DNA from: Shigella phage Sf20
Length of the DNA: 64,000 bases
Sequence record: MF327006
Reading direction: 5' to 3' (one strand)
The notes beneath the pieces were generated by a model, which was not told the origin of the DNA, ran no database searches, and saw only the letters and a list, made by a program, of their open reading frames with translations. This document shows, piece after piece, positions 1 through 64,000 of this stretch (positions are counted from its first letter, which is position 1; each line of letters opens with the position of its first letter). A program made the translations under genes and the position numbers.

Positions 1-822
1 TTATGCATCCTTCCAAACTTTCCTTGCGTCGTATTTCTTGCCTTTTGACATAAACTGATATGTCGGCATATAGATAATATTGCTCCAGTCTTTCGGGCTA
101 ATCTCAACAAGTTTTGTTTTAATGTGTCCCGGTAGATATGCTTTGATCATGTGGTCACTACCACGCATACCTTTTACATCGCTCCATTTGATTTTTAAGC
201 GTGTTTTATTACTCAAGGTAGGAGTAGATGCATATTGCTTTAAAAGTGCCTCTAAAAACTGCTGACGGGCTTTAGGCGTTACATAGTGTAAGTTAAGACC
301 CAGCATTACAGTATTACCCGCCTTTGTCTTAGAATCACCCAGACAAATGATCAGCGGGAAAACATCCCAATATGGCAAAGTGTCTTTATACTTCGCATCA
401 TACATAAAGGTATAGATTCGACCTACTTGCGGTTTTACAATCTGGTGTCCCTTTATTCCCGCTTTTATTGTTTTAGTAAACCACTCCTGTGATTTTTCTT
501 TAGGACGACTCTTTGATACAGCACGCATAGACGCACGAAAATCATTAATCATCATCATTGCGCGTTGCTGCTTATTGAGACCCTTTGCACCTTTCCCTTT
601 TAGTTTTTCAACTTCTATTGCTGTTTTAATTTCGCTTGCATAACGAGACATACTTTTAGTGAAAGTCGCATAGGCTATTCCCTTAGAATCTGCAAATGCT
701 TTAGCTGTCATTCCTTTGGCTTTTGCTTTCGCAAATTCTACACCCAATTCGACCCACTGTTTAGACTTTCTTTTTTGGGGAGACGGCTTTTCGTCTTCTG
801 TGATTATTTCAAATACGCTCAT
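1..822 (-). CDS. 2: DNA end protector protein (T4 gp2-like), 273 aa
   Basis: Complete ORF ending with TAA at window position 1-3; RBS AGAGGA upstream of ATG at 822; size and position next to gene 4/53 match T4 gp2. Confidence 0.65.
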   Translation of the reverse strand: MSVFEIITEDEKPSPQKRKSKQWVELGVEFAKAKAKGMTAKAFADSKGIAYATFTKSMSRYASEIKTAIEVEKLKGKGAKGLNKQQRAMMMINDFRASMRAVSKSRPKEKSQEWFTKTIKAGIKGHQIVKPQVGRIYTFMYDAKYKDTLPYWDVFPLIICLGDSKTKAGNTVMLGLNLHYVTPKARQQFLEALLKQYASTPTLSNKTRLKIKWSDVKGMRGSDHMIKAYLPGHIKTKLVEISPKDWSNIIYMPTYQFMSKGKKYDARKVWKDA

Positions 823-833
823 AATATTATCCT

Positions 834-1307
834 CTATTTGTTAAGCCCTTTAAAGCCAAACACTTTCTTTAATGCATGTTCGGTGATGATCTTAAACTCC
901 ATGTTATGCTTTTGGCATAATTTCACGGCAGCTAACCATTTTTCAGTATTTTTTGTGTATGTCCATACTTCATGCATATATCGTTGCTTTGTCTTCGCGG
1001 TCATTCTTTTTGGCTTTTCCGGTGGCCTTGTCTCTTTAGCTGGTTTAACTTCCCATAAATGCTCCTTGCCATCATCAAACTTAACGTAAAAATCCATAAA
1101 GTATCTGTGTCTTTTTCCGTCGGTTGATGACTCATAAGGAATTACTACGGTCTCAGATCCCCATTTTGCAACTCTAGGATTGCGGTCTAGCCACTGCATG
1201 ATCCATCTTTCCCAGCTTGAACGGTATGTGATCTTACGTATATCCCCTTTATACTTTTCCTTATTCTCCGGAACATACTTTCCCTTATAAGTGTTAGATC
1301 CTCCCAT
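834..1307 (-). CDS. 4: head completion protein (T4 gp4-like), 157 aa
   Basis: ORF divergent from gene 53, size and synteny as T4 gene 4. Confidence 0.65.
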   Translation of the reverse strand: MGGSNTYKGKYVPENKEKYKGDIRKITYRSSWERWIMQWLDRNPRVAKWGSETVVIPYESSTDGKRHRYFMDFYVKFDDGKEHLWEVKPAKETRPPEKPKRMTAKTKQRYMHEVWTYTKNTEKWLAAVKLCQKHNMEFKIITEHALKKVFGFKGLNK

Positions 1308-1322
1308 TTTAGCACCCTTTAT

Positions 1323-1330
1323 TATAAATA
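1323..1330 (+). promoter_or_regulatory. T4-type late promoter core TATAAATA upstream of gene 53
   Basis: Exact TATAAATA 33 nt upstream of ATG 1363. Confidence 0.6.
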
Positions 1331-1362
1331 CATAATACTATTTATCAATTGAGGGTGCTAAA

Positions 1363-1917
1363 ATGCTCTTTTCTTTCTTCCCTGCCATTGAATACAACGG
1401 CAAGATGATTACTGACATTGTGCGCAATTACCGCGCATATTTCAACGCAATAATTTCTGATTATAACATACAAACATATTACATTCAAGGTAGTCCACGA
1501 CCGGAACAAGTTGCATATGAAGTATACGGAAACCAACAACTTTATTGGATCTTGCTGATGCTTAATGACGTATACGATCCGTTCCATGACTGGATCACCG
1601 ATCAAGAGACAGCATATGAATCAGCCGAACAACGATATGCAAACGTAGGAGGAAATCAAGTATTATACCACGTTGATATTGACGGAAACAAGTATTGGAA
1701 TCTTACCGAATATCCGAAAGGATCAAGCAATTGGTATGATAAAGGGGATATTCATCATCGTCATTTGCAGTTTCAAGGTGCATTATCGGCAGTAGACACA
1801 CTGGAAGATGCGATCCTCCGTAATGAGGAACGACGCAAGATCAAGATCATAGATCCTACACAAATTAAACAATTTATTAACGCATTCATTCGAGAAATGG
1901 AAAAGGCTGATGTGTAA
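1363..1917 (+). CDS. 53: baseplate wedge subunit gp53, 184 aa
   Basis: Size, synteny (immediately upstream of gene 5), RBS GAGGGTG. Confidence 0.75.
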   Translation: MLFSFFPAIEYNGKMITDIVRNYRAYFNAIISDYNIQTYYIQGSPRPEQVAYEVYGNQQLYWILLMLNDVYDPFHDWITDQETAYESAEQRYANVGGNQVLYHVDIDGNKYWNLTEYPKGSSNWYDKGDIHHRHLQFQGALSAVDTLEDAILRNEERRKIKIIDPTQIKQFINAFIREMEKADV

Positions 1918-1928
1918 GGTGATTAATT

Positions 1929-3728
1929 ATGCTAATGTTTAATAACTCCGTTAAATGGTTTACCGGAATTGTAGAAAACCGGGAAGACCCATTAATGCTG
2001 GGGCGTGTTCAGGTTAGGATTCATGGTATACATCCCTCGCTATCCGCACACGGTGACATTCAAGGTCTTCCAACCGAAGATCTATTATGGATTACGCCAG
2101 TACAAGATATTACAAGCGCGGCGATCTCCGGTATAGGTCAAAGCCCTACTGGTATTGTTGAAGGTTCAATGGTATTTGGTTTGGCTTTAGATGAACGTTA
2201 TTTAAACTGCGTTATTCTTGGTACTATTGCCGGACAATATACAGAGAAACCACTCACTACAGAGGGTTTTTGCGACCCTTCTGGTGCATATCCTCGTTAT
2301 ATTGGTAATGATGTTAATATTCTTGCTCGTGGCGGTATTAACCCGGAAACCGGACAAACAACAAAACCTGATAGTGTCTATATTCGAGATGAAAACACTG
2401 GAGTTGCAGTAAATCCAGACGACGAGCCATTAGACCAAATTCCGGTTGATGATAATCCTGATTTTACAATAGAAAAAATGCTGCGGGGCGATGAGGGATA
2501 TCGCGAGAAATGGTATCTTGATTCAGAAGGATATCCGACAATAGGCATCGGGCATTTGATCATTTATAAGAAAACCAGTGATCTTGGTATTATCAATAAT
2601 GAACTTTCTAAGCTGGTAGGGCGTGAAGTTACAAACGGAAGACTTACCGCCGAAGAAGTTAGTAAAGTATTTGCCGACGATATAGAAAAGACTCGTCGTG
2701 ATATGCGCAAACATCCACGAATTGCACCTGTCTATAATAAATGTAATGCCTCTCGTCGTATGGCATTAGAAAATATGGCGTTTCAAATGGGTGTTGGTGG
2801 ATTGGGTAAATTTAAGAATAGTCTTGCTGCGATGTTAGCGGAAGAATGGAAACAAGCCTATGATGGATTACGTCAATCGGTATGGGCTAACCAAACTCCA
2901 GGACGCTCCAGTCGTGTTTCTAAAATTATTTTAACTGGTAACTTAGAATCATATGGCGTAATTGCTCCAAAGAAAGAGGAATCAATTTCTGATGATCCGC
3001 GAGCACGTTTAAGAAATGCCCGTATTGCTGCCTATAAGACGCAGAGAGCAGAAGAAGACCCAGAAGCACCGTTTACCCCACAAGACACACGAATCATGTT
3101 TAAAGAGCCTAAGAGTTCGTATTCTGCGAGGTATCCTTATAACCATGTATACGAGTCAGAGAGCGGTCATATTATCGAGATTGATGATACTCCTTCTCAT
3201 GAGCGATATCATCGTAAACATCCTTCTGGTACATTTGAAGAAACCAGACCGGACGGAACGAGGGTAGAAAAGATTGAAGGCGATGATTATCTGATCGTTA
3301 AACAAGGCCGGAAAGTAAACGTCAAGGGTAATTTGCAAGTTGTTGTTGAAGGTGACGCGCAAGTTTATTATATGGGTAATGTGATGCAAACCGTTGATGG
3401 TAACGTCACTGAATTTATTCGTGGCAATGTTAATCAGACCGTTGAAGGTACTGCTAACATGCATGTTGTAGGTGATGTTACCGCTCAGCTTGACGCTAAT
3501 TTAACGGCTAATGTCAAGGGTAATGCTGAATTAATGATCGAGGGTAACACTACCGAAACAATTAAAGGTAACTATGATTTAACCGTTGAGGGTAATTTTA
3601 ATATGACCGTCAATGGCACTAAATCAGACCAGGTTAATGGTGACTGGTCCCGTAATTGTGGTGCAAGCGTTAAAGATATTGCATCTGGTACAGTTAAAAT
3701 TGATGGTAGCCGTATTGATCTTGGGTGA
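1929..3728 (+). CDS. 5: baseplate central spike / tail lysozyme gp5, 599 aa
   Basis: Lysozyme-like segment YLDSEGYPTIGIGHL and C-terminal VxGxxx beta-helix repeats (GNVNQTVEGTANMHVVGDV...). Confidence 0.9.
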   Translation: MLMFNNSVKWFTGIVENREDPLMLGRVQVRIHGIHPSLSAHGDIQGLPTEDLLWITPVQDITSAAISGIGQSPTGIVEGSMVFGLALDERYLNCVILGTIAGQYTEKPLTTEGFCDPSGAYPRYIGNDVNILARGGINPETGQTTKPDSVYIRDENTGVAVNPDDEPLDQIPVDDNPDFTIEKMLRGDEGYREKWYLDSEGYPTIGIGHLIIYKKTSDLGIINNELSKLVGREVTNGRLTAEEVSKVFADDIEKTRRDMRKHPRIAPVYNKCNASRRMALENMAFQMGVGGLGKFKNSLAAMLAEEWKQAYDGLRQSVWANQTPGRSSRVSKIILTGNLESYGVIAPKKEESISDDPRARLRNARIAAYKTQRAEEDPEAPFTPQDTRIMFKEPKSSYSARYPYNHVYESESGHIIEIDDTPSHERYHRKHPSGTFEETRPDGTRVEKIEGDDYLIVKQGRKVNVKGNLQVVVEGDAQVYYMGNVMQTVDGNVTEFIRGNVNQTVEGTANMHVVGDVTAQLDANLTANVKGNAELMIEGNTTETIKGNYDLTVEGNFNMTVNGTKSDQVNGDWSRNCGASVKDIASGTVKIDGSRIDLG

Positions 3729-3736
3729 GGTAACTA

Positions 3737-4303
3737 ATGGTTGAAATTCTTCCGATGAGTTCAAAATTGGAGGATATCAGCGAGCGAGAAATCTTTGAGG
3801 TGGTGTTCTCTTATAAAGCAACGCCACCGGATGCAAATACCACATACACGATTAAAGAGTTTAAGATCAGCGAGTATCGCCCTAATAAGGGCGTTACCGT
3901 TGAAGAAACTAAAATATCTGGTGAGTATCGGGATAGTTTTTCGCTTGGCGCGGATTCTCTTAAATATATAACGAAAGATAGAATTAAAAAATCTGCCGGA
4001 AGTTTTGATGATTTACCAGATCCAACTACCGCAGATCTATATTATTTTAACGCTCCTACACGTCTACAGGAGGTTTATACTTATAAAGTCACCCTAACCT
4101 ATATCCAATCTGTTTCAGAGTCTTCTGGTGGTTCTGGTGAAGGAAATAGTGGTGGTTCCAATAGCCGAGAGGGTGCTGGTGAAACTAATCCGCCTCCGGT
4201 AGTAACCGAACACACAATAGAGAAAGTTTATACTCAAACCGTTTTTGGAAATTGGGATGTGTGGGCGCAGCAACTAAGAGATTATGTACATAGGGGTGTT
4301 TAA
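3737..4303 (+). CDS. conserved hypothetical protein in gp5.1 position, 188 aa
   Basis: ORF with RBS GAGG between gene 5 and the PAAR gene; Gly/Ser-rich segment. Confidence 0.5.
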
Positions 4304-4596
4304 TGGCTGGATTATCCTACGATAAAGCTAAAACTACAGGGCACGGAAACTACCCACCTACGGTAATTAATGCAACTCAATCTAAGGTATTTGTTGAGGG
4401 TATCCCTGTATTAGTCGAAGGAGACCCAATTACACCACACACAAAAACAACAAAGCCTTATGATACACACGGGGGAACTACGGTCGCCAGTACCCCGAAA
4501 GTATTTGTTACCGGAAAGAAAGCAATTCAAATGGCAGATCGTATTAGCTGTGGCGATACCGTCGCTATGGCATCACCGAAGGTATTCATAAAATGA
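4303..4596 (+). CDS. 5.4: PAAR-repeat spike tip protein (gp5.4-like), 97 aa
   Basis: 97-aa ORF directly after gene 5 module; size and position as T4 gp5.4. Confidence 0.7.
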
Positions 4597-6497
4597 CAAA
4601 GCAAAAGATTACACAAATTCCTGATATTTTTAATGCTGCTACATTCGATGAAATTAAAAGCGCATTAACAGACTGGATGAGAAACCAGGAAGAATTTAAA
4701 GATTTTGATTTTAATGGTGCTGGTATTAACGTATTGATGGACTTGCTCGCATATAACACTCTGTATATTCAGCAATTCGCTAACTCCGCGCTATATGAAT
4801 CTTTTATCAGAACGGCAATTAAGCGTAGTTCAGTTGTTCAAGCCGCGCAAGATTTAGGATATTTGCCAGCAAGTAAAACTAGTGCATCGACTACAATTAT
4901 GTTGCACGTAACACATCCGCGAAATCCGGCAAGTATTCGAATCCCACGAGGAACTAAATTTATTGCAAGTGTGGATCGCCAGACGTCTTATCCGTTTGTG
5001 ACTACAGAAGACGTTGTGAGCGTTTTAGGTTCAAATGGTTTATATACGCCTATGCTTAAAGTCGCACAAGGTCGTATTGTTCGTACAGAAATGTTATTTG
5101 ATCCGAAGAAACAAATTCTGATCCGCGATCCTGATATTGACCGCGCTCAGGTTAAGTTGTGGGTAGACGGTGCTGAATGGAAAGACTGGACACGAGAAAG
5201 CATTGTTAATGCAACTGGTGCAAGCAATATTTTCTATATGCGTGAAACCGTAGACGGACATACTGAAATTTTCTTTGGTGAGGGTGAATCAACTTTATCT
5301 GCTGCTGGCGGTGCACTGGAAGCAAATTATATCGGTGGACTTAAGCCGTCAACTGGTGCTAATATTGTTATCGAATATATCAGCACTAAGGGCGCGGAAG
5401 CAAACGGTTCAGTTAATTTCACATACGCGGATACCCTTGCATCTATCTCTATTGTTAAAATTATTGAGAATCCGACAAATGATCGTGATTATGTCGGTGC
5501 AGATGGTGGTGGTGATCCTGAATCAATCGAACGTATCCGTGAACTTGCTCCGGTAATGCGTGAATCTCAGCGTCGTTGTGTTACTGCTTCTGACTATGAG
5601 GCTTTTGTGTCTAGCCGTTTTGGTAGTATTGTTCAGGCGGTACAATGTTTCACTGACCGAGAAAAACCGGGTTATGCTTTTGTTGCGGTTAAGCCTAAAT
5701 CTGGCTTGCGCTTGACAACTGTTCAAAAAGAAGATATGCGGGATTATCTGGCAAAATATAATCTTGCCCCTATCACGCCGAGCATCATTGACCCTAACTA
5801 TCTGTATATTAAACAGAATATTAAAGTTTCCTATTCAATCAATGACTTGTCAGAATCAGAGCAGTGGTTGCGCGGTGCGGTTATTGATCAGATTGATGCA
5901 TATTATACCGACGAAGTGGAAATTTTTAACCAGACCTTTAGTAAGTCTAAAATGCTTGCGCGTATTGACAAAGCTGATGTGTCTGTGATAGGTTCTAGTG
6001 CAGAAATCGAGATGGTGCGAGAGATCGACAACTTCTATAAAGCACCGATGGCTGGAATCAAGTTTTTAAACCAGTATAAGAGCGGAATCAAGTCTAGTTC
6101 ATTCAACTTCGAAAAGGACGACAAGCAATATCCAATCCATTATGTAAGTACAGAAATGAACAAAGAATCCGGTTTAGCTAAATTGCTGGTTGGACCTTTC
6201 CCTGTTGATTCTACAATCGCTTTACCGCACTATTCCGGCACTGATTTTGATAAAGAGGTTATCGACGGTGCGGACCTATACTTTGAGGTTGGAGAGGTTC
6301 AGCATTATGACGACCTTATTTCATGGGATCTGGGTAAACTGAATATCAATAGCGATCGCTTTACTGGTTCATATATTGAGTTGACAGCTAAACCGATTGC
6401 TGATAACATCTTTACTAAAGACGGTTCTTTGATCGTGTTTGAAAACGATCTCCGTCCTCAGTACACAACTATTAGTCTGGAGGCAATTGCTCAATGA
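4593..6497 (+). CDS. 6: baseplate wedge subunit gp6, 634 aa
   Basis: Size and synteny; start overlaps upstream stop (ATGA). Confidence 0.85.
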
Positions 6498-9400
6498 TTA
6501 AAGCGCCTAGTGTAACTAGCTTGACAATAGAAAAATTGTCTGCTAATCAGGCGTATATCACATGGGATGACGTAGGCGAAAACTTCTTTTATTTTGTGGA
6601 GTTAGCCGAAACCAGAACACGAGACGGGGAGATCATCCCCGTCGATGAGTTAAGCTGGGTAAACCTGGGATATACTGCCGAACAAAACTGGTTTGAGGAT
6701 AAAAACCTTTTTCCAGAATATTATTACAAGTTTCGTGTAGCAGTAGCCGCAGAAGGATTTGAACAAAGTAAATGGGTTGAGACAGAAGAGTTTCAGACAT
6801 TTAAAACAAACGCATATAATTTTTCTATGATGCGAGAGTTCAACCTTGCAAACGAGTTTATAAAGGAAAAATTTACATACGATAATCGAGAGTATGTCAA
6901 GTTTAATACCGACCTTATTCAAGCATCATTGATGAAGGAAGATTTTGTCTTTAGTCCTGAATATGCAAACATGACAAATATCTCAAACTACATTGTAGTT
7001 GATGAGAACTTTCATGAAATACAGGACCACATAGAAAAAGTTTGTACTGATATAAACCGCACTATGTTAGCGGAAATGAACGGTGTTTTGTACCTTTTCG
7101 AACGGTTCCAGCCGATCGTGAAAGTGTCAAATGATAAAGGTCAATCATGGAAAGCATACAAGGCTTTTAATGATCGTGTAGGCAATCCGGTTTCCCGCAC
7201 ATGCGTTTATCAGTCTAAAACCACTACTTACGTTTTAGGATATGACCGAATCTTTTACGGACGACAAGCTAGCGATACTCGATGGAGCGCGGACGATGTT
7301 CGATTTAGTGATGATACGATCACTTTTGCAAAGGTTGGTGACGAGAACGATTTAGGCTTTGACGTTGAGGTCTTTGGTGTATTTTCCAGATTAACAGGTG
7401 ATACCACAAAATATGCCGAAGCTATGGCGTGCAGTGATGACTATTTGTGGGTTGGTGCTAAAGATGTTATTCGCCGGATTCGTCTTAAGAATACTCCTGT
7501 TGATACCGTACAGGGTTCGCCTACGTTTGGAGAAAAAATATTCGATCCTGATGTTATCCGAGTAACAGGAAATGATAAAGCTGTCATTCAGAAAATGGAT
7601 GTGATCGACGGTAAATTACTTGTATTTGTTACGGGTGAAGTTAAACAGCGTTATCAAGATCCAACTAAACCAGAAAACGTTGTTCCGTCAGATGATGCGG
7701 GTGTATACTTAATAGGGAGTGATGGTCTGTCTTTTCAGAGAGTATTTGGCAACACTCCGCAGGAAAGGGAATATATTCAGCATGGGTTCAGTAATATGTC
7801 AACCAATGGTGATGAGGTGTTCATAAGCCATTATAATCATCACTTCGAAAGCATTTTACCTGATCCAGAAACTGCCGCGAAATATGAATTGGGCGAAGCT
7901 GTAAAATATTCTCAGGAGCCAACTTATCTAACTGATAAGAAAATACATCAAACTACTTTCAGAGCAAGTTATGATGATTTGCGTATTTGGGAGTTAGGAC
8001 CGCAAGCGTATTATAATGAGGCCGATTATACATGGATGCGTCGAAACGGTGTCCGTGTGTGGATCACAAATGATAATCGCCCGTTGGTTGTTTATCCAGA
8101 GGTTATCTATACTCAAGAAGTTGATACATCTGGCATTCTTGACCAAAATAGGATCAACCGAGAAGTTTATGATAAAGGGACCGTGACCTGTTATCTTAAC
8201 AATGTTAAATTTGAAGGATTCAAACAATATGCATCCGGTGTAATGTTCCATAAAAACACAGGAGAGATCATAGGATTCTATCAATTTAATTATCGTGTTC
8301 GTGATCAGGTTGGTGTATATTGGAAACCTACAAATGTAGCATTTGTTGCTGAATTGCAAAATCAGGTTCGAGAGGTTCCCTGGGTTCCGGTTCACTACGA
8401 TCGAGAGCAAGATCCAGATTTGCGGCCTTTACTGAATAAGATGACCCCTGATAGCTTTTTACTTGAGAACGAAAATTTCAGAAAATTCTCTGAATATTAT
8501 CTGCAATTCTTAAGCGATGGTTCAGGAACATATTATAATAAACTAAAAAATCTGATTAAAAACAAATATCCACGCGAGAAAGATGCATATGAGTATCTTT
8601 GGTCAGAGATGAACAAACGAAACATCTATGCAGATAAAAACAAGCGAGATGCGGTAGTAAGATTCTTTGAATCCCGCAAATCAGATTTTTATTCCACTAA
8701 GGGCGTGGAGGCTTCTTATAAGTTCTTGTTTAAGTTACTTTATAATGAAGATGTGGAAATTGAGGTTGAATCACAAGCCGGACTAGAGTATGATATTGTT
8801 GTTAGTTCAACGAACATTGACGAGGATATCGTAGGTCGCACGATTTATACTCCAACCGGACGGGCTAACGTGACGTATCTTGAAAGGGAATATGAAGGTG
8901 GTCGCCTACGCTGGCGAGTAACCATTCATAACCTGATCGGGCGGTTCGAAGAAGGACAAGTGATCAAATCAGAGAAAACAGCGTTTGAAGGGATGATCCT
9001 TGTTGGTGTACGTGGTAAAGAGTTGTTGAGTAGTTCAATCGACTATATCAACCGCTCACGAAGCCAATACACCATGAAGATTAAAAGTGCATTGCCAGTT
9101 TCGCGCTATGCAAATGATGTAATGCGATTCGTTCATCCTGTCGGCTTTGGGTTTATCGGTGTTACCCTGCTTACGATGTTCATTAACAGCGGGTTGAGCA
9201 TGAAGCACACCGAGACGATAATTCAATCTCTGAAAAATTATAAGTTTGACAGCGGATTGCCTAGCGTGTATCCTGATCGGGTGGCAGACCTTGACGTTGA
9301 CGGAAACATTAAGAAAGACCCGCTTACCGGAAAAGCATTATATTTGACTTCACCTTTAATCGGTGATGAATTTCCGGTTCCTCCTGAATATGATCAGGAG

Positions 9401-9580
9401 AACAGCGAATTGTTCCACGGACTTAAAGCAAGCGAACGAAGATTTGCAATGAGTCCACTGTTTGACCAGTCGGCGGTAACATTCTCTATGTTCCGTGAGC
9501 TTGTGGATAAACGGTTGAAGGATAATATAGGGAATCCACGCGATCCGAAGAATCCGACACAGAGGAAAATTAATGGCTAA
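6494..9580 (+). CDS. 7: baseplate wedge subunit gp7, 1028 aa
   Basis: Size (T4 gp7 is about 1030 aa) and synteny. Confidence 0.85.
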   Translation: MIKAPSVTSLTIEKLSANQAYITWDDVGENFFYFVELAETRTRDGEIIPVDELSWVNLGYTAEQNWFEDKNLFPEYYYKFRVAVAAEGFEQSKWVETEEFQTFKTNAYNFSMMREFNLANEFIKEKFTYDNREYVKFNTDLIQASLMKEDFVFSPEYANMTNISNYIVVDENFHEIQDHIEKVCTDINRTMLAEMNGVLYLFERFQPIVKVSNDKGQSWKAYKAFNDRVGNPVSRTCVYQSKTTTYVLGYDRIFYGRQASDTRWSADDVRFSDDTITFAKVGDENDLGFDVEVFGVFSRLTGDTTKYAEAMACSDDYLWVGAKDVIRRIRLKNTPVDTVQGSPTFGEKIFDPDVIRVTGNDKAVIQKMDVIDGKLLVFVTGEVKQRYQDPTKPENVVPSDDAGVYLIGSDGLSFQRVFGNTPQEREYIQHGFSNMSTNGDEVFISHYNHHFESILPDPETAAKYELGEAVKYSQEPTYLTDKKIHQTTFRASYDDLRIWELGPQAYYNEADYTWMRRNGVRVWITNDNRPLVVYPEVIYTQEVDTSGILDQNRINREVYDKGTVTCYLNNVKFEGFKQYASGVMFHKNTGEIIGFYQFNYRVRDQVGVYWKPTNVAFVAELQNQVREVPWVPVHYDREQDPDLRPLLNKMTPDSFLLENENFRKFSEYYLQFLSDGSGTYYNKLKNLIKNKYPREKDAYEYLWSEMNKRNIYADKNKRDAVVRFFESRKSDFYSTKGVEASYKFLFKLLYNEDVEIEVESQAGLEYDIVVSSTNIDEDIVGRTIYTPTGRANVTYLEREYEGGRLRWRVTIHNLIGRFEEGQVIKSEKTAFEGMILVGVRGKELLSSSIDYINRSRSQYTMKIKSALPVSRYANDVMRFVHPVGFGFIGVTLLTMFINSGLSMKHTETIIQSLKNYKFDSGLPSVYPDRVADLDVDGNIKKDPLTGKALYLTSPLIGDEFPVPPEYDQENSELFHGLKASERRFAMSPLFDQSAVTFSMFRELVDKRLKDNIGNPRDPKNPTQRKING

Positions 9581-10568
9581 TGAAAATAGTGTGATCTATC
9601 GCTCAATCATTACTAGTAAATTCAGAACGGAAAAACTTCTGAATTTCTATAATTCTGTAGGCGATGGGGCAAATCAAATTACAATTTATGGAACGTTTGG
9701 ACGTTCGGAGCCGTGGTCAGAAAACGAAAAAGAGGTGGGCTTTGCCCCACCTTATCCGACCGATTCAACGGCTGGTGTTGTTGACATGTGGACCCATATG
9801 ATGGGGGCGGTTAAGATTAACAAATCACTTCTTGATGCGGTTATCCCTCGTAAAGATTGGGGTGATACCGGACAGGATAACCCGCGCACATTCTTTATCA
9901 ATGACATTGTTGTTGTCAACTCAGCACCATATAACCGAACTGATGTTGGTAGCGGCTGGATGGTGTATCGCGTAACCGATGTTCCTGATCGCGGTTACTG
10001 CTCGATTTCAAGCATTGACGCTAAAGTAGAGTGTTTGAAGTTGGGCGGAAAGTGGACACCCACTCATGAATCAATTGCGCCACCTGTAGGAAAGGGCGAT
10101 TCTATTGATATGGGTGATGGGTATCGTTGGGAATATCTGTACACAATTCCACCTGATGCGGCGATCAACCGTTGCACCAATGAACATATTGTTGTACCGT
10201 TCCCCGATGAACTGCGACAAGATCCGGCGCGTTGGGGTTATGACAATGTGATCACCTGGTATAATGACTATAATCTGCTTTATCGGCTGAAAGTAGTAAC
10301 TTTGCGTTTTCAGGCTTATATGGACTCTGCGCAATTCCCAACTACCGCGTTAGTGGGTAATACTGGTTTCCGTCAGTTAAGCATTATCCTTAACCCATTG
10401 GAAAAGAAAGCACGCCCTAGCGATCCAGACGTTAAAGCGGTTGAAGATAAGTACCGACCGCAAGACTTAGAGCCACACTCAGGCGAAATGATCTACATGG
10501 AAAACCGACAACCTATCGTTCGGTCATTAGATCAAACAGAACTTGTTTCTGTATTGTTTGAGTTCTAA
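9573..10568 (+). CDS. 8: baseplate wedge subunit gp8, 331 aa
   Basis: Size and synteny. Confidence 0.8.
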   Translation: MANENSVIYRSIITSKFRTEKLLNFYNSVGDGANQITIYGTFGRSEPWSENEKEVGFAPPYPTDSTAGVVDMWTHMMGAVKINKSLLDAVIPRKDWGDTGQDNPRTFFINDIVVVNSAPYNRTDVGSGWMVYRVTDVPDRGYCSISSIDAKVECLKLGGKWTPTHESIAPPVGKGDSIDMGDGYRWEYLYTIPPDAAINRCTNEHIVVPFPDELRQDPARWGYDNVITWYNDYNLLYRLKVVTLRFQAYMDSAQFPTTALVGNTGFRQLSIILNPLEKKARPSDPDVKAVEDKYRPQDLEPHSGEMIYMENRQPIVRSLDQTELVSVLFEF

Positions 10569-10582
10569 GTGTATGATTTAAA

Positions 10583-10616
10583 AGCCAATTCGAGAGAGTT
10601 GGCTTTTTCTGTTTTT
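10583..10616 (+). terminator. rho-independent terminator after gene 8
   Basis: Hairpin AGCCAA-ttcgagagag-TTGGCT followed by TTTTTCTGTTTTT. Confidence 0.65.
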
Positions 10617-10620
10617 GGTG

Positions 10621-10648
10621 TTGACAATCTTGTCTGGTAAGGTATAAT
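10621..10648 (+). promoter_or_regulatory. sigma70-type promoter TTGACA-N16-TATAAT
   Basis: TTGACA at 10621, TATAAT at 10643, then GGAGG RBS and ATG 10678. Confidence 0.65.
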
Positions 10649-10677
10649 GCTCACATCTAAACAACGGAGGATAAATT

Positions 10678-10935
10678 ATGGCACGTCGTAAATTTACAGA
10701 TAATTGTGAAGCAATTCAGGTATCCCCTTGCGGTTGGGATGTGATCGCGAACGGTGAAAAGATCGGAGAGATCATCGATCATACTCATTCATCACTAGCC
10801 GATTACACCGATGAACTATGGGAGGGTATCAACTTCATGAATGACACTAAACGATTCAAGACTATCGACGAAGCTATCTATTTTGTGTATAATCCAACTT
10901 TCGGTATGTGGGGAACTAGAAAATGGCACGCGTAA
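10678..10935 (+). CDS. hypothetical protein, 85 aa (first gene of inserted cassette)
   Basis: ORF with RBS GGAGG; begins MAR like the next two genes. Confidence 0.5.
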   Translation: MARRKFTDNCEAIQVSPCGWDVIANGEKIGEIIDHTHSSLADYTDELWEGINFMNDTKRFKTIDEAIYFVYNPTFGMWGTRKWHA

Positions 10936-11252
10936 ACATTAAACTACACTACACAATGGGTAAACCAAAACATCCGATGCATAAAGTCTTTTGGGGATTG
11001 CGTCTTCAAGAAAAATTTTATGATAACTACTGGTTTTGTGACCATGATAAGAAGTGGCATTCTCAAGATGAAGTTAATGCGATGATGGAACAGGGTATAA
11101 AATTTAATTACTCTAATTATGACCATAGCATTACTTGTATTCGAAAATTGAAACGGTTTATTCGAAAGAATCCGCAATTTAAAAACTTTGTGTTCTTTAT
11201 GTCTCATGTTTATTTGGGGCATAGCGTTACAGTAACAGCAAAGGTTAAATAA
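10923..11252 (+). CDS. hypothetical protein, 109 aa
   Basis: ORF overlapping upstream stop by 13 nt; His/Trp-rich. Confidence 0.5.
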   Translation: MARVNIKLHYTMGKPKHPMHKVFWGLRLQEKFYDNYWFCDHDKKWHSQDEVNAMMEQGIKFNYSNYDHSITCIRKLKRFIRKNPQFKNFVFFMSHVYLGHSVTVTAKVK

Positions 11253-12091
11253 TGGCACGACTTTCTAAACAAGAACAAAAATTACACGATCGGGTGATGG
11301 AGTTGATTAATTCAGATCGCCCATTGACATATGAAGAAAAAGAATTTTGCTATAATAACTATCATGGCGATGGTCTAGGCGGTTCAGGTGCATTCTTTAC
11401 CCCAGAAGGGCTTGCATGGGATTTTACCATCGATGCACATTGCACAGGAAAAGTATTAGATCTTTGTGCTGGGATCGGTCGCTTATCTTTTTGTATGTTA
11501 CATCGTTGTAAGCCAGAAAAGATCGTATGCGTCGAACTCAATCCAGAATTTGCGCGGATTGGCAAGCGACTATTACCGGAGGCAGAATGGATCACCAGCG
11601 ATGTATTCGAATTTGAGTCAACCGAAAAATTCGATGTGGTGATCAGCAATCCACCCTTCGGGAAAATCAATACAACCGACACAAAGGATGTATTTGAGTA
11701 CACTGGTGGCGAATTTGAATTTAAGGTTATGACATTAGGCCAGAAGTTTGCCGATGTAGGTTATTTTATTGTTCCTTCTGGTTCCGCTGGTTTTGCCTAT
11801 TCCGGCAGACCTTATTATGACGGGACCATGAAGTCTAATAAATATCTAAAATGGAGCAAACAAACTGGTTTGGTGACTTATGCCGGATGTGGGATCGATA
11901 CATCAATCTATCGCGATGAATGGCATAGTACCAGCGTTTTAACAGAAGTGGTTGAGGTTCGGTATTACGAGAAAGAAGCCGTAGAAGCGCCTAAATCACG
12001 TCCTAACGAACAAATAGAAGAAAGTAAGGAGATTACCTTACCGAAACAGGAAAGCGAGTCTGGGACGCTCTCAGATTTGTTTGACATTTAA
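11252..12091 (+). CDS. SAM-dependent amino-methyltransferase (NPPF motif; putative N6-adenine or N4-cytosine DNA MTase), 279 aa
   Basis: Motif I VLDLCAGIGR and motif IV VISNPPFG in gamma-class order; start overlaps upstream stop (TAATG). Confidence 0.55.
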   Translation: MARLSKQEQKLHDRVMELINSDRPLTYEEKEFCYNNYHGDGLGGSGAFFTPEGLAWDFTIDAHCTGKVLDLCAGIGRLSFCMLHRCKPEKIVCVELNPEFARIGKRLLPEAEWITSDVFEFESTEKFDVVISNPPFGKINTTDTKDVFEYTGGEFEFKVMTLGQKFADVGYFIVPSGSAGFAYSGRPYYDGTMKSNKYLKWSKQTGLVTYAGCGIDTSIYRDEWHSTSVLTEVVEVRYYEKEAVEAPKSRPNEQIEESKEITLPKQESESGTLSDLFDI

Positions 12092-12095
12092 TTAT

Positions 12096-12123
12096 AAGCC
12101 GTCCTTGTGGGCGGCTTTTTTGT
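12096..12123 (+). terminator. rho-independent terminator after the MTase cassette
   Basis: Hairpin AAGCCGTCC-ttgt-GGGCGGCTT followed by TTTTTTG. Confidence 0.65.
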
Positions 12124-12131
12124 ATGTATTT

Positions 12132-12139
12132 TATAAATA
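12132..12139 (+). promoter_or_regulatory. T4-type late promoter core TATAAATA upstream of gene 9
   Basis: Exact TATAAATA 28 nt upstream of ATG 12167. Confidence 0.6.
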
Positions 12140-12166
12140 ATACATCATAACATGAGGAATTAAACA

Positions 12167-13021
12167 ATGGCACAAGTTCCAAAGAAAAGAATAGACACAG
12201 GTACTGTCGGCAATCCATCGACTGGCGATATCTTATATGATGGCGGTAATAAAATTAACGATAACTTTGACTCAATATATGACGCATTTGCCGATCAGCG
12301 GTTTAAAGACGTAGACCACGGCGTGGGAAGAATGGTTATTCATGCAACCGGATACTATCAGAAGCATCCACGTCAAAGCTACGCGGGTTCCGCTGTTGAG
12401 ATTGGGAGTCTACACGATATCGATACAACTCAAGGAGCACTTATTGCTATTCTACCTAAAGCAAAAGTCGGCGAGGGTGTTGTATTCATAAATAGTAACG
12501 GTAGCCTTTCAACGACGACACCGCTCAATATTCGAACTCAAGCAGGTGATTCTATTAGCGGGTATTCCGGTGATGCTACAATAACACAACCATTTTCAAA
12601 AGTCACTGTTTGGTGTACTGCCGTTGAAGGTAGTCGCGTAACATGGCGATTGGGTATCGAAAGTATGTTTACCGATACAACAACGCCATTAGATAAAACA
12701 GTTAACGTAACTGGAGTAGCAACAAACGTTGCTATTGCCGCAAAAACAGAATACGTTTCCATCAAATTATTAACTACCGCTAGCAATACATCCGGTTCAA
12801 AAATGCGTTCAAGTGAAACGCTACTGATGATTGATTCTAAAGCCGGAAAAGTTTATGCGACGGAATATGCAGTTTTGCAGAAGACAGAAGATGAACTATA
12901 CACGGTTCGTTATTTCATCGGTTCCGGCGATAAAGTATATGCAGAGTATAAGGCTACTGGCGAAAATATTCGTTTAGCAGTTAAAGCCGTAGACACTATT
13001 AAAATCGGGGTTGCTACATGA
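12167..13021 (+). CDS. 9: baseplate wedge / long tail fiber connector gp9, 284 aa
   Basis: N-terminus PKKRIDTGTVGNPSTGDILYDGGNKIN matches remembered T4 gp9 N-terminus. Confidence 0.85.
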   Translation: MAQVPKKRIDTGTVGNPSTGDILYDGGNKINDNFDSIYDAFADQRFKDVDHGVGRMVIHATGYYQKHPRQSYAGSAVEIGSLHDIDTTQGALIAILPKAKVGEGVVFINSNGSLSTTTPLNIRTQAGDSISGYSGDATITQPFSKVTVWCTAVEGSRVTWRLGIESMFTDTTTPLDKTVNVTGVATNVAIAAKTEYVSIKLLTTASNTSGSKMRSSETLLMIDSKAGKVYATEYAVLQKTEDELYTVRYFIGSGDKVYAEYKATGENIRLAVKAVDTIKIGVAT

Positions 13022-14820
13022 AACAATTAATTAATATCGGTAACGTTGTTGATGACGGTACAGGTGATTATCTAAGAAAAGGCGGTCAAAAGATTAATGA
13101 CAACTTTTCTGAACTTTATACTAAGCTGGGGGATGGTGATATCCCTCATGCATCCGGCGCGTGGAAAACTCACACACAACCAGTATTAAAACCAAATTTT
13201 GGTGATGCATGGGCGATTAATACAACGAACAACGCTGTTTCTGTTGAATTGCCTAAAGGAAGCGCGAGCGATTATAATAAAACAATTAAACTTCGTGATG
13301 TTTGGCGCTCATGGGCTGCACATAACGTAACGTTGAAGCCAGCACAAGGTGATACCATTAAGGGATCTCCAATCGACCGTGAGTTGTATAAAGATTTCAT
13401 GGATGTTGAATTGGTTTATTGTGCGCCTGGACGTTGGGAATATGTCGAAAATAAACGAGTAGATACTATCACCACTTCCGATTTAAGCACAGTCGCTAAG
13501 GAAGTTTATATTGCAACCGAAGGACAAACAGACTTCCCTAATGTGTTTGGTTCCAATACTTACAATATTCGAAATGTTGAAGTGTATTATCGCGGTAACT
13601 TGCTTTATTATGGCAAGGATTTAACCGATGATTCTAACTATGGTTCAATCGGTGAAAACGGTGATATTGTTCCTCTTGACGGTAAAAGCATTAAATTACG
13701 CTTCCCTTGTTCGGCTGGTGATACCATTCAAATCATCACTTATATGGACGGTATCGCATCCTTCCGGTCAAGCTATATTACTCATACAATCCGCGTTTAT
13801 GAAACAGGAATGACCACTTTGGAATCCATCCCCGGTGAAGTTTGGGTTGGTGAACTCGCTAATAAGAAAGAATTTACTAATGCTGAATTAGGCGTAAGTA
13901 AGCGAGATCTTATTAATCCAAATTCATTTGAATTGCTGATCAACGGCACACAAATGATTAAAGCGGGTGATGCGGATTTACCTTCCTTTATTTGTGAAGG
14001 TGCTGACGGTGAAACGGAAGAAACCTGCGTACTTGCTGGCGGTCAATGGGTGGAATCTGGGGAAGATTATTCATTGATGTTCGACGAAAACAGCGTGGTG
14101 ACTGGCATTAAATTATCTAAAGCACTAGATAACCGAGATACTATCACAATTCGCTGGTTTAATAATGATATCGGAACATTAATGGAATGGGACGGTGTAG
14201 GCGGTATTAAAGAAAAAGCAGATAAAATCTATCTTAATAACGAAGATGAAGTTACTCTGACAAATCGAATTGAATATACCGATTTCCAAAATCCAAGCCA
14301 AGCGACTAAACGCCCAATGGAAGATTATACAGGTCGTGTGATGGATATCTATTCCATATTCGATATTTTCTATCCTATAGGCACAATTTATGAAAATGCG
14401 CATAACCCAGCTAACCCAGCGACCTATATGGGATTTGGTACATGGGTACGTTATGCAGAAAAAGAATTTTTAGTTGGTTGGTCTTCTGACGCAAGCGATC
14501 AAAACTTCGCACTAAACAACAACGATCTTGATACACATGGTCAACCTACACACACCGCAGGTGGTAATGGTGGTGATGTTGCATACCAGATCAAGAAAAA
14601 TATGATTCCTGAATTACAGAGCGACGATCGAGTTCTTGTAAAAGATGATAACGGAAATATTATTATCGGTGGTTGTCAGGTAGACCCTGATGCAGTAGGT
14701 CCAGCGTTTACCAAATATCGCGAAGATAATGTTAAAGTTAATCAGGGAAATACCGACCCGTCAATGATTGGTATTCTTCCTCCATATAGAACTGTCTATC
14801 GTTGGCTAAGGGTAGGTTAA
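13018..14820 (+). CDS. 10: baseplate wedge subunit and tail pin gp10, 600 aa
   Basis: Size (T4 gp10 about 602 aa), synteny. Confidence 0.8.
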   Translation: MKQLINIGNVVDDGTGDYLRKGGQKINDNFSELYTKLGDGDIPHASGAWKTHTQPVLKPNFGDAWAINTTNNAVSVELPKGSASDYNKTIKLRDVWRSWAAHNVTLKPAQGDTIKGSPIDRELYKDFMDVELVYCAPGRWEYVENKRVDTITTSDLSTVAKEVYIATEGQTDFPNVFGSNTYNIRNVEVYYRGNLLYYGKDLTDDSNYGSIGENGDIVPLDGKSIKLRFPCSAGDTIQIITYMDGIASFRSSYITHTIRVYETGMTTLESIPGEVWVGELANKKEFTNAELGVSKRDLINPNSFELLINGTQMIKAGDADLPSFICEGADGETEETCVLAGGQWVESGEDYSLMFDENSVVTGIKLSKALDNRDTITIRWFNNDIGTLMEWDGVGGIKEKADKIYLNNEDEVTLTNRIEYTDFQNPSQATKRPMEDYTGRVMDIYSIFDIFYPIGTIYENAHNPANPATYMGFGTWVRYAEKEFLVGWSSDASDQNFALNNNDLDTHGQPTHTAGGNGGDVAYQIKKNMIPELQSDDRVLVKDDNGNIIIGGCQVDPDAVGPAFTKYREDNVKVNQGNTDPSMIGILPPYRTVYRWLRVG

Positions 14821-14821
14821 T

Positions 14822-15466
14822 ATGATTTCTAAAACACGTTCAAAAGCTAGTGTATTTTCCAGCGATGCGGCGTTTATTTCATACGATCCAGGATCGAAAG
14901 ATCCTGTTATCGGTGGTTCTCGTCCAATTGGTGGCGTTAATGTCGATCAATCAAGAAAAGGTTCCTATGTAAACAACGTTCAATCTGCAATTGATGACCT
15001 TTATTCATTGTCAATGATCCGAATTGGTGATGTGTTGGTTACAACCAACTCAACTCCACCACAAGCCGCAGGACAGATTGAAACTCTGTCATTTTCTGGT
15101 TCTGTTAACAATCAGCATAATCCAGACGCAAACAAAGTATTAATTGATGTTTTGGGTTATCCATTTATTGTTGATGTTGGGTCTTCCGGCGTTTCTCTAT
15201 GTGAGAAAGTAACGGAAAAATTTACCGAACTAATGAATAAAAACATTATGTTCAAAGAAGTAAAAAGAAAAGGAAGTAGCAACGACCAATTAGAAATTCA
15301 TTATATCGATTCTCTTGAACACCCACCAACCGATATTAACAAGTACGGAATTACAATCACAGGAAATGTTGATTCTCCTGCTCGTGTTGGTTATGGTTCA
15401 TGGTCTCGAATGGGTACAGAAGAGAAATTTGGAACTACCCTATATTATTTCAAACGTATTGCATAA
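14822..15466 (+). CDS. 11: baseplate wedge subunit gp11, 214 aa
   Basis: Size and synteny. Confidence 0.75.
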   Translation: MISKTRSKASVFSSDAAFISYDPGSKDPVIGGSRPIGGVNVDQSRKGSYVNNVQSAIDDLYSLSMIRIGDVLVTTNSTPPQAAGQIETLSFSGSVNNQHNPDANKVLIDVLGYPFIVDVGSSGVSLCEKVTEKFTELMNKNIMFKEVKRKGSSNDQLEIHYIDSLEHPPTDINKYGITITGNVDSPARVGYGSWSRMGTEEKFGTTLYYFKRIA

Positions 15467-15477
15467 GGTGATGTATA

Positions 15478-16878
15478 ATGGCAAACAATACTATTAACCA
15501 TGTAAAAGACGATGCTCAATACGTCAAGTTTAACCCTGTAAATGATTGGCCTCAAAGCATTACCAACGTACAAGCGGCTTTAGCCGCTATTAATGGCTTT
15601 GCCGTAAATGGATTACCGGACGCTACGGAAGATACAGCCGGGATCGCTGCAATCGCAACTCAGGAAGAAGTAAACGACGGCACTGTAGACAATAAGATCG
15701 TGACTCCAAAAACGCTAGCTGTTAAAATGTCACGTCCAGATGCTACAAAAGAAGTAAAAGGCATTACCCGATTTGCCACGATGGAAGAATCGCTGCAAGA
15801 GAGCAACGAGAACATGGCAATCGGTCCAGACACACTAAACCATTACTTCACCACTAAAAAGGCGTCAGAGAGCGTTCAGGGGACTATTAAGATATGTTCT
15901 CTTGAGGCGGCAAAGATTGGCAGTGATGACACAATGGCAGTAACACCGAAAAAGATGCACACTGCCATTGCACAGATTGTGCCGGGATTAATTCCAGATC
16001 AAAACACAGCAACCGAAAGCGCACAGGGTTTAGTTCAGTTAGCAACTAATGCGCAGGTTTTACAAGGCCAGATTCGAGAAGGTTTTGCAATTAGCCCTTA
16101 TGCATTTGCAAATGCTCGCGCCAATGAGAATCAGGCGGGTACTGTTAAGATCGCCAGCCAGTCACAGATGAATGCTGGTTCAGATGATACTGTAGTTGTT
16201 TCTGCTAAGAAGTTTGCAAGCACTAAGGCAACAACGTCTCAATACGGCATTGTTAAACTACGAGACACCGTAGGAAGTGAGGCTAACGCTGCACTATCAG
16301 CAAATGCTAAGGTTCTTCCTAGCACTGGCGGTACGGTAAGCGGAAACGTCTATAAAGGTTCAAACTCAGACGGCAACCAGTTTGTTACTAAAAATGAATT
16401 AGCGAATCACGCAATGCCAATTGGTGGTATTATCCTTTCTGGATTCAATGCCGATCGAGGTGACTTTCTGATCTGTAATGGTCGTTCACTGAATAAAAAT
16501 CAATATCCGCAATTATTTTCTGCGATTGGTTATACCTTTGGTGGTTCAGGTGACAATTTTAATCTTCCTGATATGCGCGGTTTAGTTGCTCGTGGTTGCG
16601 ATCATGGAAGAAACCTTGATCCAGGTCGTCGATTTGGTTCTTATCAAGAAGACGCAATGCAGAGAATTACTGGTAAATTCCCTGTAGCTGACCGCTGGCG
16701 CGGTTGGTATGGTGGCGCATTTACTGCACAGCGCGGTCAATGGAGCACGAACTATAAAAACGGTGGTGGTGATGATTGGGGTTCTACTGTTAACTTTGAT
16801 TCAGGAAGATCCGTAAGAACGGCTAACGAGACTCGCGTCAAGAGTCTGGCATTAAACTATATCATAAGGGTGCGCTAA
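15478..16878 (+). CDS. 12: short tail fiber gp12, 466 aa
   Basis: Repetitive Ala/Thr/Gly-rich fiber sequence, synteny. Confidence 0.8.
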   Translation: MANNTINHVKDDAQYVKFNPVNDWPQSITNVQAALAAINGFAVNGLPDATEDTAGIAAIATQEEVNDGTVDNKIVTPKTLAVKMSRPDATKEVKGITRFATMEESLQESNENMAIGPDTLNHYFTTKKASESVQGTIKICSLEAAKIGSDDTMAVTPKKMHTAIAQIVPGLIPDQNTATESAQGLVQLATNAQVLQGQIREGFAISPYAFANARANENQAGTVKIASQSQMNAGSDDTVVVSAKKFASTKATTSQYGIVKLRDTVGSEANAALSANAKVLPSTGGTVSGNVYKGSNSDGNQFVTKNELANHAMPIGGIILSGFNADRGDFLICNGRSLNKNQYPQLFSAIGYTFGGSGDNFNLPDMRGLVARGCDHGRNLDPGRRFGSYQEDAMQRITGKFPVADRWRGWYGGAFTAQRGQWSTNYKNGGGDDWGSTVNFDSGRSVRTANETRVKSLALNYIIRVR

Positions 16879-18647
16879 TGATTGAACAATTAAACATCCA
16901 CGAGATCCCACATGTTGACGGTGTACCAGGCGAAGGACAGCACCGTATTATTTGGATCAAGAATGGCGAATGTTTAAGCGCAGCAACGACACAGACTGGC
17001 AATGACGGGACGCTTAACCGCGCCCCGGTTGCAATTCAAGAAAACGTTGCACGCGTAAACGAAAACGCAAAATCAACCGTCGCTAAAGTTAACGAGGTTG
17101 TAACGGCGGTTAACGATATTAAAACAACTTTAGGGGTAATTTCTGACGGAAGTATCATTGATGTGGTTAACCAGACTGTCGCAAAAGTTGAATCCGTCGA
17201 AGAGAACTTAGGAGAAACAGCAAGAACTCTGCAAACAACGGTAGACGCTGTATCAGAACTTAACATCAAGATTGGTGATCGCCCCGCTGCCGATCCGAGC
17301 ACAAGAACAATCTATGATGACATTTCTTTCATCAAACAAGAAATGGGTTCTTATCCTAACTTTAATATCAATGGTTCCCCGGATGCTGGCAGTTCCGGTT
17401 CTGGCATCAAATACCGAGTTATTCAGAATACCGCAGCATTAAATGACCACGGTCGCCGAATCGTTCAGCTTGAAAACGACTGGCAAGATTCTGACGTAGG
17501 CGAGTTAACAAGACAAGTTAACAAAATGCGCAGTGAGATCGGCGACACGTCTCTTGCAACACAAGAAAATGTGTATGTTCGTCTCCGCACCAACGCAAGA
17601 AACATTGCTAACTTATCAAACGAAGTTCTAGAAGTCAAGAAAGCAATTTTGTTTGATTCAATCCCTGATATCGGGACTAAAGTCACTACGCTGGGAACTA
17701 ATTATGAACGTCTAAACAATGATGTTAATGGTGTAGATTCCGGTATTCGTCCTCGTCTTCTGGCTGTCGAGAATAAGATCGGAACGCCTCAATCGGCTGG
17801 AAGCATTGATTATCGATTAACCAACACAGAGCGAGAATTTTTAGATCTTAAACAGGTTGTTGGTGTAAGCGGTGCTGACGGTTTGCGCGGTGAAGTTGTT
17901 CGACTTTCCAATGAGATTGGCACTGACAGCGATCGACATACTCTAGCCGGACGTCTTAAAGTTGTAGAAAACACTCAGGGTCGGTTAGAAGCAAGCGTAC
18001 AGGACATGGAACAGATTGTAGGTGATCGCGAATCAGGTTTGACCGCTGGCGTTATTAAACTATCAAGTGATATCTATGGCGATGATGGTTCAGAAGATCC
18101 ATTTACTCAGAAAGGCGTGATTAAAATCGTCAAAGAGCTACAAACATCTAACGGAAACAAAGTAGATGATGTACCTGATGACGGTTTCCATTATCTGCGT
18201 AAGCGCGGAGAATGGGTGCAAGTTGCATATGCTGCTGGAGCATTTAAAAATACCGCAGATATTACGGTTGAACTTGACGAACAGGATGTTTATAAACCGA
18301 TTCCGCTTAACGACATGGCGGAAGAAGTTAATGCTCGTCAAATGGTGAAAAGTGAATCTGTTGTTACCGTTCAGGACAAAGGTTTATTCCGTTGTGTATT
18401 CCGTTGTGATGTACAAGCTCAACATAATGCAACATTCATTGTTGCGATTTTCAAAAATGGACAGATGGTACATGAAGCGAAAAATGGTCATTACGGAACA
18501 GACGAATTGATCAGCTATTCTACCAGTGCTTTCCTAAATATTGAAACGGGAGATCAGATTAACATCCGTATTAAGGGTGTATCTGCCGAAGCAGTAGCAC
18601 AGCCAGTACAAATTAAAGAGTTCCTCTTTGGGATTTCTCCGGTATAA
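16878..18647 (+). CDS. wac: fibritin (wac) with C-terminal extension domain, 589 aa
   Basis: N-terminus IPHVDGVPGEGQHRIIWIKNG like T4 fibritin; coiled-coil body; foldon-like GFHYLRKRGEWVQV followed by extra ~140 aa. Confidence 0.8.
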   Translation: MIEQLNIHEIPHVDGVPGEGQHRIIWIKNGECLSAATTQTGNDGTLNRAPVAIQENVARVNENAKSTVAKVNEVVTAVNDIKTTLGVISDGSIIDVVNQTVAKVESVEENLGETARTLQTTVDAVSELNIKIGDRPAADPSTRTIYDDISFIKQEMGSYPNFNINGSPDAGSSGSGIKYRVIQNTAALNDHGRRIVQLENDWQDSDVGELTRQVNKMRSEIGDTSLATQENVYVRLRTNARNIANLSNEVLEVKKAILFDSIPDIGTKVTTLGTNYERLNNDVNGVDSGIRPRLLAVENKIGTPQSAGSIDYRLTNTEREFLDLKQVVGVSGADGLRGEVVRLSNEIGTDSDRHTLAGRLKVVENTQGRLEASVQDMEQIVGDRESGLTAGVIKLSSDIYGDDGSEDPFTQKGVIKIVKELQTSNGNKVDDVPDDGFHYLRKRGEWVQVAYAAGAFKNTADITVELDEQDVYKPIPLNDMAEEVNARQMVKSESVVTVQDKGLFRCVFRCDVQAQHNATFIVAIFKNGQMVHEAKNGHYGTDELISYSTSAFLNIETGDQINIRIKGVSAEAVAQPVQIKEFLFGISPV

Positions 18648-18656
18648 GAAATTAAA

Positions 18657-18680
18657 GGGGCGTTAAGCCCCTTTTTCGTT
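18657..18680 (+). terminator. rho-independent terminator after wac
   Basis: Hairpin GGGGC-gttaa-GCCCC followed by TTTTT. Confidence 0.65.
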
Positions 18681-18693
18681 TATAGGTGATATT

Positions 18694-19626
18694 ATGTCAG
18701 GATATGTAACCAATAACCCAAGAGAATTAAAAGACGCTATTCTGCGTCGTTTAGGCGCACCAGTAATTAACGTAGAAGTAACAGAAGACCAGATTTACGA
18801 TTGTATTCAGAGAGCATTAGAACTCTATGGGGAATATCATTTCGATGGTGTGAATAAAGGATATAAAGTATTTCGTGTTAGTGCCGAGCAAGCGCAACAC
18901 GGGGTATTTGATTTAAGCGATTCTGGAGTATTCGCAGTAACTAAAATAATTCGAACAAACGTAGGTAGCGCGGCTACGATGGATGGTACTGCCGTTTATC
19001 CGTGGTTTACTGACTTTCTGTTGGGTTTAGCGGGTGTAAATGGCGGTTTAGGATCTGGCTGTAGTAAATTTTATGGTCCAAATGCAATGGGTGGTGATCT
19101 AGGATATTTCGAACAGCTTATGAGCTATAGAGCCACTATGCAAAATATGCTCAATCCGCTGCCAGATTATTGGTATAACAGCGCAAACGGACAACTTAAG
19201 ATAACAGGAAACTTCCGAGAAGGTGATCTCATTGTTGTTGAATTATATGTTAAAAGCTATGTAGACGTTCCTGATATGATCGGCGCGGTTGCTGGTTATG
19301 CTCATGCGGGAGGATGTTCTACCGCTGGCGGGATTAGCGCCGTTTATGATAATCCAACTGCTGGTTTAAGCGGGATTGTTGCTGGCATGGGACCGATCAG
19401 TGAGAACAAGCAGGGCGCATATAATAACCGTTGGGTTAAAGACATGGCAACCGCTTTCACTAAGGAGGTGTGGGGGTCCATCATGGCTAAACATCAAGGT
19501 CTGCAATTACCCGGCGGTGTCACTGTTGATGGTATCCGAATCATTGAAGAAGCACGCGCCGACATTGAGAAATTGCGACAAGAACTAGAATTATTAGATC
19601 CTCCGTTCGGCATCCTCATGATTTGA
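18694..19626 (+). CDS. 13: neck protein gp13, 310 aa
   Basis: Size and synteny. Confidence 0.8.
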
Positions 19627-19662
19627 TTTATTGGGGGAGTATTCCCCCATTTGGAGTAACAT

Positions 19663-20403
19663 ATGTTTAACAACACTCTTTTTGCTCGCCTTGAATCGCA
19701 AAAGGATTATGAGAATACACGACAAACCGAGATTCTCAATCCTTACGTAAATTTCAACCGTCATACAAACACCCAGACGTTAGCCGACGTTATGGTCGCC
19801 GAAGCTATTCAGATGCGAGGTGTAGAATTATATTACATCCCTCGTGAATTTGTCAAACCAGATATGATCTTTGGTGAGGATGTTCAAAGCAAATTTACTA
19901 AAGCATGGAAATTTGCGGCTTATATTAACTCATTTGATGGGTATGAAGGAGCGGGTAATTTCTTCTCTAGTTTCGGGTATCAAGCTAATGATGAATTAAC
20001 TTTTACGGTTAACCCCAACCTATTCAAGCATCAAGTAGATGATCAAGAGCCAAAATCAGGTGACTTAATTTATATTCCAATGAGTAATGATCTCTTTGAA
20101 ATCAATTACGTCGAGCCATATCAGCCGTTTTTTCAGGCTGGCAAAAATGCCATGCGTAAAATTATTGCAGAGAAATTCGTGTATAGCGGTGAGGAATTGC
20201 GACCAGAATTACAACGCAATGAGGGAATTAATGTTGATGAGTTTGCGGATCTGGATCTTGCACCGATCACTAATCTGGACGGGTTAACAGATATCAACTT
20301 AGATCAGTACAAAGAAGATAAGCAATTCAGAAGCGAAGGACAAGATTTTATTGATCCGTTTGATCCTATTAATGGCAAGGGTTCACCTTTCGCCGATTTT
20401 TGA
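19663..20403 (+). CDS. 14: neck protein gp14, 246 aa
   Basis: Size and synteny. Confidence 0.8.
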
Positions 20404-20429
20404 TAAATACTCATAAACAAGGGGGTCAA

Positions 20430-21263
20430 ATGTTCGGTTGGCACTATAATTCGTCAATTAGACGGTATATTGTATTGCTGGGTAATTTATTCTCCGGCGT
20501 ACAAATTAAAAGGGTGCGTAGTGACGGTGAGCGGTTTATTAAAGTTCCTATCACCTACGCAAAGAAAGAAAAATTCATGATGAGTCTGGACAAATATAAC
20601 AATATCTCAAGTGAGGAAGACGTAGCAAAGGTAGAAACTATTTTACCGCGTATGTGTCTTTCTTTGATTGATATGACATACGCCCAGAACTTTAAAACCA
20701 ATATTGCAAATAAGACAGTACCAAAATATACGGCTGATGGAATCAGGAGCGTAACACAATATAATCCTGTACCATATAAGTTTACTTTCGAGTTAGGGAT
20801 TTATACGCGTAACGAAGATGATATGTTTCAAATAATTGAACAGATTCTTCCTTACTTCCAGCCTCATTTTAACTGTAAGATTAAAGAACTACACGGTAAT
20901 GATGTATGGATTGATCGAGATATTCAGGTCACAATTAGTTCTATTACTCCAGATGAACAGGTAGGCGAAGATAAGTTTTCTCGTCGTCGTCTTGAGTGGA
21001 CCATTATGTTCGAATTTATCGGGTTTATATATCCTCCAGCTACCGACGTTAAGGGGGAAATCAGAACGATTTATCTTGATTTTCATGCCAATTCTCGTGA
21101 ATTGAATCCTAGCGGTAATTTTGAATCAGTGGATCACGAGGTCGTTAAACGTGACGTCGAGCAAGAAGATTGGGACGGAACTATCAAAGAATCATATTCT
21201 AGTGATATTCCAATACCAGTTGCACCGACTCCACCGGGTCCACGTAGTGTAAGAGAATTTTAA
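20430..21263 (+). CDS. 15: tail sheath stabilizer / tail completion gp15, 277 aa
   Basis: Starts MFGWHYNSSIRRY (T4 gp15 starts MFGYFYNSS as remembered); RBS AAGGGGG; ORF-track TTG extension trimmed. Confidence 0.85.
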   Translation: MFGWHYNSSIRRYIVLLGNLFSGVQIKRVRSDGERFIKVPITYAKKEKFMMSLDKYNNISSEEDVAKVETILPRMCLSLIDMTYAQNFKTNIANKTVPKYTADGIRSVTQYNPVPYKFTFELGIYTRNEDDMFQIIEQILPYFQPHFNCKIKELHGNDVWIDRDIQVTISSITPDEQVGEDKFSRRRLEWTIMFEFIGFIYPPATDVKGEIRTIYLDFHANSRELNPSGNFESVDHEVVKRDVEQEDWDGTIKESYSSDIPIPVAPTPPGPRSVREF

Positions 21264-21276
21264 GAGGTAATTTATT

Positions 21277-23594
<2,318 letters not shown>

Positions 23595-23628
23595 ATACGA
23601 TAATGCATAAAAAGATGAGGAAATTCTA

Positions 23629-25632
23629 ATGACTCTATTATCACCGGGTTTCGAAACGAAAGAAACTACTCTCTCCACTACCATTGTGCAATCTGCGACT
23701 GGTCGCGCTGCACTGGTAGGTAAATTCCAATGGGGTCCAGCTTTCCAGATTATTCAAGTAACTAATGAAGTTGAATTAGTTAATAAATTTGGTCAGCCGG
23801 ATAATAACACCGCAGACTATTTCATGAGCGGGGCTAACTTCCTCCAGTATGGCAATGACCTGCGTGTTGTTCGTGTATTGAATAAAGAAAAAGCGAAAAA
23901 CGCAACTGCCCTAGCTGGTAACGTCGAGTTTGAAATCACAAACGAAGGTTCAAACTATGAAGTAGGCGATACCATCAAGATTAAACATAACCGTCAAGAT
24001 ATTGAAACGGCTGGTAAAGTAACTAAAGTTGATGGTGATGGTAAAGTTAAGGGCGTATTTATCCCAACTGGTAAAATTATCGCTCACGCTAAAGCAATCG
24101 GTGTATATCCAGAACTTGATGGCGGTTGGACGGCAGAGTTCACTTCTTCGTCAGGTAACGGTAGTGCGGCGCTGTCAGTAACTAAAATTGTTACTGATTC
24201 CGGTCTTCTGTTAACGGATCTGGAAACTTCCCGCGCCAATATCACAAATCAGACTTTCTTGACTAAACTCCAGAAGTATGATATGCCAGCGGTAAGCGCG
24301 ATCTATGCTGGTGAGATTGGCAACTCGCTGGAAGTTGAAATTCTGGCACGTAGCGCGTTCAGTGGCGCGGTAGCACCTGAATTAACTATGTATCCGTTCG
24401 GCGGAACTCGTGCCGCAGCACGCAACCTGATTCCATATGCACCGCAGAATGATAATCAATATGCATTTATTGTTCGTCGCGATGGTGTTGTGGTAGAATC
24501 CTATGTACTGTCTACTCTGAAAGGGGATAAAGACGTATACGGCAATTCTATCTACATGGACGACTTCTTTGCTCGTGGTTCTAGCCAGTACATCTATGCA
24601 ACCGCTCAAGGGTGGGTAGATGGTTTCAGTGGTATTATCTCTCTTGCTGGTGGTGTTTCTGCTAACGAAGCAACGACTGGTGGAGTTGGTGCTGATCCGT
24701 TCATCGGTGCGATGATGCAAGGTTGGGATCTGTTTGCTGAACGAGAATCTATTCACGTAAACCTGTTGATCGCTGGTGCATGTGCTGGCGAAGGCGATGC
24801 GTTCTCTACCGTACAGAAACATGCTGTTTCCATCGGTGATGAGCGTCAGGATTGCTTAGTAATGGTTTCTCCGCCGCGTAGCACTGTTGTTAATATTCCG
24901 GTGACTACCGCAATTGATAACCTGATTGCATGGCGCGAAGGTTCAGGAAACTATAATGAAAACAACATGAACATTAATACCACTTACGCTGTTATTGATG
25001 GTAACTACAAATATCAGTATGACAAATACAACGACGTAAACCGTTGGGTTCCGTTGGCTGCTGATATTGCTGGTTTGTGCGCTCGTACTGATGCTGTATC
25101 CCAACCGTGGATGAGTCCGGCAGGTTATAACCGTGGTCAGATCATGAACGTGGTTAAACTGGCAATTGAGCCTCGCAAGGCGCACCGCGATCGTCTGTAT
25201 CAGGCCGCAATTAACCCGGTAATCGGTGCTGGTGGTGAAGGTTTTATCCTGATGGGTGATAAAACCGCTACGACTGTTCCTAGCCCGTTTGACCGCATTA
25301 ACGTTCGTCGTCTGTTTAACATGCTGAAAAAGAATATCGGCGATTCAAGCAAATACAAACTGTTTGAAAACAACGATAACTTTACTCGCGCTTCCTTCCG
25401 TATGGAGGTTTCGCAATATCTCAGCACGATTCGCTCTCTGGGTGGCATTTATGACTTCCGAGTACAATGCGACACCACGAATAACACGCCGGATGTAATT
25501 GATCGTAACGAATTTGTTGCTAGTATGTTCATCAAACCAGCAAAATCGATCAACTATATCATGCTCAATTTCACTGCTGTTGCAACTGGTTCTGATTTTG
25601 ACGAAATTATCGGTCCAGCTAACCAGGCATAA
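23629..25632 (+). CDS. 18: tail sheath protein gp18, 667 aa
   Basis: Size and synteny. Confidence 0.9.
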   Translation: MTLLSPGFETKETTLSTTIVQSATGRAALVGKFQWGPAFQIIQVTNEVELVNKFGQPDNNTADYFMSGANFLQYGNDLRVVRVLNKEKAKNATALAGNVEFEITNEGSNYEVGDTIKIKHNRQDIETAGKVTKVDGDGKVKGVFIPTGKIIAHAKAIGVYPELDGGWTAEFTSSSGNGSAALSVTKIVTDSGLLLTDLETSRANITNQTFLTKLQKYDMPAVSAIYAGEIGNSLEVEILARSAFSGAVAPELTMYPFGGTRAAARNLIPYAPQNDNQYAFIVRRDGVVVESYVLSTLKGDKDVYGNSIYMDDFFARGSSQYIYATAQGWVDGFSGIISLAGGVSANEATTGGVGADPFIGAMMQGWDLFAERESIHVNLLIAGACAGEGDAFSTVQKHAVSIGDERQDCLVMVSPPRSTVVNIPVTTAIDNLIAWREGSGNYNENNMNINTTYAVIDGNYKYQYDKYNDVNRWVPLAADIAGLCARTDAVSQPWMSPAGYNRGQIMNVVKLAIEPRKAHRDRLYQAAINPVIGAGGEGFILMGDKTATTVPSPFDRINVRRLFNMLKKNIGDSSKYKLFENNDNFTRASFRMEVSQYLSTIRSLGGIYDFRVQCDTTNNTPDVIDRNEFVASMFIKPAKSINYIMLNFTAVATGSDFDEIIGPANQA

Positions 25633-25705
25633 TCAGTAAATTAGCATAGATTAAAAGTTAAATCAAGCGGGGAGAAAATCCCCGCTCTATTAAGGAATAT
25701 CAATT

Positions 25706-26200
25706 ATGGCACTCGATTTGAATGATATTACACGCGGTTTCGAGTCTGGCGATTTTGCTCGTCCTAACCTGTTTGAAGTTGAGATCCCGTATCTGGGGCA
25801 AAACTTTAAGCTGATGTGTAAGGCTGCGACTGTCCCGGCTGCTACCGTAGAAAAAATTGCTATAGGCTATCAAAACCGTAAAATTAACATCGCTGGCGAC
25901 CGTGTATACGACGACTGGACCATCACTGTATTCAACGATGACGCACACAAGATCCGTGATGCTATCGTTGCATGGAGCGATCAGACACACGGCACTGGTT
26001 CGGCGATCACGGGTGCAACTCCTGCACAATATAAGAAACAAGCTATTGTTCGTCAACTTAACCGTAACACCGAATCAACTAGCGAAAAAACATTGTACGG
26101 TATTTTCCCGACCAACGTTGGTGAAGTAACCCTCGATTGGGAACAAAACAACGAAGTTGAAACGTTTGAAGTTACTTTTGCTATCGATTGGGTAGAATAA
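25706..26200 (+). CDS. 19: tail tube protein gp19, 164 aa
   Basis: Size and synteny. Confidence 0.85.
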   Translation: MALDLNDITRGFESGDFARPNLFEVEIPYLGQNFKLMCKAATVPAATVEKIAIGYQNRKINIAGDRVYDDWTITVFNDDAHKIRDAIVAWSDQTHGTGSAITGATPAQYKKQAIVRQLNRNTESTSEKTLYGIFPTNVGEVTLDWEQNNEVETFEVTFAIDWVE

Positions 26201-26258
26201 ATATATTATCATGCGGGGAGAAGTTCCCCGCCTAATTTCTCCCAATTCGAGGTGAATA

Positions 26259-27824
26259 ATGTTTAGTAGATTAAAAATGCTTGCGCGTTGGGCTGATTTT
26301 GACAACGACAAATACGAAGAACAAATTAAAGATAAAGCAGAGTCTATCGCCGCACCTAAAAACAATGATGGTGCTACGGAAGTAGAAATTAACGATAATT
26401 CACCTGCTAGCTCGTGGAACTCTCTTACCCAGCAATTTTACAGCACCGACCAGAAAATCAGCACAACTAAGCAATTAGTTAACACATATCGCGGTTTGAT
26501 GAATAACCATGAAGTCGAAAACGCTGTACAAAATATCGTTAACGATGCGATTGTATTTGAAGAAGGTCATGAAGTTGTTTCATTAAATCTTGAGGCGACT
26601 GGCTTTAGTGAATCTGTAAAAGAGCGCATTCATGAAGAATTTAAAGATCTTTTAAACACTATCCAGTTTGATAGGCGCGGTCAGGATATGTTCCGTCGCT
26701 GGTATGTCGATTCGCGTATTTTCTTCCATAAAATCATCGGCAAAAATCCAAAAGACGGTATCGTAGAATTACGCCAGCTTGACCCACGTAATCTTGAATA
26801 TGTTCGCGAGATCATTACAGAAGACACACCGGAAGGTAAAATTTATAAAGCAACGAAAGAATATTTCATTTACACCGTAGGCAATAGTTCTTATTGCGCG
26901 GGTGGTCAAGTATTCTCTCCTAATAGTCGCGTTAAAATCCCGCGTAGTGCTATTACATACGCTCACAGCGGCTTGATGGATTGCGATGATAAATATATCA
27001 TTGGTTATTTGCATCGGGCTGTTAAGCCAGCAAACCAGCTTAAATTGTTGGAAGACGCAATGGTCGTTTATCGTATCACGCGTGCACCGGAACGCCGAGT
27101 GTTCTTTATTGATACCGGAAACATGAACAACCGCAAGGCTGCACAGCACATGAACTCAGTGGCACAGTCTTTTAAAAACCGCGTTGTTTATGATGCATCG
27201 ACTGGTAAACTTAAAAACCAGCAAGCAAATCTATCAATGACAGAGGACTACTGGTTACAGCGTCGAGATGGTAAAGCAATCACCGACGTTACTACTTTAC
27301 CCGGTGCATCCGGTATGAGTGATATCGATGATATTCGCTACTTTAACCGTAAATTGTATGAAGCGTTGCGTGTGCCATTGTCACGTAGCAATCTCTCCGA
27401 TGCTAATATGGTGATCGGTGGTGACGGTTCAGAAATTACTCGCGATGAGTTGGAATTTTCGAAATTCATTAGAACTCTGCAATCACAGTTTTCGGAAGTA
27501 TTGCGCGATCCTCTGAAATATAATCTGATTCTCAAAAATGTAATTACGGAAGACGATTGGGATCGTGAAATAAATAATATCAAGGTGGTTTTCCATCGGG
27601 ACTCTTACTATACAGAAGTTAAAGACGCGGAAATTTTAGAACGTCGAATCGGTCTAATCGAACGTATTACACCTTACATTGGTAAATATTTCTCTAACCA
27701 GACAGTGATGCGTGACATTCTGAAATATACCGATGACCAGATGGACACCGAGAAGAAACAGATCGAAGAAGAAGCGAACGATCCGCGCTTTAAACAAACT
27801 CCCGATGAAATAGAGGATTTTTAA
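26259..27824 (+). CDS. 20: portal vertex protein gp20, 521 aa
   Basis: Size and synteny. Confidence 0.9.
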   Translation: MFSRLKMLARWADFDNDKYEEQIKDKAESIAAPKNNDGATEVEINDNSPASSWNSLTQQFYSTDQKISTTKQLVNTYRGLMNNHEVENAVQNIVNDAIVFEEGHEVVSLNLEATGFSESVKERIHEEFKDLLNTIQFDRRGQDMFRRWYVDSRIFFHKIIGKNPKDGIVELRQLDPRNLEYVREIITEDTPEGKIYKATKEYFIYTVGNSSYCAGGQVFSPNSRVKIPRSAITYAHSGLMDCDDKYIIGYLHRAVKPANQLKLLEDAMVVYRITRAPERRVFFIDTGNMNNRKAAQHMNSVAQSFKNRVVYDASTGKLKNQQANLSMTEDYWLQRRDGKAITDVTTLPGASGMSDIDDIRYFNRKLYEALRVPLSRSNLSDANMVIGGDGSEITRDELEFSKFIRTLQSQFSEVLRDPLKYNLILKNVITEDDWDREINNIKVVFHRDSYYTEVKDAEILERRIGLIERITPYIGKYFSNQTVMRDILKYTDDQMDTEKKQIEEEANDPRFKQTPDEIEDF

Positions 27825-28064
27825 ATGAAACAATTTATCGAAGCAATTAAAACTCGCGATCTAACGCTGATCGAAAAAGAATTTGATAAGATCATGGAGG
27901 CTAAAAAAGCCCAGATCATCGAATCTCAGCGTGTCGAAATCGCATCCAGTATCATGATCGAAGGTGAAGAAGAAAAAGACCGCGATGATGAAGATATGGA
28001 TTATGAGGACGACGAAGACGAAGATCGCAAAGACGATAAAAAAGATAAAGAAGACGACGAATAA
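27825..28064 (+). CDS. 67: prohead core protein gp67, 79 aa
   Basis: Small ORF with extremely acidic C-terminus between 20 and 68. Confidence 0.7.
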   Translation: MKQFIEAIKTRDLTLIEKEFDKIMEAKKAQIIESQRVEIASSIMIEGEEEKDRDDEDMDYEDDEDEDRKDDKKDKEDDE

Positions 28065-28076
28065 TAGGAAGCCAAC

Positions 28077-28484
28077 ATGATTAAAGATTTTACTCCTAAA
28101 GCTGACTTAGAAACTTTTCTGCCGGAAGCACAGGAAAAATTGGACATGTTGGCTATGTTTGAGTCAGAAGAACTATTGAAAATCGTTGAAGGTATCTCCG
28201 AGGATGAGCCGGAACTGGCGGTAGCAATGCTGTCTATCATCGACGGAATTACTGTAAATGAAGCAATGGTTAAACATGTAAACGCACGCGGGGAAGTTGC
28301 ACGTAAGAAAGATCGCAAAACCCGTGAGCGTAATGCTTACATGACTACTGGCCTAAGCAAAGCTAAACGCCGTCAAATTGCCCGTCGTGCTGCAAAAACC
28401 AAACGTGCAAATCCATCTATCGAACGTCATGCGGAACGTAAGCGCAAAAAAGCAATGCGTAAACGTAAGGCGTTAGGATTATAA
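28077..28484 (+). CDS. 68: prohead core protein gp68, 135 aa
   Basis: Basic C-terminus, synteny. Confidence 0.7.
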   Translation: MIKDFTPKADLETFLPEAQEKLDMLAMFESEELLKIVEGISEDEPELAVAMLSIIDGITVNEAMVKHVNARGEVARKKDRKTRERNAYMTTGLSKAKRRQIARRAAKTKRANPSIERHAERKRKKAMRKRKALGL

Positions 28485-28495
28485 CAGGAAACAAC

Positions 28496-29191
28496 ATGGA
28501 AAAGAACGAATTACTGATCGAACAATGGGGCGTTCCTTGTGCTCGCGGTAGTTCGTCATTGCTTGAATCATTTGATGATAAGGCTACAGGAAATCTCTAT
28601 ATTCAAGGGATTTTCCTGCAAGCCGAAACGGTAAACCGCAATAAACGCTGGTATCCTCGCAGTGTTCTAGAAAATGCGGTTACTAAATACATACATGAAC
28701 AAGTTGAGACACATCAAGCTCTAGGCGAACTTAATCACCCAGCAAGAGCAATGCCAGATCCATCTAATGCTTGCATCATAATTGAAAAATTATGGTGGGA
28801 AGGTAATAACGTGATGGGTAAAGCCCGTGTTATTGAAGGGGATAAAGGCGCAGGTGATAAACTTGCTGCACTGATTCGCGCTGGCTGGATTCCTGGCGTT
28901 TCCTCCCGTGGGTTGGGTCGGTTGAAAGACTCTGGTCGCGGATACAATATTGTACAGGAAGGTTTTGTGTTGACGGTTGGTGTTGATGTTGTATGGGGTC
29001 CGAGCGCACCGGATGCGTGGGTAACTCCGGTGGTTGAGTCAACGGATAGCGATTCTAGCGCGTCAGACGCACCAGAAATCGATAAAACCGAAAAAGTGAC
29101 TAACCCTACAGCCTCACAACAAAACATCGTAGAATCGAATAATAGCGCGTTTATGGCGCTCGCAGAAGCGTTATCTAAACGCTATAAATAA
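28496..29191 (+). CDS. 21: prohead core protease gp21, 231 aa
   Basis: Size and synteny between 68 and 22. Confidence 0.8.
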   Translation: MEKNELLIEQWGVPCARGSSSLLESFDDKATGNLYIQGIFLQAETVNRNKRWYPRSVLENAVTKYIHEQVETHQALGELNHPARAMPDPSNACIIIEKLWWEGNNVMGKARVIEGDKGAGDKLAALIRAGWIPGVSSRGLGRLKDSGRGYNIVQEGFVLTVGVDVVWGPSAPDAWVTPVVESTDSDSSASDAPEIDKTEKVTNPTASQQNIVESNNSAFMALAEALSKRYK

Positions 29192-29222
29192 TAACGTCGT
29201 TATCAACAAGAAGGTTATAACC

Positions 29223-30017
29223 ATGCTTAAAGAAATGCTGCTCGAAGAAGCAAAACAGATCACCGTAGACGTTGCTCTCGATGACCTGTTTGAATCCGTC
29301 GAACTGTCGCCGGAAGTAAAAGAAAATTTTGGTACTATCTACGCTCAAGCGGTAAAAGCTAATGCTGTTGCTCTGGCAGAAAGCCACATTGAAAAAATCG
29401 CCGCTAAAGCCGATGAACTGGTAGAATCAAAGGTCGAAGAAGCACGCACCGAGATTGAAACCAAACTGTACGAAGATGCAGATAAATTCCTGAATCACTT
29501 AGGCGCTAAATGGCTGGCAGAAAATAAAGAAGCCGTTACCCGTAATATTAAAGCGGATCTGTGCGAATCCCTGATTGGTTCTCTGAAAGATGTTTTCGTT
29601 ACTCACAATGTTGTAGTACCGGAAGAATCTGTAGACGTTGTTGCTGAACTTGACGAAGCACTCAAAGAAGAAAAAGAAAAAACCTCTGAACTCTTTGATG
29701 CCAAACTGCAACTTGAAAGCGAAATTCGTGGCATGAAGCGCGAACAAGCGATCAATGAAAGCACTCGTGATCTTTCCGATACTCAGAAAGAAAAAGTAAC
29801 CGCGCTGATTGAAGGTCTGGAATATAGCGAAACTTTCGATAAGAAATTAACTGCAATTGTCGAAATGGTTGCTAAGAAAGAAGACAAACCAGCGAAGATT
29901 GAAGAATCACTAAATACTGATGCCGACAAGCTGAATGTTATTGCAGAAGCTGTCGAAGAATCAGAGAAAAAGGCAACTGTAGATTCCGGCGTATCCCGCT
30001 ACCTGAATTTCATCTAA
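29223..30017 (+). CDS. 22: prohead core scaffold protein gp22, 264 aa
   Basis: Charged alpha-helical scaffold-like sequence, synteny. Confidence 0.8.
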   Translation: MLKEMLLEEAKQITVDVALDDLFESVELSPEVKENFGTIYAQAVKANAVALAESHIEKIAAKADELVESKVEEARTEIETKLYEDADKFLNHLGAKWLAENKEAVTRNIKADLCESLIGSLKDVFVTHNVVVPEESVDVVAELDEALKEEKEKTSELFDAKLQLESEIRGMKREQAINESTRDLSDTQKEKVTALIEGLEYSETFDKKLTAIVEMVAKKEDKPAKIEESLNTDADKLNVIAEAVEESEKKATVDSGVSRYLNFI

Positions 30018-30035
30018 TGTAATTCAAATCTACTT

Positions 30036-30043
30036 TATAAATA
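30036..30043 (+). promoter_or_regulatory. T4-type late promoter core TATAAATA upstream of gene 23
   Basis: Exact TATAAATA 34 nt upstream of ATG 30077. Confidence 0.65.
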
Positions 30044-30076
30044 CTTTAGGTTAACAACAAACAAGGTTTAAAGAAC

Positions 30077-31675
30077 ATGAAAACTACCAAAGAACTGATG
30101 GAAAAATGGTCCCCGCTGCTGGAGAACGAAAAACTGCCGGAAATCGCAACTGCGTCTAAGCAGAAACTGGTTGCTAAAATTCTGGAATCTCAGGAAGCGG
30201 ATTTTGCTGTAGACCCGATCTATAAGGATGAAAAAGTTGTTGAAGCATTCGGTGGCTTTATCGCAGAAGCCGAAGTTGCTGGCGACCACGGTTATGACGC
30301 ATCTCAGATCGCGGCTGGTCAGACTACTGGCGCAATCACTAACGTAGGTCCGGCTGTTATCGGTATGGTTCGCCGTGCTATCCCTAACCTGATCGCATTT
30401 GATATTTGTGGCGTTCAGCCGATGAGCACTCCGACTAGCCAGATCTTTGCAATCCGTTCTGTATACGGTCCAGATCCGCTGGCAGGTGGCAATGCTCAGA
30501 ATGTTCGTGAAGCATTCCATCCGATGTATGCGCCAGATGCTTTCCATAGCTCTCTTGCTGCTAAAGGTGCAACTGTAGGTTCACCAACTGGTACTGCATT
30601 CGCTAAACTAACTCTCAGCACTCCGATTGATGCAGGTGATATTGTACACCACACCTTCGCAGAAACTGGCATTGCATATCTGCAAAACGTTACCGCAGGA
30701 CAAGTAACCCCGACCAAAGCTGGTAGCGAGTCAGATGATGAAGTTGTCATGAAGCTGATTGAAGAAGGTAAACTGGCTGAAATCGCTTTCGGTATGGCTA
30801 CTTCCATTGCCGAAATTCAGGAAGGCTTTAACGGTTCCAGCAATAACCCGTGGGCTGAAATGTCAATGCGTATTGACAAACAGGTTGTTGAAGCGAAATC
30901 TCGCCAACTGAAAGCCCGTTATTCTATCGAAGTTGCGCAGGATCTGCGTGCTGTACACGGTATGGATGCTGATGCCGAACTGAATGCTATCCTGGCTAAC
31001 GAAGTTCTGCTGGAAATCAACCGTGAAATCGTTGACGTCATCAACTTTACCGCTCAGGTTGGTAAGACTGGTATGACTCAGACCGTTGGTTCTAAAGCTG
31101 GTGTATTTGACCTGCAAGACCCGATCGATACTCGCGGTGCTCGTTGGGCTGGTGAATCCTTCAAATCTCTGATCTACCAGATCGACAAAGAAGCTGCTGA
31201 AATCGCTCGTCAGACTGGTCGCGGTGCGGGTAACTTTGTTATCGCTTCCCGTAACGTTGTAAACATTCTGGCTTCTGCTGATCAGGGTATCAGTCTTGCT
31301 ATGCAGGGTGCTGCAAAAGGTCTGAATACCGACACCACTAAAGCTGTTTTCGCTGGTGTTCTGGCTGGTAAGTACAAAGTGTTCATCGACCAGTATGCTC
31401 GTCAAGACTACTTCACCGTAGGTTACAAAGGCGACAACGAAATGGATGCTGGTATCTACTATGCTCCGTATGTTGCTCTGACTCCGCTGCGTGCAACTGA
31501 CCCGCAGTCTTTCCACCCGGTTCTGGGCTTCAAGACTCGCTATGGCATCGGTATTAACCCGTTTGCAGACAGCAAATCCCAGGCACCGTCCGCTCGCATC
31601 ACCTCCGGTATGTTGAGCAAAGACAGCGTAGGTAAAAACGCATACTTCCGTCGTGTATGGGTTAAAGGTTGCTAA
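30077..31675 (+). CDS. 23: major capsid protein gp23, 532 aa
   Basis: Size, codon usage typical of highly expressed gene, flanked by late promoter and strong terminator. Confidence 0.95.
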   Translation: MKTTKELMEKWSPLLENEKLPEIATASKQKLVAKILESQEADFAVDPIYKDEKVVEAFGGFIAEAEVAGDHGYDASQIAAGQTTGAITNVGPAVIGMVRRAIPNLIAFDICGVQPMSTPTSQIFAIRSVYGPDPLAGGNAQNVREAFHPMYAPDAFHSSLAAKGATVGSPTGTAFAKLTLSTPIDAGDIVHHTFAETGIAYLQNVTAGQVTPTKAGSESDDEVVMKLIEEGKLAEIAFGMATSIAEIQEGFNGSSNNPWAEMSMRIDKQVVEAKSRQLKARYSIEVAQDLRAVHGMDADAELNAILANEVLLEINREIVDVINFTAQVGKTGMTQTVGSKAGVFDLQDPIDTRGARWAGESFKSLIYQIDKEAAEIARQTGRGAGNFVIASRNVVNILASADQGISLAMQGAAKGLNTDTTKAVFAGVLAGKYKVFIDQYARQDYFTVGYKGDNEMDAGIYYAPYVALTPLRATDPQSFHPVLGFKTRYGIGINPFADSKSQAPSARITSGMLSKDSVGKNAYFRRVWVKGC

Positions 31676-31760
31676 TATAAGCCATTCCTGAAAAACTCCG
31701 GTCGGGTGCAATACCCGACTTATCATAAACCTTATGACAGTGTAAAGTGTTAATTCCAAA

Positions 31761-31790
31761 GGGAAGACTCGAAAGGGTCTTCCCTTTTTG
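31761..31790 (+). terminator. rho-independent terminator after gene 23
   Basis: Hairpin GGGAAGACTC-gaaa-GGGTCTTCCC followed by TTTTTG. Confidence 0.75.
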
Positions 31791-31805
31791 CGTATTATAA
31801 CCCGT

Positions 31806-31813
31806 TATAAATA
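31806..31813 (+). promoter_or_regulatory. T4-type late promoter core TATAAATA
   Basis: Exact TATAAATA in 23-24 intergenic region. Confidence 0.5.
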
Positions 31814-32174
31814 AGGTTGCAAGCCTATATTCTATTGGGAGCGAAAATCGATACACACAACAAAGACAGGAAGATGCGGAACATCGGTGGGTTGCTAGCC
31901 TAAATCCGGTGGATATGATATGTGATTTCTTTTGATGCTGGATTTATTAAAACACAACAAACAATTCCACCAATTTTCGTAGTAACTGCATGGCAAAGGG
32001 ACCAATGAATGAAATGAGCGTTCATGTTGATATTGGGTCGGATAGATTTGGTAGATATACAGATCTGGTGTATGCCGACCTTGTTATGACATTCCAGCGT
32101 GACGCTAGCAGTAATTTTTGGTTTTGGTACGCTGTTCCCTGAATTAACCCAAAATTCTCCATAAGGAGGAATGC

Positions 32175-32327
32175 ATGAGTAAGAAAGAAAACAGCTATGT
32201 TATGACTCGTAAGGAATACAACGAATTGATGTTAGCATTAGCTTATGCCATTATTCGTTCTGATCATGCAATTAATCTGGTAAACAAAGTTAACCGTAGC
32301 GTTGATAATGTTTCTAGGAAGAAGTAA
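32175..32327 (+). CDS. small hypothetical protein, 50 aa
   Basis: ATG 4 nt after strong RBS AGGAGGA; followed by terminator hairpin; below ORF-track size cutoff. Confidence 0.45.
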   Translation: MSKKENSYVMTRKEYNELMLALAYAIIRSDHAINLVNKVNRSVDNVSRKK

Positions 32328-32336
32328 GTTTATTTT

Positions 32337-32365
32337 GGAATCCTTCGGATTCCTTTTTCTTTTTG
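32337..32365 (+). terminator. rho-independent terminator
   Basis: Hairpin GGAATCC-ttc-GGATTCC followed by TTTTTCTTTTT. Confidence 0.6.
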
Positions 32366-32373
32366 TATAAATA
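32366..32373 (+). promoter_or_regulatory. T4-type late promoter core TATAAATA upstream of gene 24
   Basis: Exact TATAAATA 45 nt upstream of ATG 32411. Confidence 0.65.
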
Positions 32374-32410
32374 TGATATATCCATTAAGGCAAATACAGG
32401 ATTCATAAAC

Positions 32411-33652
32411 ATGACTCATATTTTTACTGAACTGTTGCGGGAATCTACTTCCTCAGTAGCTAACCAGACAGCGCGACCGCAACTATTATCATTAACTCGC
32501 GCGGTAAACAACCTGATTTTCTCTGACCTGGTAGCAATCCAGCCAACGGATCAACCAGTATCTGCATTGTACGGACTACGTTATCTTAATCGTGATGGTC
32601 AGATGACTTTCCGAACTGCTGCGACCTACGGTGGCGCGGCTGGTGATCGCACAGAGATTGAAGAGTTTTCAAAAGAAAAATCTTATGACGAAGGCGCACT
32701 GTTCAAATCAGGCGATGTTGTATACGAAGTTGTGACCGCTGGTACAGTCGGTGAAGATGCCGAAACTCCAGAATCTGCAATCTTTAAAGGCGTAATGACA
32801 AACAAAATTCGTTTCTATAGCGATTGTGCATCGGTAGAATACTTTGAAGATAAAAACACCGAAATTTCGTCTACCTCTATGCAGTTTGACAAGTGGCAAG
32901 TTAATGTAGGTTCTCGTAAACTGAAAACCTCGTTCACGACCGAATTGATGCAGGATCTTGAGGCAAGCCAAATCAACTCTGAAAACTCTGTAATTGATCT
33001 TCTGGCTACTGTTGCTTCCGAAGAGATCAACAAAGATATTATTCAGAAGTTGATCACTGTATCATCTCGCTATAAAATTAAAGGGATCACTCCTGATGGC
33101 GTACTTTCTCTCGTTAGCGTTCAGGATGCACCAACACAAGCGCGTGAACTTTACCGCTATGCTTGCGAAATGAGCAATCAAATGTTGCGGACTTCCTCCT
33201 TTGCTGGTACATACGTTTTGGCGTCTTCTCGCGTGGTTGGCCTCCTGCAATCTTCCGGTTGGATGGAAGAAACCGACAATGCTCTAAGCGAAGGTCGTCT
33301 ACGTTGCGGTCTGGAAGTGTACGCAGACACGACAACACCTTTCGATTATATGCTCGTTGGTTGTAAGCACATGATCGGTGATATGGAGAGTGTAGGTTCT
33401 CTGTTCTACTCCCCATATACAGAAGCCGACGGCGCTGGCGCGTATAAGAGCGTAATTGACCCTAATAGCTTCCAGCATCATGTAGCTATTATGAATCGTT
33501 ATTCACTCTCTGTCAACCCATACACATCAAAAGTTGATCAGGAAGAACACCAGGTCATCAAGGGTGACGATTGGGGTAAAATGGCTGGACGTTCAGAAAT
33601 GTCCTACATTTTAGGAATCGAACTGCCACCGCTTGAGATTGACAACGCTTAA
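32411..33652 (+). CDS. 24: head vertex protein gp24, 413 aa
   Basis: Starts MTHIFTELLRESTSS (T4 gp24 ..NELLRESTT.. as remembered); ORF-track TTG extension overlapping the late promoter trimmed. Confidence 0.9.
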   Translation: MTHIFTELLRESTSSVANQTARPQLLSLTRAVNNLIFSDLVAIQPTDQPVSALYGLRYLNRDGQMTFRTAATYGGAAGDRTEIEEFSKEKSYDEGALFKSGDVVYEVVTAGTVGEDAETPESAIFKGVMTNKIRFYSDCASVEYFEDKNTEISSTSMQFDKWQVNVGSRKLKTSFTTELMQDLEASQINSENSVIDLLATVASEEINKDIIQKLITVSSRYKIKGITPDGVLSLVSVQDAPTQARELYRYACEMSNQMLRTSSFAGTYVLASSRVVGLLQSSGWMEETDNALSEGRLRCGLEVYADTTTPFDYMLVGCKHMIGDMESVGSLFYSPYTEADGAGAYKSVIDPNSFQHHVAIMNRYSLSVNPYTSKVDQEEHQVIKGDDWGKMAGRSEMSYILGIELPPLEIDNA

Positions 33653-34240
33653 CTAAATATCTAACCAAGACAAGTCAGATCCGCCCAAGATTTTTTCGAC
33701 GGCGGATCTATTTTCTTGATGATATAAGTTAAAACATGGTATCCCATGTCTACGGGCAACATAAACAGCAATTCGAGTTCCTCCCGAAACGATTCCATTA
33801 ACTTCTTTCGCCCAAAATATCACACAATCTACAGGGTCATCAAGTGTCTCACCTAAGACTTGAGCAACATTTCTGGAAAACAGATTTTGCATGTATAGCG
33901 GTATAGAACGAGGATTATCATAAACGTGTTCTAATTCATCCATCGCCAGATTCTTTTGTTCTAAGGTTTGCCATGCAATAACATCATGACCGTTATGCTT
34001 GTGGTCATAAAACTTCCAATTTGGAATGAAAATTTTTCTATAATCTGGATCGTAATACTTCATGAAAGCATTGTCCATACCGTAAGCCCCTCCAGAATGC
34101 GCTACAACGCGATTTTCTGACAATACCCTCCCAATGGTACTAGCCATTATCAAAATGTCGCTAGGCGCTTTTCTAGAGCCGATTAAAGCACATCTACGAA
34201 GTGGTTTTACTCCAAATAGATCTTGTAACTGGTCAAACAT
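33653..34240 (-). CDS. Rossmann-fold DprA/SLOG-like nucleotide-binding protein, 195 aa
   Basis: Segment ALIGSRKAPSDILIMASTIGRVLSENRVVAHSGGAYGMDNAF resembles the DprA/Smf-type Rossmann motif; convergent with gene 24. Confidence 0.4.
   Translation of the reverse strand: MFDQLQDLFGVKPLRRCALIGSRKAPSDILIMASTIGRVLSENRVVAHSGGAYGMDNAFMKYYDPDYRKIFIPNWKFYDHKHNGHDVIAWQTLEQKNLAMDELEHVYDNPRSIPLYMQNLFSRNVAQVLGETLDDPVDCVIFWAKEVNGIVSGGTRIAVYVARRHGIPCFNLYHQENRSAVEKILGGSDLSWLDI
33677..33718 (+). terminator. putative terminator after gene 24 (overlaps 3-prime end of convergent gene)
   Basis: Hairpin AGATCCGCC-15 nt-GGCGGATCT followed by ATTTTCTTG. Confidence 0.4.
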
Positions 34241-34392
34241 AATATTTCCTCCATAGAAAGCAATATCATACTACAAGTTAATAACAAATACAAGTATCCG
34301 CGTAGCGGAAGCGAGCACAGCGAGCAATAAAACACTTCCAGTAATTGACTAATAAATGTTCGAAACAAATTTTTATTATTCTATAAGATAAG

Positions 34393-34567
34393 TCTTCGTT
34401 TTGATCATAATTTAATCATACATGTAAAAACTACACAAAAGGATATCGCTTCGCGAACTCCTACGGAGTATAACATTTGTGTTACAATATGTAGTGATTA
34501 ATAATTAACCAAAGATACATTTTCTATGTTCTAAAGATCTTTCTTCGTTTTGATCATAATTTAATCA
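34393..34567. repeat. two 26-bp direct repeats (TCTTCGTTTTGATCATAATTTAATCA) 149 bp apart in AT-rich intergenic region
   Basis: Exact copies at 34393-34418 and 34542-34567 in the 413-bp non-coding gap upstream of the DprA-like gene. Confidence 0.7.
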
Positions 34568-34620
34568 AACAGTATTAATATTGTGCACATGTAAACTAAA
34601 ATTATGTTAATAACAGATAC

Positions 34621-34647
34621 AAAAAAGCCGCCCCGAAGGACGGCTAA
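34621..34647 (-). terminator. rho-independent terminator (minus strand)
   Basis: Minus-strand hairpin AGCCGTCC-ttcg-GGGCGGCT followed by TTTTTT, just downstream of stop at 34654. Confidence 0.65.
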
Positions 34648-34653
34648 TGTTAA

Positions 34654-35091
34654 TTATTTGTTGATAACGATCTGATTTCGGCGAATGGTAACATTACTCT
34701 TAGAGATGATCAGATCATCCGGCACTACGTTAGTTTTGTATGGCTGGAAGCGAACAAGCATCTGATTGCGTTTAGACCCTTCCTTAATCTTGATTTCCAT
34801 CTGGATATTGTTGCCTACGTGAGCAACCGCAATTTCACCTTTATTCTCATAGACCCACTTGCTGGTAACGTCTCCTGCAAAAGCCTTAATAACTTGCAAT
34901 GCTTCGTCGTATGCGGTAGAGCTGTGAACTTTCAGAAGGCCAGCCGTAGCAAGACGGGAGCAGGTGATCGCCGGAGATTGCCAAACATCAACATTAATTT
35001 GCTCAATCAGAGTAACACCGCCCGGATCAACTGCTTTGAATGCTTCGAACATTGCCTTTTTCATTGCTACGTGGTTTTTACGGAATTTCAT
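34654..35091 (-). CDS. hypothetical protein, 145 aa
   Basis: ORF between terminator and upstream coupled gene pair. Confidence 0.5.
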   Translation of the reverse strand: MKFRKNHVAMKKAMFEAFKAVDPGGVTLIEQINVDVWQSPAITCSRLATAGLLKVHSSTAYDEALQVIKAFAGDVTSKWVYENKGEIAVAHVGNNIQMEIKIKEGSKRNQMLVRFQPYKTNVVPDDLIISKSNVTIRRNQIVINK

Positions 35092-35137
35092 AATTAGTCA
35101 CCTCTATTGATTAGTTATTCAGAATATTAATTACAAA

Positions 35138-35413
35138 TCAGGACATTGCCCGTTTGAATGCGTCCATTATAACAGTGTTATTTGGCTTGTCAACACGTTT
35201 TTGAACTTTATTTTTAAATTTTTTGTTGATGTGGTGTTTACGATAAACAACCTTTTCACGGTTGGCGTAAGCCTCGCGTGCGTCTTTTACCATCAACCAT
35301 GCCTTAGCCGCATCTTGTCCGCTGATCCCGCCAATCTTCTTAGCAATATCAACAAAATTAAGACCGTGGTCTTCGCGTAGCATGTAAACCATTAACGCTG
35401 TTTTCTTGTCCAT
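35138..35413 (-). CDS. hypothetical HTH-like protein, 91 aa
   Basis: Starts at internal ATG of the 127-aa track ORF; that ATG overlaps the stop of the upstream small gene (TGATG); helix-turn-helix-like LNFVDIAKKIGGISGQDAAKAW. Confidence 0.45.
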   Translation of the reverse strand: MDKKTALMVYMLREDHGLNFVDIAKKIGGISGQDAAKAWLMVKDAREAYANREKVVYRKHHINKKFKNKVQKRVDKPNNTVIMDAFKRAMS

Positions 35414-35610
35414 CACTTCGCCCCATTGACGATTAACAGGATAGTGATCAGTACCGGAAACTGGATCATGACAGTGCCAAAAAACCGGATAAACGCATTT
35501 TCTGATTTCCATACATGACATGCGACTAGCTGATAGACCATTGTTGCAACCAAAGCCAGAAAATACATCTCGATTGGTGTTTCTTTGATCAATCGTACAA
35601 TCTCATTCAT
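35413..35610 (-). CDS. small hydrophobic (membrane-like) protein, 65 aa
   Basis: Strong RBS GAGGTGA before ATG 35610; hydrophobic stretch MYFLALVATMVYQLVA; translationally coupled to downstream gene. Confidence 0.5.
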   Translation of the reverse strand: MNEIVRLIKETPIEMYFLALVATMVYQLVACHVWKSENAFIRFFGTVMIQFPVLITILLIVNGAK

Positions 35611-35737
35611 ACTTCACCTCATACATTCATAAACACAACAACGAATAATACAGTAACAGTTATCAACGCCATTTTCAACCCCATATTCATAATATTTTCT
35701 TCGCCTCACTATGGACAGTAGCATGTCGATGCGTGCC

Positions 35738-35765
35738 ATTATAGGCATCTAAATCGCTCTGTCAA
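35738..35765 (-). promoter_or_regulatory. sigma70-type promoter TTGACA-N16-TATAAT (minus strand)
   Basis: Plus-strand attata at 35738 and tgtcaa at 35760, immediately downstream of the hoc terminator. Confidence 0.6.
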
Positions 35766-35769
35766 GCAC

Positions 35770-35801
35770 TAAAAACAAAAAAGCCACCCCGAAGGATGGC
35801 T
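35770..35801 (-). terminator. rho-independent terminator after hoc
   Basis: Minus-strand hairpin AGCCATCC-ttcg-GGGTGGCT followed by TTTTTTGTTTTT. Confidence 0.7.
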
Positions 35802-35812
35802 GATAGATTTAA

Positions 35813-37039
35813 TTAAGCAGGATGCGTTTCACGAATGCATAGAACTCGCTCTAACGTATCTCGGTCCAGTTTATGTAAATCTTTGGAATGATACATGAAA
35901 CCATTGCGAGATTCCATGCAAGTGCAATCACTATATTTTTCTTCCGCTGCCGCGATTGTCTCCAGATCTTTGGCGTACTTGCTGGTAGAATAAACTTCTC
36001 GGTCACGCCACTCTAACCCAGCCTCATTGAATTTAACAATCTCGTCAAATACCCACCATCCAATGTAGATAAATGAAGTTTTGCGCCACGGGATCGGGTG
36101 TACGTAACGAAACATTTTATGAAGAGATTCAACAACTTCCATTGAACATTTTCTGCTTGTACTTGATGCAACTTCTACTGTTTCCTCTTCGATCTGTTGA
36201 TATAGTTTAGCAACACACCAGAATTTGGCTGTGTCATCGTAAGTAGCACTCTCTTTGAACAGATGACCGTCTGGCATGATAGAAAATCCTTCCTGTGCTT
36301 CGCCGACCTCACTACCGATCAGAGTCGGTGAGAGTTGCCCCTCGCGCTGCAAATACCAGTTATATTTGATCGTCAAATTAGGCATACCGCTAGAATCGCC
36401 TACAATGTCCTCTGACACAACATAATTAAGTAAAATCTCATTACCTAGTGCCACGGTCTTTGATTCCGCCACATCCTGATCTACGTTCATTGTTGCCAGC
36501 ATGATTTTAGTCGATGCGCTATCGGCTGAATCTTCCGACTCACCCCACACTTTTACAGTATACACGCCGTTTTTATCTGCTGTAAATTCTTTGATTGTAA
36601 TATTCTGTTTTGTGTCTATAACTTCTTCGCCCTTACTCCAACTATAATGTAGTTCATAGTTGTCTGCTGGAGTCTTCCCACCCGAAAATTTTACTGTTGC
36701 ATGTAATTCTACGTCTTTTTGTGATGATACGTAGAAATGCGGCGGTTCGGTGATATTTACGATTAATTCAGCTTCTTCCATGAGGAAAACGTCAGATTCT
36801 ACTGATGTCGTCGTATCGGTATCTTGTACCGTTACTTTATAGCTACCCGCATTTTCACTTGTTGCGTCTGCTACAGTTAGCGTAGCTGTGCTATTTTCAT
36901 GCGGTTGGTCGTCTTTTGTCCATGTATATGTCAAATTGCTGGGTAATGGTTCGTCACCCGTTACAGTCGCCGTTAAGGTGAAACCATCGCCAGCAAGAAA
37001 ACATCTTTTGTCAGATTTAATTGATACTGTGAAAGCCAT
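35813..37039 (-). CDS. hoc: outer capsid decoration protein Hoc, 408 aa
   Basis: Ig-like repeat signatures (GSYKVTV, GVYTVKV) and C-terminal capsid-binding segment YVHPIPWRKTSFIYIGWWVFDEI matching remembered T4 Hoc. Confidence 0.8.
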   Translation of the reverse strand: MAFTVSIKSDKRCFLAGDGFTLTATVTGDEPLPSNLTYTWTKDDQPHENSTATLTVADATSENAGSYKVTVQDTDTTTSVESDVFLMEEAELIVNITEPPHFYVSSQKDVELHATVKFSGGKTPADNYELHYSWSKGEEVIDTKQNITIKEFTADKNGVYTVKVWGESEDSADSASTKIMLATMNVDQDVAESKTVALGNEILLNYVVSEDIVGDSSGMPNLTIKYNWYLQREGQLSPTLIGSEVGEAQEGFSIMPDGHLFKESATYDDTAKFWCVAKLYQQIEEETVEVASSTSRKCSMEVVESLHKMFRYVHPIPWRKTSFIYIGWWVFDEIVKFNEAGLEWRDREVYSTSKYAKDLETIAAAEEKYSDCTCMESRNGFMYHSKDLHKLDRDTLERVLCIRETHPA

Positions 37040-37208
37040 ATAAAGCCACTCCCATAGAAAATCCGAATTTAATTAATTGAAATAGTTGATTGCCATCAAC
37101 CAGATAACCATTGCGAGATTCCAATACATGAGTATTAGAATAGTGATGCAACGAGGCCGAAATAGTATCGATCTCGTCTGGGTATTTGTTCTGTTTGATG
37201 TAATACAT
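37017..37208 (-). CDS. small ORF, 63 aa, overlapping hoc start; possible remnant
   Basis: No RBS; shares an 18-bp segment (AACCATTGCGAGATTCCA, peptide ESRNG) with the hoc 3-prime end. Confidence 0.2.
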   Translation of the reverse strand: MYYIKQNKYPDEIDTISASLHHYSNTHVLESRNGYLVDGNQLFQLIKFGFSMGVALYGFHSIN

Positions 37209-37304
37209 TGATTTTGTTAGACATGTAGTATCCTCTTTTTAATTGCATAACGGAACTACAATTAAAATTATAACAAATATTTCACAACTTTTATCACCCA
37301 AAAA

Positions 37305-38030
37305 TTACTTGAGTGTGTGGAATTGGCTATGTTTAGTCTCTCGCACCTTGACAGACCCATCGCGTTTGATATAATAGATCAGTGACTTGAGGGTGTCGTG
37401 TACATACGCGTGCGGGAAACGCTCTGGATACTTCTTCCAATCTGGAGTATTAACGATCCAGTCGAAAATCCACCACGGGCAGGAGTAGTAACCACGACCG
37501 CCACCGATCAAGCAAATGGTCGGACGGAAGCCAGTAAGATCGCAAAATGAATCAGTGTCATGTGCTGGGGAACGATGCTCTGCTTCGTTAGAGAAAATGT
37601 TGGCTACCGGAGATTCCACTTTAACTTCCGGTGCTTCTTCAACATCTGACTTAACTTCTTCGACCACTGGTTCAACTGCTGGAGATTCTTCTTTTGTTTC
37701 TTCAATGGCGATCTCAGGTTCTTTCATTGCTTCAACCAGAGACGGATCAACTTCGTCGAATACCACTTTATCATCTGCGGTGTCTGCTGCCAGAATAAGA
37801 TCGTTAATACTGGTTCCTTCTGCCGGAGTTTCTTCTTCCATTTCGGAAGCCAGTTTAGTTAATTCGGTTTCTACGAACTCGATCATGTTCTCTAGTGATA
37901 AAGTCTTTTTGACCTTAATATCAAATTGTTTTGCGTAGTCAGCTAATTCTGTTTTAGCTGTTTTCTGTGCTTCTTTGTCGTCGGACGCCGCAATAGCGCG
38001 GAGTTCTTCGAAATATTCTTTATCAAACAT
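37305..38030 (-). CDS. inh: Inh-like protein (position of T4 prohead protease inhibitor), 241 aa
   Basis: Synteny between hoc and uvsW; acidic N-terminal half; C-terminal W-rich segment CPWWIFDWIV resembling Hoc tail GWWVFDEIV; RBS GGAGAA. Confidence 0.5.
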   Translation of the reverse strand: MFDKEYFEELRAIAASDDKEAQKTAKTELADYAKQFDIKVKKTLSLENMIEFVETELTKLASEMEEETPAEGTSINDLILAADTADDKVVFDEVDPSLVEAMKEPEIAIEETKEESPAVEPVVEEVKSDVEEAPEVKVESPVANIFSNEAEHRSPAHDTDSFCDLTGFRPTICLIGGGRGYYSCPWWIFDWIVNTPDWKKYPERFPHAYVHDTLKSLIYYIKRDGSVKVRETKHSQFHTLK

Positions 38031-38056
38031 GTTATTCTCCTGATTGGGGGTGTTTG

Positions 38057-38064
38057 TATAAATA
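38057..38064 (+). promoter_or_regulatory. T4-type late promoter core TATAAATA upstream of uvsW
   Basis: Exact TATAAATA 36 nt upstream of ATG 38101. Confidence 0.6.
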
Positions 38065-38100
38065 TTTGTATACTGTATTTATTGAGTGAGGCTATTCGCT

Positions 38101-39603
38101 ATGCAAGATATTAAAATTCACTTTCTGAACTACTCCCATGTTCAAATTGAATGTAGCGATTCAATTTTATTAGAAATGCGAGATTATTTTAGTTTTGAAG
38201 TCGAGGGAGCGCGGTTTCAAAAAAGATTTAAGTATGGTGGATGGGATGGGCGTATTCGTCTTTTAGATTACAACGGAAAGCTGCCAATCGGCCTAACTAA
38301 AACCGTGGGAATCTTCGCTAAAAATATGGGCTATAGCGTATGGGTAGATCCTCGCTTATTCGAAAAAGAACAAGTTACAGAAGAAGAAATTACAAAATGG
38401 TGTAATGACTTAGAATTATATTCCGGTGCTAACAGGATCACCCCGCATTGGTATCAATCAAAGGCTGTCTTTGAAGGTATCCATCATAAACGCCGTATGT
38501 TAGTTTTGCCTACGTCCGCTGGTAAATCTGCGATTGCTTGTATGTTGTCTCGCTGGTACTTAGAGAACTACGAAGGGAAAGTGCTGATCATCGTTCCTAC
38601 CACGTCGCTAGTGCTGCAAATGCGTGATGATTTTGTTGATTATCGCCAGTTTCCGTATGAAGCAATTCATACTATCATGAGCGGTACTAGTAAACACGTA
38701 GGTGATCGCCTGATCGTTGTTAGTACGTGGCAATCAGCATGTAAACAGCCTCGTGAGTGGTTCCAACAATTTGGGATGGTAATTGTTGATGAATGTCACA
38801 AAGCCACTGCTAAAAACCTGCTAAACATCGTTACTGATATGGCTCATTGCCAATTTAAGATCGGCATGACTGGTTCCCCTCGTGACGGGAAAGCTAACAT
38901 GATGCAGTATGTCGGGCTTTTCGGTGATATTTCCAAGATCGTGAGTATTGACCGCCTGATGGAAGAAGGGCAGGTGACAAAACTGAAAATTAACTGTCTT
39001 TTCCTTCGTTATACCGATGAGGAATGTAGCGCGGTTAAGGGGCGAGAATATGCGGAAGAGATCAAGTATATTACGTCTAACCCACGACGAAATAAGTTTG
39101 CTTGTAATTTGGCGCTAAAACTCGCTAAGAAGGGCGAAAACGTATTCCTTATGTTCCGCAATACTAAGCACGGAAAACTTATGTATGACGCGTTACAGAA
39201 GGTACACGACAAGGTTTATTATATTGACGGTGGAGTTAAGACAGAAGAACGTGATGAATTTAAGAAAATGGCGGAGGGTGACACCGGGATCATTTGTGTT
39301 GCGTCTTATGGTGTATTCTCTACTGGTGTTTCAATTAAGAATTTGCATCATGTTATTTTCGGTCATCCAGTGAAGGAATCAACTATCGTTCGTCAGAGTA
39401 TCGGTCGTGCATTGCGTAAACATGGTTCGAAAGACATTGCAACGGTCTGGGATCTTATAGATCATCTGGCGGTGAAGACAAAGAGCAAGAATGCTAAGAA
39501 ACAGTTTAGCCACCTTAATTATGCTCTTAAACATGCGCTTGAAAGAATAAAAATTTATAACACCGATCGATTCGAATATGTCACGAAAACAATCGAGATT
39601 TAA
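38101..39603 (+). CDS. uvsW: UvsW DNA/RNA helicase, 500 aa
   Basis: Starts MQDIKIHF (T4 MDIKVHF as remembered); Walker A LPTSAGKS and DECH box VDECHKAT; ORF-track GTG extension trimmed. Confidence 0.9.
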   Translation: MQDIKIHFLNYSHVQIECSDSILLEMRDYFSFEVEGARFQKRFKYGGWDGRIRLLDYNGKLPIGLTKTVGIFAKNMGYSVWVDPRLFEKEQVTEEEITKWCNDLELYSGANRITPHWYQSKAVFEGIHHKRRMLVLPTSAGKSAIACMLSRWYLENYEGKVLIIVPTTSLVLQMRDDFVDYRQFPYEAIHTIMSGTSKHVGDRLIVVSTWQSACKQPREWFQQFGMVIVDECHKATAKNLLNIVTDMAHCQFKIGMTGSPRDGKANMMQYVGLFGDISKIVSIDRLMEEGQVTKLKINCLFLRYTDEECSAVKGREYAEEIKYITSNPRRNKFACNLALKLAKKGENVFLMFRNTKHGKLMYDALQKVHDKVYYIDGGVKTEERDEFKKMAEGDTGIICVASYGVFSTGVSIKNLHHVIFGHPVKESTIVRQSIGRALRKHGSKDIATVWDLIDHLAVKTKSKNAKKQFSHLNYALKHALERIKIYNTDRFEYVTKTIEI

Positions 39604-39646
39604 TAAATAGGGGCTTTAATGCCCCTTTATTCTACGGAGATTAAAA

Positions 39647-39883
39647 ATGATTAGCTTTAAACGTTTTTTGGTTGAGGCCGCTATTGACGGTTTCATGCGT
39701 AAGATTTATTCTTGTAATACTATCGAGGGATTAAATGAACTTGAGGCATATTATGAGAAGCGCAAGAAAGAAACAGAATTGAAACCTGCTGATGATATTT
39801 CGATCCGTGATGCCATCGCCGGACGCCGTAAGCAATTGGAAGCGGACAACGAGCCAGAAGATGAGCCGGAAGAGGATTTTTAA
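39647..39883 (+). CDS. uvsW.1: UvsW.1-like small protein, 78 aa
   Basis: Small ORF directly after uvsW with RBS ACGGAGA; acidic C-terminus. Confidence 0.6.
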   Translation: MISFKRFLVEAAIDGFMRKIYSCNTIEGLNELEAYYEKRKKETELKPADDISIRDAIAGRRKQLEADNEPEDEPEEDF

Positions 39884-39885
39884 GA

Positions 39886-39913
39886 TATAAAAAAGCCCCA
39901 TCATTGATGGGGC
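39886..39913 (-). terminator. rho-independent terminator (minus strand; hairpin palindromic)
   Basis: Palindrome GCCCCATCA-t-TGATGGGGC flanked by A-run (plus) / T-run (minus). Confidence 0.6.
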
Positions 39914-39946
39914 AAAATAAACCAATTAAAATCGGTTATCAACAAA

Positions 39947-40123
39947 TTACATTAACAGCATTGTTTGCTCTACGAGTTGTTCTTGTTCTTCGCCGTTCGC
40001 ATCTTCACTAATCGAACGTTCTGTTACTAGCTGTAAGCAGTAGCCAGTGTGAACAACGCCGTTTTCTGTCTGGACGGATAACGCATCCTCGACAGGTTGT
40101 TTACAACAAATACAGATTTTCAT
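39947..40123 (-). CDS. small Cys-rich protein in uvsY.-2 position, 58 aa
   Basis: ATG preceded by RBS AGGAGG; MKICICCKQP N-terminus; below ORF-track size cutoff. Confidence 0.5.
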   Translation of the reverse strand: MKICICCKQPVEDALSVQTENGVVHTGYCLQLVTERSISEDANGEEQEQLVEQTMLLM

Positions 40124-40144
40124 AAAAATTCCTCCTGCATGTAT

Positions 40145-40552
40145 TTAGCGTCCAGATTCCAGCATACGCAATTCTATAGCATTCTTGATCGCAAATCCAC
40201 GAGATTTAACGATATCAAGTGCGCGACCAGCAAAATCCATTACCATCTGGTAATATGCAATTTTCGTATCAAGCGGTAAGATCTCGTCGTCTGCTGCCAT
40301 GACAACTTTCAATTCTGATTTCTCATATTCAGCGCGACACCAGTCATCACTGCGGTTAGTGTAAAAATCAAGACGATTTTTCATAGCCTTTTTCTTTTTA
40401 GCCTCAAGTGCAATCGTCTCTCTTTTCGCCTCGCTGTAAATCCTTAACCACTTTGAGTATACTACCGGATTATTCAGCGCCTCCCATTGCAACTTAGTCG
40501 CATCGATCTTCATGTCAGCTTCTAATTGTTCTTTCAAATCGTTTAGGTCCAT
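40145..40552 (-). CDS. uvsY: recombination mediator UvsY, 135 aa
   Basis: DLKEQLEADMKIDATKLQWEALNN and C-terminal KSRGFAIK match remembered T4 UvsY. Confidence 0.85.
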   Translation of the reverse strand: MDLNDLKEQLEADMKIDATKLQWEALNNPVVYSKWLRIYSEAKRETIALEAKKKKAMKNRLDFYTNRSDDWCRAEYEKSELKVVMAADDEILPLDTKIAYYQMVMDFAGRALDIVKSRGFAIKNAIELRMLESGR

Positions 40553-40599
40553 AATATCCCCTTATTCACACTAAGACCTATATCATATCACACACAAAA

Positions 40600-40986
40600 T
40601 CACTTTGCAAGTCTTATGCGTAGTTGTTCAAGATCATCTGGGTTGTCTATTACTGAAAAGTAGATTGATACTATGATTGAGTTATCGTCGTACTGCGGAG
40701 TTACTTCTACTGTCAGGTTTCGGACCCGTGGTTCATAGTTTCGGATCGCCTCATTGATGTTTTTTGATAAGGTATCCACTGTCAGTGGGTTCATGTTCTC
40801 AAACAGTGATTTATTGAGATCGCATCCAAACAGTGGATCAAATGGACGAGATCCCTTGCGAGTAGTCACGATCAGTAGAATAGAATCCTTAACCGCTTTA
40901 ATCCCTATGTTCTTTTTAACGTCGTTATTCCACGATCTGGATATATTGAGATCCAAATCAGTATACATCTGATTAATAGTTGCCAT
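40600..40986 (-). CDS. 25: baseplate wedge subunit gp25, 128 aa
   Basis: TTRKGSRPFDPLFGCDL and FSVIDNPDDLEQL match remembered T4 gp25; ORF-track TTG extension trimmed to ATG 40986. Confidence 0.9.
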   Translation of the reverse strand: MATINQMYTDLDLNISRSWNNDVKKNIGIKAVKDSILLIVTTRKGSRPFDPLFGCDLNKSLFENMNPLTVDTLSKNINEAIRNYEPRVRNLTVEVTPQYDDNSIIVSIYFSVIDNPDDLEQLRIRLAK

Positions 40987-40994
40987 GTTATACC

Positions 40995-41624
40995 TCAAAG
41001 AATTTTAAGGAAACTGGATAGACCTGATAATGAATATACACCAGATTCCCCGCATTCGCACTTGATCGGTACTGCCAGCGTGATTTGATTTCTTGTTAGC
41101 TCGTCGATCACTTCTTCCACTTTATCCGTGGTAAGCATATCCAGCACGCGGTCAAAGTCCTGTGCGTTCAGGTCGTCTATATTGAATTGCTGATCTCCGA
41201 TCACGATATATTCGATACATGCAATTACCATCTGCATAATATCAACATCTTCTGTAAACTTAGGTTGACGAAATTTGATTTTTACTTGCCCTAAGTCCAG
41301 AATATACGGTTCAACTTCTGGTATCTGTGTGCGTGAAACATCAAGAGAGTATACTTTCTCTTTATTGCATACACCACACACCCAAGTAGCATCAAATTTC
41401 ATCTTATTGAGGCTGTGACACCATAAGAGAAGAAAAATATATTCTGCTTCGCATTTCTCTAGCTCTAATGCATTGATCCCCGTACATTCATGTATGGTCT
41501 CTATAACAACCTCTGACAGCTTGCCAGTCTCTTTTGCTGCTACCAGTTTTTGAAATTCGCCGAAGGTGAAAGCACGGGCGTGTATCAACTTTTCGCCTAA
41601 TTGGATCTTGAACAAGTATTGCAT
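40995..41624 (-). CDS. 26: baseplate hub subunit gp26, 209 aa
   Basis: Size and synteny upstream of gene 25. Confidence 0.8.
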   Translation of the reverse strand: MQYLFKIQLGEKLIHARAFTFGEFQKLVAAKETGKLSEVVIETIHECTGINALELEKCEAEYIFLLLWCHSLNKMKFDATWVCGVCNKEKVYSLDVSRTQIPEVEPYILDLGQVKIKFRQPKFTEDVDIMQMVIACIEYIVIGDQQFNIDDLNAQDFDRVLDMLTTDKVEEVIDELTRNQITLAVPIKCECGESGVYSLSGLSSFLKIL

Positions 41625-41666
41625 AATAAAACACCCTTTATAAACACATAGAATTATTTAGTATTT

Positions 41667-41674
41667 TATAAATA
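41667..41674 (+). promoter_or_regulatory. T4-type late promoter core TATAAATA upstream of gene 51
   Basis: Exact TATAAATA 21 nt upstream of ATG 41695. Confidence 0.6.
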
Positions 41675-41694
41675 CCCGAAAGGGGGATTATACC

Positions 41695-42465
41695 ATGAAT
41701 ATTATCCGAATAAAACTACCGGAAGGTGTGCAGAGATTTAAACCATTCACGGTAAAAGATTATAGAGATTTCCTTCTGGTGTCAACTGAAATTAAGATGA
41801 ATCCAGAAGAAGAACAAACGATTCTTGATGAGCTATTAGAAGAAATATATCCAGACGTAGATCCGGCATTTCGTGAATATATTTTCCTGAATGTCTTTAC
41901 TAGTTCAATTGGTAAAACTAAGATACCGCTTTGTTTTACTTGCCCGACTTGCAACAAAGAAAGAAGAATGTTGCTTAACTTACAGGTTGAAGCCCTAAAA
42001 CCAATCGTTCTAGAGGCCGCAGGGCTTAAAATAACTTTCCGGTATGTTAAACCATCAACCGACTATGCAAAAACGTTTCTGGATGCGATAGAGCGTGTAT
42101 CTGATGGTATTAATGATTATCTATGGACTGAATTACCGGAAGAAGTTAGAGAACAGGTTATCGATTCAATCTCATTTGCTGAATTTGAAGAAGTTGTCAA
42201 GCAGATGCACACAATCAAGATCGAACAAAAGATATCTTGTTGTGAAAGTCATGACCTGAAATACATAGGTCTTCTTCCATTATTCAAATTGTTGTTGAAT
42301 CCAGATGAGTTATTCATCTTTTATCGAATAAACCATCTATTGGCAAAATCAAATTATTCTATCAGTGATCTTATGGATATGTTACCCGTCGAGAGAAACA
42401 TTGCACTGACACTGGTCGAGAAAGACGTAAAAGAGGCAAATAATGCAAAGAACGGGGTTTCCTAA
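41695..42465 (+). CDS. 51: baseplate hub assembly catalyst gp51, 256 aa
   Basis: Size and synteny (divergent from 26, upstream of 27). Confidence 0.75.
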   Translation: MNIIRIKLPEGVQRFKPFTVKDYRDFLLVSTEIKMNPEEEQTILDELLEEIYPDVDPAFREYIFLNVFTSSIGKTKIPLCFTCPTCNKERRMLLNLQVEALKPIVLEAAGLKITFRYVKPSTDYAKTFLDAIERVSDGINDYLWTELPEEVREQVIDSISFAEFEEVVKQMHTIKIEQKISCCESHDLKYIGLLPLFKLLLNPDELFIFYRINHLLAKSNYSISDLMDMLPVERNIALTLVEKDVKEANNAKNGVS

Positions 42466-43552
42466 TGTCTCAATAAAACTTTATCAGGATTATGAGGCAT
42501 TTCTAAATCATCGCTTTATAGAATTGGGCGCTACCTTTGTTACAATGACTCTGCGTGATTCGATTCGTGGGGTGAACGAAGGATTGTTGCAATTCTATGA
42601 TAATAAGGCGATGCATACAAAATTAAACGGGAGAGAGATCATTCAGATTTCGCTATCCACTGCTAATACAGATGAAGTGTTTAACCGAATCTATGGGATC
42701 TCTCATAGTAATGTAACAATTGACCAAAAATCCGACAACATTTTAACATTCCAGTTAAAGAGCTATCACGAATCATTAAACCTTAAATTTTCTCGCTCAT
42801 TGACAAATAACGCGGTTAATAACGTAACTAGCATGATTGATGCCATCTATAAGGAAGTTCCTTTATGGAAACCTACTATAAAGGGTGATAACGTTGTTAT
42901 TCCTCGTTGTCCGTGGGTTAGTACCATAAATGACTATATGGATTTTGTGAGGGCATACGGGCAAAGCGTAGAAACCGAGTCTTTCGTGTATTGCTGGGAA
43001 GATTTTGATGGTATAACGATCGCTGGACACGATACAATATTAAAAAATGAGCCAATACCAGCTATAATCTGTGAGCCTAGACTCATGGGGCAGTTTATTG
43101 ATATGTCGCCTAATCTGATGGTTTTTAATTTCGAGTGGCAGACTAAGAGCAATGCTAAAGTTAAAAATTCATTTAGCAATGTGACATACACAACTATTGA
43201 TTTTGTTACTAAGCAGTATAATAAAATTATTGTTGGTAATGGGGATAATATTGCACACTTTGCTCATGGTGGCGCTTATGGCGATTTAACTTATAAGAAT
43301 GCGTTTTTGGAAGGTTCTAAACTTGCCACAATAGAACAATATGATTCATATGCTACCGCCGTGTGTCACGGTAATTTTTCGTTGCGCCCCGGCATGGTTA
43401 TTCGATTCTTTGATGAGAAGCAACAAGCACGCAATGATTTTATTGTTGACGAAGTGGTGCATGAAATTAGCCGAGAGCAATCATTAACTCACCTGTATAT
43501 GATCGGTAATAGCGAAGAATTACAGGAAGTCAAATTTGAAGGTAAGATATAA
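42443..43552 (+). CDS. 27: baseplate hub subunit gp27, 369 aa
   Basis: Size and synteny. Confidence 0.8.
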   Translation: MQRTGFPNVSIKLYQDYEAFLNHRFIELGATFVTMTLRDSIRGVNEGLLQFYDNKAMHTKLNGREIIQISLSTANTDEVFNRIYGISHSNVTIDQKSDNILTFQLKSYHESLNLKFSRSLTNNAVNNVTSMIDAIYKEVPLWKPTIKGDNVVIPRCPWVSTINDYMDFVRAYGQSVETESFVYCWEDFDGITIAGHDTILKNEPIPAIICEPRLMGQFIDMSPNLMVFNFEWQTKSNAKVKNSFSNVTYTTIDFVTKQYNKIIVGNGDNIAHFAHGGAYGDLTYKNAFLEGSKLATIEQYDSYATAVCHGNFSLRPGMVIRFFDEKQQARNDFIVDEVVHEISREQSLTHLYMIGNSEELQEVKFEGKI

Positions 43553-44070
43553 TGACAGAAACTAAACCTATGTTAAAATTTGTTGTTCCTGTAAAAAAAT
43601 TAGAGATAAACGGGAAACATATCAAGATCCCAAAAATGGGGATTAAGCAACATCGATTATTAAAAGATGTTCGTAGCTGTGATGAAACATTAAAGATTCT
43701 TCTTGATTCAATCTGTCCTGGGTTAAACGCTGCCGAGTCTGAATTGGTTATGCTTAACCTTTGTGCGTTTAATGGTAAGTGTCTGGAAGAAAAAGATGGT
43801 CTTAAGCTGTCTGATGTGTATATTTGTACAGAGACTGAATTTACTTTAAATGGTAAAGTCTTTAAATTTAAAAATCCAATGTATACTTCTGACCCCATTA
43901 TCGATGACGCTGATTTCTTGAGTCATCATTATCACGATCCTAGCGTAGACTTCCATGATTTCCCAGCTTTTATTATGGATTGGGCTACAGGATTAAGAAA
44001 AACTATTGCACTGGATACACCGGAAGGTACTATCTATGGTGGAATTAACATATTGGATCGCCTATCATGA
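43552..44070 (+). CDS. 28: baseplate hub distal subunit gp28, 172 aa
   Basis: Size and synteny. Confidence 0.75.
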   Translation: MTETKPMLKFVVPVKKLEINGKHIKIPKMGIKQHRLLKDVRSCDETLKILLDSICPGLNAAESELVMLNLCAFNGKCLEEKDGLKLSDVYICTETEFTLNGKVFKFKNPMYTSDPIIDDADFLSHHYHDPSVDFHDFPAFIMDWATGLRKTIALDTPEGTIYGGINILDRLS

Positions 44071-45800
44071 ATGACGCATTAACATCATTTCGCGGGATGC
44101 GCAAGGAAGCGGAAGAAAACCCGATTGATAAACTTAACAAATTAGATAAACTTGATTCTATTGATAATTTGCAAGCCGCTACCGAATTGGTGGCTGAGAC
44201 AGTGGAACAAAAATCTAATGAAGTTGTTGGTGCGGTAGAGGATAACACCGCAGCCAATGAATTGACGGCAGAAAATACACAATCTACCGCTGGCAATACC
44301 CAAAAAACTTATGAAGAATTGCAAAAACTCAATAATTTCTCTTCTCAGATGAATGAGAAATTACGTGGTTTTGGTGTTATGATGGAACGTAGATTTGGTG
44401 TTGTCAGTAAAATGGCTAGCGGTATTGGTGCGATTGAAGAAGCATTGAAAAAACCGGAACAACCGCAAACAATGCCATCACCTCAGCCAGTTTTGCCTAC
44501 TGTGCCGGAACAGCCTAATAATGACAACTATCAAGGTCTTCCAAAGAAAAAACCAGATGTTGAGGAACGGAAGAAAAAGAACGCCACAGATAAGCGTAAT
44601 GCAGATTCTATGGAAAATCTTCTTAAAGTTGTTCGTGGAGGATTTAAAGAAACCATAGGTATCTCTAATAAGGTCTTAGGGATGTTATTTAAGATCACTT
44701 TGACCGCTATGGCAGAAGCCGCAAAATGGGGTGCTATTTTGATGGGTATTGTTTTTGTCATTGATACCCTGATGGTTCATTTCAGATATTGGAGCGATTT
44801 ATTCGAGACAAAGTTCAGTGAATTTATGGATAAGGCCGGAGAATGGGCTGGTCCTATTAGCGATATTTTAACTACTGTTCGTCAGGTTCGAGATTATTGG
44901 TCTAAAGGCGAATATGGGGAGTTAATTAAATCTCTTGTTATGGGTATTGGTGATGCATTCTATAAAACCTTTATCCAACTTGATCGAATTATCACTACTG
45001 GTATTGCTAAAATTCTTCGCATGATCCCTGGTATGGGTGATTATGCCGATAAGTTAGAATATGGTGCTTTAAAATCTGCTGTCGCTCAAGGCTATACGCC
45101 AAATGAAAGAGAACTCGAATTAATGGATAAGATCGAGTCTGAACACGAAGAAGACAAATATGGAGAGCGCACAGGATGGACAGGAAAAGCCCGTGATATT
45201 GGCGAAGCTATTGGGGATTCTATTAAGGATAAAGTTAACGAAGGTCTTGTTAGTCTGGGCTGGAGAGATCAAAAGGATGTTGACGCAGAGAAACGACAAG
45301 AAGAATTAAAACGCGGGGAATATAAGTCTGTTTCTGCTGAACAACGATCTGCTAGTCGTAAACTTAGAATTAAAAGCGAGGGCGCGATCAATAATATTAA
45401 TGAAGTTATGGAGAATTTGAGCGGTGACTATGACAAAGAAAGAATGGGAGAGTTGAAAAAGGATATTGATGTTTACCGTGAGCAAGTTCAAGATCCTACA
45501 TTAGTTGAAAGTGATCGTTCTCAGTTAGAGCGTCTTATTGAAAAATTTGATGAGATGTATGCTGATAAAACTAAGGGTGTGGTTCCAACTAATCCTGTTC
45601 CTGCAACTGAAACGGAAACAGCAAAACAAGCGGAACGTACTGAACAAATGCAGAAACAAGCTGCAATCCAGCAACAAACGACAAATCAGACCTCAAACGT
45701 AAATAATACACAAATTGTAACAAACAATAGAACTATTAAACAGGGTGCACCAACAACTAGAATTGATGCTCCCGGTACAATTAATATGGGGAACTTTTAA
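44067..45800 (+). CDS. 29: baseplate hub / tail length determinator gp29, 577 aa
   Basis: Size and synteny; extended helical sequence. Confidence 0.8.
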   Translation: MNDALTSFRGMRKEAEENPIDKLNKLDKLDSIDNLQAATELVAETVEQKSNEVVGAVEDNTAANELTAENTQSTAGNTQKTYEELQKLNNFSSQMNEKLRGFGVMMERRFGVVSKMASGIGAIEEALKKPEQPQTMPSPQPVLPTVPEQPNNDNYQGLPKKKPDVEERKKKNATDKRNADSMENLLKVVRGGFKETIGISNKVLGMLFKITLTAMAEAAKWGAILMGIVFVIDTLMVHFRYWSDLFETKFSEFMDKAGEWAGPISDILTTVRQVRDYWSKGEYGELIKSLVMGIGDAFYKTFIQLDRIITTGIAKILRMIPGMGDYADKLEYGALKSAVAQGYTPNERELELMDKIESEHEEDKYGERTGWTGKARDIGEAIGDSIKDKVNEGLVSLGWRDQKDVDAEKRQEELKRGEYKSVSAEQRSASRKLRIKSEGAINNINEVMENLSGDYDKERMGELKKDIDVYREQVQDPTLVESDRSQLERLIEKFDEMYADKTKGVVPTNPVPATETETAKQAERTEQMQKQAAIQQQTTNQTSNVNNTQIVTNNRTIKQGAPTTRIDAPGTINMGNF

Positions 45801-46858
45801 TGAAAATTAGTGTTATCAATGATGCCGTTGATAGCTTTAAAGCGGGGGTTAAAACCTCCGCTGGTTTTACCTCAAAAAATAAAGGGAAAACATTAACCGC
45901 TCAATTCCCCGCTGAACGTGCTAGCGGTAATGATGCTAGCGGTTATTATATCAACGACTTATATAATAATGGTCTGTTATTCACTGCATACGATTATACA
46001 TCTCGTACTACTGGTTCGTTGCGTGATTTCAGGAAAAAGAAAAATGTTGCTAGCGGTTTTGGCGGTAGCGTTAATATCGCTGGTTTTGATTTAAATTTGG
46101 GTGGGAGAAATGCTGCATTTGACCGAGAGGCAATTGCTAATATTCTTCTTCCTCGTAGTCAATCTGACGTTGACGCTGCCAGCCATAAGTTTAATGATGT
46201 TGGTGAATCTGTTATTTCTCGCGGCGGTGGTACTTTAGGCGGTGCTCTTTCTAATATGGCATCTACTGCCGTTTTTGGTGGTATCGAAAGTATTACTGGT
46301 GGATACCTTGCCGATCACGGTGAACAGATTTATAATACTGCGCGAAGCATGTATGCGGGTGCTGACGCACGAACGAAAAACTACGTATGGCATCTAACCC
46401 CACGTAGTATTGAAGACCTTCGCAATATTCTGATCATATACGAAACGTTTTTAGAATTGTCTTATGGTTCTAGTGGTATTTCCAGCACCGCAAAAGAATT
46501 AAAAGCGGAAGTTGATGCGTGGTATAAAAATACACTATTGAGAAAATCCACTCCAGAGGAAGCGAAGAGAAATGATACTATGTTTGAAGGGATCACCGAT
46601 TTTCTATCAAACGTAATTACTGTATCTAACCCGACAATATGGATGATCTCTAACTTCGGCAAGCGTACATCGTTTGAAGGGCGTAGCGATGCATTTGGTC
46701 CCGCTCAGATCTCAAGTGTACGTCTGGACAAGTCGCCTGATGGTAAGTTTAATGGCCTTGCTATTTCTCCTAACTTGCCGAGTACCTTTGTTCTGGAAGT
46801 AACATTTAGAGAGATCTTGACACTTTCCCGTGGTACTATATTTGGGAGTGCGGCATAA
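45800..46858 (+). CDS. 48: baseplate tail tube cap gp48, 352 aa
   Basis: Size and synteny. Confidence 0.8.
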   Translation: MKISVINDAVDSFKAGVKTSAGFTSKNKGKTLTAQFPAERASGNDASGYYINDLYNNGLLFTAYDYTSRTTGSLRDFRKKKNVASGFGGSVNIAGFDLNLGGRNAAFDREAIANILLPRSQSDVDAASHKFNDVGESVISRGGGTLGGALSNMASTAVFGGIESITGGYLADHGEQIYNTARSMYAGADARTKNYVWHLTPRSIEDLRNILIIYETFLELSYGSSGISSTAKELKAEVDAWYKNTLLRKSTPEEAKRNDTMFEGITDFLSNVITVSNPTIWMISNFGKRTSFEGRSDAFGPAQISSVRLDKSPDGKFNGLAISPNLPSTFVLEVTFREILTLSRGTIFGSAA

Positions 46859-47790
46859 TGTTTGATTTAAATGACTTTAACGAACAAGCCGCTAACCTTG
46901 ACTTTCAGCGATCTAACTTATTCAGCGTGGCATTTGCCACCACTCCAAGTAATAAGACACAAGCGATCCTAGAAAGTATGGGTGGTGCGGTATATGATAT
47001 TATACCAAATGCATTAAATGACTATTTCGGGATTACTCGTGGTGATTATACTGACGCATTAACAAATCTTGCTGTACAGGGTGTTAGGCGTGCTGTTGAT
47101 TCATCTGGTGTCAAAAAGTATCTTTTAGGTGCAATGTCATCCCGCGTAGTTCAATCTCTTCTGGGGCAATTTGATGTTGGTACGTATGCTCTTGACTGGT
47201 TCAATATGGCATATAAGACAAGCGGTCTTCTGGTGTATGCTGTTAAGGTTCCAGAAAACAGATTGAATTATGAAATGGACCGTAACCACAATGCGCCAAA
47301 CATTCGAATTACCGGACGTGATTTTGATCCGCTTGTATTGAGCTTTAGAATGGACTCTAGCGCATCAAACTATAGAGCAATGCAGGATTGGGTTAACTCA
47401 GTAGAAGACCCCGTTACAGGGCTTCGTGCGCTTCCTGTTGACGTTGAAGCAGATATTCAGGTCAACTTACATAACCGAATGGGAGTTCCTCACACGATCA
47501 TGATGTTTAATGGTTGTGTTCCTGTTGGTGTGAGTGCACCGGAATTAAACTATGAAAACAACAACGAAATCACAACATTCGATGTTACTTTCGCATATCG
47601 TTCTATGCAAACTGGTGCTGTAGGAGAGCAAGCCGCGCGAGAATGGATTGAGGATAAGGCAATAAACGCAATAACAAACACTTTCGGCAATAATTTACTT
47701 GATAGTGGGTTATCTGCTGCTGGTAATGCTTTATCGCGTCTAAATGGCGTTGGTGGGCGTGTGGTGAATACTGTCACTAACTGGTTCTGA
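46858..47790 (+). CDS. 54: baseplate tail tube initiator gp54, 310 aa
   Basis: Size and synteny. Confidence 0.8.
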   Translation: MFDLNDFNEQAANLDFQRSNLFSVAFATTPSNKTQAILESMGGAVYDIIPNALNDYFGITRGDYTDALTNLAVQGVRRAVDSSGVKKYLLGAMSSRVVQSLLGQFDVGTYALDWFNMAYKTSGLLVYAVKVPENRLNYEMDRNHNAPNIRITGRDFDPLVLSFRMDSSASNYRAMQDWVNSVEDPVTGLRALPVDVEADIQVNLHNRMGVPHTIMMFNGCVPVGVSAPELNYENNNEITTFDVTFAYRSMQTGAVGEQAAREWIEDKAINAITNTFGNNLLDSGLSAAGNALSRLNGVGGRVVNTVTNWF

Positions 47791-47798
47791 TAAGCGAA

Positions 47799-47830
47799 AG
47801 GCGGGGATTATCCCCCGCCTTTTTATTTTG
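47799..47830 (+). terminator. terminator hairpin between convergent genes 54 and lipoprotein gene
   Basis: Hairpin AGGCGGGG-attatc-CCCCGCCT followed by TTTTATTTTG. Confidence 0.65.
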
Positions 47831-48308
47831 CTAAATCATTGCAATATTTTAGTGCCTTAGTTTGAAATTCTGCGCTGTTAAGTTCTTCATAACGGTCATA
47901 ATCACCGTTTAATGCTGCCTTTCTTGCTTCTTGCTCTATCTGCATGTCAGACATGATAATACAGCGATCCCGTGCTTTCATCTTCTCAAGTTGTATAGAC
48001 TCTTCTTTCTGCTTGCGCAATTCTTCTTGACGCTTCTTTTCTTCTTGTGCTTTCTCTTCCCGCGCTTCTTTGATTGCATCCTTGAACATCTGCGTTTGTG
48101 GTGCTAAACCAACTTTAACGCGATCCACGTCTCGACGTTCCATTTTAGAAATAAAGCACGATTCGATCTGATCATCACTTGCATATGCTGCTTTACATTC
48201 ACGAAGCAAGAAAACCGGATCTGATTTAGCATTCATCATAGCTTCCATGTTGGCACAACCAGTAAGCATGAATGCAGCCGCAAGACCAATCAGTTTAATC
48301 ATTTTCAT
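47823..48308 (-). CDS. putative lipoprotein, 161 aa
   Basis: Signal peptide with lipobox (AAFMLTGC); Lys/Glu-rich coiled region; RBS GAGGTGA. Confidence 0.55.
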   Translation of the reverse strand: MKMIKLIGLAAAFMLTGCANMEAMMNAKSDPVFLLRECKAAYASDDQIESCFISKMERRDVDRVKVGLAPQTQMFKDAIKEAREEKAQEEKKRQEELRKQKEESIQLEKMKARDRCIIMSDMQIEQEARKAALNGDYDRYEELNSAEFQTKALKYCNDLAK

Positions 48309-49129
48309 TTAGTCACCTCACCGAAAATTGTAAATTGTCTACGATTCTCATCGCCGAAAGATTCTACTACGTCGTTTACCTTGACGCAAGTCCCGCGCGG
48401 TAAAATTACTTCACATTCGCAAGGGTTCCATGCAATTGACCCAACAACAAAACCTTTATGATCTTTTACGTCAATTACCCATGATACATTACAAGAATGT
48501 TGCATCTTTCCGGTCATTGATTCATATCGATTCTCACAATAAAGGCTAGTGCTGTTTGATAGCCATCCTCCAAAGATGATCGGTGTCATGCTGGTCGATA
48601 CAAAGTTTTTAAAGGTAAACTCCTTATCTTCAATGATGCGCTCTATTGTCTGAATGTCAAGATGTTGACCGCGATAAAGAGTACCGTTTAACTTTTCGGT
48701 TTTATCCATGACACAATCCATCAAATCAACAATCTCTGATATCTCATCGGTCATGTCTTCTTCCCCTAAGAGAGCACCATTTACCCATTCGTATTGCTCA
48801 GACACATAATCACATATTGCATTATATTCTGCTGGGGTTATGTTGTTATGTTTGTAATGTTTGAATACATTATCTCCAAAGTCTTCGGAGTGTACTTCAT
48901 ACATCACATTAATGATTTTCTTGACAAATCCATAATCTTGTGTCTCACGCTCAAGGAAGCGGATAACCTTCACATAATCATCAAAGTTAATCTGATCGCT
49001 GATCATCTCAGTGATCATGTAACCATTAATCCCCTCAATGTCATATGTTTCGATGTAATTATCCATACGTTCCATCATTGATTCGCGTGATTCTTCTGAA
49101 AGACGAAAATCCTGTAATTTCTTGAACAT
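48305..49129 (-). CDS. Alt-like mono-ADP-ribosyltransferase paralog, 274 aa
   Basis: R-S-E catalytic triad signature: LYRGQ, FVSTS, ECEVILP. Confidence 0.6.
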   Translation of the reverse strand: MFKKLQDFRLSEESRESMMERMDNYIETYDIEGINGYMITEMISDQINFDDYVKVIRFLERETQDYGFVKKIINVMYEVHSEDFGDNVFKHYKHNNITPAEYNAICDYVSEQYEWVNGALLGEEDMTDEISEIVDLMDCVMDKTEKLNGTLYRGQHLDIQTIERIIEDKEFTFKNFVSTSMTPIIFGGWLSNSTSLYCENRYESMTGKMQHSCNVSWVIDVKDHKGFVVGSIAWNPCECEVILPRGTCVKVNDVVESFGDENRRQFTIFGEVTK

Positions 49130-49150
49130 TTTAAGCCTCCCATATAACAG

Positions 49151-49190
49151 AAAACGGGGCTAGTATAAAACTAGTCCCCGTTTGAGTCAA
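49151..49190 (-). terminator. rho-independent terminator downstream of alt (minus strand)
   Basis: Minus-strand stem-loop (CGGGGACTAG..CTAGCCCCG) followed by TTTTCTGTT. Confidence 0.55.
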
Positions 49191-49207
49191 CCATTATTTC
49201 TTAAAAA

Positions 49208-51333
49208 TTACATTTTAAATTTATCTGGCATTGCGTCTACAGATACCAGGTCAGCGATAAGCTGACGTAGAGTTGCCTTATCTGCTTTCTTACGTTCGGT
49301 TTTAGCTTCGCTAATGAAGCTGGAGAAAGACAGGTCAGAAGCAGGTTTAACAACACCTTCACGGATGAATGCATCACCGTCCGCGATCATCTCGCCAGAT
49401 TCTTGTAATGCTGCCAGTTCATTTTTGTTCATAATATGTGCCTCAATGTAATAAGTTTCTTGTGAATCCGTCGATGCCGTAGCACGAGTTACCGTATCAA
49501 AGGATAACACAACACCGCGAGGAAGTAAAATCTCGCATTCTTTGTAAGCAAATGCTTTGTTACCTACTGGCAAGACAGGGATGTTTTCCGCGCCAGCAAT
49601 GGAGAAAGCAACATTAGCGCCACCTTCACCGCGAGAGCCAGCCATAGAATCAACACCAGCAACGGCACTAGCCACGTTTGCATTCCAGCCGCCAAAAATT
49701 CACCGCGAGAGCCAGCCATAGAATCAACACCAGCAACGGCACTAGCCACGTTTGCATTCCAGCCGCCAAAAATGTTAGGTGCAAGGGAAGTGCTCACATA
49801 GTTTTTAAAGTAAAACGCTTTTTGCTTACGTGCAGTTTCCCACATTTGCGACCGGAAGTCCATACCACGATACAGAATAGTACCCGGATCAAGTTTAACA
49901 CCATAGTTAGAGAAGGCATTATCCAGTGCATCGCACATCTTGACCAATTCTTCTGGATCTGCGATTCCCTCAAACTCTTCCAGCTTACGATCAGTTAGGA
50001 AGTTGTTCATATTGATGTATGCTGCATCGGCATATTCGCTCAACACAAAACCTTCCGCGCCTGGCAGATCAAGATCAATATCTGCCATCATTTCACCCAT
50101 GTTGCTAGCAATTGCTTCAAACATACCGGAGGCAACATTACGTAGGGCATCGGTTTTAATCTGGGTGATATGACTACGCAGCATTTCAGCTTTTACATCT
50201 GCTGGCATAGACTGGTCTACTCGATCCATTGCCAAGGCGGTGATCTTGTTTTCGAATACTTCCTCGCTCATGATTTCTTTTAAGCGTTTGACCGAGGCTG
50301 CGATAACTTCCGCAGACAATGGGTCATATTGATCCTGAACTTTTACCAGTTCGCTTACTGCGTATTTTGCATCGGCTTCGCTTTCAAAAATAGTACGCAT
50401 GAAACCATAGCGAGTGATAATATCACTTGTCCAGTCATTCAGAGAACGGGCGGTTGAACGTTCTAAGGCTTGACGGTCAATCAGAGTATTAAACTGTTTC
50501 TTAGGTTCTGCTTCGGTGATATCTTCTTCCGGTTTAAGATTAATTTTTTCTGGATGATTCACATAGTCGCTGTTATAGGTCGCTTGAGTTTTCAGCATTT
50601 CTTCTTTAGTCAAACGAGATTTAGCCGCTACGCGTTGTTCTGCTTCCGCGTTTCGTTCTTCTTCTGACACAAGACTAGCCGCATACGCCTCATCTTTAGT
50701 CAGAGATTCACCAGTAGCCTTAGATACCCAGCGATCACCTAAATCACTTTCTACTTTAGTGAACAAGGATTCATCAAGTTTAATCCCTTTAATCTTATCA
50801 ATCGCCATCCCGCGACGCTTGACAACAACTAAAGCGATCTTTTTGCTGGTCATTACTTCCTGCTGGAATACTTCAAACTTCGGTGTACGACGCACCAAAC
50901 GCTCTATAACGCGCTTAACCAGTTCGGTCTTACCTTTCATGCGGGATACGTTAAAACGGAACATAACAGCGTCTAATTGAGCTTTACGGGCTGTTTCCAT
51001 AACCACATCAAAAGCACTTGCCATAACTGCAATCGGGTTATCGCCTAGACCATTTTTAAGCTGTATAATACGACCGCTTTTGTTCATTTCGCACAGTACA
51101 ACATGTGCGGTCTTGTCACCCATACGAATGATTTTAGGTGTTTTGTTGGTGAAGTTGCAAAGACGGACAATCACATCTTTATCGCGTGTCTGTACTGCAA
51201 AAAGCTGTTTAGGATTCTGCTTAGGCTTTAAGCACTGTACAGGAGCAATACTGCCAAAGTTTTCTTCCTCTTCCGTCAACAGCCATTTCTCGAAAGATTC
51301 AATCATTAGATCGTCGATTTCTAAGTTAAACAT
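49208..51333 (-). pseudogene. alt: alt (ADP-ribosyltransferase) disrupted by 74-bp tandem duplication frameshift
   Basis: 589-aa ORF (49564-51333) carries LYRG and YVSTS; 155-aa ORF (49208-49675) carries the ExE motif KECEIL; both encode ASAVAGVDSMAGSRGE from the duplicated segment; removing one copy gives a single ORF of about 683 aa (T4 Alt is about 682 aa). Confidence 0.75.
49625..49772. repeat. perfect tandem direct duplication, 2 x 74 bp
   Basis: 49625-49698 is identical to 49699-49772 (TTCACCGCGAGAGCCAGCCATAGAATCAACACCAGCAACGGCACTAGCCACGTTTGCATTCCAGCCGCCAAAAA). Confidence 0.9.
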
Positions 51334-51375
51334 TTTATATCCTCTAGTTGATAACCTATAAACCTATATTTATGA

Positions 51376-51400
51376 AAACGGGGCTTAACGCCCCCTTTTT
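51376..51400 (-). terminator. terminator-like hairpin GGGGC-ttaac-GCCCC between small gene and alt
   Basis: Hairpin at 51380-51394 flanked by A-run and T-run; same hairpin sequence recurs at 55644. Confidence 0.5.
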
Positions 51401-51401
51401 A

Positions 51402-51614
51402 TTATAATGCACCATCAAGCAATTGCTCTAAGGTGTATCCTGAATAGTCTTTTTCAATCAGGATATATTTTCCTACTCGTTTAATACAACCACGCATTTC
51501 AACGTATTCTGCGTAGTTGATGGTACGAGTTGTTCCATCTTCCAGTAATGCAGTACCGATTTCGTTAATGCGGTCATAAGTTACGTCGGTAATGATGATT
51601 TCGATGTTAGCCAT
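51402..51614 (-). CDS. hypothetical protein, 70 aa (starts MANIE)
   Basis: ATG 51614 with RBS AAGGAG; ORF-track GTG extension would overlap the promoter cassette. Confidence 0.5.
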   Translation of the reverse strand: MANIEIIITDVTYDRINEIGTALLEDGTTRTINYAEYVEMRGCIKRVGKYILIEKDYSGYTLEQLLDGAL

Positions 51615-51650
51615 TTGATACTCCTTAGTAGTTCGTTTCGGTATGTGTGC

Positions 51651-51679
51651 ATTATAGGGGATCACCGATCCCCTGTCAA
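51651..51679 (-). promoter_or_regulatory. PeSL-like cassette promoter 1: TTGACA - GGGGATCGGTGATCCCC - TATAAT
   Basis: Plus attata 51651-56, 17-nt hairpin spacer, tgtcaa 51674-79. Confidence 0.6.
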
Positions 51680-51686
51680 CAACTTT

Positions 51687-52205
51687 TTAGTTATTTTTTA
51701 ATTGTTCATCTTGCAATAATGCAATCACATGCTGGCGATGTTCTTCCGATTGAGGTACACCGAAAAAGTTTGTTTTGTAGAAATACTCTAATCGGTCTTC
51801 TCGTGTGCTCTCTTCCATCATGATCGCGGGTAGTCCGAGATTTCGGAAACGTCGCTTTTCTGCTGGCGTAAAATCACTGTAATACAACATAGAATCATCA
51901 TTACAAGCAATGCTAAACTCATCCTTCATAAAGGAGAATATTGCGTTTAAACGCTGTTTACCGTCCACGATTTCGATCTCATAGCGAGAGCCATCATCAA
52001 TCTTAGCCATTGCGATAGCACCAACCGGAAAATCATTAATCAGGTTTTCAATAAACATACGTTTGTTTTCGGTGTCCCATACTAAAGGACGCTGATAATC
52101 TGGGTTCATGTTGATATAGCCATCTTCTAACCATGCTTCGTAAACAGAGATAACAAAGTTTTTAGTATTGGTATAGTAGCGGCGTTTAGGCGTTAAACGG
52201 TTCAT
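51687..52205 (-). CDS. DUF262 / ParB-like nuclease-domain protein, 172 aa
   Basis: Motifs DYQRPLVW and DGKQRL; ATG 52205 one nt after upstream stop, RBS AGGAG. Confidence 0.55.
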   Translation of the reverse strand: MNRLTPKRRYYTNTKNFVISVYEAWLEDGYINMNPDYQRPLVWDTENKRMFIENLINDFPVGAIAMAKIDDGSRYEIEIVDGKQRLNAIFSFMKDEFSIACNDDSMLYYSDFTPAEKRRFRNLGLPAIMMEESTREDRLEYFYKTNFFGVPQSEEHRQHVIALLQDEQLKNN

Positions 52206-52206
52206 G

Positions 52207-52536
52207 TTATAGTCTCCTGAATGGGTCATCACGTAAATCAATATCTTTTAAGAACTCATCCCATGAATGGCGGATATTGTTCTTAATTCTCCAGATGAGC
52301 GCAGGGATTGAACGCTCTCCCATCTGGAAGTATGGATCATATGATCCGTATGCCCAATATGCTACTACAATTCCACAATCAGAGCAATAGTATTCTATTT
52401 CACTTGCTGGCGACCAAAGTCCATCAATATGATCGGTGATCTTGCTTTCGATGTTATGGCTATGACAATCAGGGCAACGGATGCAATGACCTTGTTTATC
52501 GTAATTTGACGTTAGCGAATACTTAAACAATCTCAT
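52207..52536 (-). CDS. zinc-ribbon protein, 109 aa
   Basis: Cys clusters CIRCPDC and CSDCG; start overlaps upstream stop (TAATG). Confidence 0.55.
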   Translation of the reverse strand: MRLFKYSLTSNYDKQGHCIRCPDCHSHNIESKITDHIDGLWSPASEIEYYCSDCGIVVAYWAYGSYDPYFQMGERSIPALIWRIKNNIRHSWDEFLKDIDLRDDPFRRL

Positions 52537-53252
52537 TATAGATCCTTATTTGCTTCAAATACTGCCTTTGCGAATCCTCGCGGGGTAAGTGACCTTATAG
52601 TCTTTGTTTTCGTTCCTTTCCCGCCTAGCTTAGAATGCTGTTTACTGTACCCTTTATTAATCTGCAACGGTTTCTTTTCTGGCATTATAAAGCCTTGTCC
52701 GGTCCATAAGCAAGTCTTTTTTGGGTACATATCACGGGCGGCAATATACTCAGGAAACGTAGGATGCTTATCATCTTCCGGCAAATAACCGCCATATTCC
52801 CACGGATGGAACATATAATCAGGCTTACGCCACATGCTAGAGATAACGCTTACAGGATTCTCTATCATGTAGGGAACTCCTAGCCATTCACCCAAATAAG
52901 CGGTTATTTTAGCTGCCCGTACATCATGAACTTGAATCAATGGTCCTTGTTCTCGTTTCTTTCGTTCAAAGTGCGCAGCGCCACTAACAGCTAAATTGGT
53001 GCACGGTGGGAATGCAAAGATAATATCCGGTTTCCCCCATTCAAGGTCCATTGCTCTTTCCAGCCAGTTCAAATCAATCCATGTGTTTACATAGGTAATG
53101 TTTGGATGTTCAAATCTGGTATTATACTTTTTGTATGTGCCGTGGTCGCCATCATCAGCATTAAAGCAGATCACCTTATGACCTGCTTTAGCCCATTCTA
53201 GCCCCATTATCCCCGATCCGTCAAAGTTACAGAATATTAATTTTTGTTTCAT
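52536..53252 (-). CDS. C5-cytosine methyltransferase-like protein lacking a target-recognition domain, 238 aa
   Basis: Motif I FCNFDGSG, FNADD, motif IV FPPCTNLAVSGA (PC), motif VI MIENPV; RBS AAAGGGG. Confidence 0.5.
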   Translation of the reverse strand: MKQKLIFCNFDGSGIMGLEWAKAGHKVICFNADDGDHGTYKKYNTRFEHPNITYVNTWIDLNWLERAMDLEWGKPDIIFAFPPCTNLAVSGAAHFERKKREQGPLIQVHDVRAAKITAYLGEWLGVPYMIENPVSVISSMWRKPDYMFHPWEYGGYLPEDDKHPTFPEYIAARDMYPKKTCLWTGQGFIMPEKKPLQINKGYSKQHSKLGGKGTKTKTIRSLTPRGFAKAVFEANKDL

Positions 53253-53494
53253 ATACGCCCCTTTAATCCAACACAGATTTTAGAAGGTTCTTTGCCGTGC
53301 CACATTAAGTAAAGTCCGTTAATGCGGCCTTGTTTTGTATATGATTCTTTTCTGATCTTCTTATAGTGTCGTGTTTCCTCAGCCGATTGTTTAGAATACC
53401 AATCATAAAGGAAGATGAACAAAGGCCACCCATTAGCGGCCTTAATGCAGTTATTCAAAAATTCCTTATTGCGTTTAATTAATTTTCTTTTCAC
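53249..53494 (-). CDS. hypothetical protein, 81 aa (GTG start)
   Basis: GTG start overlaps upstream stop (GTGA); no internal ATG near the start. Confidence 0.4.
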   Translation of the reverse strand: MKRKLIKRNKEFLNNCIKAANGWPLFIFLYDWYSKQSAEETRHYKKIRKESYTKQGRINGLYLMWHGKEPSKICVGLKGRI

Positions 53495-53742
53495 GCTGCC
53501 CCCATTGGTTTGATAGTAACAGAATCTAAAAGACCTTTGTTAGCCAGTTCGCGGCAAGTTTTCAGATCCGCAACTTCCCAACCAGCCGCAATCAGGTTAT
53601 CAATCAGGCTGTTAGCAACTTCTTCGCTCATGAAAGAGCACTGTTTGCCGATGGTGTAGCGTACACGCTGTAATTTCAGTTTACGGAAGCCTTTAACGTT
53701 CAGGTCTTTAGCGATTTTCTTTGCGGTTTCGATGTTAGCCAT
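53491..53742 (-). CDS. hypothetical protein, 83 aa (starts MANIE)
   Basis: First gene after cassette promoter 2; RBS AGGAGA; first 16 nt of CDS identical to the 70-aa gene at 51614. Confidence 0.5.
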   Translation of the reverse strand: MANIETAKKIAKDLNVKGFRKLKLQRVRYTIGKQCSFMSEEVANSLIDNLIAAGWEVADLKTCRELANKGLLDSVTIKPMGAA

Positions 53743-53782
53743 TGTTTGATTCTCCTAAGTGGTATCTCGTCTTGATGGTTGT

Positions 53783-53811
53783 ATTGTAGGGGAGTTATCC
53801 TCCCCTGTCAA
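53783..53811 (-). promoter_or_regulatory. PeSL-like cassette promoter 2: TTGACA - GGGGAGGATAACTCCCC - TACAAT
   Basis: Plus attgta 53783-88, 17-nt hairpin spacer, tgtcaa 53806-11. Confidence 0.55.
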
Positions 53812-53825
53812 CACTTTTTATAAAA

Positions 53826-53993
53826 TTATTTGTTAATTTCTGGTGCGTTGCTAGGATAGTAACCTTCTTTAACACCCAGATATTTTGCAACCATCCCTAC
53901 AATCTTCTGTGCTACTACAATGTCAAATTTCAGATAATCTTCGCCGTGGGTTTCAATGATATATGCTTCACATGCTGCTTTAGTCTCGAACAT
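53826..53993 (-). CDS. small hypothetical protein, 55 aa (paralog copy A)
   Basis: MFETKAACEAYIIETHGEDYLKFDIVVAQK..; about 85 percent nt identity by eye to copy at 57593-57760. Confidence 0.55.
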   Translation of the reverse strand: MFETKAACEAYIIETHGEDYLKFDIVVAQKIVGMVAKYLGVKEGYYPSNAPEINK

Positions 53994-54026
53994 TTTGATT
54001 CTCCTATTTCGTTTCGTTATGTGTGT

Positions 54027-54055
54027 ATTATAGGGGATCTCCCGATCCCCGTCAA
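54027..54055 (-). promoter_or_regulatory. PeSL-like cassette promoter 3: TTGACG - hairpin GGGATCGGGAGATCCCC - TATAAT
   Basis: Plus attata 54027-32, 17-nt hairpin spacer, cgtcaa 54050-55. Confidence 0.55.
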
Positions 54056-54069
54056 CAACTTTTTTAAAA

Positions 54070-54351
54070 TTATTCGTGATTAGTTTCGATGTTGTGCATT
54101 TTGCACCAGTTCAGCCAATCACCCAGATCCTGATAGTTAATGCTTTTATCTGCTGCCATCGTTTTTGTCTTGATACCCATATGTGCGTTATGAGTAAGCA
54201 TTTTTACAGTGAACTCAATTTTATCACCTTTAGCTTTAACATCAACCAGTTTGGTCCACTGGCTACCAGCGCCGCGAATGTTCATACCAACGATGTTTCC
54301 GATGTATGCTTCTTTGTTTTTCAGGATTTCGGTTGCTTTGATGAATTTCAT
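54070..54351 (-). CDS. hypothetical protein, 93 aa
   Basis: ORF starting directly downstream of cassette promoter 4 and conserved leader. Confidence 0.5.
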   Translation of the reverse strand: MKFIKATEILKNKEAYIGNIVGMNIRGAGSQWTKLVDVKAKGDKIEFTVKMLTHNAHMGIKTKTMAADKSINYQDLGDWLNWCKMHNIETNHE

Positions 54352-54384
54352 TTTTGATTCTCCAGTTCGTTTCGGTATGTGTGT

Positions 54385-54413
54385 ATTATGCTATGTTCTT
54401 ACTTTGGTGTCAA
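54385..54413 (-). promoter_or_regulatory. PeSL-like cassette promoter 4 (degenerate): TTGACA - N17 - CATAAT
   Basis: Plus attatg 54385-90, tgtcaa 54408-13; spacer not palindromic. Confidence 0.45.
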
Positions 54414-54421
54414 CAACTTTT

Positions 54422-54691
54422 TTAGATATTTTCAGAAATAAATTTTAAAACTTGACGTAAATGTTTCTCATCTTTGATAGTCGCCGGAAGTTCTTCTTTT
54501 ACTTCCTGTGCAAGATAGATATTTCCGTTCCAAGTGAAAGATCCGTCTTCGTTTACGCGATAGCTGAACATCCACTCGCAATCATTTTCGATTTCATATA
54601 CACACAGAAGGGTGTAATCGTTAAAGCTATTGATTTCAAGGTCGAAGCCGTGACGTTTTGCAAAGTTGGTAGTGGTTTTAGTCAGAGCCAT
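54422..54691 (-). CDS. hypothetical protein, 89 aa
   Basis: ORF downstream of cassette promoter 5. Confidence 0.5.
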   Translation of the reverse strand: MALTKTTTNFAKRHGFDLEINSFNDYTLLCVYEIENDCEWMFSYRVNEDGSFTWNGNIYLAQEVKEELPATIKDEKHLRQVLKFISENI

Positions 54692-54731
54692 TGTTTGATT
54701 CTCCTAAATGGTATCTCGTTTCGATGGGTGT

Positions 54732-54760
54732 ATTATGCTATAGGCCGGATCTGGTGTCAA
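54732..54760 (-). promoter_or_regulatory. PeSL-like cassette promoter 5: TTGACA - CCAGATCCGGCCTATAG - CATAAT
   Basis: Plus attatg 54732-37, 17-nt spacer, tgtcaa 54755-60. Confidence 0.5.
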
Positions 54761-54770
54761 TGCCTTTTTT

Positions 54771-54801
54771 AAAAAAGCCGACACTAAGGTCGGCACATTT
54801 T
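54771..54801 (-). terminator. terminator hairpin GCCGACACTAAGGTCGGC
   Basis: Hairpin 54777-54794 flanked by A/T runs, just downstream of stop at 54800; identical hairpin at 55279. Confidence 0.6.
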
Positions 54802-55111
54802 AAAAATTCTTGCTATATATGCAAGCCTCATAATCTAGAGGATGACCGCCAATCCTACCCGGCTTAATATTCCAACCGCATCGATATTTGCTGACCATGC
54901 TAACAGTTTCGGTTCTTAGAGCATTTCTTTGCAAATCATACCCCCTAAATTCTTGTCTATAAGGACAGTCCGCTTTGCAAGTTGGCGGTTCTACGTCATT
55001 TAGAGGGTCGGAAGCAGTTGGCTTTATTATCAATTCTTTGTTTGCAATAATCATAAGCACATCCCATTGAAGACAATTTAACATCTTCGCAATAAGTGTT
55101 GAATCCGTCAA
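54800..55111 (-). CDS. hypothetical Cys-containing protein; start uncertain (TTG at 55111, ATG at 55084 or 55054)
   Basis: 103-codon ORF whose 5-prime part overlaps the 63-aa ORF in another frame; possible frameshift or overlapping gene. Confidence 0.35.
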   Translation of the reverse strand: MTDSTLIAKMLNCLQWDVLMIIANKELIIKPTASDPLNDVEPPTCKADCPYRQEFRGYDLQRNALRTETVSMVSKYRCGWNIKPGRIGGHPLDYEACIYSKNF

Positions 55112-55187
55112 ACACGATCACTTCGTATTTGACTCCATCAGCGATAGCTTTTACTTTATACCATCCATGCTTGTATAAAATCTTCAT
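54996..55187 (-). CDS. small Cys-rich protein, 63 aa
   Basis: ATG 55187 with GAGGA RBS downstream of cassette promoter 6. Confidence 0.45.
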   Translation of the reverse strand: MKILYKHGWYKVKAIADGVKYEVIVFDGFNTYCEDVKLSSMGCAYDYCKQRIDNKANCFRPSK

Positions 55188-55219
55188 CTTTATTTCCTCG
55201 ATCTCGTTTCGATGGGTGT

Positions 55220-55249
55220 ATTATGCTATAGGCTAGACCAGGTTGTCAA
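55220..55249 (-). promoter_or_regulatory. PeSL-like cassette promoter 6: TTGACA - N18 - CATAAT
   Basis: Plus attatg 55220-25, tgtcaa 55244-49. Confidence 0.5.
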
Positions 55250-55271
55250 CAACTTTTTTAATTTTTTGGAA

Positions 55272-55300
55272 ATAAAAAGCCGACACTAAGGTCGGCTAAT
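55272..55300 (-). terminator. terminator hairpin GCCGACACTAAGGTCGGC (second exact copy)
   Basis: Hairpin 55279-55296 followed on minus strand by TTTTTATTT. Confidence 0.6.
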
Positions 55301-55304
55301 AAAA

Positions 55305-55613
55305 TCATTTAGACAAGTAATCATTCTGTGCAATACGGTCGGCGTATGCTGGTGTTATGTCAATCGCCAGCACTTTAACGCGTGCTTTCTTGCGACCTGG
55401 GTTTTCTCGTAACCAGTGCTCATGACCGTGAACATTTTTATACTTTGATGCTTCTTCAAATGTACGGATCGGACCTGGGTAATCAGCGTAAAGGATCTCT
55501 AGGTCTTCGGTGATGTAAAAATATACATCGTAATTACTGTTCTCTAGTTTAAGCAGAGAGTTGCGAAATTGTGGTAAATTCTCGCGGGTAAATTCAACTA
55601 CAAGATTTTTCAT
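55305..55613 (-). CDS. HxHW-family small protein, paralog A, 102 aa
   Basis: Signature YDVYFYITEDL ... HGHEHW ... VLAIDI; RBS GAGGA. Confidence 0.55.
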   Translation of the reverse strand: MKNLVVEFTRENLPQFRNSLLKLENSNYDVYFYITEDLEILYADYPGPIRTFEEASKYKNVHGHEHWLRENPGRKKARVKVLAIDITPAYADRIAQNDYLSK

Positions 55614-55639
55614 AGTGATATCCTCATTCAGATAGATTA

Positions 55640-55660
55640 AAAGGGGGCTTAACGCCCCGT
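55640..55660 (-). terminator. terminator-like hairpin GGGGC-ttaac-GCCCC
   Basis: Hairpin 55644-55658 downstream of stop at 55664. Confidence 0.5.
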
Positions 55661-55663
55661 ATA

Positions 55664-55951
55664 TTAAAACAGTCCTTCCTGTACACCGTAGTAGAGTTCA
55701 TCGCTGATAATTTCATTAATGCGACGGTGTGCATATTCCTGATTTGCGAAGTTATCAGCAAGTTCTACTTTAGTTTCGCCGTCATGAGTCCATTTAGTGA
55801 TAACTTTACCATCTGCAAATTTGAAGTTGAACTCTTTAGCTACTGCATCGCGTACCAGACGTGCGAACTTGTTGTTACGGATTGCATTATCGGTTTCGTG
55901 TGCAGCGTGAGCGAATTTGTTAACTTTCAGAGTGATAGTAATGTATGCCAT
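55664..55951 (-). CDS. hypothetical protein, 95 aa (paralog of the gene at 58978-59289)
   Basis: Shared segment LVRDAVAKEFNFKF vs EVRKALAKEFNTKI. Confidence 0.5.
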   Translation of the reverse strand: MAYITITLKVNKFAHAAHETDNAIRNNKFARLVRDAVAKEFNFKFADGKVITKWTHDGETKVELADNFANQEYAHRRINEIISDELYYGVQEGLF

Positions 55952-55997
55952 AATTTGATTCTCCTAGTTAGAAAGTGTATCTCGTTTCGATGGGGAT

Positions 55998-56026
55998 ATT
56001 ATGCTATATCCCCGATCCGGTGTCAA
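55998..56026 (-). promoter_or_regulatory. PeSL-like cassette promoter 7: TTGACA - CCGGATCGGGGATATAG - CATAAT
   Basis: Plus attatg 55998-56003, 17-nt spacer, tgtcaa 56021-26. Confidence 0.5.
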
Positions 56027-56032
56027 CACTTT

Positions 56033-56311
56033 TTATAAAATAATTTTTTGATATTTTTCTATGATGTTCGTGTAAGTCACATCAACCGCTAGCACCGTTG
56101 CTTCGAATCCACCGTTTAGCCAATGGCTATGATCATGATCGTGAAAGAAACCTAGACCAGTACGAAGACCTTCTTTATATTCTGCGCGTACATTCAGTTT
56201 GTCGTCGATAAACAGATAAAACCATGAATTTTTACTAGGATTGATGATACAACCTTTCAGATTAGGGAGAATATCACGACTAAGAATAAACTTATCACCT
56301 ACTTTGAGCAT
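56033..56311 (-). CDS. HxHW-family small protein, paralog B, 92 aa
   Basis: Signature WFYLFIDDKL ... HDHSHW ... VLAVDV; start at ATG 56311 with RBS GAGGAAAA (ORF-track extension trimmed). Confidence 0.5.
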   Translation of the reverse strand: MLKVGDKFILSRDILPNLKGCIINPSKNSWFYLFIDDKLNVRAEYKEGLRTGLGFFHDHDHSHWLNGGFEATVLAVDVTYTNIIEKYQKIIL

Positions 56312-56325
56312 AATATTTTCCTCAC

Positions 56326-56634
56326 TTATAAAGTTTGACCGTTGTTTTTCGCGTAATGCTGAATGCGTGCTTGATCTGCTTCCGCTGGTGATAGATTCCA
56401 TGCGATCACTACAACTTCTGACGCATCATGATCATTATCACTTACCCAATGATTATGATTCATACAATTGTTTGCTATCGCGTGAGCAAATGATCTCATT
56501 ACCGGAGACGTATAATCATAGTAACGGATTTTCAGATTTTCATCAACGTACAAGTAGATCGTATACGGCTTATATTCAGTAACCAGTAACAGACAGTTAC
56601 GCAATTCTGGGAAAATCTTTTTAGTTAATTTCAT
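56326..56634 (-). CDS. HxHW-family small protein, paralog C, 102 aa
   Basis: Signature YTIYLYVDENL ... HNHW ... VIAWNL; start at ATG 56634 (N-terminus MKLTKKIFPEL parallels paralog A). Confidence 0.5.
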   Translation of the reverse strand: MKLTKKIFPELRNCLLLVTEYKPYTIYLYVDENLKIRYYDYTSPVMRSFAHAIANNCMNHNHWVSDNDHDASEVVVIAWNLSPAEADQARIQHYAKNNGQTL

Positions 56635-56635
56635 T

Positions 56636-56866
56636 TTATAATCCTCGGTCGCGGCTATAGTAAACGGTACGCCATACAATTTCATGTTTCGTGTCGCTCC
56701 AGCACACGATCTCATTTACTCTTAAATCTTTGTTATCAACAAAAGATGAACATTGTGACGCTTCTTTCATCATTTTATCTGCTGTTTTCTCATCAAATAC
56801 AGCACAGATTTCTTTATACACTCGATAATCTTTGAATTGACTCTGAATACCCATAATTAACACCAT
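56636..56866 (-). CDS. hypothetical protein, about 76 aa (paralog of the gene at 56814-57077); start uncertain
   Basis: Shared segment FKDYRVYKEICAVFDEKTADKMMKEASQC vs FKEYKAYQQILRVYAPEFAEKMMEDASKC. Confidence 0.4.
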   Translation of the reverse strand: MVLIMGIQSQFKDYRVYKEICAVFDEKTADKMMKEASQCSSFVDNKDLRVNEIVCWSDTKHEIVWRTVYYSRDRGL

Positions 56867-57077
56867 TCCAACCAATTGTTTTTGAGAAAACGTTTATCCA
56901 CTGTTGAGTGTAACATGTTTCTTTCCATGATACAATACGAGTAGAATAATGGTTTTTGTTTCCAGAAAAGGACGGGCATTTTGATGCATCTTCCATCATC
57001 TTTTCGGCGAACTCTGGTGCGTATACTCGCAGGATCTGTTGATATGCTTTGTATTCTTTAAATTTGCTCATAATCAT
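56814..57077 (-). CDS. hypothetical protein, 87 aa
   Basis: ATG 57077; 3-prime end overlaps the start of the downstream paralog in another frame. Confidence 0.45.
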   Translation of the reverse strand: MIMSKFKEYKAYQQILRVYAPEFAEKMMEDASKCPSFSGNKNHYSTRIVSWKETCYTQQWINVFSKTIGWNGVNYGYSESIQRLSSV

Positions 57078-57336
57078 TCACTACCTTATCAGCTTCTTTT
57101 GTTGTTTTTACATCAACTGCGATAACTCGTAAAGGTTCGTCATGGTTCCACCAGTGGTCATGAATATCAGCTTGTGATTTATCACCAAAGGAATCACGAA
57201 TATCATTTTTACATTTATAGCTAATGTGACCTTCATAGTCAACATAAAGGTAATTATCGAAAATCGGCGTTTTTAAGATCATACCGAAAAATCTTTCTTT
57301 GTGTGTCTTATCCAGCGTTGCAGTAATTCGCATCAT
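57058..57336 (-). CDS. HxHW-family small protein, paralog D, 92 aa
   Basis: Signature NYLYVDYEGH ... IHDHWW ... VIAVDV; RBS AAGAGGA. Confidence 0.55.
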   Translation of the reverse strand: MMRITATLDKTHKERFFGMILKTPIFDNYLYVDYEGHISYKCKNDIRDSFGDKSQADIHDHWWNHDEPLRVIAVDVKTTKEADKVVNDYEQI

Positions 57337-57348
57337 AATATATTCCTC

Positions 57349-57528
57349 TTAGAAAGGGATGGTCATTTCTTGAGCTTGTACGTTCTCGTTAGGATTAAAC
57401 TTCATCCAGCCGATATTGTCTACCAGCATATGCACATTTTTATCATATCCTACGTGGGTAGTCAATACTGTATGTGCTTTACCTTCAATGATGAGTTCCA
57501 TGTACTTCTGAACTTCGATAGCTTTCAT
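57349..57528 (-). CDS. small hypothetical protein, 59 aa
   Basis: ATG directly after conserved cassette leader (GGAGAATCAAA-ATG); below ORF-track size cutoff. Confidence 0.45.
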   Translation of the reverse strand: MKAIEVQKYMELIIEGKAHTVLTTHVGYDKNVHMLVDNIGWMKFNPNENVQAQEMTIPF

Positions 57529-57560
57529 TTTGATTCTCCGTTTGTTGTCTTGATGGGAGT

Positions 57561-57589
57561 ATCTTACTACTCCCTTTAATCATTGTCAA
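57561..57589 (-). promoter_or_regulatory. PeSL-like cassette promoter 8: TTGACA - N17 - TAAGAT
   Basis: Plus atctta 57561-66, tgtcaa 57584-89; GGGAGTA..TACTCCC hairpin in leader. Confidence 0.45.
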
Positions 57590-57592
57590 CTA

Positions 57593-57760
57593 TTATTTGT
57601 TAATTTCTGGTGCGTTGCTCGGATAGTAACCTTCTTTAACACCAAGATATTTTGCAACCATTCCGGTGATCTTCTGTGCTACTACGATATCGAATTTCAG
57701 GTAGTCTTCACCGTGGTTTGCTACAATGTACGCTTCGCATTCTGCTTTAGTCTGGAACAT
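57593..57760 (-). CDS. small hypothetical protein, 55 aa (paralog copy B)
   Basis: MFQTKAECEAYIVANHGEDYLKFDIVVAQK..; ORF-track TTG extension trimmed. Confidence 0.55.
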   Translation of the reverse strand: MFQTKAECEAYIVANHGEDYLKFDIVVAQKITGMVAKYLGVKEGYYPSNAPEINK

Positions 57761-57794
57761 TTTTGATTCTCCTATATCTCGTTGGTATGTGTGC

Positions 57795-57823
57795 ATTATA
57801 GGGGATCGGTGATCCCCTGTCAA
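57795..57823 (-). promoter_or_regulatory. PeSL-like cassette promoter 9: TTGACA - GGGGATCACCGATCCCC - TATAAT
   Basis: Plus attata 57795-800, 17-nt hairpin spacer, tgtcaa 57818-23. Confidence 0.6.
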
Positions 57824-57828
57824 CAACT

Positions 57829-58122
57829 TTATAATGCTTTATATGCGTATTTCATAAATTTGTCTGCCACTTCATTGGCATGTTCAGATTCTACGCCTGA
57901 TTCGAGAACAATAGCTAGGTCGGTTTCGTCATTCCCGCCGTACCAATGATTTGATGTTCGATTTTTTTCAATTGGAAAGTGGTCACTTTTATCTGTGCGA
58001 CAAAATACATCTAAATGCTCGTCGATGTAAAAGATCCAATCTTCATAAAGAATAACGGTATTAGCAAGATTTTTATTGCCTTCAACGAAAGGTTCGGCTA
58101 CAAACAAATTAGTATGTTCCAT
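57829..58122 (-). CDS. HxHW-family small protein, paralog E, 97 aa
   Basis: Signature DWIFYIDEHL ... SNHW ... AIVLES; start at ATG 58122 with RBS GAGGAAA. Confidence 0.45.
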   Translation of the reverse strand: MEHTNLFVAEPFVEGNKNLANTVILYEDWIFYIDEHLDVFCRTDKSDHFPIEKNRTSNHWYGGNDETDLAIVLESGVESEHANEVADKFMKYAYKAL

Positions 58123-58138
58123 AGTATTTTCCTCAAAA

Positions 58139-58330
58139 TTATACAGCTTCGTAAACTTCCCAATGTCCAACACCAGCACGCTTAACGAAAAGGTTTTCTT
58201 TGATGTTATTCATAAACGTCTGGATGGATTTAATGCGGTTTGAAGGTTTCCATTCTTCGTTGGCATTGCGTCGATACATCATAACATTACCAGTTCGCTT
58301 ATATTCAGCAACCATTTTAAGACCACACAT
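58139..58330 (-). CDS. hypothetical protein, 63 aa
   Basis: ATG 58330 with RBS GAGGA. Confidence 0.45.
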   Translation of the reverse strand: MCGLKMVAEYKRTGNVMMYRRNANEEWKPSNRIKSIQTFMNNIKENLFVKRAGVGHWEVYEAV

Positions 58331-58387
58331 AATATTATCCTCAATTTGTGGGAGAGTATTACCCCTCCCAATGATTGTTATGTTATA

Positions 58388-58708
58388 TCACACAAAATGG
58401 CGTGTCAATGCTTCTTTTGCGGTTCCGCTAAGACTTTCGATCTCGCCTGGCATAACATCAACCGCCAGAACTTCTACAACATCCTCGGACCCTAACCAGT
58501 GAGTATGACCTTTGTAGAACTTGATAACCAGACTACCTTCCTCGTCCCATTTAACGCTATCGCTAGCCCACCACACATCACAGTCGATAAAGTTGATGTA
58601 AAGCACACTACGCCACATTGAATTAATTACTTTCAATATTGCGCCTTTCATCTCTTCCACGGTATGGTCTTCCATTTTGAAGACCTCACCTACCTGAACT
58701 TTTGCCAT
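58388..58708 (-). CDS. HxHW-family small protein, paralog F, 106 aa
   Basis: Signature VLYINFIDCDV ... GHTHW ... VLAVDV; RBS GAGGTGA. Confidence 0.55.
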   Translation of the reverse strand: MAKVQVGEVFKMEDHTVEEMKGAILKVINSMWRSVLYINFIDCDVWWASDSVKWDEEGSLVIKFYKGHTHWLGSEDVVEVLAVDVMPGEIESLSGTAKEALTRHFV

Positions 58709-58725
58709 TTAGTCACCTCTCTTTA

Positions 58726-58905
58726 TTACATAACAATCACGCCAGCCGTTGAAAGTTGATGTTTCAACTGAGCATTTTCTGCTACCGTCAAATCAATGAT
58801 TTCTTGTGACGCTGCAATCATATAGCCATTGGTGATATTGTTTTGCATCAGTTCAATGGTTTCTTCGTTGTAGCGGATTTTAGCGATGATTTCGTTGAAG
58901 TTCAT
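58726..58905 (-). CDS. small hypothetical protein, 59 aa
   Basis: ATG after conserved cassette leader; below ORF-track size cutoff. Confidence 0.45.
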   Translation of the reverse strand: MNFNEIIAKIRYNEETIELMQNNITNGYMIAASQEIIDLTVAENAQLKHQLSTAGVIVM

Positions 58906-58939
58906 AATTGATTCTCCTAGTTCGTTTCGGTATGTGTGT

Positions 58940-58969
58940 AGTATAGGGGAGTTTAACCTCCCCTGTCAA
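58940..58969 (-). promoter_or_regulatory. PeSL-like cassette promoter 10: TTGACA - GGGGAGGTTAAACTCCCC - TATACT
   Basis: Plus agtata 58940-45, 18-nt hairpin spacer, tgtcaa 58964-69. Confidence 0.5.
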
Positions 58970-58977
58970 CAACTTTT

Positions 58978-59289
58978 TTAAAGTTTTTCCATGATAACGG
59001 TCATAATTACATCTTCTGCGCGAGCGGTCAGATTATCAGCGTCAGCATGTGGGCGGTTGGTTGTTACAGAGATAACACCGTTGCGCACTGGTTTGATATT
59101 GATATCAAGATGATCCGCGAAACGTTCGCCAGTTACAGAATGAATTTTGGTGTTAAATTCTTTTGCCAGTGCCTTGCGAACTTCACGAATCAGGATAGCG
59201 TTTTTCAGTTGGTTCTCCGCGCTCATGGTCTTCTGGGTGTTCATGGTTCCGTCGAAGTCAATCATTGGCAGCGTTACGATGTATTTCAT
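58978..59289 (-). CDS. hypothetical protein, 103 aa (paralog of the gene at 55664-55951)
   Basis: ATG after conserved cassette leader; shared KEFN segment. Confidence 0.5.
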   Translation of the reverse strand: MKYIVTLPMIDFDGTMNTQKTMSAENQLKNAILIREVRKALAKEFNTKIHSVTGERFADHLDINIKPVRNGVISVTTNRPHADADNLTARAEDVIMTVIMEKL

Positions 59290-59334
59290 TTTTGATTCTC
59301 CGTTTAAGAAAGTGTGTTTCGTTTTGATGTGTGT

Positions 59335-59363
59335 AGTATAGGGGATACGTGATCCCCTGTCAA
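59335..59363 (-). promoter_or_regulatory. PeSL-like cassette promoter 11: TTGACA - GGGGATCACGTATCCCC - TATACT
   Basis: Plus agtata 59335-40, 17-nt hairpin spacer, tgtcaa 59358-63. Confidence 0.55.
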
Positions 59364-59376
59364 CAACTTTTTTGAA

Positions 59377-59721
59377 TTATTTTTTCATGAGCTTAATGGC
59401 TTCTTCCATAGCCAGCACATTTCGATAGTTAGGGTATCGTGTTAGATCGTCATACATTCGCTTAAGGGTGGAAACTTCCTCAAACTCTGGGTTTTCTAGA
59501 TACAGTTGAACAAATTGTTTCTCTACCATCTCTGCTTTTAGCTTGTCTGCTTGTTCCTGTTCATATGATTTCGTTGGACCCAACACCAACAAAATGATAA
59601 AGGTGATCAACGGGCTAATGATCAATGATAGGATAACATAACCGATAACGCTACGGTTTAAACGGCTTGCATACATGCCTACCAGGAAAACAAAAAGGAT
59701 ATAGATAAACAGAAAGAACAT
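59377..59721 (-). CDS. small membrane protein, 114 aa
   Basis: Two N-terminal hydrophobic helices (FFLFIYILFVFLVGMY; YVILSLIISPLITFIILLVL). Confidence 0.55.
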   Translation of the reverse strand: MFFLFIYILFVFLVGMYASRLNRSVIGYVILSLIISPLITFIILLVLGPTKSYEQEQADKLKAEMVEKQFVQLYLENPEFEEVSTLKRMYDDLTRYPNYRNVLAMEEAIKLMKK

Positions 59722-59728
59722 ATAATGG

Positions 59729-60202
59729 TTACTCCTTATTTTCGCGCTCGTACTTTTCGAAATAAAATTCTACTGGCTGGTCATTAATTGACAGCAATCC
59801 AAAGCGTTTAGCCGCTCGCAATCCCATATTGCGCTGAATGTACTTCTGGAAGTTCTCGCGTATACACTTACGCCAGTATTCTAAGCCCATACAGCTTTTA
59901 TAAAGATTGCATTGCACACACGCCGGATTCATGTTATCAAGTATATCATGTTCCGGTTTATGCATTCCTACAACCTTATACTTCCACGATCCATCATCAT
60001 TACGGGCAATTCGTCCATTTTCATCATAGACTACCTTTGAGCGTCGCAATACTGGTTTGATGTGGTCTGCGTGCCAGCGATCCCCTAGTTCCTCGCCACA
60101 ATAGGCACAACGTCCACCATATTTCATTTTCAGGATCTGTCGTTGCTCTTTCTTTGACAATTTTTTAGGTTTAGGGGCTTTCGCCCCTTCATTATCACAC
60201 AT
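59729..60202 (-). CDS. HNH endonuclease, 157 aa
   Basis: HNH signature CAYCG ... HADHIKP ... N ... CVQCN; RBS AAGAGGT. Confidence 0.65.
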   Translation of the reverse strand: MCDNEGAKAPKPKKLSKKEQRQILKMKYGGRCAYCGEELGDRWHADHIKPVLRRSKVVYDENGRIARNDDGSWKYKVVGMHKPEHDILDNMNPACVQCNLYKSCMGLEYWRKCIRENFQKYIQRNMGLRAAKRFGLLSINDQPVEFYFEKYERENKE

Positions 60203-61691
60203 CGAATACCTCTTTTACTGTATTTGCAGTGGTCTTGTCGTAGCGAATACGTTTGATGATTGGGAGAAATAAAGAGAACTCCGGTTCATCTTCTTTACGT
60301 GATTTGCTGCGAATGTACCCGTTGCATGTCATCTCAATGACTTTTCCAATCAGGTTATGACGGTCAGCCCATAACATTTCTCGGTCGAGTTCATTTCGAC
60401 GATCGAACGGAATTACACGTTCAGTACCATCATCACCTTTTTCGGTTGTAGTGTCGGTTAATCCCGATCCGGTGTTAGTCATCATTCGTCCGCACGCACT
60501 ACGGACAGTAAAACCGCCTACCTTATTGGGGTCTTTACTATGCGGATATACATCAACAATTTCCGCGTCGAAGTCAATCACTTCTTTAAATTTAACCTGA
60601 TCTTTACTACGGCGATCTTCAAATACACCATGTAAATTTTTAAGGATAATACCTTCTAAGCCCATGTTTACATAGCGATGATATACTTCGCGAGCTTCAT
60701 CTATATTGTTAACTACAGTGTTTTCGATTATCTGAACACGAGGATCGTTAAGTTCTTCAACAATCTGTTTTAGTTCTTCGAATCGATCTTTATATTGCTT
60801 CGTTGCTTTCTCGTTTCCGTAATACACATCACGGTCGATAACATCCCAGACAGTGTAAACAATACATTGGGCTTCTTCTTTTGGAATAGTTCCTTTCAGT
60901 GATTTGTTGAGGATACCATTTCCGGTCTGACGATCTGCAACAACGGATTCTTTTACTGCTTCCGCTACTGGCGTTAATGGCATTTCCTCTTCTTCAAATA
61001 TCCATGACAGAGTACCATCATAAACGCTTTCAACGAAGTTCTGCGCTGGTGTTTGCGAAAGGGTAGGCATATATACCAATTCCCCATCTAGAACAATTCC
61101 ACGGCCTCGTAGACGCTCTAGAACAGCAAACAAATCATCAAGTCCCTGATAGGTATTACCTGAACGGGTATAGATTGCTAATGTTTCCCCGTCAATATCA
61201 GCCATCCCACGAGCGCCATCGCTTTTAAGTTGTGCATACGCCGGATACTTGATATTAGCAATAGTCTTATCAGAACATGACGATGCAAGGTGGCACGGTT
61301 GCTGAGGGATCAGTTTCTTCCATACCTTGTTTGCAGTGGTAGCGGAACAACCACATTCCAGATCACGATTCAGGACCATCATTGCAACTTTAGCATCATC
61401 CTCTGACAAGCAAGTCAGAGTATCGGTAACTAGCTGTAATGCTGCATTACCAGTTACTTGACGCGTGGCAAGTTTATTTTTAAAGACCTGTAATGCACCG
61501 GATAAAGACAATACAGACGAATAGCGAGATGGTTTATCGTATTTCTTTACGCCAAACGTAACCTGTTTGCAATATGCCAGATAAAAGCATTCTTTCAGCG
61601 TTTCATTGCTTGCTGATTCTTTCAGAATCTTTTCTTTCAGCGATGTTTTGTCTGTTGCTGCAAGCTGATTAATGATATTAAGAATTGACAT
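60195..61691 (-). CDS. 30: ATP-dependent DNA ligase gp30, 498 aa
   Basis: Adenylation motif KSDGAR; N-terminus SILNIINQLA resembles remembered T4 ligase N-terminus; ORF-track GTG extension trimmed. Confidence 0.9.
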   Translation of the reverse strand: MSILNIINQLAATDKTSLKEKILKESASNETLKECFYLAYCKQVTFGVKKYDKPSRYSSVLSLSGALQVFKNKLATRQVTGNAALQLVTDTLTCLSEDDAKVAMMVLNRDLECGCSATTANKVWKKLIPQQPCHLASSCSDKTIANIKYPAYAQLKSDGARGMADIDGETLAIYTRSGNTYQGLDDLFAVLERLRGRGIVLDGELVYMPTLSQTPAQNFVESVYDGTLSWIFEEEEMPLTPVAEAVKESVVADRQTGNGILNKSLKGTIPKEEAQCIVYTVWDVIDRDVYYGNEKATKQYKDRFEELKQIVEELNDPRVQIIENTVVNNIDEAREVYHRYVNMGLEGIILKNLHGVFEDRRSKDQVKFKEVIDFDAEIVDVYPHSKDPNKVGGFTVRSACGRMMTNTGSGLTDTTTEKGDDGTERVIPFDRRNELDREMLWADRHNLIGKVIEMTCNGYIRSKSRKEDEPEFSLFLPIIKRIRYDKTTANTVKEVFDV

Positions 61692-62157
61692 TTTCACCTC
61701 GTTTTGTTAAACGTTCACGAATATCATTGAGGATACTACAAAATTCCGATTCAGTCAATATAGTCTTTAACGGATCAGTTCCACCTATACTATGACGTAA
61801 TTTCTTATTTCCGGTAGAGAGTAATGCTTTACAAAATTCTGGGTTATTCCGTGCCATCGTAACAAATGCCAGATGTACCAGTCTGTAATAATGCTCACTC
61901 ATTCGATGAATAGGGCGACCCTGAAAATATAACATGTGATTCTCAATCTTTTCAGTTCTTCCGGTTCTTTTTGCTTTGCCACCGTGCATCAAAAAGATTT
62001 CTCTTTGTCTCTGAGGGTTCTTAAATCTTAGCCCCTGTAAAAATCCTTCTGTGCTGTTAATATCGCAACCAAATAGACGGAATGGTCTTTTATTGAAATT
62101 ACTCAATTCACCCGATGGATAAGGTCCACCCGCATAGATATCAATTTCAGAAGTCAT
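61678..62157 (-). CDS. NADAR (YbiA-like) domain protein, 159 aa
   Basis: IDIYAGGPYPSGELSNF ... STEGFLQGLRF ... LLSTGNKKL resemble NADAR/YbiA conserved segments. Confidence 0.55.
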   Translation of the reverse strand: MTSEIDIYAGGPYPSGELSNFNKRPFRLFGCDINSTEGFLQGLRFKNPQRQREIFLMHGGKAKRTGRTEKIENHMLYFQGRPIHRMSEHYYRLVHLAFVTMARNNPEFCKALLSTGNKKLRHSIGGTDPLKTILTESEFCSILNDIRERLTKRGENVNS

Positions 62158-62311
62158 TGAAACTAATCTCGCTAATCAGAGAGAACGGATCATAATCGTC
62201 ATTAGGAATATCGATAGTAATCGAATGAGGATTTACCCATACACCAAACTGGTCTTCTTCGGTGAATACTTCGGTATGGATTTCGTGGATGTTTACATTC
62301 ATAGTTTTCAT
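62147..62311 (-). CDS. small hypothetical protein, 54 aa
   Basis: ATG 62311 with RBS AAGGA; 3-prime end overlaps NADAR start by 11 nt; below ORF-track size cutoff. Confidence 0.4.
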   Translation of the reverse strand: MKTMNVNIHEIHTEVFTEEDQFGVWVNPHSITIDIPNDDYDPFSLISEISFNDF

Positions 62312-62393
62312 AATAAAATTCCTTAATAATCAATAACTTACAAAATCATATAGCCAAAATATAGGCGGGATTATTTCCCGCCGTTTAAAATCA

Positions 62394-62717
62394 TTAACCG
62401 TAAACTACCACAATATTCTGTTTGTGCGTTACAGTCCATTTCAGGTCGATCTCTTCTTCCTTCTTAACGCCGTTAATAACGTCTGGATGAGGAACTTTAT
62501 TCATCTTGCCATGTGGCAGTAGAACAGTTTTACCCAGCAATTCTTTATCTACCGTCTCGCCAATATCAATAATCTTACCTACCAGCGGAATCTCGCCCAT
62601 AGTGCGCTTTTGCTCAATAATGATTCCCATAGAGCTTTTTACTTCGGTCCCTGCGCTTTCTGCTTTAGCTTCGATAATTACATAATCACCAAGTGCTTTA
62701 GGAGTTTTAACGGTCAT
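62394..62717 (-). CDS. 31: GroES-like head assembly co-chaperonin gp31, 107 aa
   Basis: GDYVIIEAK and KVPHPDV match remembered T4 gp31 (GEYVILVSE, NVPHPFV); RBS AGAGGT. Confidence 0.8.
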   Translation of the reverse strand: MTVKTPKALGDYVIIEAKAESAGTEVKSSMGIIIEQKRTMGEIPLVGKIIDIGETVDKELLGKTVLLPHGKMNKVPHPDVINGVKKEEEIDLKWTVTHKQNIVVVYG

Positions 62718-62758
62718 AATTTTATTACCTCTTCAAATCAATACAGTTTAATGATGAA

Positions 62759-63079
62759 TTATTTATAAATTTCGACGATCTGCGCTGGAGTCAGCCCGTC
62801 TACATTAATCAGACTATCAAGCCCAAAACTACGGAAACCTTCAACTGCAATTTCATATACTGGCAAAGATGTTTCTGATTCTTTACGCGGTTTTTCAACA
62901 TTAGGAACTAACCACTTTTCGTATGTTTCAAACGGCATCAGTGCCGGATCTCGCGTGGCGATCATCTCACGGACAGTACCATCTTTCTTAGTAAACTGCA
63001 AAGAGTGAGTACCGACCGAAAACATTTTCTTTAGTGCTTCACGAAGTGCGATATTATCAACTTGTTCAGTCATTATCAA
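62759..63079 (-). CDS. hypothetical protein, 106 aa
   Basis: ORF between gene 31 and cd, as T4 31.x genes. Confidence 0.5.
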   Translation of the reverse strand: MIMTEQVDNIALREALKKMFSVGTHSLQFTKKDGTVREMIATRDPALMPFETYEKWLVPNVEKPRKESETSLPVYEIAVEGFRSFGLDSLINVDGLTPAQIVEIYK

Positions 63080-63572
63080 TACCCTTCAAATCAGTCAATA
63101 ATGCTTTTGGAATACGCGTGATCGTAATATCTGCATTATTCAGAATATCAGCCCAATCACGCCCACCATTTCGGTCATATGTGTCGCAATAGTATAAATG
63201 TTTAATTCCACTGTTTGCAATTGCTTTAGCGCAATCTGGACACGGTGAAGCAGTACACCACATACTAGCGCCTTCAATCGATACCCCGCTACGGGCAGCA
63301 AACAAAATAGCATTTAATTCAGCGTGGATCTCGTTTTTCTGTGACCATGCACTATGCTCTGGTCGTTTTTCTGGGATCATTTTGCCGTCATCATCCAGCC
63401 AACCGTTTTTATGTGCATGACAGCTACAATTTACTTGCCCTGCTGGAGTTCCGTTAAATCCAGTAGAAATGATTCGCCCGTCTTTTTCGATCAGTGCGCC
63501 TACCTTCCACGAAACACATTTAGAGTTCTTTGCGATCAGATAGGCGATCTGCATGTAAGTTTGTGACAACAT
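63066..63572 (-). CDS. cd: dCMP deaminase, 168 aa
   Basis: Zinc-binding deaminase motifs HAELNAILFAA and SPCPDCAKAI; N-terminus QIAYLIAKNSKCVSWKVGALIEK matches remembered T4 Cd. Confidence 0.9.
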   Translation of the reverse strand: MLSQTYMQIAYLIAKNSKCVSWKVGALIEKDGRIISTGFNGTPAGQVNCSCHAHKNGWLDDDGKMIPEKRPEHSAWSQKNEIHAELNAILFAARSGVSIEGASMWCTASPCPDCAKAIANSGIKHLYYCDTYDRNGGRDWADILNNADITITRIPKALLTDLKGIDND

Positions 63573-63593
63573 AATATAATCCTCACATAGTAA

Positions 63594-63797
63594 TTAACCG
63601 TATACGCGAAAGTATTCTACTGATCCGTCGCTATACTGTTTTACATTGAATGTATTCACACCATGATTATTTCTCATGATGACATATACACTGCGACGTT
63701 CATCGCTAAACGGCATAACTGGCGCTGGTTCAATATCAACACTAAAACCACGTTTAGCAAGTGCTTCGCCTAATTGCTTGAGTTTATCGGTAAACAT
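63594..63797 (-). CDS. hypothetical protein, 67 aa
   Basis: ORF with RBS GGAGAC downstream of cd, as T4 cd.x genes. Confidence 0.45.
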   Translation of the reverse strand: MFTDKLKQLGEALAKRGFSVDIEPAPVMPFSDERRSVYVIMRNNHGVNTFNVKQYSDGSVEYFRVYG

Positions 63798-63799
63798 TA

Positions 63800-64000
<201 letters not shown>

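Follow-up and report, generated by a model that had tools for sequence, protein, structure and literature searches.

ART2 is a 274 aa ADP-ribosyltransferase encoded on the minus strand of Shigella phage Sf20, at 48305..49129 of the window (the whole 64,000 nt stretch of record MF327006 that was analyzed), and is a shortened paralog of the product of the neighboring alt gene; LPP, whose gene follows at once on the same strand (47823..48308), is a 161 aa lipoprotein precursor and the ortholog of RB49p182. Sf20 is a Krischvirus, of the RB49 type. The two genes are probably an early operon, conserved among Krischvirus phages, that joins a functional cytoplasmic ART2 to an LPP acting at the envelope; we give this reading a probability of about 0.7. 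The ART2 stop and LPP start codons share the ATGA at 48305..48308 (minus strand), an overlapping stop/start that had been described in the first-pass annotation, and an overlap or a gap of no more than 1 nt is kept at this junction in every relative examined; a GAGGTG Shine-Dalgarno lies inside ART2 just upstream of the LPP start, and the overlap is predicted to couple translation of the two genes. Plus-strand ORFs at 47931-48107 and 48794-49081 were dismissed as unsupported, the pattern of synonymous changes fitting the minus-strand frames, and a search of 47000-52000 against Rfam found no RNA family.

The ART2 protein is 100% identical to RB49p183 (RB49ORF183c; NP_891754), which likewise sits between alt and RB49p182 and is annotated as 'ADP-ribosyltransferase; similar to C-terminal part of T4 Alt protein'. 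As RB49p183 has been annotated since 2003 and was given as a paralogous duplication of alt by Nolan et al. in 2006 (PMC1524935), the finding is not new; the ART2 and lipoprotein pair is already part of the published RB49 annotation and adds nothing to the catalogue. In the literature searched, data on expression, activity or the proteome were not found for ART2 or LPP of any Krischvirus, nor were Krischvirus virion proteomics or functional studies of RB49p182 and RB49p183.

By profile, motifs and fold, ART2 is an ADP-ribosyltransferase of the R-S-E clade. The Pfam family PF03496 (ADPrib_exo_Tox) scores 59.3 bits over residues 82-266 (threshold 23.4 bits; E 4.3e-16; profile positions 2-187 of 196), and PHROG 15144, 'ADP-ribosyltransferase', matches the full-length protein (E 2.6e-198). 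The first-pass annotation had read a 274 aa transferase with an intact R-S-E triad from this minus-strand frame, and the alignments agree: the codons of the catalytic Arg153 (LYRGQ within GTLYRGQ; 48671..48673), of the STS motif Ser178-Thr179-Ser180 (NFVSTSM; 48590..48598) and of the ExE of the ARTT loop, Glu238-Cys-Glu240 (CECEVILPRG; 48410..48418), all on the minus strand, follow in the right order, and the residues fall in register with T4 Alt, RB49 Alt and solved ADP-ribosyltransferases, as well as with Tre1, SpvB, BECa and Lmo0066. Arg153, Ser178 and Thr179 are invariant in an alignment of 38 sequences (A6) and Ser180 is nearly so; Glu238 and Glu240 are invariant both there and in alignments A1, A5 and A7. 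The AF2 model (pLDDT 86.8, pTM 0.85) is predicted to have the ART fold, a split beta-sandwich preceded by helices, with an extra helical N-terminal region of ~95 residues. Foldseek analysis of this model against the PDB returned 126 matches at E <= 0.001; the best 50 of the 126 are all ART toxins, among them Vis, C3, CDTa, Certhrax and iota Ia (E ~1e-10, probability 1.0), and a profile search against PDB sequences gave E 3.6e-9. ART2 has no signal peptide; it would act in the cytoplasm as a functional, NAD-dependent mono-ADP-ribosyltransferase (R-S-ExE clade), with arginine specificity predicted from the ExE motif.

The ART2 and LPP genes are present in 58/58 Krischvirus genomes of the phage collection, and the ART2 ORF is full length in each of them with 97-100% protein identity. 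Compared with RB49 the gene carries 13 synonymous and 0 non-synonymous differences; summed over nine genomes there are 472 synonymous and 54 non-synonymous differences (pN/pS ~0.03). ART2 is a working gene under purifying selection. BLASTP places the protein nearer to T4 Alt (E 1e-23) than to the Alt of RB49 itself (E 1e-16), for which reason a recent duplication of RB49's own alt was rejected; ART2 would go back to an old duplication that copied the catalytic half of alt.

Promoter and terminators at this locus are read from consensus and conservation. A scan predicts a sigma-70-type early promoter for the ART2-LPP operon at 49162..49190 on the minus strand, (G)TTGACT - 17 nt - TATACT; the GEC-3S record carries a promoter annotation at this site, which fits the RB49 early-promoter consensus of GTTGAC with an A-rich upstream region (PMC1524935). 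Its spacer and -10 element overlap the predicted hairpin terminator of alt (49152..49183, minus strand), which folds as RNA at -18.9 to -20.6 kcal/mol (z = -2.7) and has a 12-pair stem kept in five lineages, with compensatory changes at two pairs; both the promoter hexamers and the hairpin persist in relatives with an ART2 identity of only 27-63%. The ART2 Shine-Dalgarno, GGGAGG, lies at 49136..49141 (minus strand), and at the other end of the pair a GC-rich hairpin between the convergent LPP gene and gene 54 (47796..47823) was found by scan and is predicted to terminate the operon; GEC-3S annotates it as a terminator on both strands. Upstream, alt is preceded by a terminator and CATAAATA; no late promoter TATAAATA was found near ART2. 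The conserved early promoter and the absent late promoter suggest early synthesis of ART2 in the infected cell, as for T4 ModA and ModB, rather than carriage in the capsid as for Alt. Transcripts of alt would stop at the hairpin and ART2 would be transcribed separately, with the promoter nested in that hairpin driving both ART2 and the coupled LPP gene; host RNA polymerase would then make ART2 in the first minutes of infection, as it does T4 ModA and ModB, and ART2 would add a second wave of ADP-ribosylation on host proteins after that of injected Alt. Read-through of the late alt transcript could also give late expression of ART2.

The N-terminus of LPP, MKMIKLIGLAAAFMLTGC, combines a basic n-region and a hydrophobic core with the lipobox L-T-G-C (LTG-C18), the LTGC of the first-pass annotation; lipoproteins were recognized here by [LVI][ASTVI][GAS]C within ~20-25 residues of the N-terminus together with a basic n- and a hydrophobic h-region, all of which LPP has. 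The signal peptide and lipobox, MKMIKLIGLAAAFM-LTGC, are encoded at 48255..48308 (minus strand), with Cys18 the predicted lipidated residue and Ala at +2. PHROG 16112 matches LPP with E 9e-110, and the protein is already named a lipoprotein in the W115 record and in UniRef. The lipobox Cys is invariant throughout the family, and the lipobox and four cysteines of the mature part are invariant in 16 diverse members; the AF2 model (pLDDT 87.8) is all helical, and LPP is predicted to fold as a helical, disulfide-stabilized periplasmic protein with a helix of ~60 residues. LPP is predicted to reach the outer membrane after export and lipidation at Cys18: it has no Asp at +2, and under the +2 rule of E. 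coli the Ala found there implies outer-membrane sorting.

LPP is a tiny orphan family strictly linked to ART2. Among 1.84 billion representative proteins, a profile search returned only 11 matches, all from the same narrow family apart from one weak match to a 1252 aa protein, and none a named relative; wherever the genomic context of a member was read, its gene follows directly after ART2 and converges with gene 54. Foldseek analysis of the LPP model against BFVD gave only members of its own family, and no structural relative was found in the PDB or BFVD beyond generic helical matches. Searches of Pfam, NCBIfam and PADLOC gave signal-peptide-level or coiled-coil noise, and a sequence search of the PDB gave low-complexity charged helices such as diaphanous. 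A role for LPP as a spanin, either an Rz1-type o-spanin or a unimolecular one, was rejected: its C-terminus is a charged helix (...KYCNDLAK) without a transmembrane segment, the upstream gene is the transferase, and RB49 encodes a spanin pair of its own, pseT.2/pseT.3, at another place.

The mature part of LPP is a polymorphic cassette (47840..48252, minus strand; BLASTN break points at ~48253-48276 and ~47839), with alleles that share 23-43% identity, against ~98% (BLASTN) for the flanking sequences of the phages that carry them; these alleles swap while the neighboring ART2 stays 100% identical. No co-variation of the LPP alleles was found with ART2, with genes 54, 48 and 29, or with the adhesin gp38 and the fibre gp37; alleles A, B and C occur with both gp38 types and are scattered over the gp37 variants. 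The tracking of the receptor-binding protein that would be expected of a Cor/Llp-type protein was therefore not seen in this indirect test. LPP would act at the envelope independently of ART2, and our guess is that it shields infected cells from superinfecting phages or from damage to the envelope. Homologs of T4 Sp and Imm were not detected in the RB49-type genome, which is a weak negative because both proteins are small and fast-evolving; their absence would possibly leave a vacancy for an exclusion function. A fuller version of this idea, in which LPP is a diversifying outer-membrane envelope factor exchanged as a cassette and serving exclusion or protection, and ART2 is an early, ModA-like third ADP-ribosyltransferase with host targets of its own, is tentative and in our view has the odds against it.

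The first-pass annotation proposed that the paralog could compensate for a disrupted alt, and its reading that the neighboring alt is out of frame is correct: alt (49208..51333, minus strand; ORFs and PHROG) is split here into ORFs of 589 aa and 155 aa by a perfect 74-nt tandem duplication (49625..49772; copies 49625-49698 and 49699-49772) that shifts the frame between the STS and ExE motifs. Removal of one copy restores a 683 aa Alt that is identical to RB49 Alt at 681/683 positions. In RB49 and ELT3 the gene is unbroken (2052 nt), and the duplication, absent from all 58 related records, is private to this genome and may be an assembly artefact. As an account of its origin the proposal fails, since intact alt and ART2 occur together in 58/58 relatives and ART2 was therefore not selected as a replacement for alt. 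That ART2 nevertheless serves as a functional backup in this one genome is improbable: the two proteins have a catalytic domain family in common, the 5' ORF of alt stops here ahead of its ExE motif, and T4 Alt is reported to be non-essential (PMC9026906); however, ART2 accompanies an intact alt in every related genome, is only 31-37% identical to the catalytic region of Alt with a different ARTT-loop sequence, and, if early and not injected, could not act at the time of DNA entry, and the lesion it would back up is itself possibly artefactual. The view of ART2 as a decaying, functionless remnant of an alt duplication, comparable to T4 alt.-1/alt.-2, deserves almost no credence; T4 does have non-functional remnants at the same position (by annotation and stop codons) and split second copies of alt occur in other T-even contigs, but the selection data effectively refute a pseudogene here, with the ORF full length in 58/58 genomes, pN/pS ~0.03, catalytic residues invariant among homologs down to 27% identity, a confidently predicted ART fold, and a conserved promoter and Shine-Dalgarno of its own.

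Packaging of ART2 in the capsid and injection like Alt, by way of an N-terminal targeting sequence that ends in L-S-E (residues 10-12) and is trimmed by gp21, is unlikely, if somewhat less so than the backup role. ART2 was confirmed to be shorter than Alt, matching only Alt positions ~330-602, and to lack the Alt N-terminal domain as the first-pass annotation had said; the absence of that region is no proof in itself against packaging, as a targeting sequence of 10 residues suffices in T4, where gp21 cuts behind L/I-X-E and Alt itself is shortened by just 7 residues at the N-terminus (PMC9026906). At its N-terminus, MFKKLQDFRLSE/E, ART2 has an L-x-E that fits the gp21 motif, most of the diverged homologs have L/I-x-E within their first 5-18 residues as read from the alignment, and the gene adjoins alt and structural genes. 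However, L-x-E carries little information in a Glu-rich region and is missing from homolog P0047, the ART2 N-terminus aligns with the interior of Alt (~residue 330) rather than with its propeptide, and the gene has a conserved sigma-70 promoter of its own inside the alt terminator and no late promoter, a better argument against packaging than the missing N-terminal region. A functional link between ART2 and LPP, for example as toxin and cognate inhibitor or partner with synteny and coupling reflecting physical interaction, is very unlikely; it would explain why LPP lies immediately 3' of ART2 in every member examined, with codons that overlap or abut, over ART2 identities of 27-100%. Tight packing is nonetheless common among unrelated early genes in T4-type genomes; the signal peptide and four conserved cysteines suit LPP to the oxidizing periplasm, while ART2 needs cytoplasmic NAD and has no signal peptide, and LPP alleles only 23-43% identical beside a 100% identical ART2 mean that the two do not co-evolve. 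The early operon of a cytoplasmic ART2 and an envelope-acting LPP is retained as the preferred reading.

Host takeover has a classic model in the three ADP-ribosyltransferases of T4, of which ModB has reportedly been shown of late to attach RNA chains to host proteins. RB49-type phages are cytosine-DNA relatives of T4, and ART2, as a distinct, strongly conserved and probably early enzyme of the Alt type, lends itself naturally to a comparison of targets and timing. LPP is perhaps the more interesting half of the pair, being an orphan family tied to ART2 with alleles swapped like those of a surface antigen, a pattern that usually marks an interface of phage-phage or phage-host conflict; if LPP does exclude superinfecting phages, this would matter for therapeutic cocktails that contain Krischvirus phages.

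Known superinfection-exclusion proteins of phages include the lipoproteins T5 Llp, Cor of phi80/N15/T1 (PHROG 1119), Ltp of Streptococcus phage TP-J34 and the periplasmic T4 Sp. LPP resembles these in being small, phage-encoded, exported and lipidated by prediction, early as judged by its predicted promoter, and probably anchored where incoming phages act; it differs in being about twice as long and in its predicted all-helical fold with two probable disulfides. The PHROG 1119 profile reaches LPP only at E 0.0074 over residues 1-45, mainly the signal peptide, with 0 significant stretches.

The R-S-E toxins C3, Vis, iota-Ia, CDTa, VIP2, SpvB and Tre1 (PF03496) have their fold and catalytic triad in common with ART2 (Foldseek E ~1e-10, target-normalized TM ~0.6), with an identity of only 15-20%; unlike these bacterial proteins, ART2 is phage-derived and has neither a secretion/translocation module nor a cognate immunity gene. 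T4 Alt (gpAlt; 682 aa; PHROG 802; PF26846 and PF03496) has a catalytic domain homologous to ART2, with 31% identity over 181 residues (E 1e-23) and R, STS and ExE in register; the PHROG 802 profile matches ART2 residues 8-268 at positions 330-602 of 674 (E 3.2e-45). ART2 lacks the ~330 N-terminal residues of Alt, including the Pfam PF26846 (Tevenvirinae_ADPRT) domain, which is recorded for Alt homologs and for none of the ART2-type proteins, as well as the C-terminal tail of ~80 residues (...MPxKF..) that is processed by gp21 in Alt and is absent in alignments A1 and A5. Among the many host proteins that T4 Alt reportedly ADP-ribosylates is the RNA polymerase alpha subunit, at Arg265 (PMC3014915); Alt is carried in the virion, while ART2, with an early-type promoter and no late one, probably stays outside it. 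In size class and predicted mode of expression ART2 is closer to T4 ModA and ModB, which are small (~200 aa), stand-alone early transferases of the R-S-E type. It belongs, however, to the Alt/VIP2 branch and has the extra helical N-terminal region that ModA and ModB lack; identity to them in a joint alignment is 13-19%, with no specific sequence relationship detected, and no Mod-family link was found among the PHROG or Pfam matches of ART2. RB49 has a single Mod homolog, RB49p014, encoded by a gene separate from ART2, and so holds Alt, ART2 and one Mod where T4 holds Alt, ModA and ModB; since there is only one Mod homolog, ART2 may fill the role of the third ADP-ribosyltransferase of RB49.

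ART2 is a 274 aa Alt-like protein encoded on the minus strand (48305..49129) and, by its motifs, profile matches and predicted fold, is a bona fide R-S-ExE ADP-ribosyltransferase. It carries LYRGQ (R153), FVSTS (S178-T-S180) and CECEVILP (E238, E240); R153, S178, T179, E238 and E240 are invariant among 38 homologs. Alignments including ModA and ModB place the Arg, STS and ExE elements in register with RB49 Alt and T4 Alt, and the motifs also align with the solved toxins Tre1, SpvB, BECa and Lmo0066; the intact R-S-E triad described in the first-pass annotation therefore stands. ART2 matches Pfam PF03496 at E 4.3e-16, well over threshold, and PHROG 15144 ('ADP-ribosyltransferase') at E 2.6e-198, while residues 8-268 fall on positions 330-602 of the 674-position Alt profile PHROG 802 ('Alt-like'; E 3.2e-45). 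The AlphaFold2 model (pLDDT 86.8, pTM 0.85) retrieves Vis, C3, CDTa, Certhrax and iota-Ia through Foldseek at E about 1e-10 and probability 1.0.

The gene directly downstream, also on the minus strand (47823..48308), encodes LPP, a 161 aa lipoprotein precursor; the ART2 stop and LPP start overlap as ATGA at 48305-48308 (minus strand), with a GAGGTG Shine-Dalgarno sequence directly 5'. Both ORFs and the overlap are thus as first reported; that observation is confirmed and its overall interpretation essentially supported. The pair is real, yet previously annotated and discussed in the literature. The 3.8-kb region shares 98-99% nucleotide identity with 58 phage genomes, all from Krischvirus, the RB49-like, T4-type coliphages. 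The RB49 counterparts are RB49p183 for ART2 (100% protein identity), annotated as 'ADP-ribosyltransferase; similar to C-terminal part of T4 Alt protein', and RB49p182 for LPP (99.4%), annotated as hypothetical. RB49ORF183c was classed together with T4 alt.-1/alt.-2 among alt paralogous duplications by Nolan et al. 2006 (PMC1524935), and the lipoprotein label is present in the W115 record and UniRef; the pair is therefore already known.

The full-length alt gene upstream of ART2 (49208-51333, minus strand) is indeed disrupted in the window, as the first-pass annotation had suspected. A perfect 74-nt tandem duplication (49625-49698 and 49699-49772), between the STS and ExE motifs, breaks its frame and splits it into ORFs of 589 and 155 aa; with one repeat copy removed, alt encodes a 683 aa Alt identical to that of RB49 at 681 residues. 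Whether a genuine loss-of-function mutation or an artefact of assembly or editing, the duplication occurs in none of the 58 related genomes. The proposal that ART2 compensates for the disrupted alt is considered improbable, because all 58 relatives carry an intact alt beside ART2, without the duplication; from this genome comparison ART2 is a standing component of the genus, not a response to alt loss.

Strong purifying selection on ART2 is added here to what was known. The gene has 13 synonymous and no non-synonymous differences from its RB49 counterpart, a pN/pS of about 0.03 (summed over nine genomes) and 97-100% protein identity across the 58 genomes; judged by its substitutions, it is a functional gene. 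T4 Alt is nearer to ART2 (E 1e-23) than is RB49's own Alt (E 1e-16), which argues that ART2 is an ancient alt paralog and not a recent copy. A T-even-like metagenomic contig (L025, 1086-5599) holds, 3' of alt, a further alt copy in two pieces, a 273 aa N-terminal-domain gene and a 415 aa ADP-ribosyltransferase gene, and then a DUF5498 (alt.-3-like) gene. In T4, a duplication of this sort survives as the dead N-terminal remnants alt.-1/alt.-2; duplication 3' of alt is recurrent, and alt copies there have been repeatedly gained and lost.

ART2 is shorter than Alt and without its N-terminal region, as had been claimed: PF26846, the N-terminal domain of Alt homologs, is never recorded for ART2-type proteins, and the PHROG 802 match begins only at position 330. 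The Alt C-terminal tail is likewise absent from ART2 in alignments. Packaging of ART2 in the capsid would nevertheless keep a small likelihood, because in T4 a 10-residue targeting sequence is enough for packaging and gp21 cuts after L/I-X-E (PMC9026906), and the ART2 N-terminus, MFKKLQDFRLSE/E, resembles such a gp21 site; this reading is considered improbable.

LPP begins with a textbook lipoprotein signal peptide, MKMIKLIGLAAAFMLTGC, with the lipobox LTGC, so the coupled lipoprotein gene is also present as described; from Ala at +2, sorting to the outer membrane is predicted. With a simple lipobox pattern, LPP is the sole matching ORF in the 64-kb window, and scanning ~160 kb of RB49-type sequence yielded just one more match, in the spanin locus. 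AlphaFold2 predicts an entirely helical protein (pLDDT 87.8) in which a single helix runs over residues 72-133; Glu, Arg and Lys are abundant in this central stretch of about 60 residues. Searches by structure and family found no relatives beyond its own small family, and when 1.84 billion representative proteins were searched exhaustively with a profile, only 11 matches emerged, ten of them proteins of 103-174 aa (one a 103 aa fragment) and the eleventh a weak, probably spurious match to a 1252 aa protein. Members with readable context all lie directly 3' of an ART2-type gene, with an overlap or a gap of ≤1 nt, and are all convergent with gene 54. In a diverse set of 16 members (the window, relatives' proteins P0017, P0038-P0040, P0162 and P0164-P0169, and loci L005, L006, L008 and L009), the lipobox Cys and exactly four further cysteines are kept in 16/16, and in 15/16 the spacing between the last two is exactly 40 residues; a C-terminal Lys, reminiscent of Braun's lipoprotein, is present in most members.

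Krischvirus genomes with 97-100% identical ART2 carry mature LPP in at least three allelic types. Allele A (this window and RB49) shares 23% mature-part identity with allele B (Whisky, JK32) and 27% with allele C (011D4, E26, AV108), and B and C share 43%; the signal peptide is conserved between alleles. The mature part (window 47840-48252, minus strand) behaves like a swappable cassette in the comparison with loci L005-L009, alleles of 23-43% identity lying between flanks that are about 98% identical; in 011D4 and E26 the swapped segment is a clean ~430 bp, from ~48270 in the signal-peptide codons to ~47840 at the terminator, with flanks 98% identical. Allele type shows no co-variation with ART2, genes 54/48/29, the gp38 adhesin or the gp37 fibre. 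A specific ART2-LPP interaction is therefore disfavoured, as is a simple Llp/Cor-type blocker that would be matched to the receptor of the phage itself. By tblastn, T4 Sp (spackle) and Imm have no detectable homolog in an RB49-type genome (L019, L028 and L029, together with the window). As a working guess, LPP may be an early, outer-membrane-anchored periplasmic factor for superinfection exclusion or envelope protection, perhaps diversifying under phage-phage or phage-host conflict. The analysis adds a view of LPP as a strictly syntenic, cassette-polymorphic orphan family coupled to ART2.

Krischvirus phages also differ in a mosaic fashion in the baseplate-hub block adjoining LPP. In Whisky (L005, 7017-8695), the region of gene 29 (tape measure / hub) is annotated as two ORFs and is only ~75% identical to, or unalignable with, window 44067-45800; for genes 54 and 48, identity between Whisky and the window is about 78%.

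The 78 nt alt-ART2 spacer holds GGTTGACT - 17 nt - TATACT at 49190..49162 (minus strand), a predicted promoter that fits the RB49 early-promoter consensus of GTTGAC and an A-rich upstream segment (PMC1524935); the identical site is annotated as a promoter by the authors of the GEC-3S record. A hairpin at 49152-49183 (-19 to -21 kcal/mol, z = -2.7) encloses it and looks like the alt terminator. When window 49152-49190 (minus strand) is compared with the intergenic regions of relatives (L010, L013, L014, L016 and L022/L023), the promoter takes the form TTGACA/T - 17 nt - TATACT; both hexamers and the hairpin are kept in metagenomic relatives with ART2 only 27-63% identical, and a consensus fold built from five of the intergenic regions has compensatory changes at two stem pairs. 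No late-promoter box (TATAAATA) occurs near ART2. Upstream of alt on the minus strand are a GC-rich terminator hairpin (51380-51394) and CATAAATA (51340-51347), a 7/8 match to the T4 late-promoter box; from these elements we infer that alt would be a late, packaged function. A perfect TTGACA - 17 nt - TATAAT at 51679-51651 is predicted to drive a small ORF upstream of alt, not alt.

ART2 and LPP would thus form an early operon whose transcription relies on the unmodified host polymerase. The conserved promoter-in-terminator architecture, also added here, implies early, Mod-like expression of ART2, the predicted mode being that of T4 ModA and ModB. RB49p014, nearer to ModB, is the only Mod homolog of RB49, where T4 carries both ModA and ModB. 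That ART2 fills a ModA-like role is speculation; the RB49 set consists of Alt, ART2 and Mod and that of T4 of Alt, ModA and ModB.

Follow-up and report, generated by a model that had tools for sequence, protein, structure and literature searches.

The alt locus of Sf20

An alt locus occupies positions 49208-51333 (minus strand) of the analysed stretch of Shigella phage Sf20 DNA, a sequence of 64,000 nucleotides referred to here as the window. It adjoins the tail-tube junction genes gp48/gp54, and a gene for a 274-aa paralogous ADP-ribosyltransferase (ART) lies directly downstream (48305-49129), intact and with its own R-S-ExE motifs. Sf20 was reportedly described by Doore et al. in 2018. The genome of Sf20 is record MF327006 (PMC12533011).

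As deposited, alt is represented by two overlapping open reading frames (ORFs) on the minus strand. The upstream ORF (589 aa, 49564-51333) comprises Alt residues 1-545 followed by a 44-aa out-of-frame hydrophobic tail (FLAAGMQTWLVPLLVL...SCQ): it holds R489 (49867-49869) and the STS motif (49786-49794), lacks the ExE motif, and matches profile positions 19-126 only of the 196 positions of PF03496. Its product has been databased as 'ADP ribosyltransferase [Shigella phage Sf20]' (AUV63874.1; UniRef100_A0A2K9VNI9), NCBI and UniRef being its sole sources. The second ORF (155 aa, 49208-49675) corresponds to Alt residues V529-M683, repeats the peptide ASAVAGVDSMAGSRGE and contains the KECEIL motif, with the catalytic E574-C-E576 at 49532-49540. 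This ORF has no recognisable Shine-Dalgarno sequence of its own and, when searched alone, gave no Pfam match. Neither the 155-aa product nor the restored protein described below was found in any of the protein collections checked.

The two ORFs are the consequence of an extra 74 bp, which shifts the frame between the STS and ExE motifs; as this length is not divisible by 3, gene callers see a 589-aa product and a 155-aa fragment. An earlier note, made from the letters of the window, had described a frameshift after STS, an out-of-frame tail on the upstream ORF and an ExE motif left in a separate 155-aa ORF with a repeated peptide, and each of these points was confirmed. Translational rescue of the frame was considered and set aside: it would need a -1 slip at GAA-UUU-UUG (A_UUU_UUG), which is not a canonical X_XXY_YYZ site, and the 155-aa ORF lacks a clear Shine-Dalgarno sequence.

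Restored alt gene and its relatives

Removal of one 74-bp copy gave a single ORF of 2052 nt encoding a 683-aa Alt-like RNA-polymerase ADP-ribosyltransferase, in agreement with the earlier note. The restored gene aligned without gaps over 2052 nt to 21 relatives, and its product has the same length as YP_010097209 of phage KFS-EC, which is annotated as Alt-like ADP-ribosyltransferase. The PF03496 match then spanned positions 18-194 of the 196 in the profile: the ART domain is complete in a single polypeptide once one copy is removed, and is not so as deposited. Compared with T-even Alt proteins (tblastn, >1100 records annotated Alt), the restored protein showed 25-30% identity over 95-99% of its length. 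R489, S514-T515-S516 and E574-x-E576 proved invariant when the protein was aligned with T6 Alt and the 274-aa paralogue. Sequence searches for homologues of Alt with a solved structure returned none. Judged by its sequence, the gene is an Alt-type ADP-ribosyltransferase (R-S-E ARTs, PF03496), and the identification made in the earlier note was upheld by the invariant triad and the near-complete domain match.

Tandem duplication and its junction

The 74-bp units lie at 49625-49698 and 49699-49772, without spacer, and were identical at 74/74 bases (Tandem Repeats Finder, TRF: period 74, 2.0 copies, 100% matches, score 298), exactly as the earlier note had stated. Beyond the units, the identity continues for 1 nt on the right-hand side (T at 49773) and for 0 nt on the left. 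No other perfect tandem duplication (period 15-1200) was found within the 64-kb window. On the plus strand, copy 1 (49625-49698) reads TTCACCGCGAG...GCCGCCAAAAA. Copy 2 (49699-49772) comes first in gene orientation and is in frame: it encodes I521-E545 of Alt (IFGGWNANVASAVAGVDSMAGSRGE), the segment between STS and ExE, with codon I521 beginning at 49773. One of the two copies is judged to be spurious.

The single-copy context of the repeat runs from ...GCGCCACC/TTCACC... through ...CAAAAA/TGTTAGG. The novel junction (49685-49714) reads CCAGCCGCCAAAAA/TTCACCGCGAGAGCCA and is unique in the window: its 30-mer (CCAGCCGCCAAAAATTCACCGCGAGAGCCA) occurred once, against 0 expected in shuffles, and had zero matches in viral, genome and metagenome contig collections. 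Microhomology at the junction is 1 nt, i.e. at chance level, and there is no nucleotide similarity between the endpoints and the 274-aa paralogue gene. The endpoints show no repeat or homology that could account for a real event or for a misassembly caused by repeats. The paralogue was also dismissed as a partner in ectopic recombination or in an assembly tangle: the paralogous protein shares IFGGW at the start of the repeat, but nucleotide homology is absent and the longest other exact match of the repeat segment within the window is 11 nt.

Comparison with Krischvirus genomes

The window belongs to Krischvirus (RB49-like, Straboviridae); among the genomes of the phage collection, KFS-EC is nearest to it (99.0% identity over 24 kb). 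The segment was present as one copy in all 58 Krischvirus records of that collection (58/58), and the junction was absent from every one of them. An intact Alt of 683 aa is likewise encoded by each of 20 additional contigs (NCBI, ENA and Logan). Altogether, ~78 related assemblies were single-copy at this position, and none carried an alt lesion of any kind. Krischvirus sequence of other origin (302 kb) contained no comparable duplication.

The state of the surrounding genome was assessed against 88 KFS-EC genes: 83 had full-length counterparts in the window, and alt was the sole split gene. The other differences from KFS-EC consisted of three missing homing/HNH endonuclease genes and one small ORF with a variant C-terminus, and small indels near alt proved to be polymorphisms common to other isolates. 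A generally poor assembly was ruled out by the 83 full-length genes and the shared nature of the nearby indels.

The pN/pS of alt was 0.059 across the genus and 0.053 for the Sf20 allele, which carries four private substitutions (three synonymous, plus V90I). The gene is under strong purifying selection in the genus, and the Sf20 allele behaves alike, with no sign of decay. On the evidence within the window alone, a recent real mutation and a finishing artefact would be about equally likely.

Orientation of the Sf20 record

Positions 1-3 hold the minus-strand TAA stop codon of the gene for gp2, the 'DNA end protector', and base 1 of the window is the last base of that codon. A random start would fall on a CDS boundary with a chance of ~0.3%. 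The accession numbers AUV63874 and AUV63819 differ by 55, and ~54-55 genes were counted from base 1 of the window to alt. The truncated Alt is therefore approximately the 55th protein, which matches the gene count and places the start of the window at base 1 of the record. A start placed exactly on a gene boundary shows that the contig was re-oriented by hand after assembly. The record of Sf21, a phage of the same submission, likewise starts exactly at the end of rIIA.

Sister genomes of the same submission

Other records of the submission were inspected for perfect redundancies. Sf21 (MF327007, 166,002 bp) contains one perfect tandem duplication of 286 bp (74547-75118), the only one in the record. 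It frameshifts gene 53, which is accordingly annotated as 'gp53' and 'similar to C-terminus of T4 gp53', and ~500 relatives carry one copy, without the duplication. The baseplate wedge subunit gp53 is essential, and a T4-like phage without a homologue yields no infectious progeny (PMC10821221). Since gp53 is essential, the repeat in the Sf21 record cannot represent a viable phage.

Sf19 (MF327005, 90,375 bp) contains one perfect duplication of 337 bp (22448-23121), again the only one in the record, which is absent in ~260 relatives, including siblings at 99.3-99.7% identity. In three further records the redundancy is terminal. The last 248 bp of Sf13 (MF158040, 87,570 bp) are identical to its first 248 bp; this record was not re-oriented and the region is single-copy in Sf19. 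Sf15 (MF158041, 88,474 bp) was not re-oriented either and also ends with a repeat of its first 248 bp, the break lying at another genome position than in Sf13. In Sf17 (MF327004, 90,092 bp), the last 427 bp repeat the first 427 bp and the same gene is annotated at both ends; no internal duplication was found in this complete record. Comparison of the record ends of Sf16 and Sf18 showed no end-to-end overlap.

The complete Sf17, Sf19 and Sf21 records thus hold exactly one redundancy per genome; the scan of Sf20, which covered the first 64 kb of the 163,982-bp record, found one there. The overlap lengths across the submission are not constant (74, 248, 248, 286, 337 and 427 bp). The pattern of the submission is that perfect end overlaps were kept: terminal in the unrotated contigs, and as an internal tandem duplication in the rotated ones.

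Origin of the 74-bp duplication

The 74-bp repeat is very probably an untrimmed contig-end overlap that was made internal by rotating the contig, and not a mutation. T4-like genomes are circularly permuted, and their reads would assemble into a 'circular' contig that is written out in linear form, with its final bases repeating its first. Direct repeats at the ends of circular phage contigs have been documented as an assembly artefact, in the range of 50-200 bp (PMC8008677). The linear Sf20 contig would have begun and ended within alt, with an overlap of 74 bp; when the submitters rotated the sequence so that it starts where gene 2 ends, they would have joined the old end and the old start untrimmed, and this join would have produced the perfect head-to-tail duplication in alt. 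The junction at 49685-49714 would accordingly mark the point at which the two ends of the original contig met. By analogy, we infer the same technical origin for the Sf20 repeat as for those in the sister records. The phage itself most likely encodes an ordinary intact 683-aa Alt, so that the 'alt gene split' of the earlier note applies to the database record and, most probably, not to the phage, given that sister records hold one equivalent redundancy each. That note had left the choice open between a recent event, an artefact and a deliberate edit; the evidence taken together points to the artefact.

A real spontaneous duplication is an unlikely explanation. It would have arisen by a replication or illegitimate-recombination error shortly before or in the course of laboratory propagation, and been fixed by plaque purification as a null alt allele: the 589-aa product would keep the N-terminal part with R and STS and lose ExE, and the phage would survive through the dispensability of Alt activity in culture and the presence of a paralogue. 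Several observations are in keeping with such an event. The alt gene is non-essential, as phage T4 carrying the catalytically dead Alt E577A is viable (PMC11404850); a location in a dispensable gene is what a tolerated lesion would need; the paralogue at 48305-49129 is intact with R-S-ExE; other T4-like genomes have been deposited with a broken or partial alt (50AhydR13PP, fPS-2); and the undecayed state of the allele also fits a very recent event. Duplications of this kind are, however, a rare class of mutation, the microhomology of 1 nt is what chance provides, and the ~78 related assemblies without an alt lesion give no sign that loss of alt is selected. The junction was seen nowhere else among the collections searched, and a biological cause could hardly account for the equivalent perfect redundancies of five sister records, one of which lies in an essential gene. 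It is highly improbable that the Sf20 stock carries a real, recombination-reversible knockout of an injected ADP-ribosyltransferase.

Causes other than an artefact, which is very probable, or a real recent duplication, which is unlikely, together carry a marginal likelihood. One of these, a local polishing or read-mapping error that added an extra copy independently of the contig ends, would account for a repeat that is perfect, isolated and private to the record. It is very improbable: the segment is unique and offers no repeat to mislead a mapper, the rest of the window is clean (83/88 genes at full length, other indels shared), and one redundancy per sister genome, terminal or internal, suits a circularisation join better. 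A deliberate edit, whether engineered into the phage or put into the sequence afterwards, is scarcely credible. The perfect identity and the tidy position between two catalytic motifs could be read in its favour; the 589-aa product is nevertheless already in GenBank and UniRef (AUV63874.1), from an environmental isolate whose description dates from 2018, knockouts are not normally designed as 74-bp duplications, and analogous repeats occur at unrelated places in the sister records.

With regard to the dispensability of alt, one observation counts against an artefact: a real knockout would be tolerable here, unlike one in gene 53 of Sf21. Escape from host defence through loss of Alt was considered as a separate candidate and dropped, because the 'Alt' of the CmdTAC paper is alt.-3, a different gene. 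A literature search found no paper linking alt loss to defence escape.

Consequences for public records

With an untrimmed contig overlap as the preferred reading, the scientific weight of the repeat is small, since alt is most likely ordinary and intact in the phage itself, and its practical weight is one of data quality. Protein databases have taken over the defect in the form of a truncated 'ADP ribosyltransferase' (AUV63874.1 / UniRef100_A0A2K9VNI9). In Sf21, including its RefSeq copy NC_042077, the essential gp53 is falsely split; in Sf19, a head-region gene is falsely duplicated; and Sf13, Sf15 and Sf17 have redundant ends. Several public records, and the protein entries derived from them, need correction. 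In comparative and defence-escape studies, artefacts of this type can pass for pseudogenes, gene duplications or terminal repeats. An automatic screen is feasible, using the following signature: a single perfect, private, head-to-tail repeat per genome, combined with a record start at a gene boundary.

If the duplication were real, the phage would be tolerating a null allele of a head protein that is injected and acts on Arg265 of RNA polymerase alpha. T4-type recombination between the 74-bp direct repeats could then restore alt at a measurable rate, giving a mixed on/off population; hosts able to sense Alt or its activity might favour phages in the off state.

Comparison with known systems

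T4 Alt travels in the phage head, enters the cell along with the DNA and modifies Arg265 of RNA polymerase alpha (PMC2988021). The restored Sf20 gene is homologous along its full length and shares the R / S-T-S / E-x-E triad, and the counterpart of T4 E577 is E576 here, as placed by the ExE alignment to T6 Alt and not to T4 itself. It is similar in size to the T6 Alt CDS (683 and 698 aa, respectively), and the gp48/gp54 neighbourhood is shared. The Sf20 gene differs from T4 alt in being the Krischvirus orthologue, distant in sequence, and in being split as deposited. Split or partial alt genes are annotated in two other phages: in Aeromonas phage 50AhydR13PP, alt is entered as two CDSs, and in Yersinia phage fPS-2, g192c is entered as an Alt N-terminal pseudogene or fragment.

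Among spontaneous rII mutants of T4-type phages, head-to-tail duplications occur whose length is not a multiple of 3 and which inactivate a dispensable gene, as the duplication would do in Sf20 alt. The Sf20 case differs from these in having no microhomology above chance level and no independent observation, and in that a technical cause is demonstrated in the sister records.

A close parallel is provided by the terminal direct repeats of 'circular' contigs: identity is perfect, there is no spacer, the position is arbitrary, 74 bp falls within the reported 50-200 bp, and the equality of suffix and prefix is directly visible in Sf13, Sf15 and Sf17. Overlap lengths vary within the submission and do not reflect one k-mer size, so that reading 74 as a k-1 overlap (k = 75) is speculative. 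The Sf20 overlap differs from such terminal repeats in being internal, the contig having been rotated before deposit.

Duplications and end copies in the sister Shigella phage genome records

A perfect 286-bp tandem duplication was found in Sf21, at positions 24648-25219 of the piece L038 (74547-75118 of record MF327007 / NC_042077). It disrupts the reading frame of gene 53, an essential baseplate gene, which was consequently annotated as two CDSs, gp144 and gp145, the latter described as 'similar to C-terminus of T4 gp53'. The 286-bp duplication was confined to MF327007 and its RefSeq copy NC_042077, and is almost certainly an artefact. In Sf19 (MF327005), a perfect tandem duplication of 337 bp (positions 22448-23121 of the piece L029) generates an apparent additional gene, gp34, annotated as 'Sf19 gp33 with a C-terminal extension'; the duplication was absent from approximately 260 relatives, including siblings at >99% identity.

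Perfect copies of the record start were found at the record end of three further genomes: the final 248 bases repeat the first 248 in both Sf13 (MF158040; end pieces L030/L031) and Sf15 (MF158041; L034/L035), and the final 427 bases repeat the first 427 in Sf17 (MF327004; L042/L043). One gene of Sf17 was annotated twice, at either end of the record, and its second copy carries the placeholder locus tag 'Sf17_xxxxx'. The 427-bp end copy may be a true terminal repeat, a reading that was kept for Sf17 only and not for Sf13 or Sf15.

Published size of the Sf20 genome

The Sf20 genome is given as 169,232 bp in Table 2 of PMC12533011, where the identical figure is listed for phage Brandy. In the protein collection, by contrast, Sf20 is a contig of 163,982 bp, and the published figure is therefore probably a copy error.

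Comparison of the window with KFS-EC

The block of baseplate, short-tail-fibre and fibritin genes (window 4280-19622) showed ~88% nucleotide identity to KFS-EC, versus ~99% in its flanks, and its products gp11, gp12 and wac shared 72-77% amino-acid identity with those of KFS-EC. This block resembles a mosaic host-range module. The homing/HNH endonuclease genes gp025, gp039 and gp104 of KFS-EC were cleanly missing from the window, their sites lying at ~4287, ~19625 and ~62750.

An insertion of ~430 bp relative to KFS-EC was located in a hypervariable stretch (window 54774-55201 and surroundings). Among the metagenome and Logan contigs from relatives, several independent ones begin no more than a few hundred bases away from this neighbourhood, which suggests that the region is a frequent assembly break point. 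A small hypothetical ORF (window 56329-56715, minus strand), homologous to the 106-aa gp087 of KFS-EC, departs from it over the last 8 residues, owing to two single-nucleotide deletions close to its 3' end.

The 184-aa ORF at window 51687-52241 (minus strand) corresponds to a 172-aa product in relatives, which bears a GmrSD_N (DUF262-type) domain. In one Logan assembly (L011), the gene is broken into pieces of 92 and 80 aa.

ADP-ribosyltransferase genes

Directly downstream of alt, a second, intact ADP-ribosyltransferase of 274 aa (PF03496, E = 4e-16) is encoded on the minus strand at window 48305-49129. Its R-S-ExE is complete, and the identical protein sequence was found in many Krischvirus assemblies. 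In Aeromonas phage 50AhydR13PP (NC_055746; piece L025, 923-2879), alt is annotated in two parts, as overlapping CDSs of 819 and 1173 nt, and is preceded by a further Alt-like gene.

Follow-up and report, generated by a model that had tools for sequence, protein, structure and literature searches.

Promoter/stem-loop cassettes between alt and the DNA ligase gene of Shigella phage Sf20 match the PeSLs of RB49-type phages

In the 64,000-nt stretch of Shigella phage Sf20 that we analyzed (record MF327006, called the window below), the start of alt at position 51333 and the stop codon of gene 30 (DNA ligase) at 60195 enclose 27 minus-strand ORFs of 55 to 238 aa, as determined by reading the minus strand with the ORF list and the RB49 annotation. 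This count agrees with an earlier reading made from the letters alone (the sequence-only reading), which had given a region of ∼8.9 kb with about 27 small minus-strand ORFs. It had also contrasted this region with T4, where alt is adjacent to gene 30; indeed, only alt.1 separates the two genes in T4. The Sf20 stretch shares 97.3% identity with RB49 ORFs 185-212 and, judged by sequence, is that of an RB49-like Krischvirus. ORF186 and ORF192 are absent and ORF195/196 and ORF211 are kept, a combination absent from RB49, phi1, and the 15 other relatives examined. The gene content is largely ORFan, as claimed previously: only 2 of the 27 proteins passed Pfam cut-offs, and 24 of the 27 were of "unknown function" or unmatched in PHROGs. 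The 238-aa protein is a DNA methyltransferase in PHROGs with no Pfam match, and the genes downstream of the 11 cassettes described below have neither a Pfam match nor a PHROGs function. Pfam and PHROGs revealed no integrase or recombinase among the 27 ORFs. Two of four paralogue pairs (phrog_8009 and phrog_7474) lie directly behind cassettes.

We found 11 intergenic copies of a ∼90-nt module in the region, all on the coding (minus) strand and within positions 51608-59380 (Table 1), consistent with the at least 11 copies noted before. An nhmmer profile built from the aligned cassettes recovered these copies with E values of 4e-19 to 5e-12, and the next best match in the 64-kb window had an E value of 3e-5. 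An additional weak twelfth cassette, c58408, had no profile match at E ≤ 10. Near-identical sequence of ∼90 nt recurs every 0.25 to 2 kb in direct orientation. When aligned base by base, the cassettes proved to be related, with a mean column identity of 66% and with TTGAC, the leader CAT, the Shine-Dalgarno sequence (SD), and ATG invariant. We read their order as an A/T-rich stretch containing the upstream gene's stop codon, a putative near-consensus sigma70 promoter, a predicted hairpin (within the spacer, spanning the −10, or else upstream or downstream), a leader, and a GGAG SD with the start codon. With spacers of 16 to 18 nt allowed, ten sites reach 11 or more of 12 promoter matches, and two further cassettes have 10 of 12; cassette spacers are 17 to 18 nt. 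TTGACA is preceded by A(4-6)GTTG or TATAAAAAGTG, and the stop codons of upstream genes fall 5 to 30 nt before the −35. In 10 of 11 cassettes, GGAG(A/T)ATCAA is followed by ATG, and c55249 has GAGGAAATAAA. Identity extending into the coding sequence (MANIE) had been reported for two cassettes, and we observed the common coding start ATGGCTAACATCGAAA at 51614-51599 and 53742-53727, conserved in 16 to 17 relatives. The leaders fold weakly (MFE −0.4 to −4.4 kcal/mol; z ≥ 0 in 10 of 11, no individual leader significant), and an Rfam scan of 49000-62000 yielded no match. In the Sf20 window and 16 relatives together, all 178 cassette copies are on the coding strand. The sequence family was found at 444 places in 58 records, only in records of Krischvirus type.

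The sequence-only reading had ascribed a sigma70 promoter with a hairpin embedded in its spacer to all copies. While near-consensus promoters were found, exact TATAAT occurs in only three cassettes, the others having TATACT, TACAAT, CATAAT, or TAAGAT, and only six of 11 carry the hairpin in the spacer. Two further hairpins span the −10, two cassettes have classical terminators upstream of the −35, and one has none, positions that match the published positional subclasses of PeSLs (promoter-early stem-loops). Four of the spacer hairpins are of the GGGGATC..GATCCCC type (one imperfect) and two are GGGGAG..CTCCCC. Across 20 distinct variants, 93.6% of stem cells are paired versus 85.2% in shuffles, with 0 of 500 shuffles reaching the observed value. 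We found one covarying pair (U-A/G-C) in the stems, and the site orthologous to c56026 (ORF198) shows two fully compensatory pair changes in relatives. Since UAUAAU/UAUACU comes after the spacer hairpins in place of a U-tract, these are not canonical intrinsic terminators. We also considered a role for GATC (Dam) sites in the spacer and set it aside, as cassettes, at 8.6 sites per kb, are not enriched strongly enough over the remaining region (4.7) and the window as a whole (6.0, approximately the Markov expectation).

Table 1. Cassettes and other features of the alt-ligase region, in window positions
Feature	Position	Strand	Description
Variable (hyperplastic) region, alt to gene 30 (DNA ligase)	51334-60194	−	27 small ORFs on the early strand; homologues of RB49 ORFs 185-212 without ORF186 and ORF192
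Intrinsic-terminator-like hairpin	51380-51394	−	GGGGCGTTAAGCCCC; after ORF185 homologue, just upstream of alt
c51679	51608-51697	−	Perfect consensus promoter; spacer hairpin GGGGATC-GGT-GATCCCC; before ORF185 homologue (starts MANIE)
c53811	53736-53830	−	TTGACA-17-TACAAT; spacer hairpin GGGGAG-GATAA-CTCCCC; before ORF190 homologue (starts MANIE)
Duplicated 55-aa gene, first copy	53825-53996	−	ORF191 homologue, phrog_8009; 87% identical over 172 nt to 57592-57763
c54055	53987-54075	−	Spacer hairpin GGGGATC-GGGA-GATCCCC; before 55-aa ORF191 homologue
c54413	54344-54431	−	No hairpin (MFE −4.2, z +1.8); before ORF193 homologue
c54760	54684-54800	−	Upstream intrinsic terminator GCCGACCTTAGTGTCGGC-T6 (54777-54794); before ORF194 homologue
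c55249	55182-55300	−	Upstream intrinsic terminator AGCCGACCTTAGTGTCGGCT-T5 (55278-55297); before ORF196 homologue
Intrinsic-terminator-like hairpin	55644-55658	−	GGGGCGTTAAGCCCC; after ORF198 homologue; same sequence as 51380-51394
c56026	55944-56044	−	Hairpin GGGGATAT-AGCATA-ATATCCCC across −10 (CATAAT); before ORF198 homologue
c57589	57524-57608	−	TTGACA-17-TAAGAT; hairpin GGGAGTA..TACTCCC across −10; before ORF204 homologue
Duplicated 55-aa gene, second copy	57592-57763	−	ORF205 homologue; directly behind cassette, as is first copy
c57823 (= RB49 PeSL206/205)	57754-57840	−	Perfect TTGACA-17-TATAAT; spacer hairpin GGGGATC-ACC-GATCCCC; before 55-aa ORF205 homologue
c58408 (weak twelfth)	58331-58433	−	TTGACA-17-TAACAT; hairpin GGGAGGGG..CTCTCCC downstream of −10; upstream of ORF207 homologue
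c58969	58897-58988	−	Spacer hairpin GGGGAGGTTAAACTCCCC, 18-nt spacer; before ORF209 homologue (58726-58905)
c59363 (= RB49 PeSL211/210)	59283-59380	−	Spacer hairpin GGGGATCACGTATCCCC; before ORF210 homologue (58978-59289); 107/107 identical to RB49

PeSLs were defined in coliphages RB49 and phi1 (Arbiol, Comeau, Kutateladze, Adamia, and Krisch 2010, Genome Biol Evol 2:140; PMC2839356). They sit in hyperplastic regions, mostly upstream of ORFans, and have a stable, often polyG...polyC stem-loop in five possible positions relative to the promoter (PMC2839356). Of the three that were tested (PeSL193/192, 206/205, and 211/210), PeSL206/205 gave ∼13,000 Miller units in a lacZ fusion, and the PeSL211/210 stem-loop, the only spacer hairpin assayed in the literature, lowered lacZ expression to an extent similar to that of the rrnB T1 terminator (PMC2839356). 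Minicircles were reported for ORFan192 and ORFan210 of RB49/phi1; inverse PCR gave circular products with chimeric PeSLs, and one minicircle crossover was mapped to the hairpin loop (PMC2839356). Additionally, a further source (PMC1524935) describes the RB49 early promoter consensus as agreeing with mapped 5′ ends of early transcripts. According to the RB49 annotation, the three tested PeSLs and both minicircle genes all lie in the alt-ligase region. The sequence-only reading had likened the modules to PeSLs, and correctly so: besides the identical c59363, c57823 matches RB49 PeSL206/205 at 93 of 96 positions, with the hairpin loop alone differing (ACC versus GGT). The Sf20 cassettes combine a sigma70 −35/−10, a stem-loop, and an SD with start codon, and they are found in a hyperplastic location, bound indels, and are homologous to RB49/phi1. 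Genus, genomic region, module anatomy, and stem-loop subclasses are shared, and the indels of ORF192, ORF195/196, and ORF211 fall at the same cassettes; the sole difference is the particular gene mosaic. At the level of sequence comparison, then, the Sf20 modules are already known as PeSLs, first described in 2010 in the same region of RB49 and phi1.

Comparison with 16 relatives, using chained HSPs of at least 100 nt with overlaps allowed and with phage Cognac aligned by hand, yielded 12 indel events. In seven of these, each edge lies inside a cassette, and the junction shows 5 to 98 nt of shared sequence. For instance, PTE-Eco09 and MIZ4 show cassette-to-cassette deletions of 1.1 kb and 2.4 kb, and in Cognac a 3.8-kb deletion is marked by a chimeric cassette. 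Likewise, the c54055 site holds one cassette (the phi1 topology) versus ORF192 with a cassette on either side in RB49, and c51679 is the site of ORF186 in relatives. Overall, cassettes hold 15 of 21 indel edges (p of about 0.003-0.008 under a null model of gene junctions), a test weakened by the fact that viable indels must be intergenic anyway. Three events have a cassette at one edge only, and two, a 265-nt insertion at 58706 and a deletion of 53251-53478, have one at neither edge, implying that cassettes are preferred and not obligatory sites. The coincidence of indels with cassettes and the Cognac chimera support the published PeSL recombination model.

We consider it highly likely that the Sf20 cassettes are PeSLs, that is, composite regulatory cassettes of RB49-type T4-like phages that give insulated early transcription and gene shuffling by homologous recombination. 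Here, the family, its strand and position, hairpin conservation, and indel junctions come from our analysis, and promoter and terminator activity and minicircles from the literature on the RB49 orthologues. The sigma70 promoter would be used by unmodified host RNA polymerase directly after infection, providing each small accessory gene or short operon with its own early transcription. The G-run/C-run hairpin would be present only in RNA reading in from upstream and would stop or attenuate that transcript, so that each unit, presumably without exception, would be transcriptionally insulated. The short, unstructured, A/C-rich leader may aid translation by staying open. Because the cassettes are ∼90-nt near-identical direct repeats, the efficient homologous recombination of the phage could delete, insert, duplicate, or swap the genes between them, and recombination between copies would leave chimeric cassettes at the junctions.

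The hairpin loops show a further pattern. Across 17 genomes, two reverse-complement pairs occur among the 3-nt loops, ACC/GGT, of which both members are common, and ACA/TGT, and such loops alternate at orthologous sites with otherwise identical flanks, as in c57823 and RB49 PeSL206/205. Since all 178 cassettes are on one strand, an inverted loop cannot come from direct-repeat recombination; a template switch or a cruciform event at the palindrome would yield one. That the perfect palindromes fold into hairpins in vivo in DNA as well as in RNA, and that the hairpin loops invert, is a tentative idea that we regard as rather unlikely. If loops do invert, hairpin or cruciform extrusion, perhaps cut by a structure-specific nuclease such as a phage endonuclease VII homologue, could target recombination to PeSLs. 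Neither loop inversion nor palindromes are mentioned in Arbiol et al. 2010 (PMC2839356). If confirmed, the loop-inversion polymorphism would offer a clue to the mechanism by which recombination is concentrated at the stem-loop.

Other explanations have to be weighed against the PeSL interpretation. We rejected the notion that the repeats arose by chance or from the base composition of an AT-rich intergenic sequence, to which we give virtually no credence. Loose promoter-like matches (9 of 12) are about as common as in shuffled sequence (39 versus 35.3), as expected by chance, but TTGACA-N17-TATAAT with at most one mismatch occurs nine times in the window versus 0.94 expected, with eight of the nine in the alt-ligase region, all on the minus strand. 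The profile E values, the full strand and position bias, and conservation of the copies in 58 related genomes likewise speak against chance. Another proposal, which we deem very improbable, is that the spacer palindrome acts mainly as double-stranded DNA, either as the site of a dimeric phage or host protein that tunes or shuts off early promoters or as a site-specific recombination target, and not as an RNA terminator. A protein bound to the perfect palindromes between −35 and −10 would block RNA polymerase, the reverse-complement loops would be equivalent for a two-fold-symmetric DNA binder, and the PeSL authors themselves speculated on a GGGG..CCCC-binding protein. However, the stem varies (GGGGATC, GGGGAG, GGGGATAT, GGGTGTAT, and GGGAGTA) with compensatory changes that keep pairing, which suggests selection for structure over a sequence-specific site. 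The five hairpin positions, the classical terminators that take the place of the hairpin in two cassettes, and the reduced read-through caused by a stem-loop alone in a reporter (PMC2839356) also argue against it.

A closer competitor, doubtful in our view yet a real possibility, sees in the cassettes no more than ordinary strong early promoters equipped with good ribosome binding sites, kept similar by selection for expression, and acting as passive substrates of general homologous recombination. They would then not be "mobile," and no dedicated mechanism, minicircle transfer, or hairpin role in recombination would be involved. This proposal departs from the PeSL interpretation only on whether recombination is targeted. 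Consistent with it are the lack of an integrase or recombinase among the 27 ORFs, junction overlaps of 42 to 98 nt that suit the short homology required in T4-type recombination, and the indels that occur without cassettes; moreover, the PeSL authors leave a dedicated mechanism open. On the other hand, the leader and flanks, which are dispensable for the promoter, are conserved and mosaic between copies, pointing to common descent or exchange and not to convergence, and the published circular products that carry chimeric PeSLs, together with the crossover at the hairpin loop, count against this proposal.

Similar arrangements are known elsewhere. The PeSL-like elements of PST/T4 and nt-1/KVP40 (Comeau, Arbiol, and Krisch 2014; PMC4122927) and the T-even internal-protein loci likewise place a promoter and stem-loop beside variable genes, at indels between close phages. 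These are analogues that rely on different promoter consensus sequences and have weaker, AT-rich stems, whereas the Sf20 family was found only in Krischvirus-type records. Lambdoid morons (Hendrix et al. 2000) and integron cassettes, the latter a comparison drawn by the PeSL authors themselves, are also single accessory genes with their own promoter and terminator between resident genes. Unlike PeSLs, morons lack a conserved repeat at their flanks, and their arrival is attributed to illegitimate recombination; integrons depend on an integrase and attC sites, whereas in Sf20 no integrase was found among the ORFs and the regulatory element is the repeat itself. Few concrete mechanisms have been put forward to explain how large lytic phages can shuffle accessory genes and leave core genes undamaged, and PeSLs are one of them. 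The Sf20 region holds no new kind of element; it represents one more natural mosaic of the locus from which PeSLs were originally reported. Public Krischvirus genomes now permit a far larger test of the PeSL model than the original two-phage comparison. Lastly, there are two small additions to what was known, namely the reverse-complement loop variants and a 74-nt frameshifting duplication in alt of Sf20.

When the window was searched for TTGACA-N17-TATAAT with at most one mismatch, we found 9 sites against 0.94 expected from shuffles, and 8 of the 9 fell in the alt-ligase region, all on the minus strand. Allowing spacers of 16-18 nt, ten sites matched the consensus at 11 or more of its 12 positions and two others at 10. 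An alignment of the copies, running from 25 nt before the -35 element through the start codon, has a mean column identity of 66%, with TTGAC, the leader CAT, the Shine-Dalgarno sequence (SD) and ATG invariant. A profile trained on the eleven good copies and searched against the window returned exactly those eleven (E 4e-19 to 5e-12; 51608-59380, all minus strand), while the next best match in the whole window had an E value of 3e-5. This alignment and motif model, proposed in an earlier sequence-only reading, bears out its claim of at least eleven intergenic copies of one module. Its remark that identity runs into the coding sequence in two cases also holds, as the common coding start ATGGCTAACATCGAAA is found at 51614 and 53742. 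TATAAT is exact in three cassettes. The repeated-cassette feature is confirmed, and its location is correct.

Perfect TTGACA/TATAAT matches that lack the conserved cassette leader occur at five sites outside the hyperplastic region (Table), two of which are weak profile matches (10617-10683 and 35149-35209). GATC has a fixed position in the spacer of most cassettes, 3-4 nt beyond the -35 element, also in cassettes that have no hairpin there; its density is weakly enriched, at 8.6 per kb in cassettes (within 51660-59351) versus 4.7 per kb elsewhere in the region.

The region matches RB49 114409-124181 over its full length with 97.3% identity. The 63 phage records that matched are without exception RB49-like (Krischvirus), with E. 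coli, Shigella or Salmonella as hosts, and the surrounding 24 kb shows the same pattern. In RB49, alt is ORF184 and gene 30 is ORF213, and the equivalent stretch comprises ORFs 185-212 between them. T4 has only alt.1 (62 codons) there, so the earlier comparison with a T4 in which alt adjoins gene 30 was fair. Promoter-early stem-loops (PeSLs) of RB49 and phi1 were described by Arbiol et al. 2010 (PMC2839356) as a sigma70-consensus promoter, an AT-rich upstream stretch with the upstream gene's stop codon, a stem-loop, often polyG/polyC, in one of five positions, and the downstream gene's SD and start. About 51-52 occur per genome, mostly in hyperplastic regions and upstream of ORFans; PeSL193/192, PeSL206/205 and PeSL211/210 were tested functionally, and minicircles concerned ORFan192 and ORFan210 (PMC2839356). 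All of these tested PeSLs and minicircle ORFans map inside the alt-ligase region. RB49 PeSL211/210 is identical to cassette c59363 (107/107), and PeSL206/205 matches c57823 at 93 of 96 positions, the three differences being the hairpin loop. The genes specific to RB49 relative to phi1 (ORFs 192, 195, 196, 196.1 and 211) form one cluster, also in this region. Since the PeSL literature exists and promoter signals are annotated over the cassette match in a public record (GEC-3S), the finding was already known. The feature is the published PeSL system, correctly interpreted in the sequence-only reading, at the locus of its first description, and we make only modest additions.

Between the alt start at 51333 and the ligase stop at 60195 (51300-60250 read), small genes are densely packed on the minus strand. 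Using the ORF list and the start sites annotated in RB49, we counted 27 ORFs of 55-238 aa, all minus strand, in agreement with the earlier estimate. Only 2 of the 27 proteins passed Pfam cut-offs, and PHROGs placed a third as a DNA methyltransferase; 23 others fell in PHROGs families of unknown function and 1 was unmatched. Four pairs of small genes are paralogues, each pair belonging to one PHROG. Both members of the phrog_8009 and phrog_7474 pairs lie directly behind cassettes, as expected if cassette-plus-gene units duplicate. By eye, six proteins (55305, 56033, 56326, 57058, 57829 and 58388) have in common a His-Trp motif with (V/L)(L/I)A(V/I)D(V/I) after it, and may form one larger family of unknown function. 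The 2.1-kb block 51687-53742 contains no cassette, and its five genes overlap at their stops and starts. It encodes a GmrSD_N/DUF262-like protein (172 aa, the domain's N-terminal part only), a zinc-ribbon protein, the methyltransferase and two small ORFs, possibly as a DNA-modification or anti-restriction module. Its flanking cassettes are c53811 upstream and c51679 downstream, and it is absent with ORF191 from MIZ4.

Features of the alt-ligase region and related sites (window coordinates; cassettes named by window position, ORFs by RB49 numbering)
Feature	Position or cassette	Strand	Detail
Hairpin between -35 and -10	c59363, c58969, c57823, c54055, c53811, c51679
Hairpin across -10	c56026, c57589
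Classical terminator just upstream of -35	c55249, c54760		GCCGACCTTAGTGTCGGC then T-run
Hairpin downstream of -10	c58408		weak twelfth copy
Hairpin absent	c54413
ORF186	at c51679		in 11 relatives, absent from window
ORF192	at c54055		in RB49, MIZ6; junction in AT-rich stretch, as in Arbiol et al. 2010
ORF195/196	between c54760 and c55249		missing in 8 relatives
ORF191	between c53811 and c54055		missing in Brandy, UPWr_E1
ORFs 187-191	between c51679 and c54055		missing in MIZ4
ORFs 206-209	between c57823 and c58969		missing in PTE-Eco09
3.8-kb deletion			Cognac
Loop site, c57823	57804-57814
Loop site, c51679	51660-51670
Loop sites, orthologous			16 relatives (L001-L016)
GmrSD_N/DUF262 N-terminal domain	51687-52205		Pfam
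HNH	59729-60202		Pfam
DNA methyltransferase	52536-53252		PHROGs (phrog_757), no Pfam hit
Paralogue pair phrog_9345	55305-55613, 56326-56646
Paralogue pair phrog_8471	56636-56854, 56814-57077
Paralogue pair phrog_7474	55664-55951, 58978-59289
Paralogue pair phrog_8009	53826-53993, 57593-57760
Promoter match without cassette leader	10621-10648	+
Promoter match without cassette leader	37348-37375	+
Promoter match without cassette leader	35765-35738	-
Promoter match without cassette leader	35193-35166	-
Promoter match without cassette leader	19856-19827	-

Hairpins were placed by folding each cassette and by a terminator scan. The palindromic spacer that the sequence-only reading took as common to all copies is present in six cassettes; in two the hairpin spans the -10 element, two have an upstream terminator and one has none. 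In 20 distinct spacer variants, pairing is kept at 93.6% of stem positions, a level that 0 of 500 shuffles reach (85.2% in shuffles), and one stem pair alternates between U-A and G-C in 6 variants. The orthologous site before the ORF198 homologue reads GGGGATAT..ATATCCCC in some relatives and GGGTGTAT..ATACACCC in others, a difference of two fully compensatory pair changes. Such conservation of structure, not of sequence, favours a hairpin over a site bound by a sequence-specific protein. Hairpins within or spanning the promoter precede the predicted transcription start, so as RNA structures they could act only on transcripts arriving from upstream, which is consistent with the published terminator/attenuator role. 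The predicted 5′ leaders have almost no structure (MFE from -0.4 to -4.4 kcal/mol; z at least 0 in 10 of 11), as would suit efficient translation initiation. Terminator hairpins are also repeated: GGGGCGTTAAGCCCC occurs at 51380-51394 and 55644-55658, and GCCGACCTTAGTGTCGGC at 54777-54794 and 55278-55297, this second pair flanking the ORF195/196 segment that eight relatives lack.

Across the window and 16 relatives' loci, the profile found 178 copies that represent 107 distinct core sequences, and every copy is on the coding strand. At orthologous sites the -35 flank, hairpin, -10 element and leader occur in varying combinations, as expected if cassettes exchange segments. The BLAST search suggested earlier, run with one cassette against 50,697 phage records, matched only 58 Krischvirus-type records, at 444 places; Rfam held no matching family. 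In the locus of phage G2248 (L015), a cassette at 10352-10427 lacks the -35 element and reads ...ATCAAAACGAAGGGGATCACGTATCCCC...; it looks like a rearranged copy in which an internal duplication joined leader to hairpin.

We then compared the region's boundaries, as the sequence-only reading had proposed, with those of the 16 relatives and phi1 by chaining BLAST matches to the window. This yielded 12 distinct indel events. Both edges lie inside cassettes in 7 of them (the six ORF rows and the Cognac deletion in the Table), with flanking matches overlapping by 5-98 nt, so that the junction falls in sequence common to two cassettes; in three further events a single edge is in a cassette, and in the other two neither edge is. 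Of the 21 edges, 15 fall in cassettes; cassettes cover 13% of the region and are present at 11-12 of the 28 gene junctions (binomial p 0.003-0.008 against the gene-junction null, a rough figure as the events are not fully independent). In Cognac, hand alignment shows the promoter, hairpin and leader of PeSL206/205 joined near the SD to the ORF191 coding sequence, and the junction is a chimeric cassette. The alt-ligase distance is shortest in Cognac (about 5.1 kb) and longest in RB49 (about 9.7 kb), with flanks more than 95% identical, and none of the 17 relatives has the window's combination (without 186 and 192, with 195/196 and 211). These junctions are a modest addition to the published PeSL model.

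GGGGATC-NNN-GATCCCC hairpins carry the loops ACC (19 instances), GGT (about 22), ATC (6) and, once each, GCC, ACA and TGT; additional variants have an imperfect ACG-T stem or a 4-nt GGGA loop. The loops of each pair, ACC/GGT and ACA/TGT, are reverse complements, and orthologous sites whose flanks are otherwise identical carry one or the other, both among closely related phages and between the window and RB49. Since all cassettes lie on one strand, direct-repeat exchange can propagate a loop variant but cannot give rise to the reverse complement. That would take at least one inversion of the loop within a perfect palindrome, and probably two, and the variants are suggestive of DNA-level hairpin or template-switch events. 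The 2010 PeSL paper makes no mention of loop inversion, and this polymorphism is a small new observation, again a modest addition.

Within alt itself (minus strand), 49625-49772 holds a perfect tandem duplication of 74 nt that none of the 14 relatives covering the site has. Its length is not divisible by 3, so the frame is shifted, and the ORF ends at 49564 after 589 codons, including an out-of-frame tail, versus 683 aa in RB49 and others. The duplication may be a genuine mutation that inactivates a non-essential gene; otherwise it is an artefact of assembly.

Follow-up and report, generated by a model that had tools for sequence, protein, structure and literature searches.

Two repeated terminator-like hairpins in an RB49-like phage: stem-loops of PeSL cassettes and a stand-alone hairpin at three intergenic sites

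Gene context and copies of the two hairpins

The window analysed here is the whole stretch of 64,000 nucleotides from Shigella phage Sf20 (MF327006) and derives from an RB49-like Krischvirus, a T4-type phage (99.5% identity to Krischvirus RB49 OZ035808, 97.8% to NC_005066). The genes at 51-56 kb are carried on the minus strand. In the wac/gene 13 region, a plus-strand ORF of 589 aa (16878..18647) matches RB49 wac by size and synteny and is followed by gene 13. Two short hairpins recur in these regions, designated hairpin A (GGGGCTTAACGCCCC) and hairpin B (GCCGACACTAAGGTCGGC). The initial annotation had reported hairpin A as identical at 51380 and 55644 with its reverse complement at 18657, and hairpin B as identical at 54777 and 55279; all of these proved to be exact matches:

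18657..18671, plus strand: hairpin A, wac/gene 13 intergenic region
51380..51394, minus strand: hairpin A, ORF185/alt intergenic region
55644..55658, minus strand: hairpin A, ORF198/ORF197 intergenic region
54777..54794, minus strand: hairpin B copy 1, stem-loop of the ORF195/ORF194 PeSL
55279..55296 (stem 55278-55297), minus strand: hairpin B copy 2, stem-loop of the ORF197/ORF196 PeSL

The sequence of hairpin A as given above is read on the plus strand at 51380-51394 and 55644-55658 and on the minus strand at 18657-18671, where the plus strand reads GGGGCGTTAAGCCCC. In the RNA sense, all three copies are GGGGCGUUAAGCCCC and both copies of hairpin B read GCCGACCUUAGUGUCGGC; every copy faces the same way with respect to transcription. 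No further copies were present in the window when one mismatch was allowed for hairpin A and up to two for hairpin B. Neither hairpin was matched in shuffled sequence (100 shuffles for hairpin A), which places both above chance expectation. In the complete RB49 genome (164,018 bp), exactly three copies of hairpin A and two of hairpin B were found at the same sites. The recurrence is thus one of low copy number.

Both hairpins are GC-rich stem-loops with short loops, reaching -11 to -16 kcal/mol in contexts of 51-53 nt. Hairpin A has a stem of 5 bp, all G:C, and a loop of 5 nt, and hairpin B a stem of 6-7 bp with a loop of 6 nt. On the transcribed strand, each of the five copies starts 5-9 nt past a TAA or TGA stop codon. 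The wac copy of hairpin A starts 9 nt past TAA (18645-18647), and an A:U extension lengthens its stem to 8 bp (AAAGGGGC...GCCCCTTT, 18654-18674; -16.3 kcal/mol, z -3.2); TTTTT follows, and gene 13 begins with ATG at 18694. Its earlier label as the wac terminator is thus a fair one. The alt copy starts 7 nt past the ORF185 stop (51402-51404), 46 nt from the alt ATG (51333), with a fold of -14.2 kcal/mol and the tail GTTTTC; with an A-tract on one side and a T-tract on the other, it is terminator-like on both strands. The ORF198/197 copy starts 5 nt past the ORF198 stop (55664-55666), with the ORF197 ATG at 55613, and folds at -11.0 kcal/mol with a z of only -0.7; its weak tail, CTTTTAAT, contains only four U's. 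Copy 1 of hairpin B starts 5 nt past the ORF195 stop (54800-54802; -14.3 kcal/mol, z -3.1) and is followed by TTTTTT, copy 2 starts 7 nt past the ORF197 stop (55305-55307; -11.3 kcal/mol, z -2.7) and is followed by TTTTT.

Because of their position just past a stop codon and the T-run that follows, complete at four sites and partial at ORF198/197, the five copies look like intrinsic terminators or attenuators, from which we infer actual termination. A literature search for transcript 3' ends mapped in RB49-like phages gave none. This agrees with the earlier reading of the hairpins as terminators, as do terminator annotations in related records. Both G37-3, annotated with ARNOLD, and GEC-3S carry a predicted terminator at the alt copy, at the ORF198/197 copy and at their single copy of hairpin B, and GEC-3S also at the site orthologous to the wac copy. 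The 22-46 nt that separate hairpin A from the following ATG contain no promoter at any of the three sites. With its weak tail and no promoter behind it, the ORF198/197 copy probably serves as an attenuator; it would have to be leaky, since ORF197 would otherwise remain unexpressed. The GC-rich stem-loop with a U-tract directly past the stop codon is shared with the intrinsic terminators of T4-like phages, and five of six T4-like genomes are reported to have kept a terminator ahead of alt (Nolan et al. 2006, PMC1524935). Differing from these, the window reuses one 15-nt sequence at three sites. In T4, the wac/gene 13 gap likewise contains a hairpin with G and C runs, but its sequence is GGGGCCGCAAGGCCCC and it lacks a U-run.

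Hairpin B in PeSLs and the ORF195/196 cassette

Promoter-early stem-loop cassettes (PeSLs) are known from T4-type phages (Arbiol et al. 2010, PMC2839356; Comeau et al. 2014, PMC4122927). They were defined in RB49 and phi1, with "eight PeSLs in ~5 kb" around ORF192, and their stem-loops fall into five positional subclasses, one of which lies upstream of the -35 element in an AT-rich region (PMC2839356). Two such PeSLs have hairpin B as their stem-loop; they and the features around them are as follows:

54692..54799 (108 nt), minus strand: complete PeSL 195/194 (repeat families D4, D5, D8 and D13; promoter scan 11/12; alignment)
54795..55296 (502 bp), minus strand: polymorphic cassette with one hairpin B, promoter, ORF196 and ORF195
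54800..55054, minus strand: ORF195, within the cassette
54996..55187, minus strand: ORF196, within the cassette
55188..55304 (117 nt), minus strand: complete PeSL 197/196 (repeat families D5, D6, D7 and D13; promoter scan 11/12; alignment)
55305..55613, minus strand: ORF197, with hairpin A on its upstream and hairpin B on its downstream side

Downstream of copy 1 and its T-run, the minus strand contains an A-tract, a -35 element TTGACA (54760) and a -10 element CATAAT (to 54732), followed by a 5' leader, a Shine-Dalgarno sequence and the ORF194 ATG (54691). In PeSL 197/196, the T-run after copy 2 is followed by an AT-rich tract, TTGACA (55249), CATAAT (to 55220) and the ORF196 ATG (55187). Both copies thus lie upstream of the AT-rich, UP-like tract and of a strong early promoter of the sigma-70 type (TTGACA-17/18-CATAAT, 11/12) located 17-30 nt downstream, and the repeat families span hairpin, promoter and leader. 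This arrangement corresponds to the subclass whose stem-loop precedes the -35 element, in the same hyperplastic region and the same phage lineage as the original PeSLs, and flanks an ORFan cassette (ORF195/196/196.1); we see no essential difference between hairpin B and the published elements. Hairpin A differs from them in lacking a promoter and is therefore not a PeSL.

The two copies of hairpin B form 23-nt exact direct repeats (family D13), one at each end of the 502-bp cassette. The cassette is carried by 16 of about 57 Krischvirus records and missing from about 40. Among the latter, G37-3, KFS-EC, GEC-3S, Phi1 and Skers each have a single hairpin B. Blast placed the breakpoints of the indel at 54794 and 55201. 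The single element of G37-3 is chimeric and joins the upstream flank of copy 2, the hairpin and the promoter of copy 1, so that its junction lies inside the hairpin repeat, while that of KFS-EC lies in the AT-rich tract adjoining the hairpin. As in other PeSL indels, the flanked ORFs are therefore present or absent with junctions inside the repeated element. ORFs 195, 196 and 196.1 have been described as RB49-specific in comparison with phi1 (PMC2839356), and the ORFs adjoining both hairpin B PeSLs are hypothetical ORFans (RB49p194-197). Homologues of ORF195 occur only in the 16 cassette records and, as distant ones, in unrelated phages; in JK32, ORF195 is 100% identical with flanks of about 90%. 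Gain and loss of the cassette seem to proceed through homologous recombination, with the repeated regulatory cassettes as substrates.

We propose that hairpin B would end one early transcript just ahead of the start of the next promoter. Because the PeSLs of about 100 bp are direct repeats of one another, homologous recombination could excise or insert the DNA lying between two of them, and the two identical hairpins would be the repeat ends that one such event has left on either side of the ORF195/196 cassette. The activities behind this proposal are known from the literature for other elements or pairs, and would apply here by analogy: the stem-loop of PeSL211/210 terminated transcription in a reporter as strongly as rrnB T1, and the crossover of RB49 mini-circles was mapped in the ORF194-195 PeSL, the intergenic element that contains copy 1 here, with the ORF190-191 PeSL as partner, which is not an ORF195/196 circle (PMC2839356). 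The reuse of hairpin B at the cassette ends is the published PeSL mechanism and as such already known; added to this picture are the frequency of the cassette across the genus and the junction inside the hairpin repeat of G37-3. The idea of duplicated modules that delimit mobile units is thus supported for hairpin B by the direct repeats at the cassette ends, and finds little backing for hairpin A.

Morons of lambdoid phages are insertions consisting of a promoter, an ORF and a terminator. The ORF195/196 cassette resembles them in having its own promoter and terminator and in that some genomes carry it and others lack it although they are collinear elsewhere. It differs in its G+C content, which is like that of its surroundings (0.384 vs. 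0.397), and in apparently moving by homologous recombination rather than illegitimate insertion.

Hairpin A at fixed sites and the alternative readings

Taken as a whole, we consider it highly probable that both hairpins are intrinsic terminators or attenuators, with hairpin B serving as recombination repeats within PeSLs and hairpin A standing alone at fixed sites. Hairpin A would then act as a terminator at three conserved intergenic positions, after wac (late, plus strand), ahead of alt and in the ORF198/ORF197 gap (both early, minus strand). Its role as the edge of a mobile unit, as suggested initially, gains little support from the related genomes, about 56-58 of which align through both minus-strand copies without indels; no copy flanks an indel, and no deletion or inversion between copies was seen among about 57 genomes. 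In the genomes compared, the copies of hairpin A are, judging from these alignments, stable parts of the genome and not the ends of mobile units.

Most likely, the three copies descend from a single sequence that spread by local copying or recombination. They may instead have arisen by convergence on a favoured terminator design with a G4C stem, in which case exact reuse would be uninformative about modules; we regard this as unlikely. The 15-mer occurs exactly in at least 120 unrelated viral contigs of IMG/VR, mostly with A/T tracts, which leaves room for independent origins. Among the matches listed, 87 of 120 adjoin an A-tract and/or T-tract, and the flanks fall into 94 distinct contexts; two controls with permuted loops had 65 and 82 loci, only 34-38% of them in such a context. 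RB49 also carries the hairpin A stem with a GAAA loop three times, along with several other G4C stems, and the T4 hairpin between wac and 13 is a different one of G4C2 type. However, three identical 5-nt loops among few terminators with G4C stems would be expected by chance at about 1e-4 (a rough estimate, not computed by a tool), and the variants of hairpin A in the relatives are locus-specific single changes of one common sequence. Moreover, the wac and alt copies share a 13-mer just downstream (GTTTATAGGTKAT) that is found nowhere else in the window, although its significance is overstated because it was found post hoc; apart from it, no homology between the copies was detected beyond hairpin and T-run.

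Stand-alone terminator hairpins such as hairpin A might also be short conserved linkers for allele exchange, so that hairpin A would delimit modules after all. We are equally doubtful of this, even though divergence changes sharply at two of the three copies or no more than about 35 nt from them. Between hairpins A and B, ORF197 is a divergent allele across the genus with 83-91% identity to Phi1, GEC-3S, JK32 and Skers, compared to 96-99% for the neighbouring ORF198 and ORF194, and it is exactly at the ORF198/197 copy that the mismatches to the same four phages jump from at most 2 to 7-8 per 30 nt. At the other site, a divergent patch in the wac C-terminus of Makalu_002 ends about 35 nt before the hairpin. 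These sites are gene boundaries as well, where surviving mosaic junctions would show in any case, so that the changes may not be due to the hairpin. In addition, the divergent stretch that begins at the ORF198/197 copy ends within ORF197 and not at a hairpin, the alt copy shows no discontinuity in divergence, an identity of 15 nt is very short for homologous exchange, and the indels or rearrangements between copies are absent, as described above. A broader version, in which plain terminator hairpins are allele-swap linkers in Krischvirus (for ORF197 and the wac C-terminal domain) and the exact GGGGCGUUAAGCCCC is a preferred terminator across many unrelated phages, seems to us slightly less likely still.

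It is improbable that the hairpins act chiefly at the RNA level, by protecting or processing 3' ends and thereby stabilising the upstream mRNA, rather than as termination sites for RNA polymerase. Such a role would suit the ORF198/197 copy, where the weak U-tract and the absent downstream promoter require read-through, and the T4 positional analogue between wac and 13, which lacks a U-run. Against it stand the runs of 5-6 T directly after the stem in four of the five copies and the reporter result with another PeSL stem-loop (PMC2839356), and the two roles are not mutually exclusive. Chance matches or a small mobile hairpin of the REP/MITE kind, for which nothing speaks besides the repetition itself, can practically be dismissed in view of the shuffles without matches, of only three and two copies in 164 kb, and of orthologous sites with positions fixed across about 57 genomes; neither terminal inverted repeats nor target duplications were seen.

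The region of 51.6-56.1 kb contains at least six PeSLs (repeat family D1 and others; promoter scan 11-12/12), including those at 53761-53820, 54005-64, 54363-54422 and 55954-56048 and the following one with an internal stem-loop:

51629..51688, minus strand: PeSL with internal stem-loop GGGGATCACCGATCCCC between -10 and -35 (repeat family D1, promoter scan)

The indels of ORF186 and ORF192 relative to RB49 also have their junctions inside PeSLs of this region.

Positions of the two recurrent hairpins

The 51-56 kb part of the window is 99.5% identical to the Krischvirus RB49 record OZ035808 and 97.8% identical to the RB49 reference NC_005066, and about 60 Krischvirus records match it. All genes from alt (49564..51333, minus strand) to beyond 56 kb are encoded on the minus strand, and the plus-strand ORFs at 16878..18647 and 18694..19626 correspond to wac and gene 13 of RB49. 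The initial annotation had reported that a 15-nt hairpin (hairpin A) and an 18-nt hairpin (hairpin B) recur identically in this DNA, which was confirmed by exact matching at the following positions.

51380-51394, plus-strand match, exact: hairpin A, GGGGCTTAACGCCCC, between ORF185 and alt
55644-55658, plus-strand match, exact: hairpin A, GGGGCTTAACGCCCC, between ORF198 and ORF197
18657-18671, minus-strand match, exact: hairpin A, GGGGCTTAACGCCCC, between wac and gene 13
54777-54794, exact: hairpin B, GCCGACACTAAGGTCGGC, first copy (B1), between ORF195 and ORF194
55279-55296, exact: hairpin B, GCCGACACTAAGGTCGGC, second copy (B2), between ORF197 and ORF196

Because the 51-56 kb genes are on the minus strand and wac and gene 13 on the plus strand, the copies of each hairpin are uniform on the RNA level, with all three A copies reading GGGGCGUUAAGCCCC and both B copies GCCGACCUUAGUGUCGGC. 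No extra copy of hairpin A was found in the window when allowing up to one mismatch. There were no matches to hairpin A in 100 dinucleotide-preserving shuffles and none to hairpin B in the shuffled sequences, which rules out chance matches for both. The window contains 47 perfect GC-rich hairpins, but just three cores recur in this list, namely hairpin A, hairpin B and an internal stem-loop of the promoter cassettes. The complete RB49 genome carries exactly three copies of hairpin A at the same three sites; the copy number and the fixed positions rule out a REP- or MITE-like element. An Rfam scan of 50500-57000 (E ≤ 1) returned only a sub-threshold match to Ysr49 (21 bits vs. a gathering score of 95) and thus no known RNA family in this region.

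Probable terminators at gene ends

On the transcribed strand, all five hairpins start 5-9 nt past the end of the preceding ORF, counted from its stop codon (TAA for wac, ORF185, ORF198 and ORF195, TGA for ORF197). They are followed by T-runs of TTTTT at wac, GTTTTC at alt, TTTTTT at B1 and TTTTT at B2, and by a weaker one, CTTTTAAT, at the ORF198/197 copy of hairpin A. The predicted RNA folds amount to -16.3 (wac), -14.2 (alt), -11.0 (ORF198/197), -14.3 (B1) and -11.3 kcal/mol (B2), with z-scores ranging from -3.2 to -0.7 and the ORF198/197 copy as the weakest. A simple terminator scan of 45000-64000 picked up all four copies within that stretch. Both hairpins are already marked as terminators at the orthologous sites of two independently annotated related genomes: the G37-3 record lists ARNOLD predictions at both minus-strand A sites and at its single B site, and the GEC-3S record lists terminators at its one B site and at the three A sites. 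According to a published comparison, five of six T4-like genomes keep a terminator upstream of alt (PMC1524935). Phage T4 also carries a hairpin between wac and gene 13 (AF158101, 93596-93611; 147-162 in the retrieved locus), but this is a different G/C-run hairpin with a GCAA tetraloop, GGGGCCGCAAGGCCCC, and no T-run after the stem; the position is therefore conserved relative to hairpin A, whereas the sequence is not. A literature search for RB49 or Krischvirus transcriptomics gave nothing relevant. We infer that hairpins A and B most likely terminate or attenuate transcription at the five gene ends.

Hairpin B and the ORF195/196 cassette

Read on the minus strand, both B copies lead from their T-run into an A/T-rich tract and then a promoter (TTGACA and CATAAT, spaced by 17-18 nt), after which come a conserved leader, a Shine-Dalgarno sequence and an ATG. 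The repeat finder placed the whole element of about 100 nt carrying hairpin B in repeat families spread over 51-60 kb, and hairpin B with its A-run forms a 23-nt exact two-copy repeat. This element is a promoter-early stem-loop cassette (PeSL) as defined in RB49 and phi1 by Arbiol et al. 2010 (PMC2839356). These authors listed a subclass in which the stem-loop precedes the -35 region, showed promoter activity as well as terminator activity comparable to rrnB T1 for PeSL parts, reported "eight PeSLs in an ~5-kb area" around ORF192, the same region as studied here, and located the crossover of a mini-circle within the PeSL of ORF194-195 (PMC2839356).

The 502-bp unit bounded by the two B copies (54795..55296), containing ORF195 and ORF196, is polymorphic within the genus. 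Alignments of G37-3 and KFS-EC to the window extend up to 54794 and resume at 55201, leaving one hairpin B compared to two in the window. The single element of G37-3 consists of the upstream flank of window copy 2, the hairpin and the promoter of window copy 1, which places its crossover inside the exact repeat; in KFS-EC, the crossover falls a few nucleotides beyond this point, within the AT-rich tract. One hairpin B is likewise present in GEC-3S, Phi1 and Skers, and two in RB49, SAP and JK32. In the collection, the 851-nt query is matched over its full length by 16 records and only over the ~52% outside the cassette by about 40. Within the genus, tblastn matches to ORF195 were obtained only in cassette carriers. 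ORF195 of JK32 is 100% identical, though the neighbouring JK32 genes show only about 90% identity, and homologues with 59-64% identity occur in unrelated Escherichia and Desulfovibrio phages. The G+C content of the cassette (0.384) is similar to that of its surroundings, so it is not compositionally distinct as considered for a moron. ORFs 195, 196 and 196.1 were already listed among the RB49-specific genes (PMC2839356).

According to the proposed mechanism, hairpin B would end transcription right before a new early promoter and, because it is part of a repeated ~100-bp cassette, would supply the homologous sequence through which the ORF195/196 unit is gained and lost. The cassette structure, its polymorphism and its junctions come from the present comparison; termination, promoter activity and mini-circles were reported in the literature for neighbouring PeSLs. 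The further claim of the initial annotation, that the hairpins are duplicated as modules and may delimit mobile units, is right for hairpin B, with a cassette indel and a junction in the repeat, but is largely unproven for hairpin A, which occupies fixed sites without indels. The novelty is limited, since PeSL shuffling is already published for the same phage lineage and locus, and the 51-56 kb stretch is the type example for T4-type phages of modules shuffled by PeSLs. Modest additions are the genus-wide count of the ORF195/196 cassette polymorphism and the mapping of its junction to the hairpin repeat.

Two cassettes of the RB49 reference are missing from the window, that of ORF186 (~210 bp; junction 51614-51655) and that of ORF192 (537 bp; junction 54070-54074), the latter being the case in Figure 3 of Arbiol et al. 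(PMC2839356). Each junction falls within a PeSL, in the leader/-10 part in one case and in the AT-rich tract in the other. This makes the window a mosaic that lacks ORF192 like phi1, contains ORF195/196 like RB49 and lacks ORF186 unlike both.

Some additional features were observed in this region. ORF196 (54996..55187) shares 59 nt, in another frame, with ORF195 (54800..55054), and the two may represent one gene split by a frameshift. The 5' end and leader of ORF194 (54639-54738) show 77-78% identity over ~95-100 nt to the T1-like Shigella siphophages pSf-1 and SFP17 (51 kb genomes), and weak matches to 54600-55450 also include 15 Campylobacter phage records. A 172-nt direct repeat with 87% identity (53825-53996 and 57592-57763, 3.8 kb apart) spans a whole 55-aa ORFan (53826..53993), with a PeSL promoter before each copy, and looks like an intragenomic duplication of an ORFan-PeSL unit. 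Inside alt, a perfect 74-bp tandem duplication (49625-49773, minus strand, 2.0 copies, 100% identity) shifts the frame, resulting in ORFs of 589 aa (49564..51333) and 155 aa (49208..49675) vs. the 683-aa Alt of RB49. It is absent from all 12 best-matching relatives, whose matches span 207 instead of 281 nt, and could be either a real alt-disrupting mutation of the isolate or an assembly artefact.

Fixed sites and origin of hairpin A

The 22-46 nt that separate each A copy from the following start codon contain no sigma-70 promoter, and hairpin A is therefore not a PeSL but a probable stand-alone terminator. About 56-58 related genomes align unbroken through both minus-strand A sites, the sole breaks around them being at the PeSL at ~51655, and these records contain neither deletions between the direct copies nor inversions involving the wac copy. 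Compared to Phi1, GEC-3S, JK32 and Skers, the number of mismatches per 30 nt climbs from at most 2 to 7-8 right at the ORF198/197 hairpin and remains elevated over ~90 nt; ORF197, located between hairpins A and B, is 83-91% identical to these phages, and ORF198 and ORF194 are 96-99% identical. In Makalu_002, a divergent patch at the wac C-terminus (18350-18620) stops ~35 nt before hairpin A. No divergence step occurs at the alt copy. Hairpin A thus delimits units partly, in a weak sense. The steps coincide with gene boundaries as well, and the ORF197 patch has its far end within the gene, so hairpin A may be incidental to them. A further modest addition is the hint that a promoter-less terminator coincides with a sharp divergence boundary; if this held more generally, the PeSL idea would extend slightly, from cassettes of promoter and terminator to conserved intergenic hairpins of any kind.

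A common origin of the three A copies appears more likely than convergence. Recurrence is rare in RB49, affecting only five of the 71 distinct cores among its 78 perfect GC-rich hairpins, and three identical 5-nt loops are improbable by chance. Moreover, the wac and alt copies share the 13-mer GTTTATAGGTKAT, found post hoc 7 and 18 nt downstream and absent elsewhere in the window. Convergence, ranked lower, would account for the three RB49 hairpins that combine the same stem with a GAAA loop and for the presence of the hairpin A 15-mer GGGGCGTTAAGCCCC in at least 120 IMG/VR contigs. Among the matches listed, 72% of the loci have an A-tract and/or a T-tract, in 94 different flank contexts, vs. 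34-38% of the 65 and 82 loci of two loop-permuted controls, a comparison based on the fraction in terminator-like context rather than on counts. This suggests that hairpin A is over-used as a terminator in many unrelated phages. By alignment, it was not traceable outside the genus; wac/13 DNA homology to other T4-like genera starts only at the gene 13 start codon. Concerted evolution of the copies by gene conversion is unsupported, since the variants are locus-specific single changes: KFS-EC carries GGGGCGTTAATCCCC with a stem-breaking G>T at alt only, and GEC-3S (38954-38975 in the retrieved locus), Skers and Phi1 carry a perfect 16-nt palindrome, GGGGCGTTAACGCCCC, at the ORF198/197 site only. 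The latter has a 6-bp stem, a TTAA loop and an HpaI site, and its orthologue in the window (55644-55658) is 1 nt shorter. The lengths of the flanking G- and C-runs also differ among relatives.

The same-stem hairpin with a GNRA loop, GGGGCGAAAGCCCC, is located in RB49 at 124104, 136849 and 148784 (24104-24119, 36849-36864 and 48784-48801 in the retrieved RB49 locus L007). A further hairpin, the 13-nt GTGCCGTAGGCAC, occurs twice in RB49, at 62797 and 150074, where it belongs to an inverted repeat of ~33 nt whose copies lie 87 kb apart.
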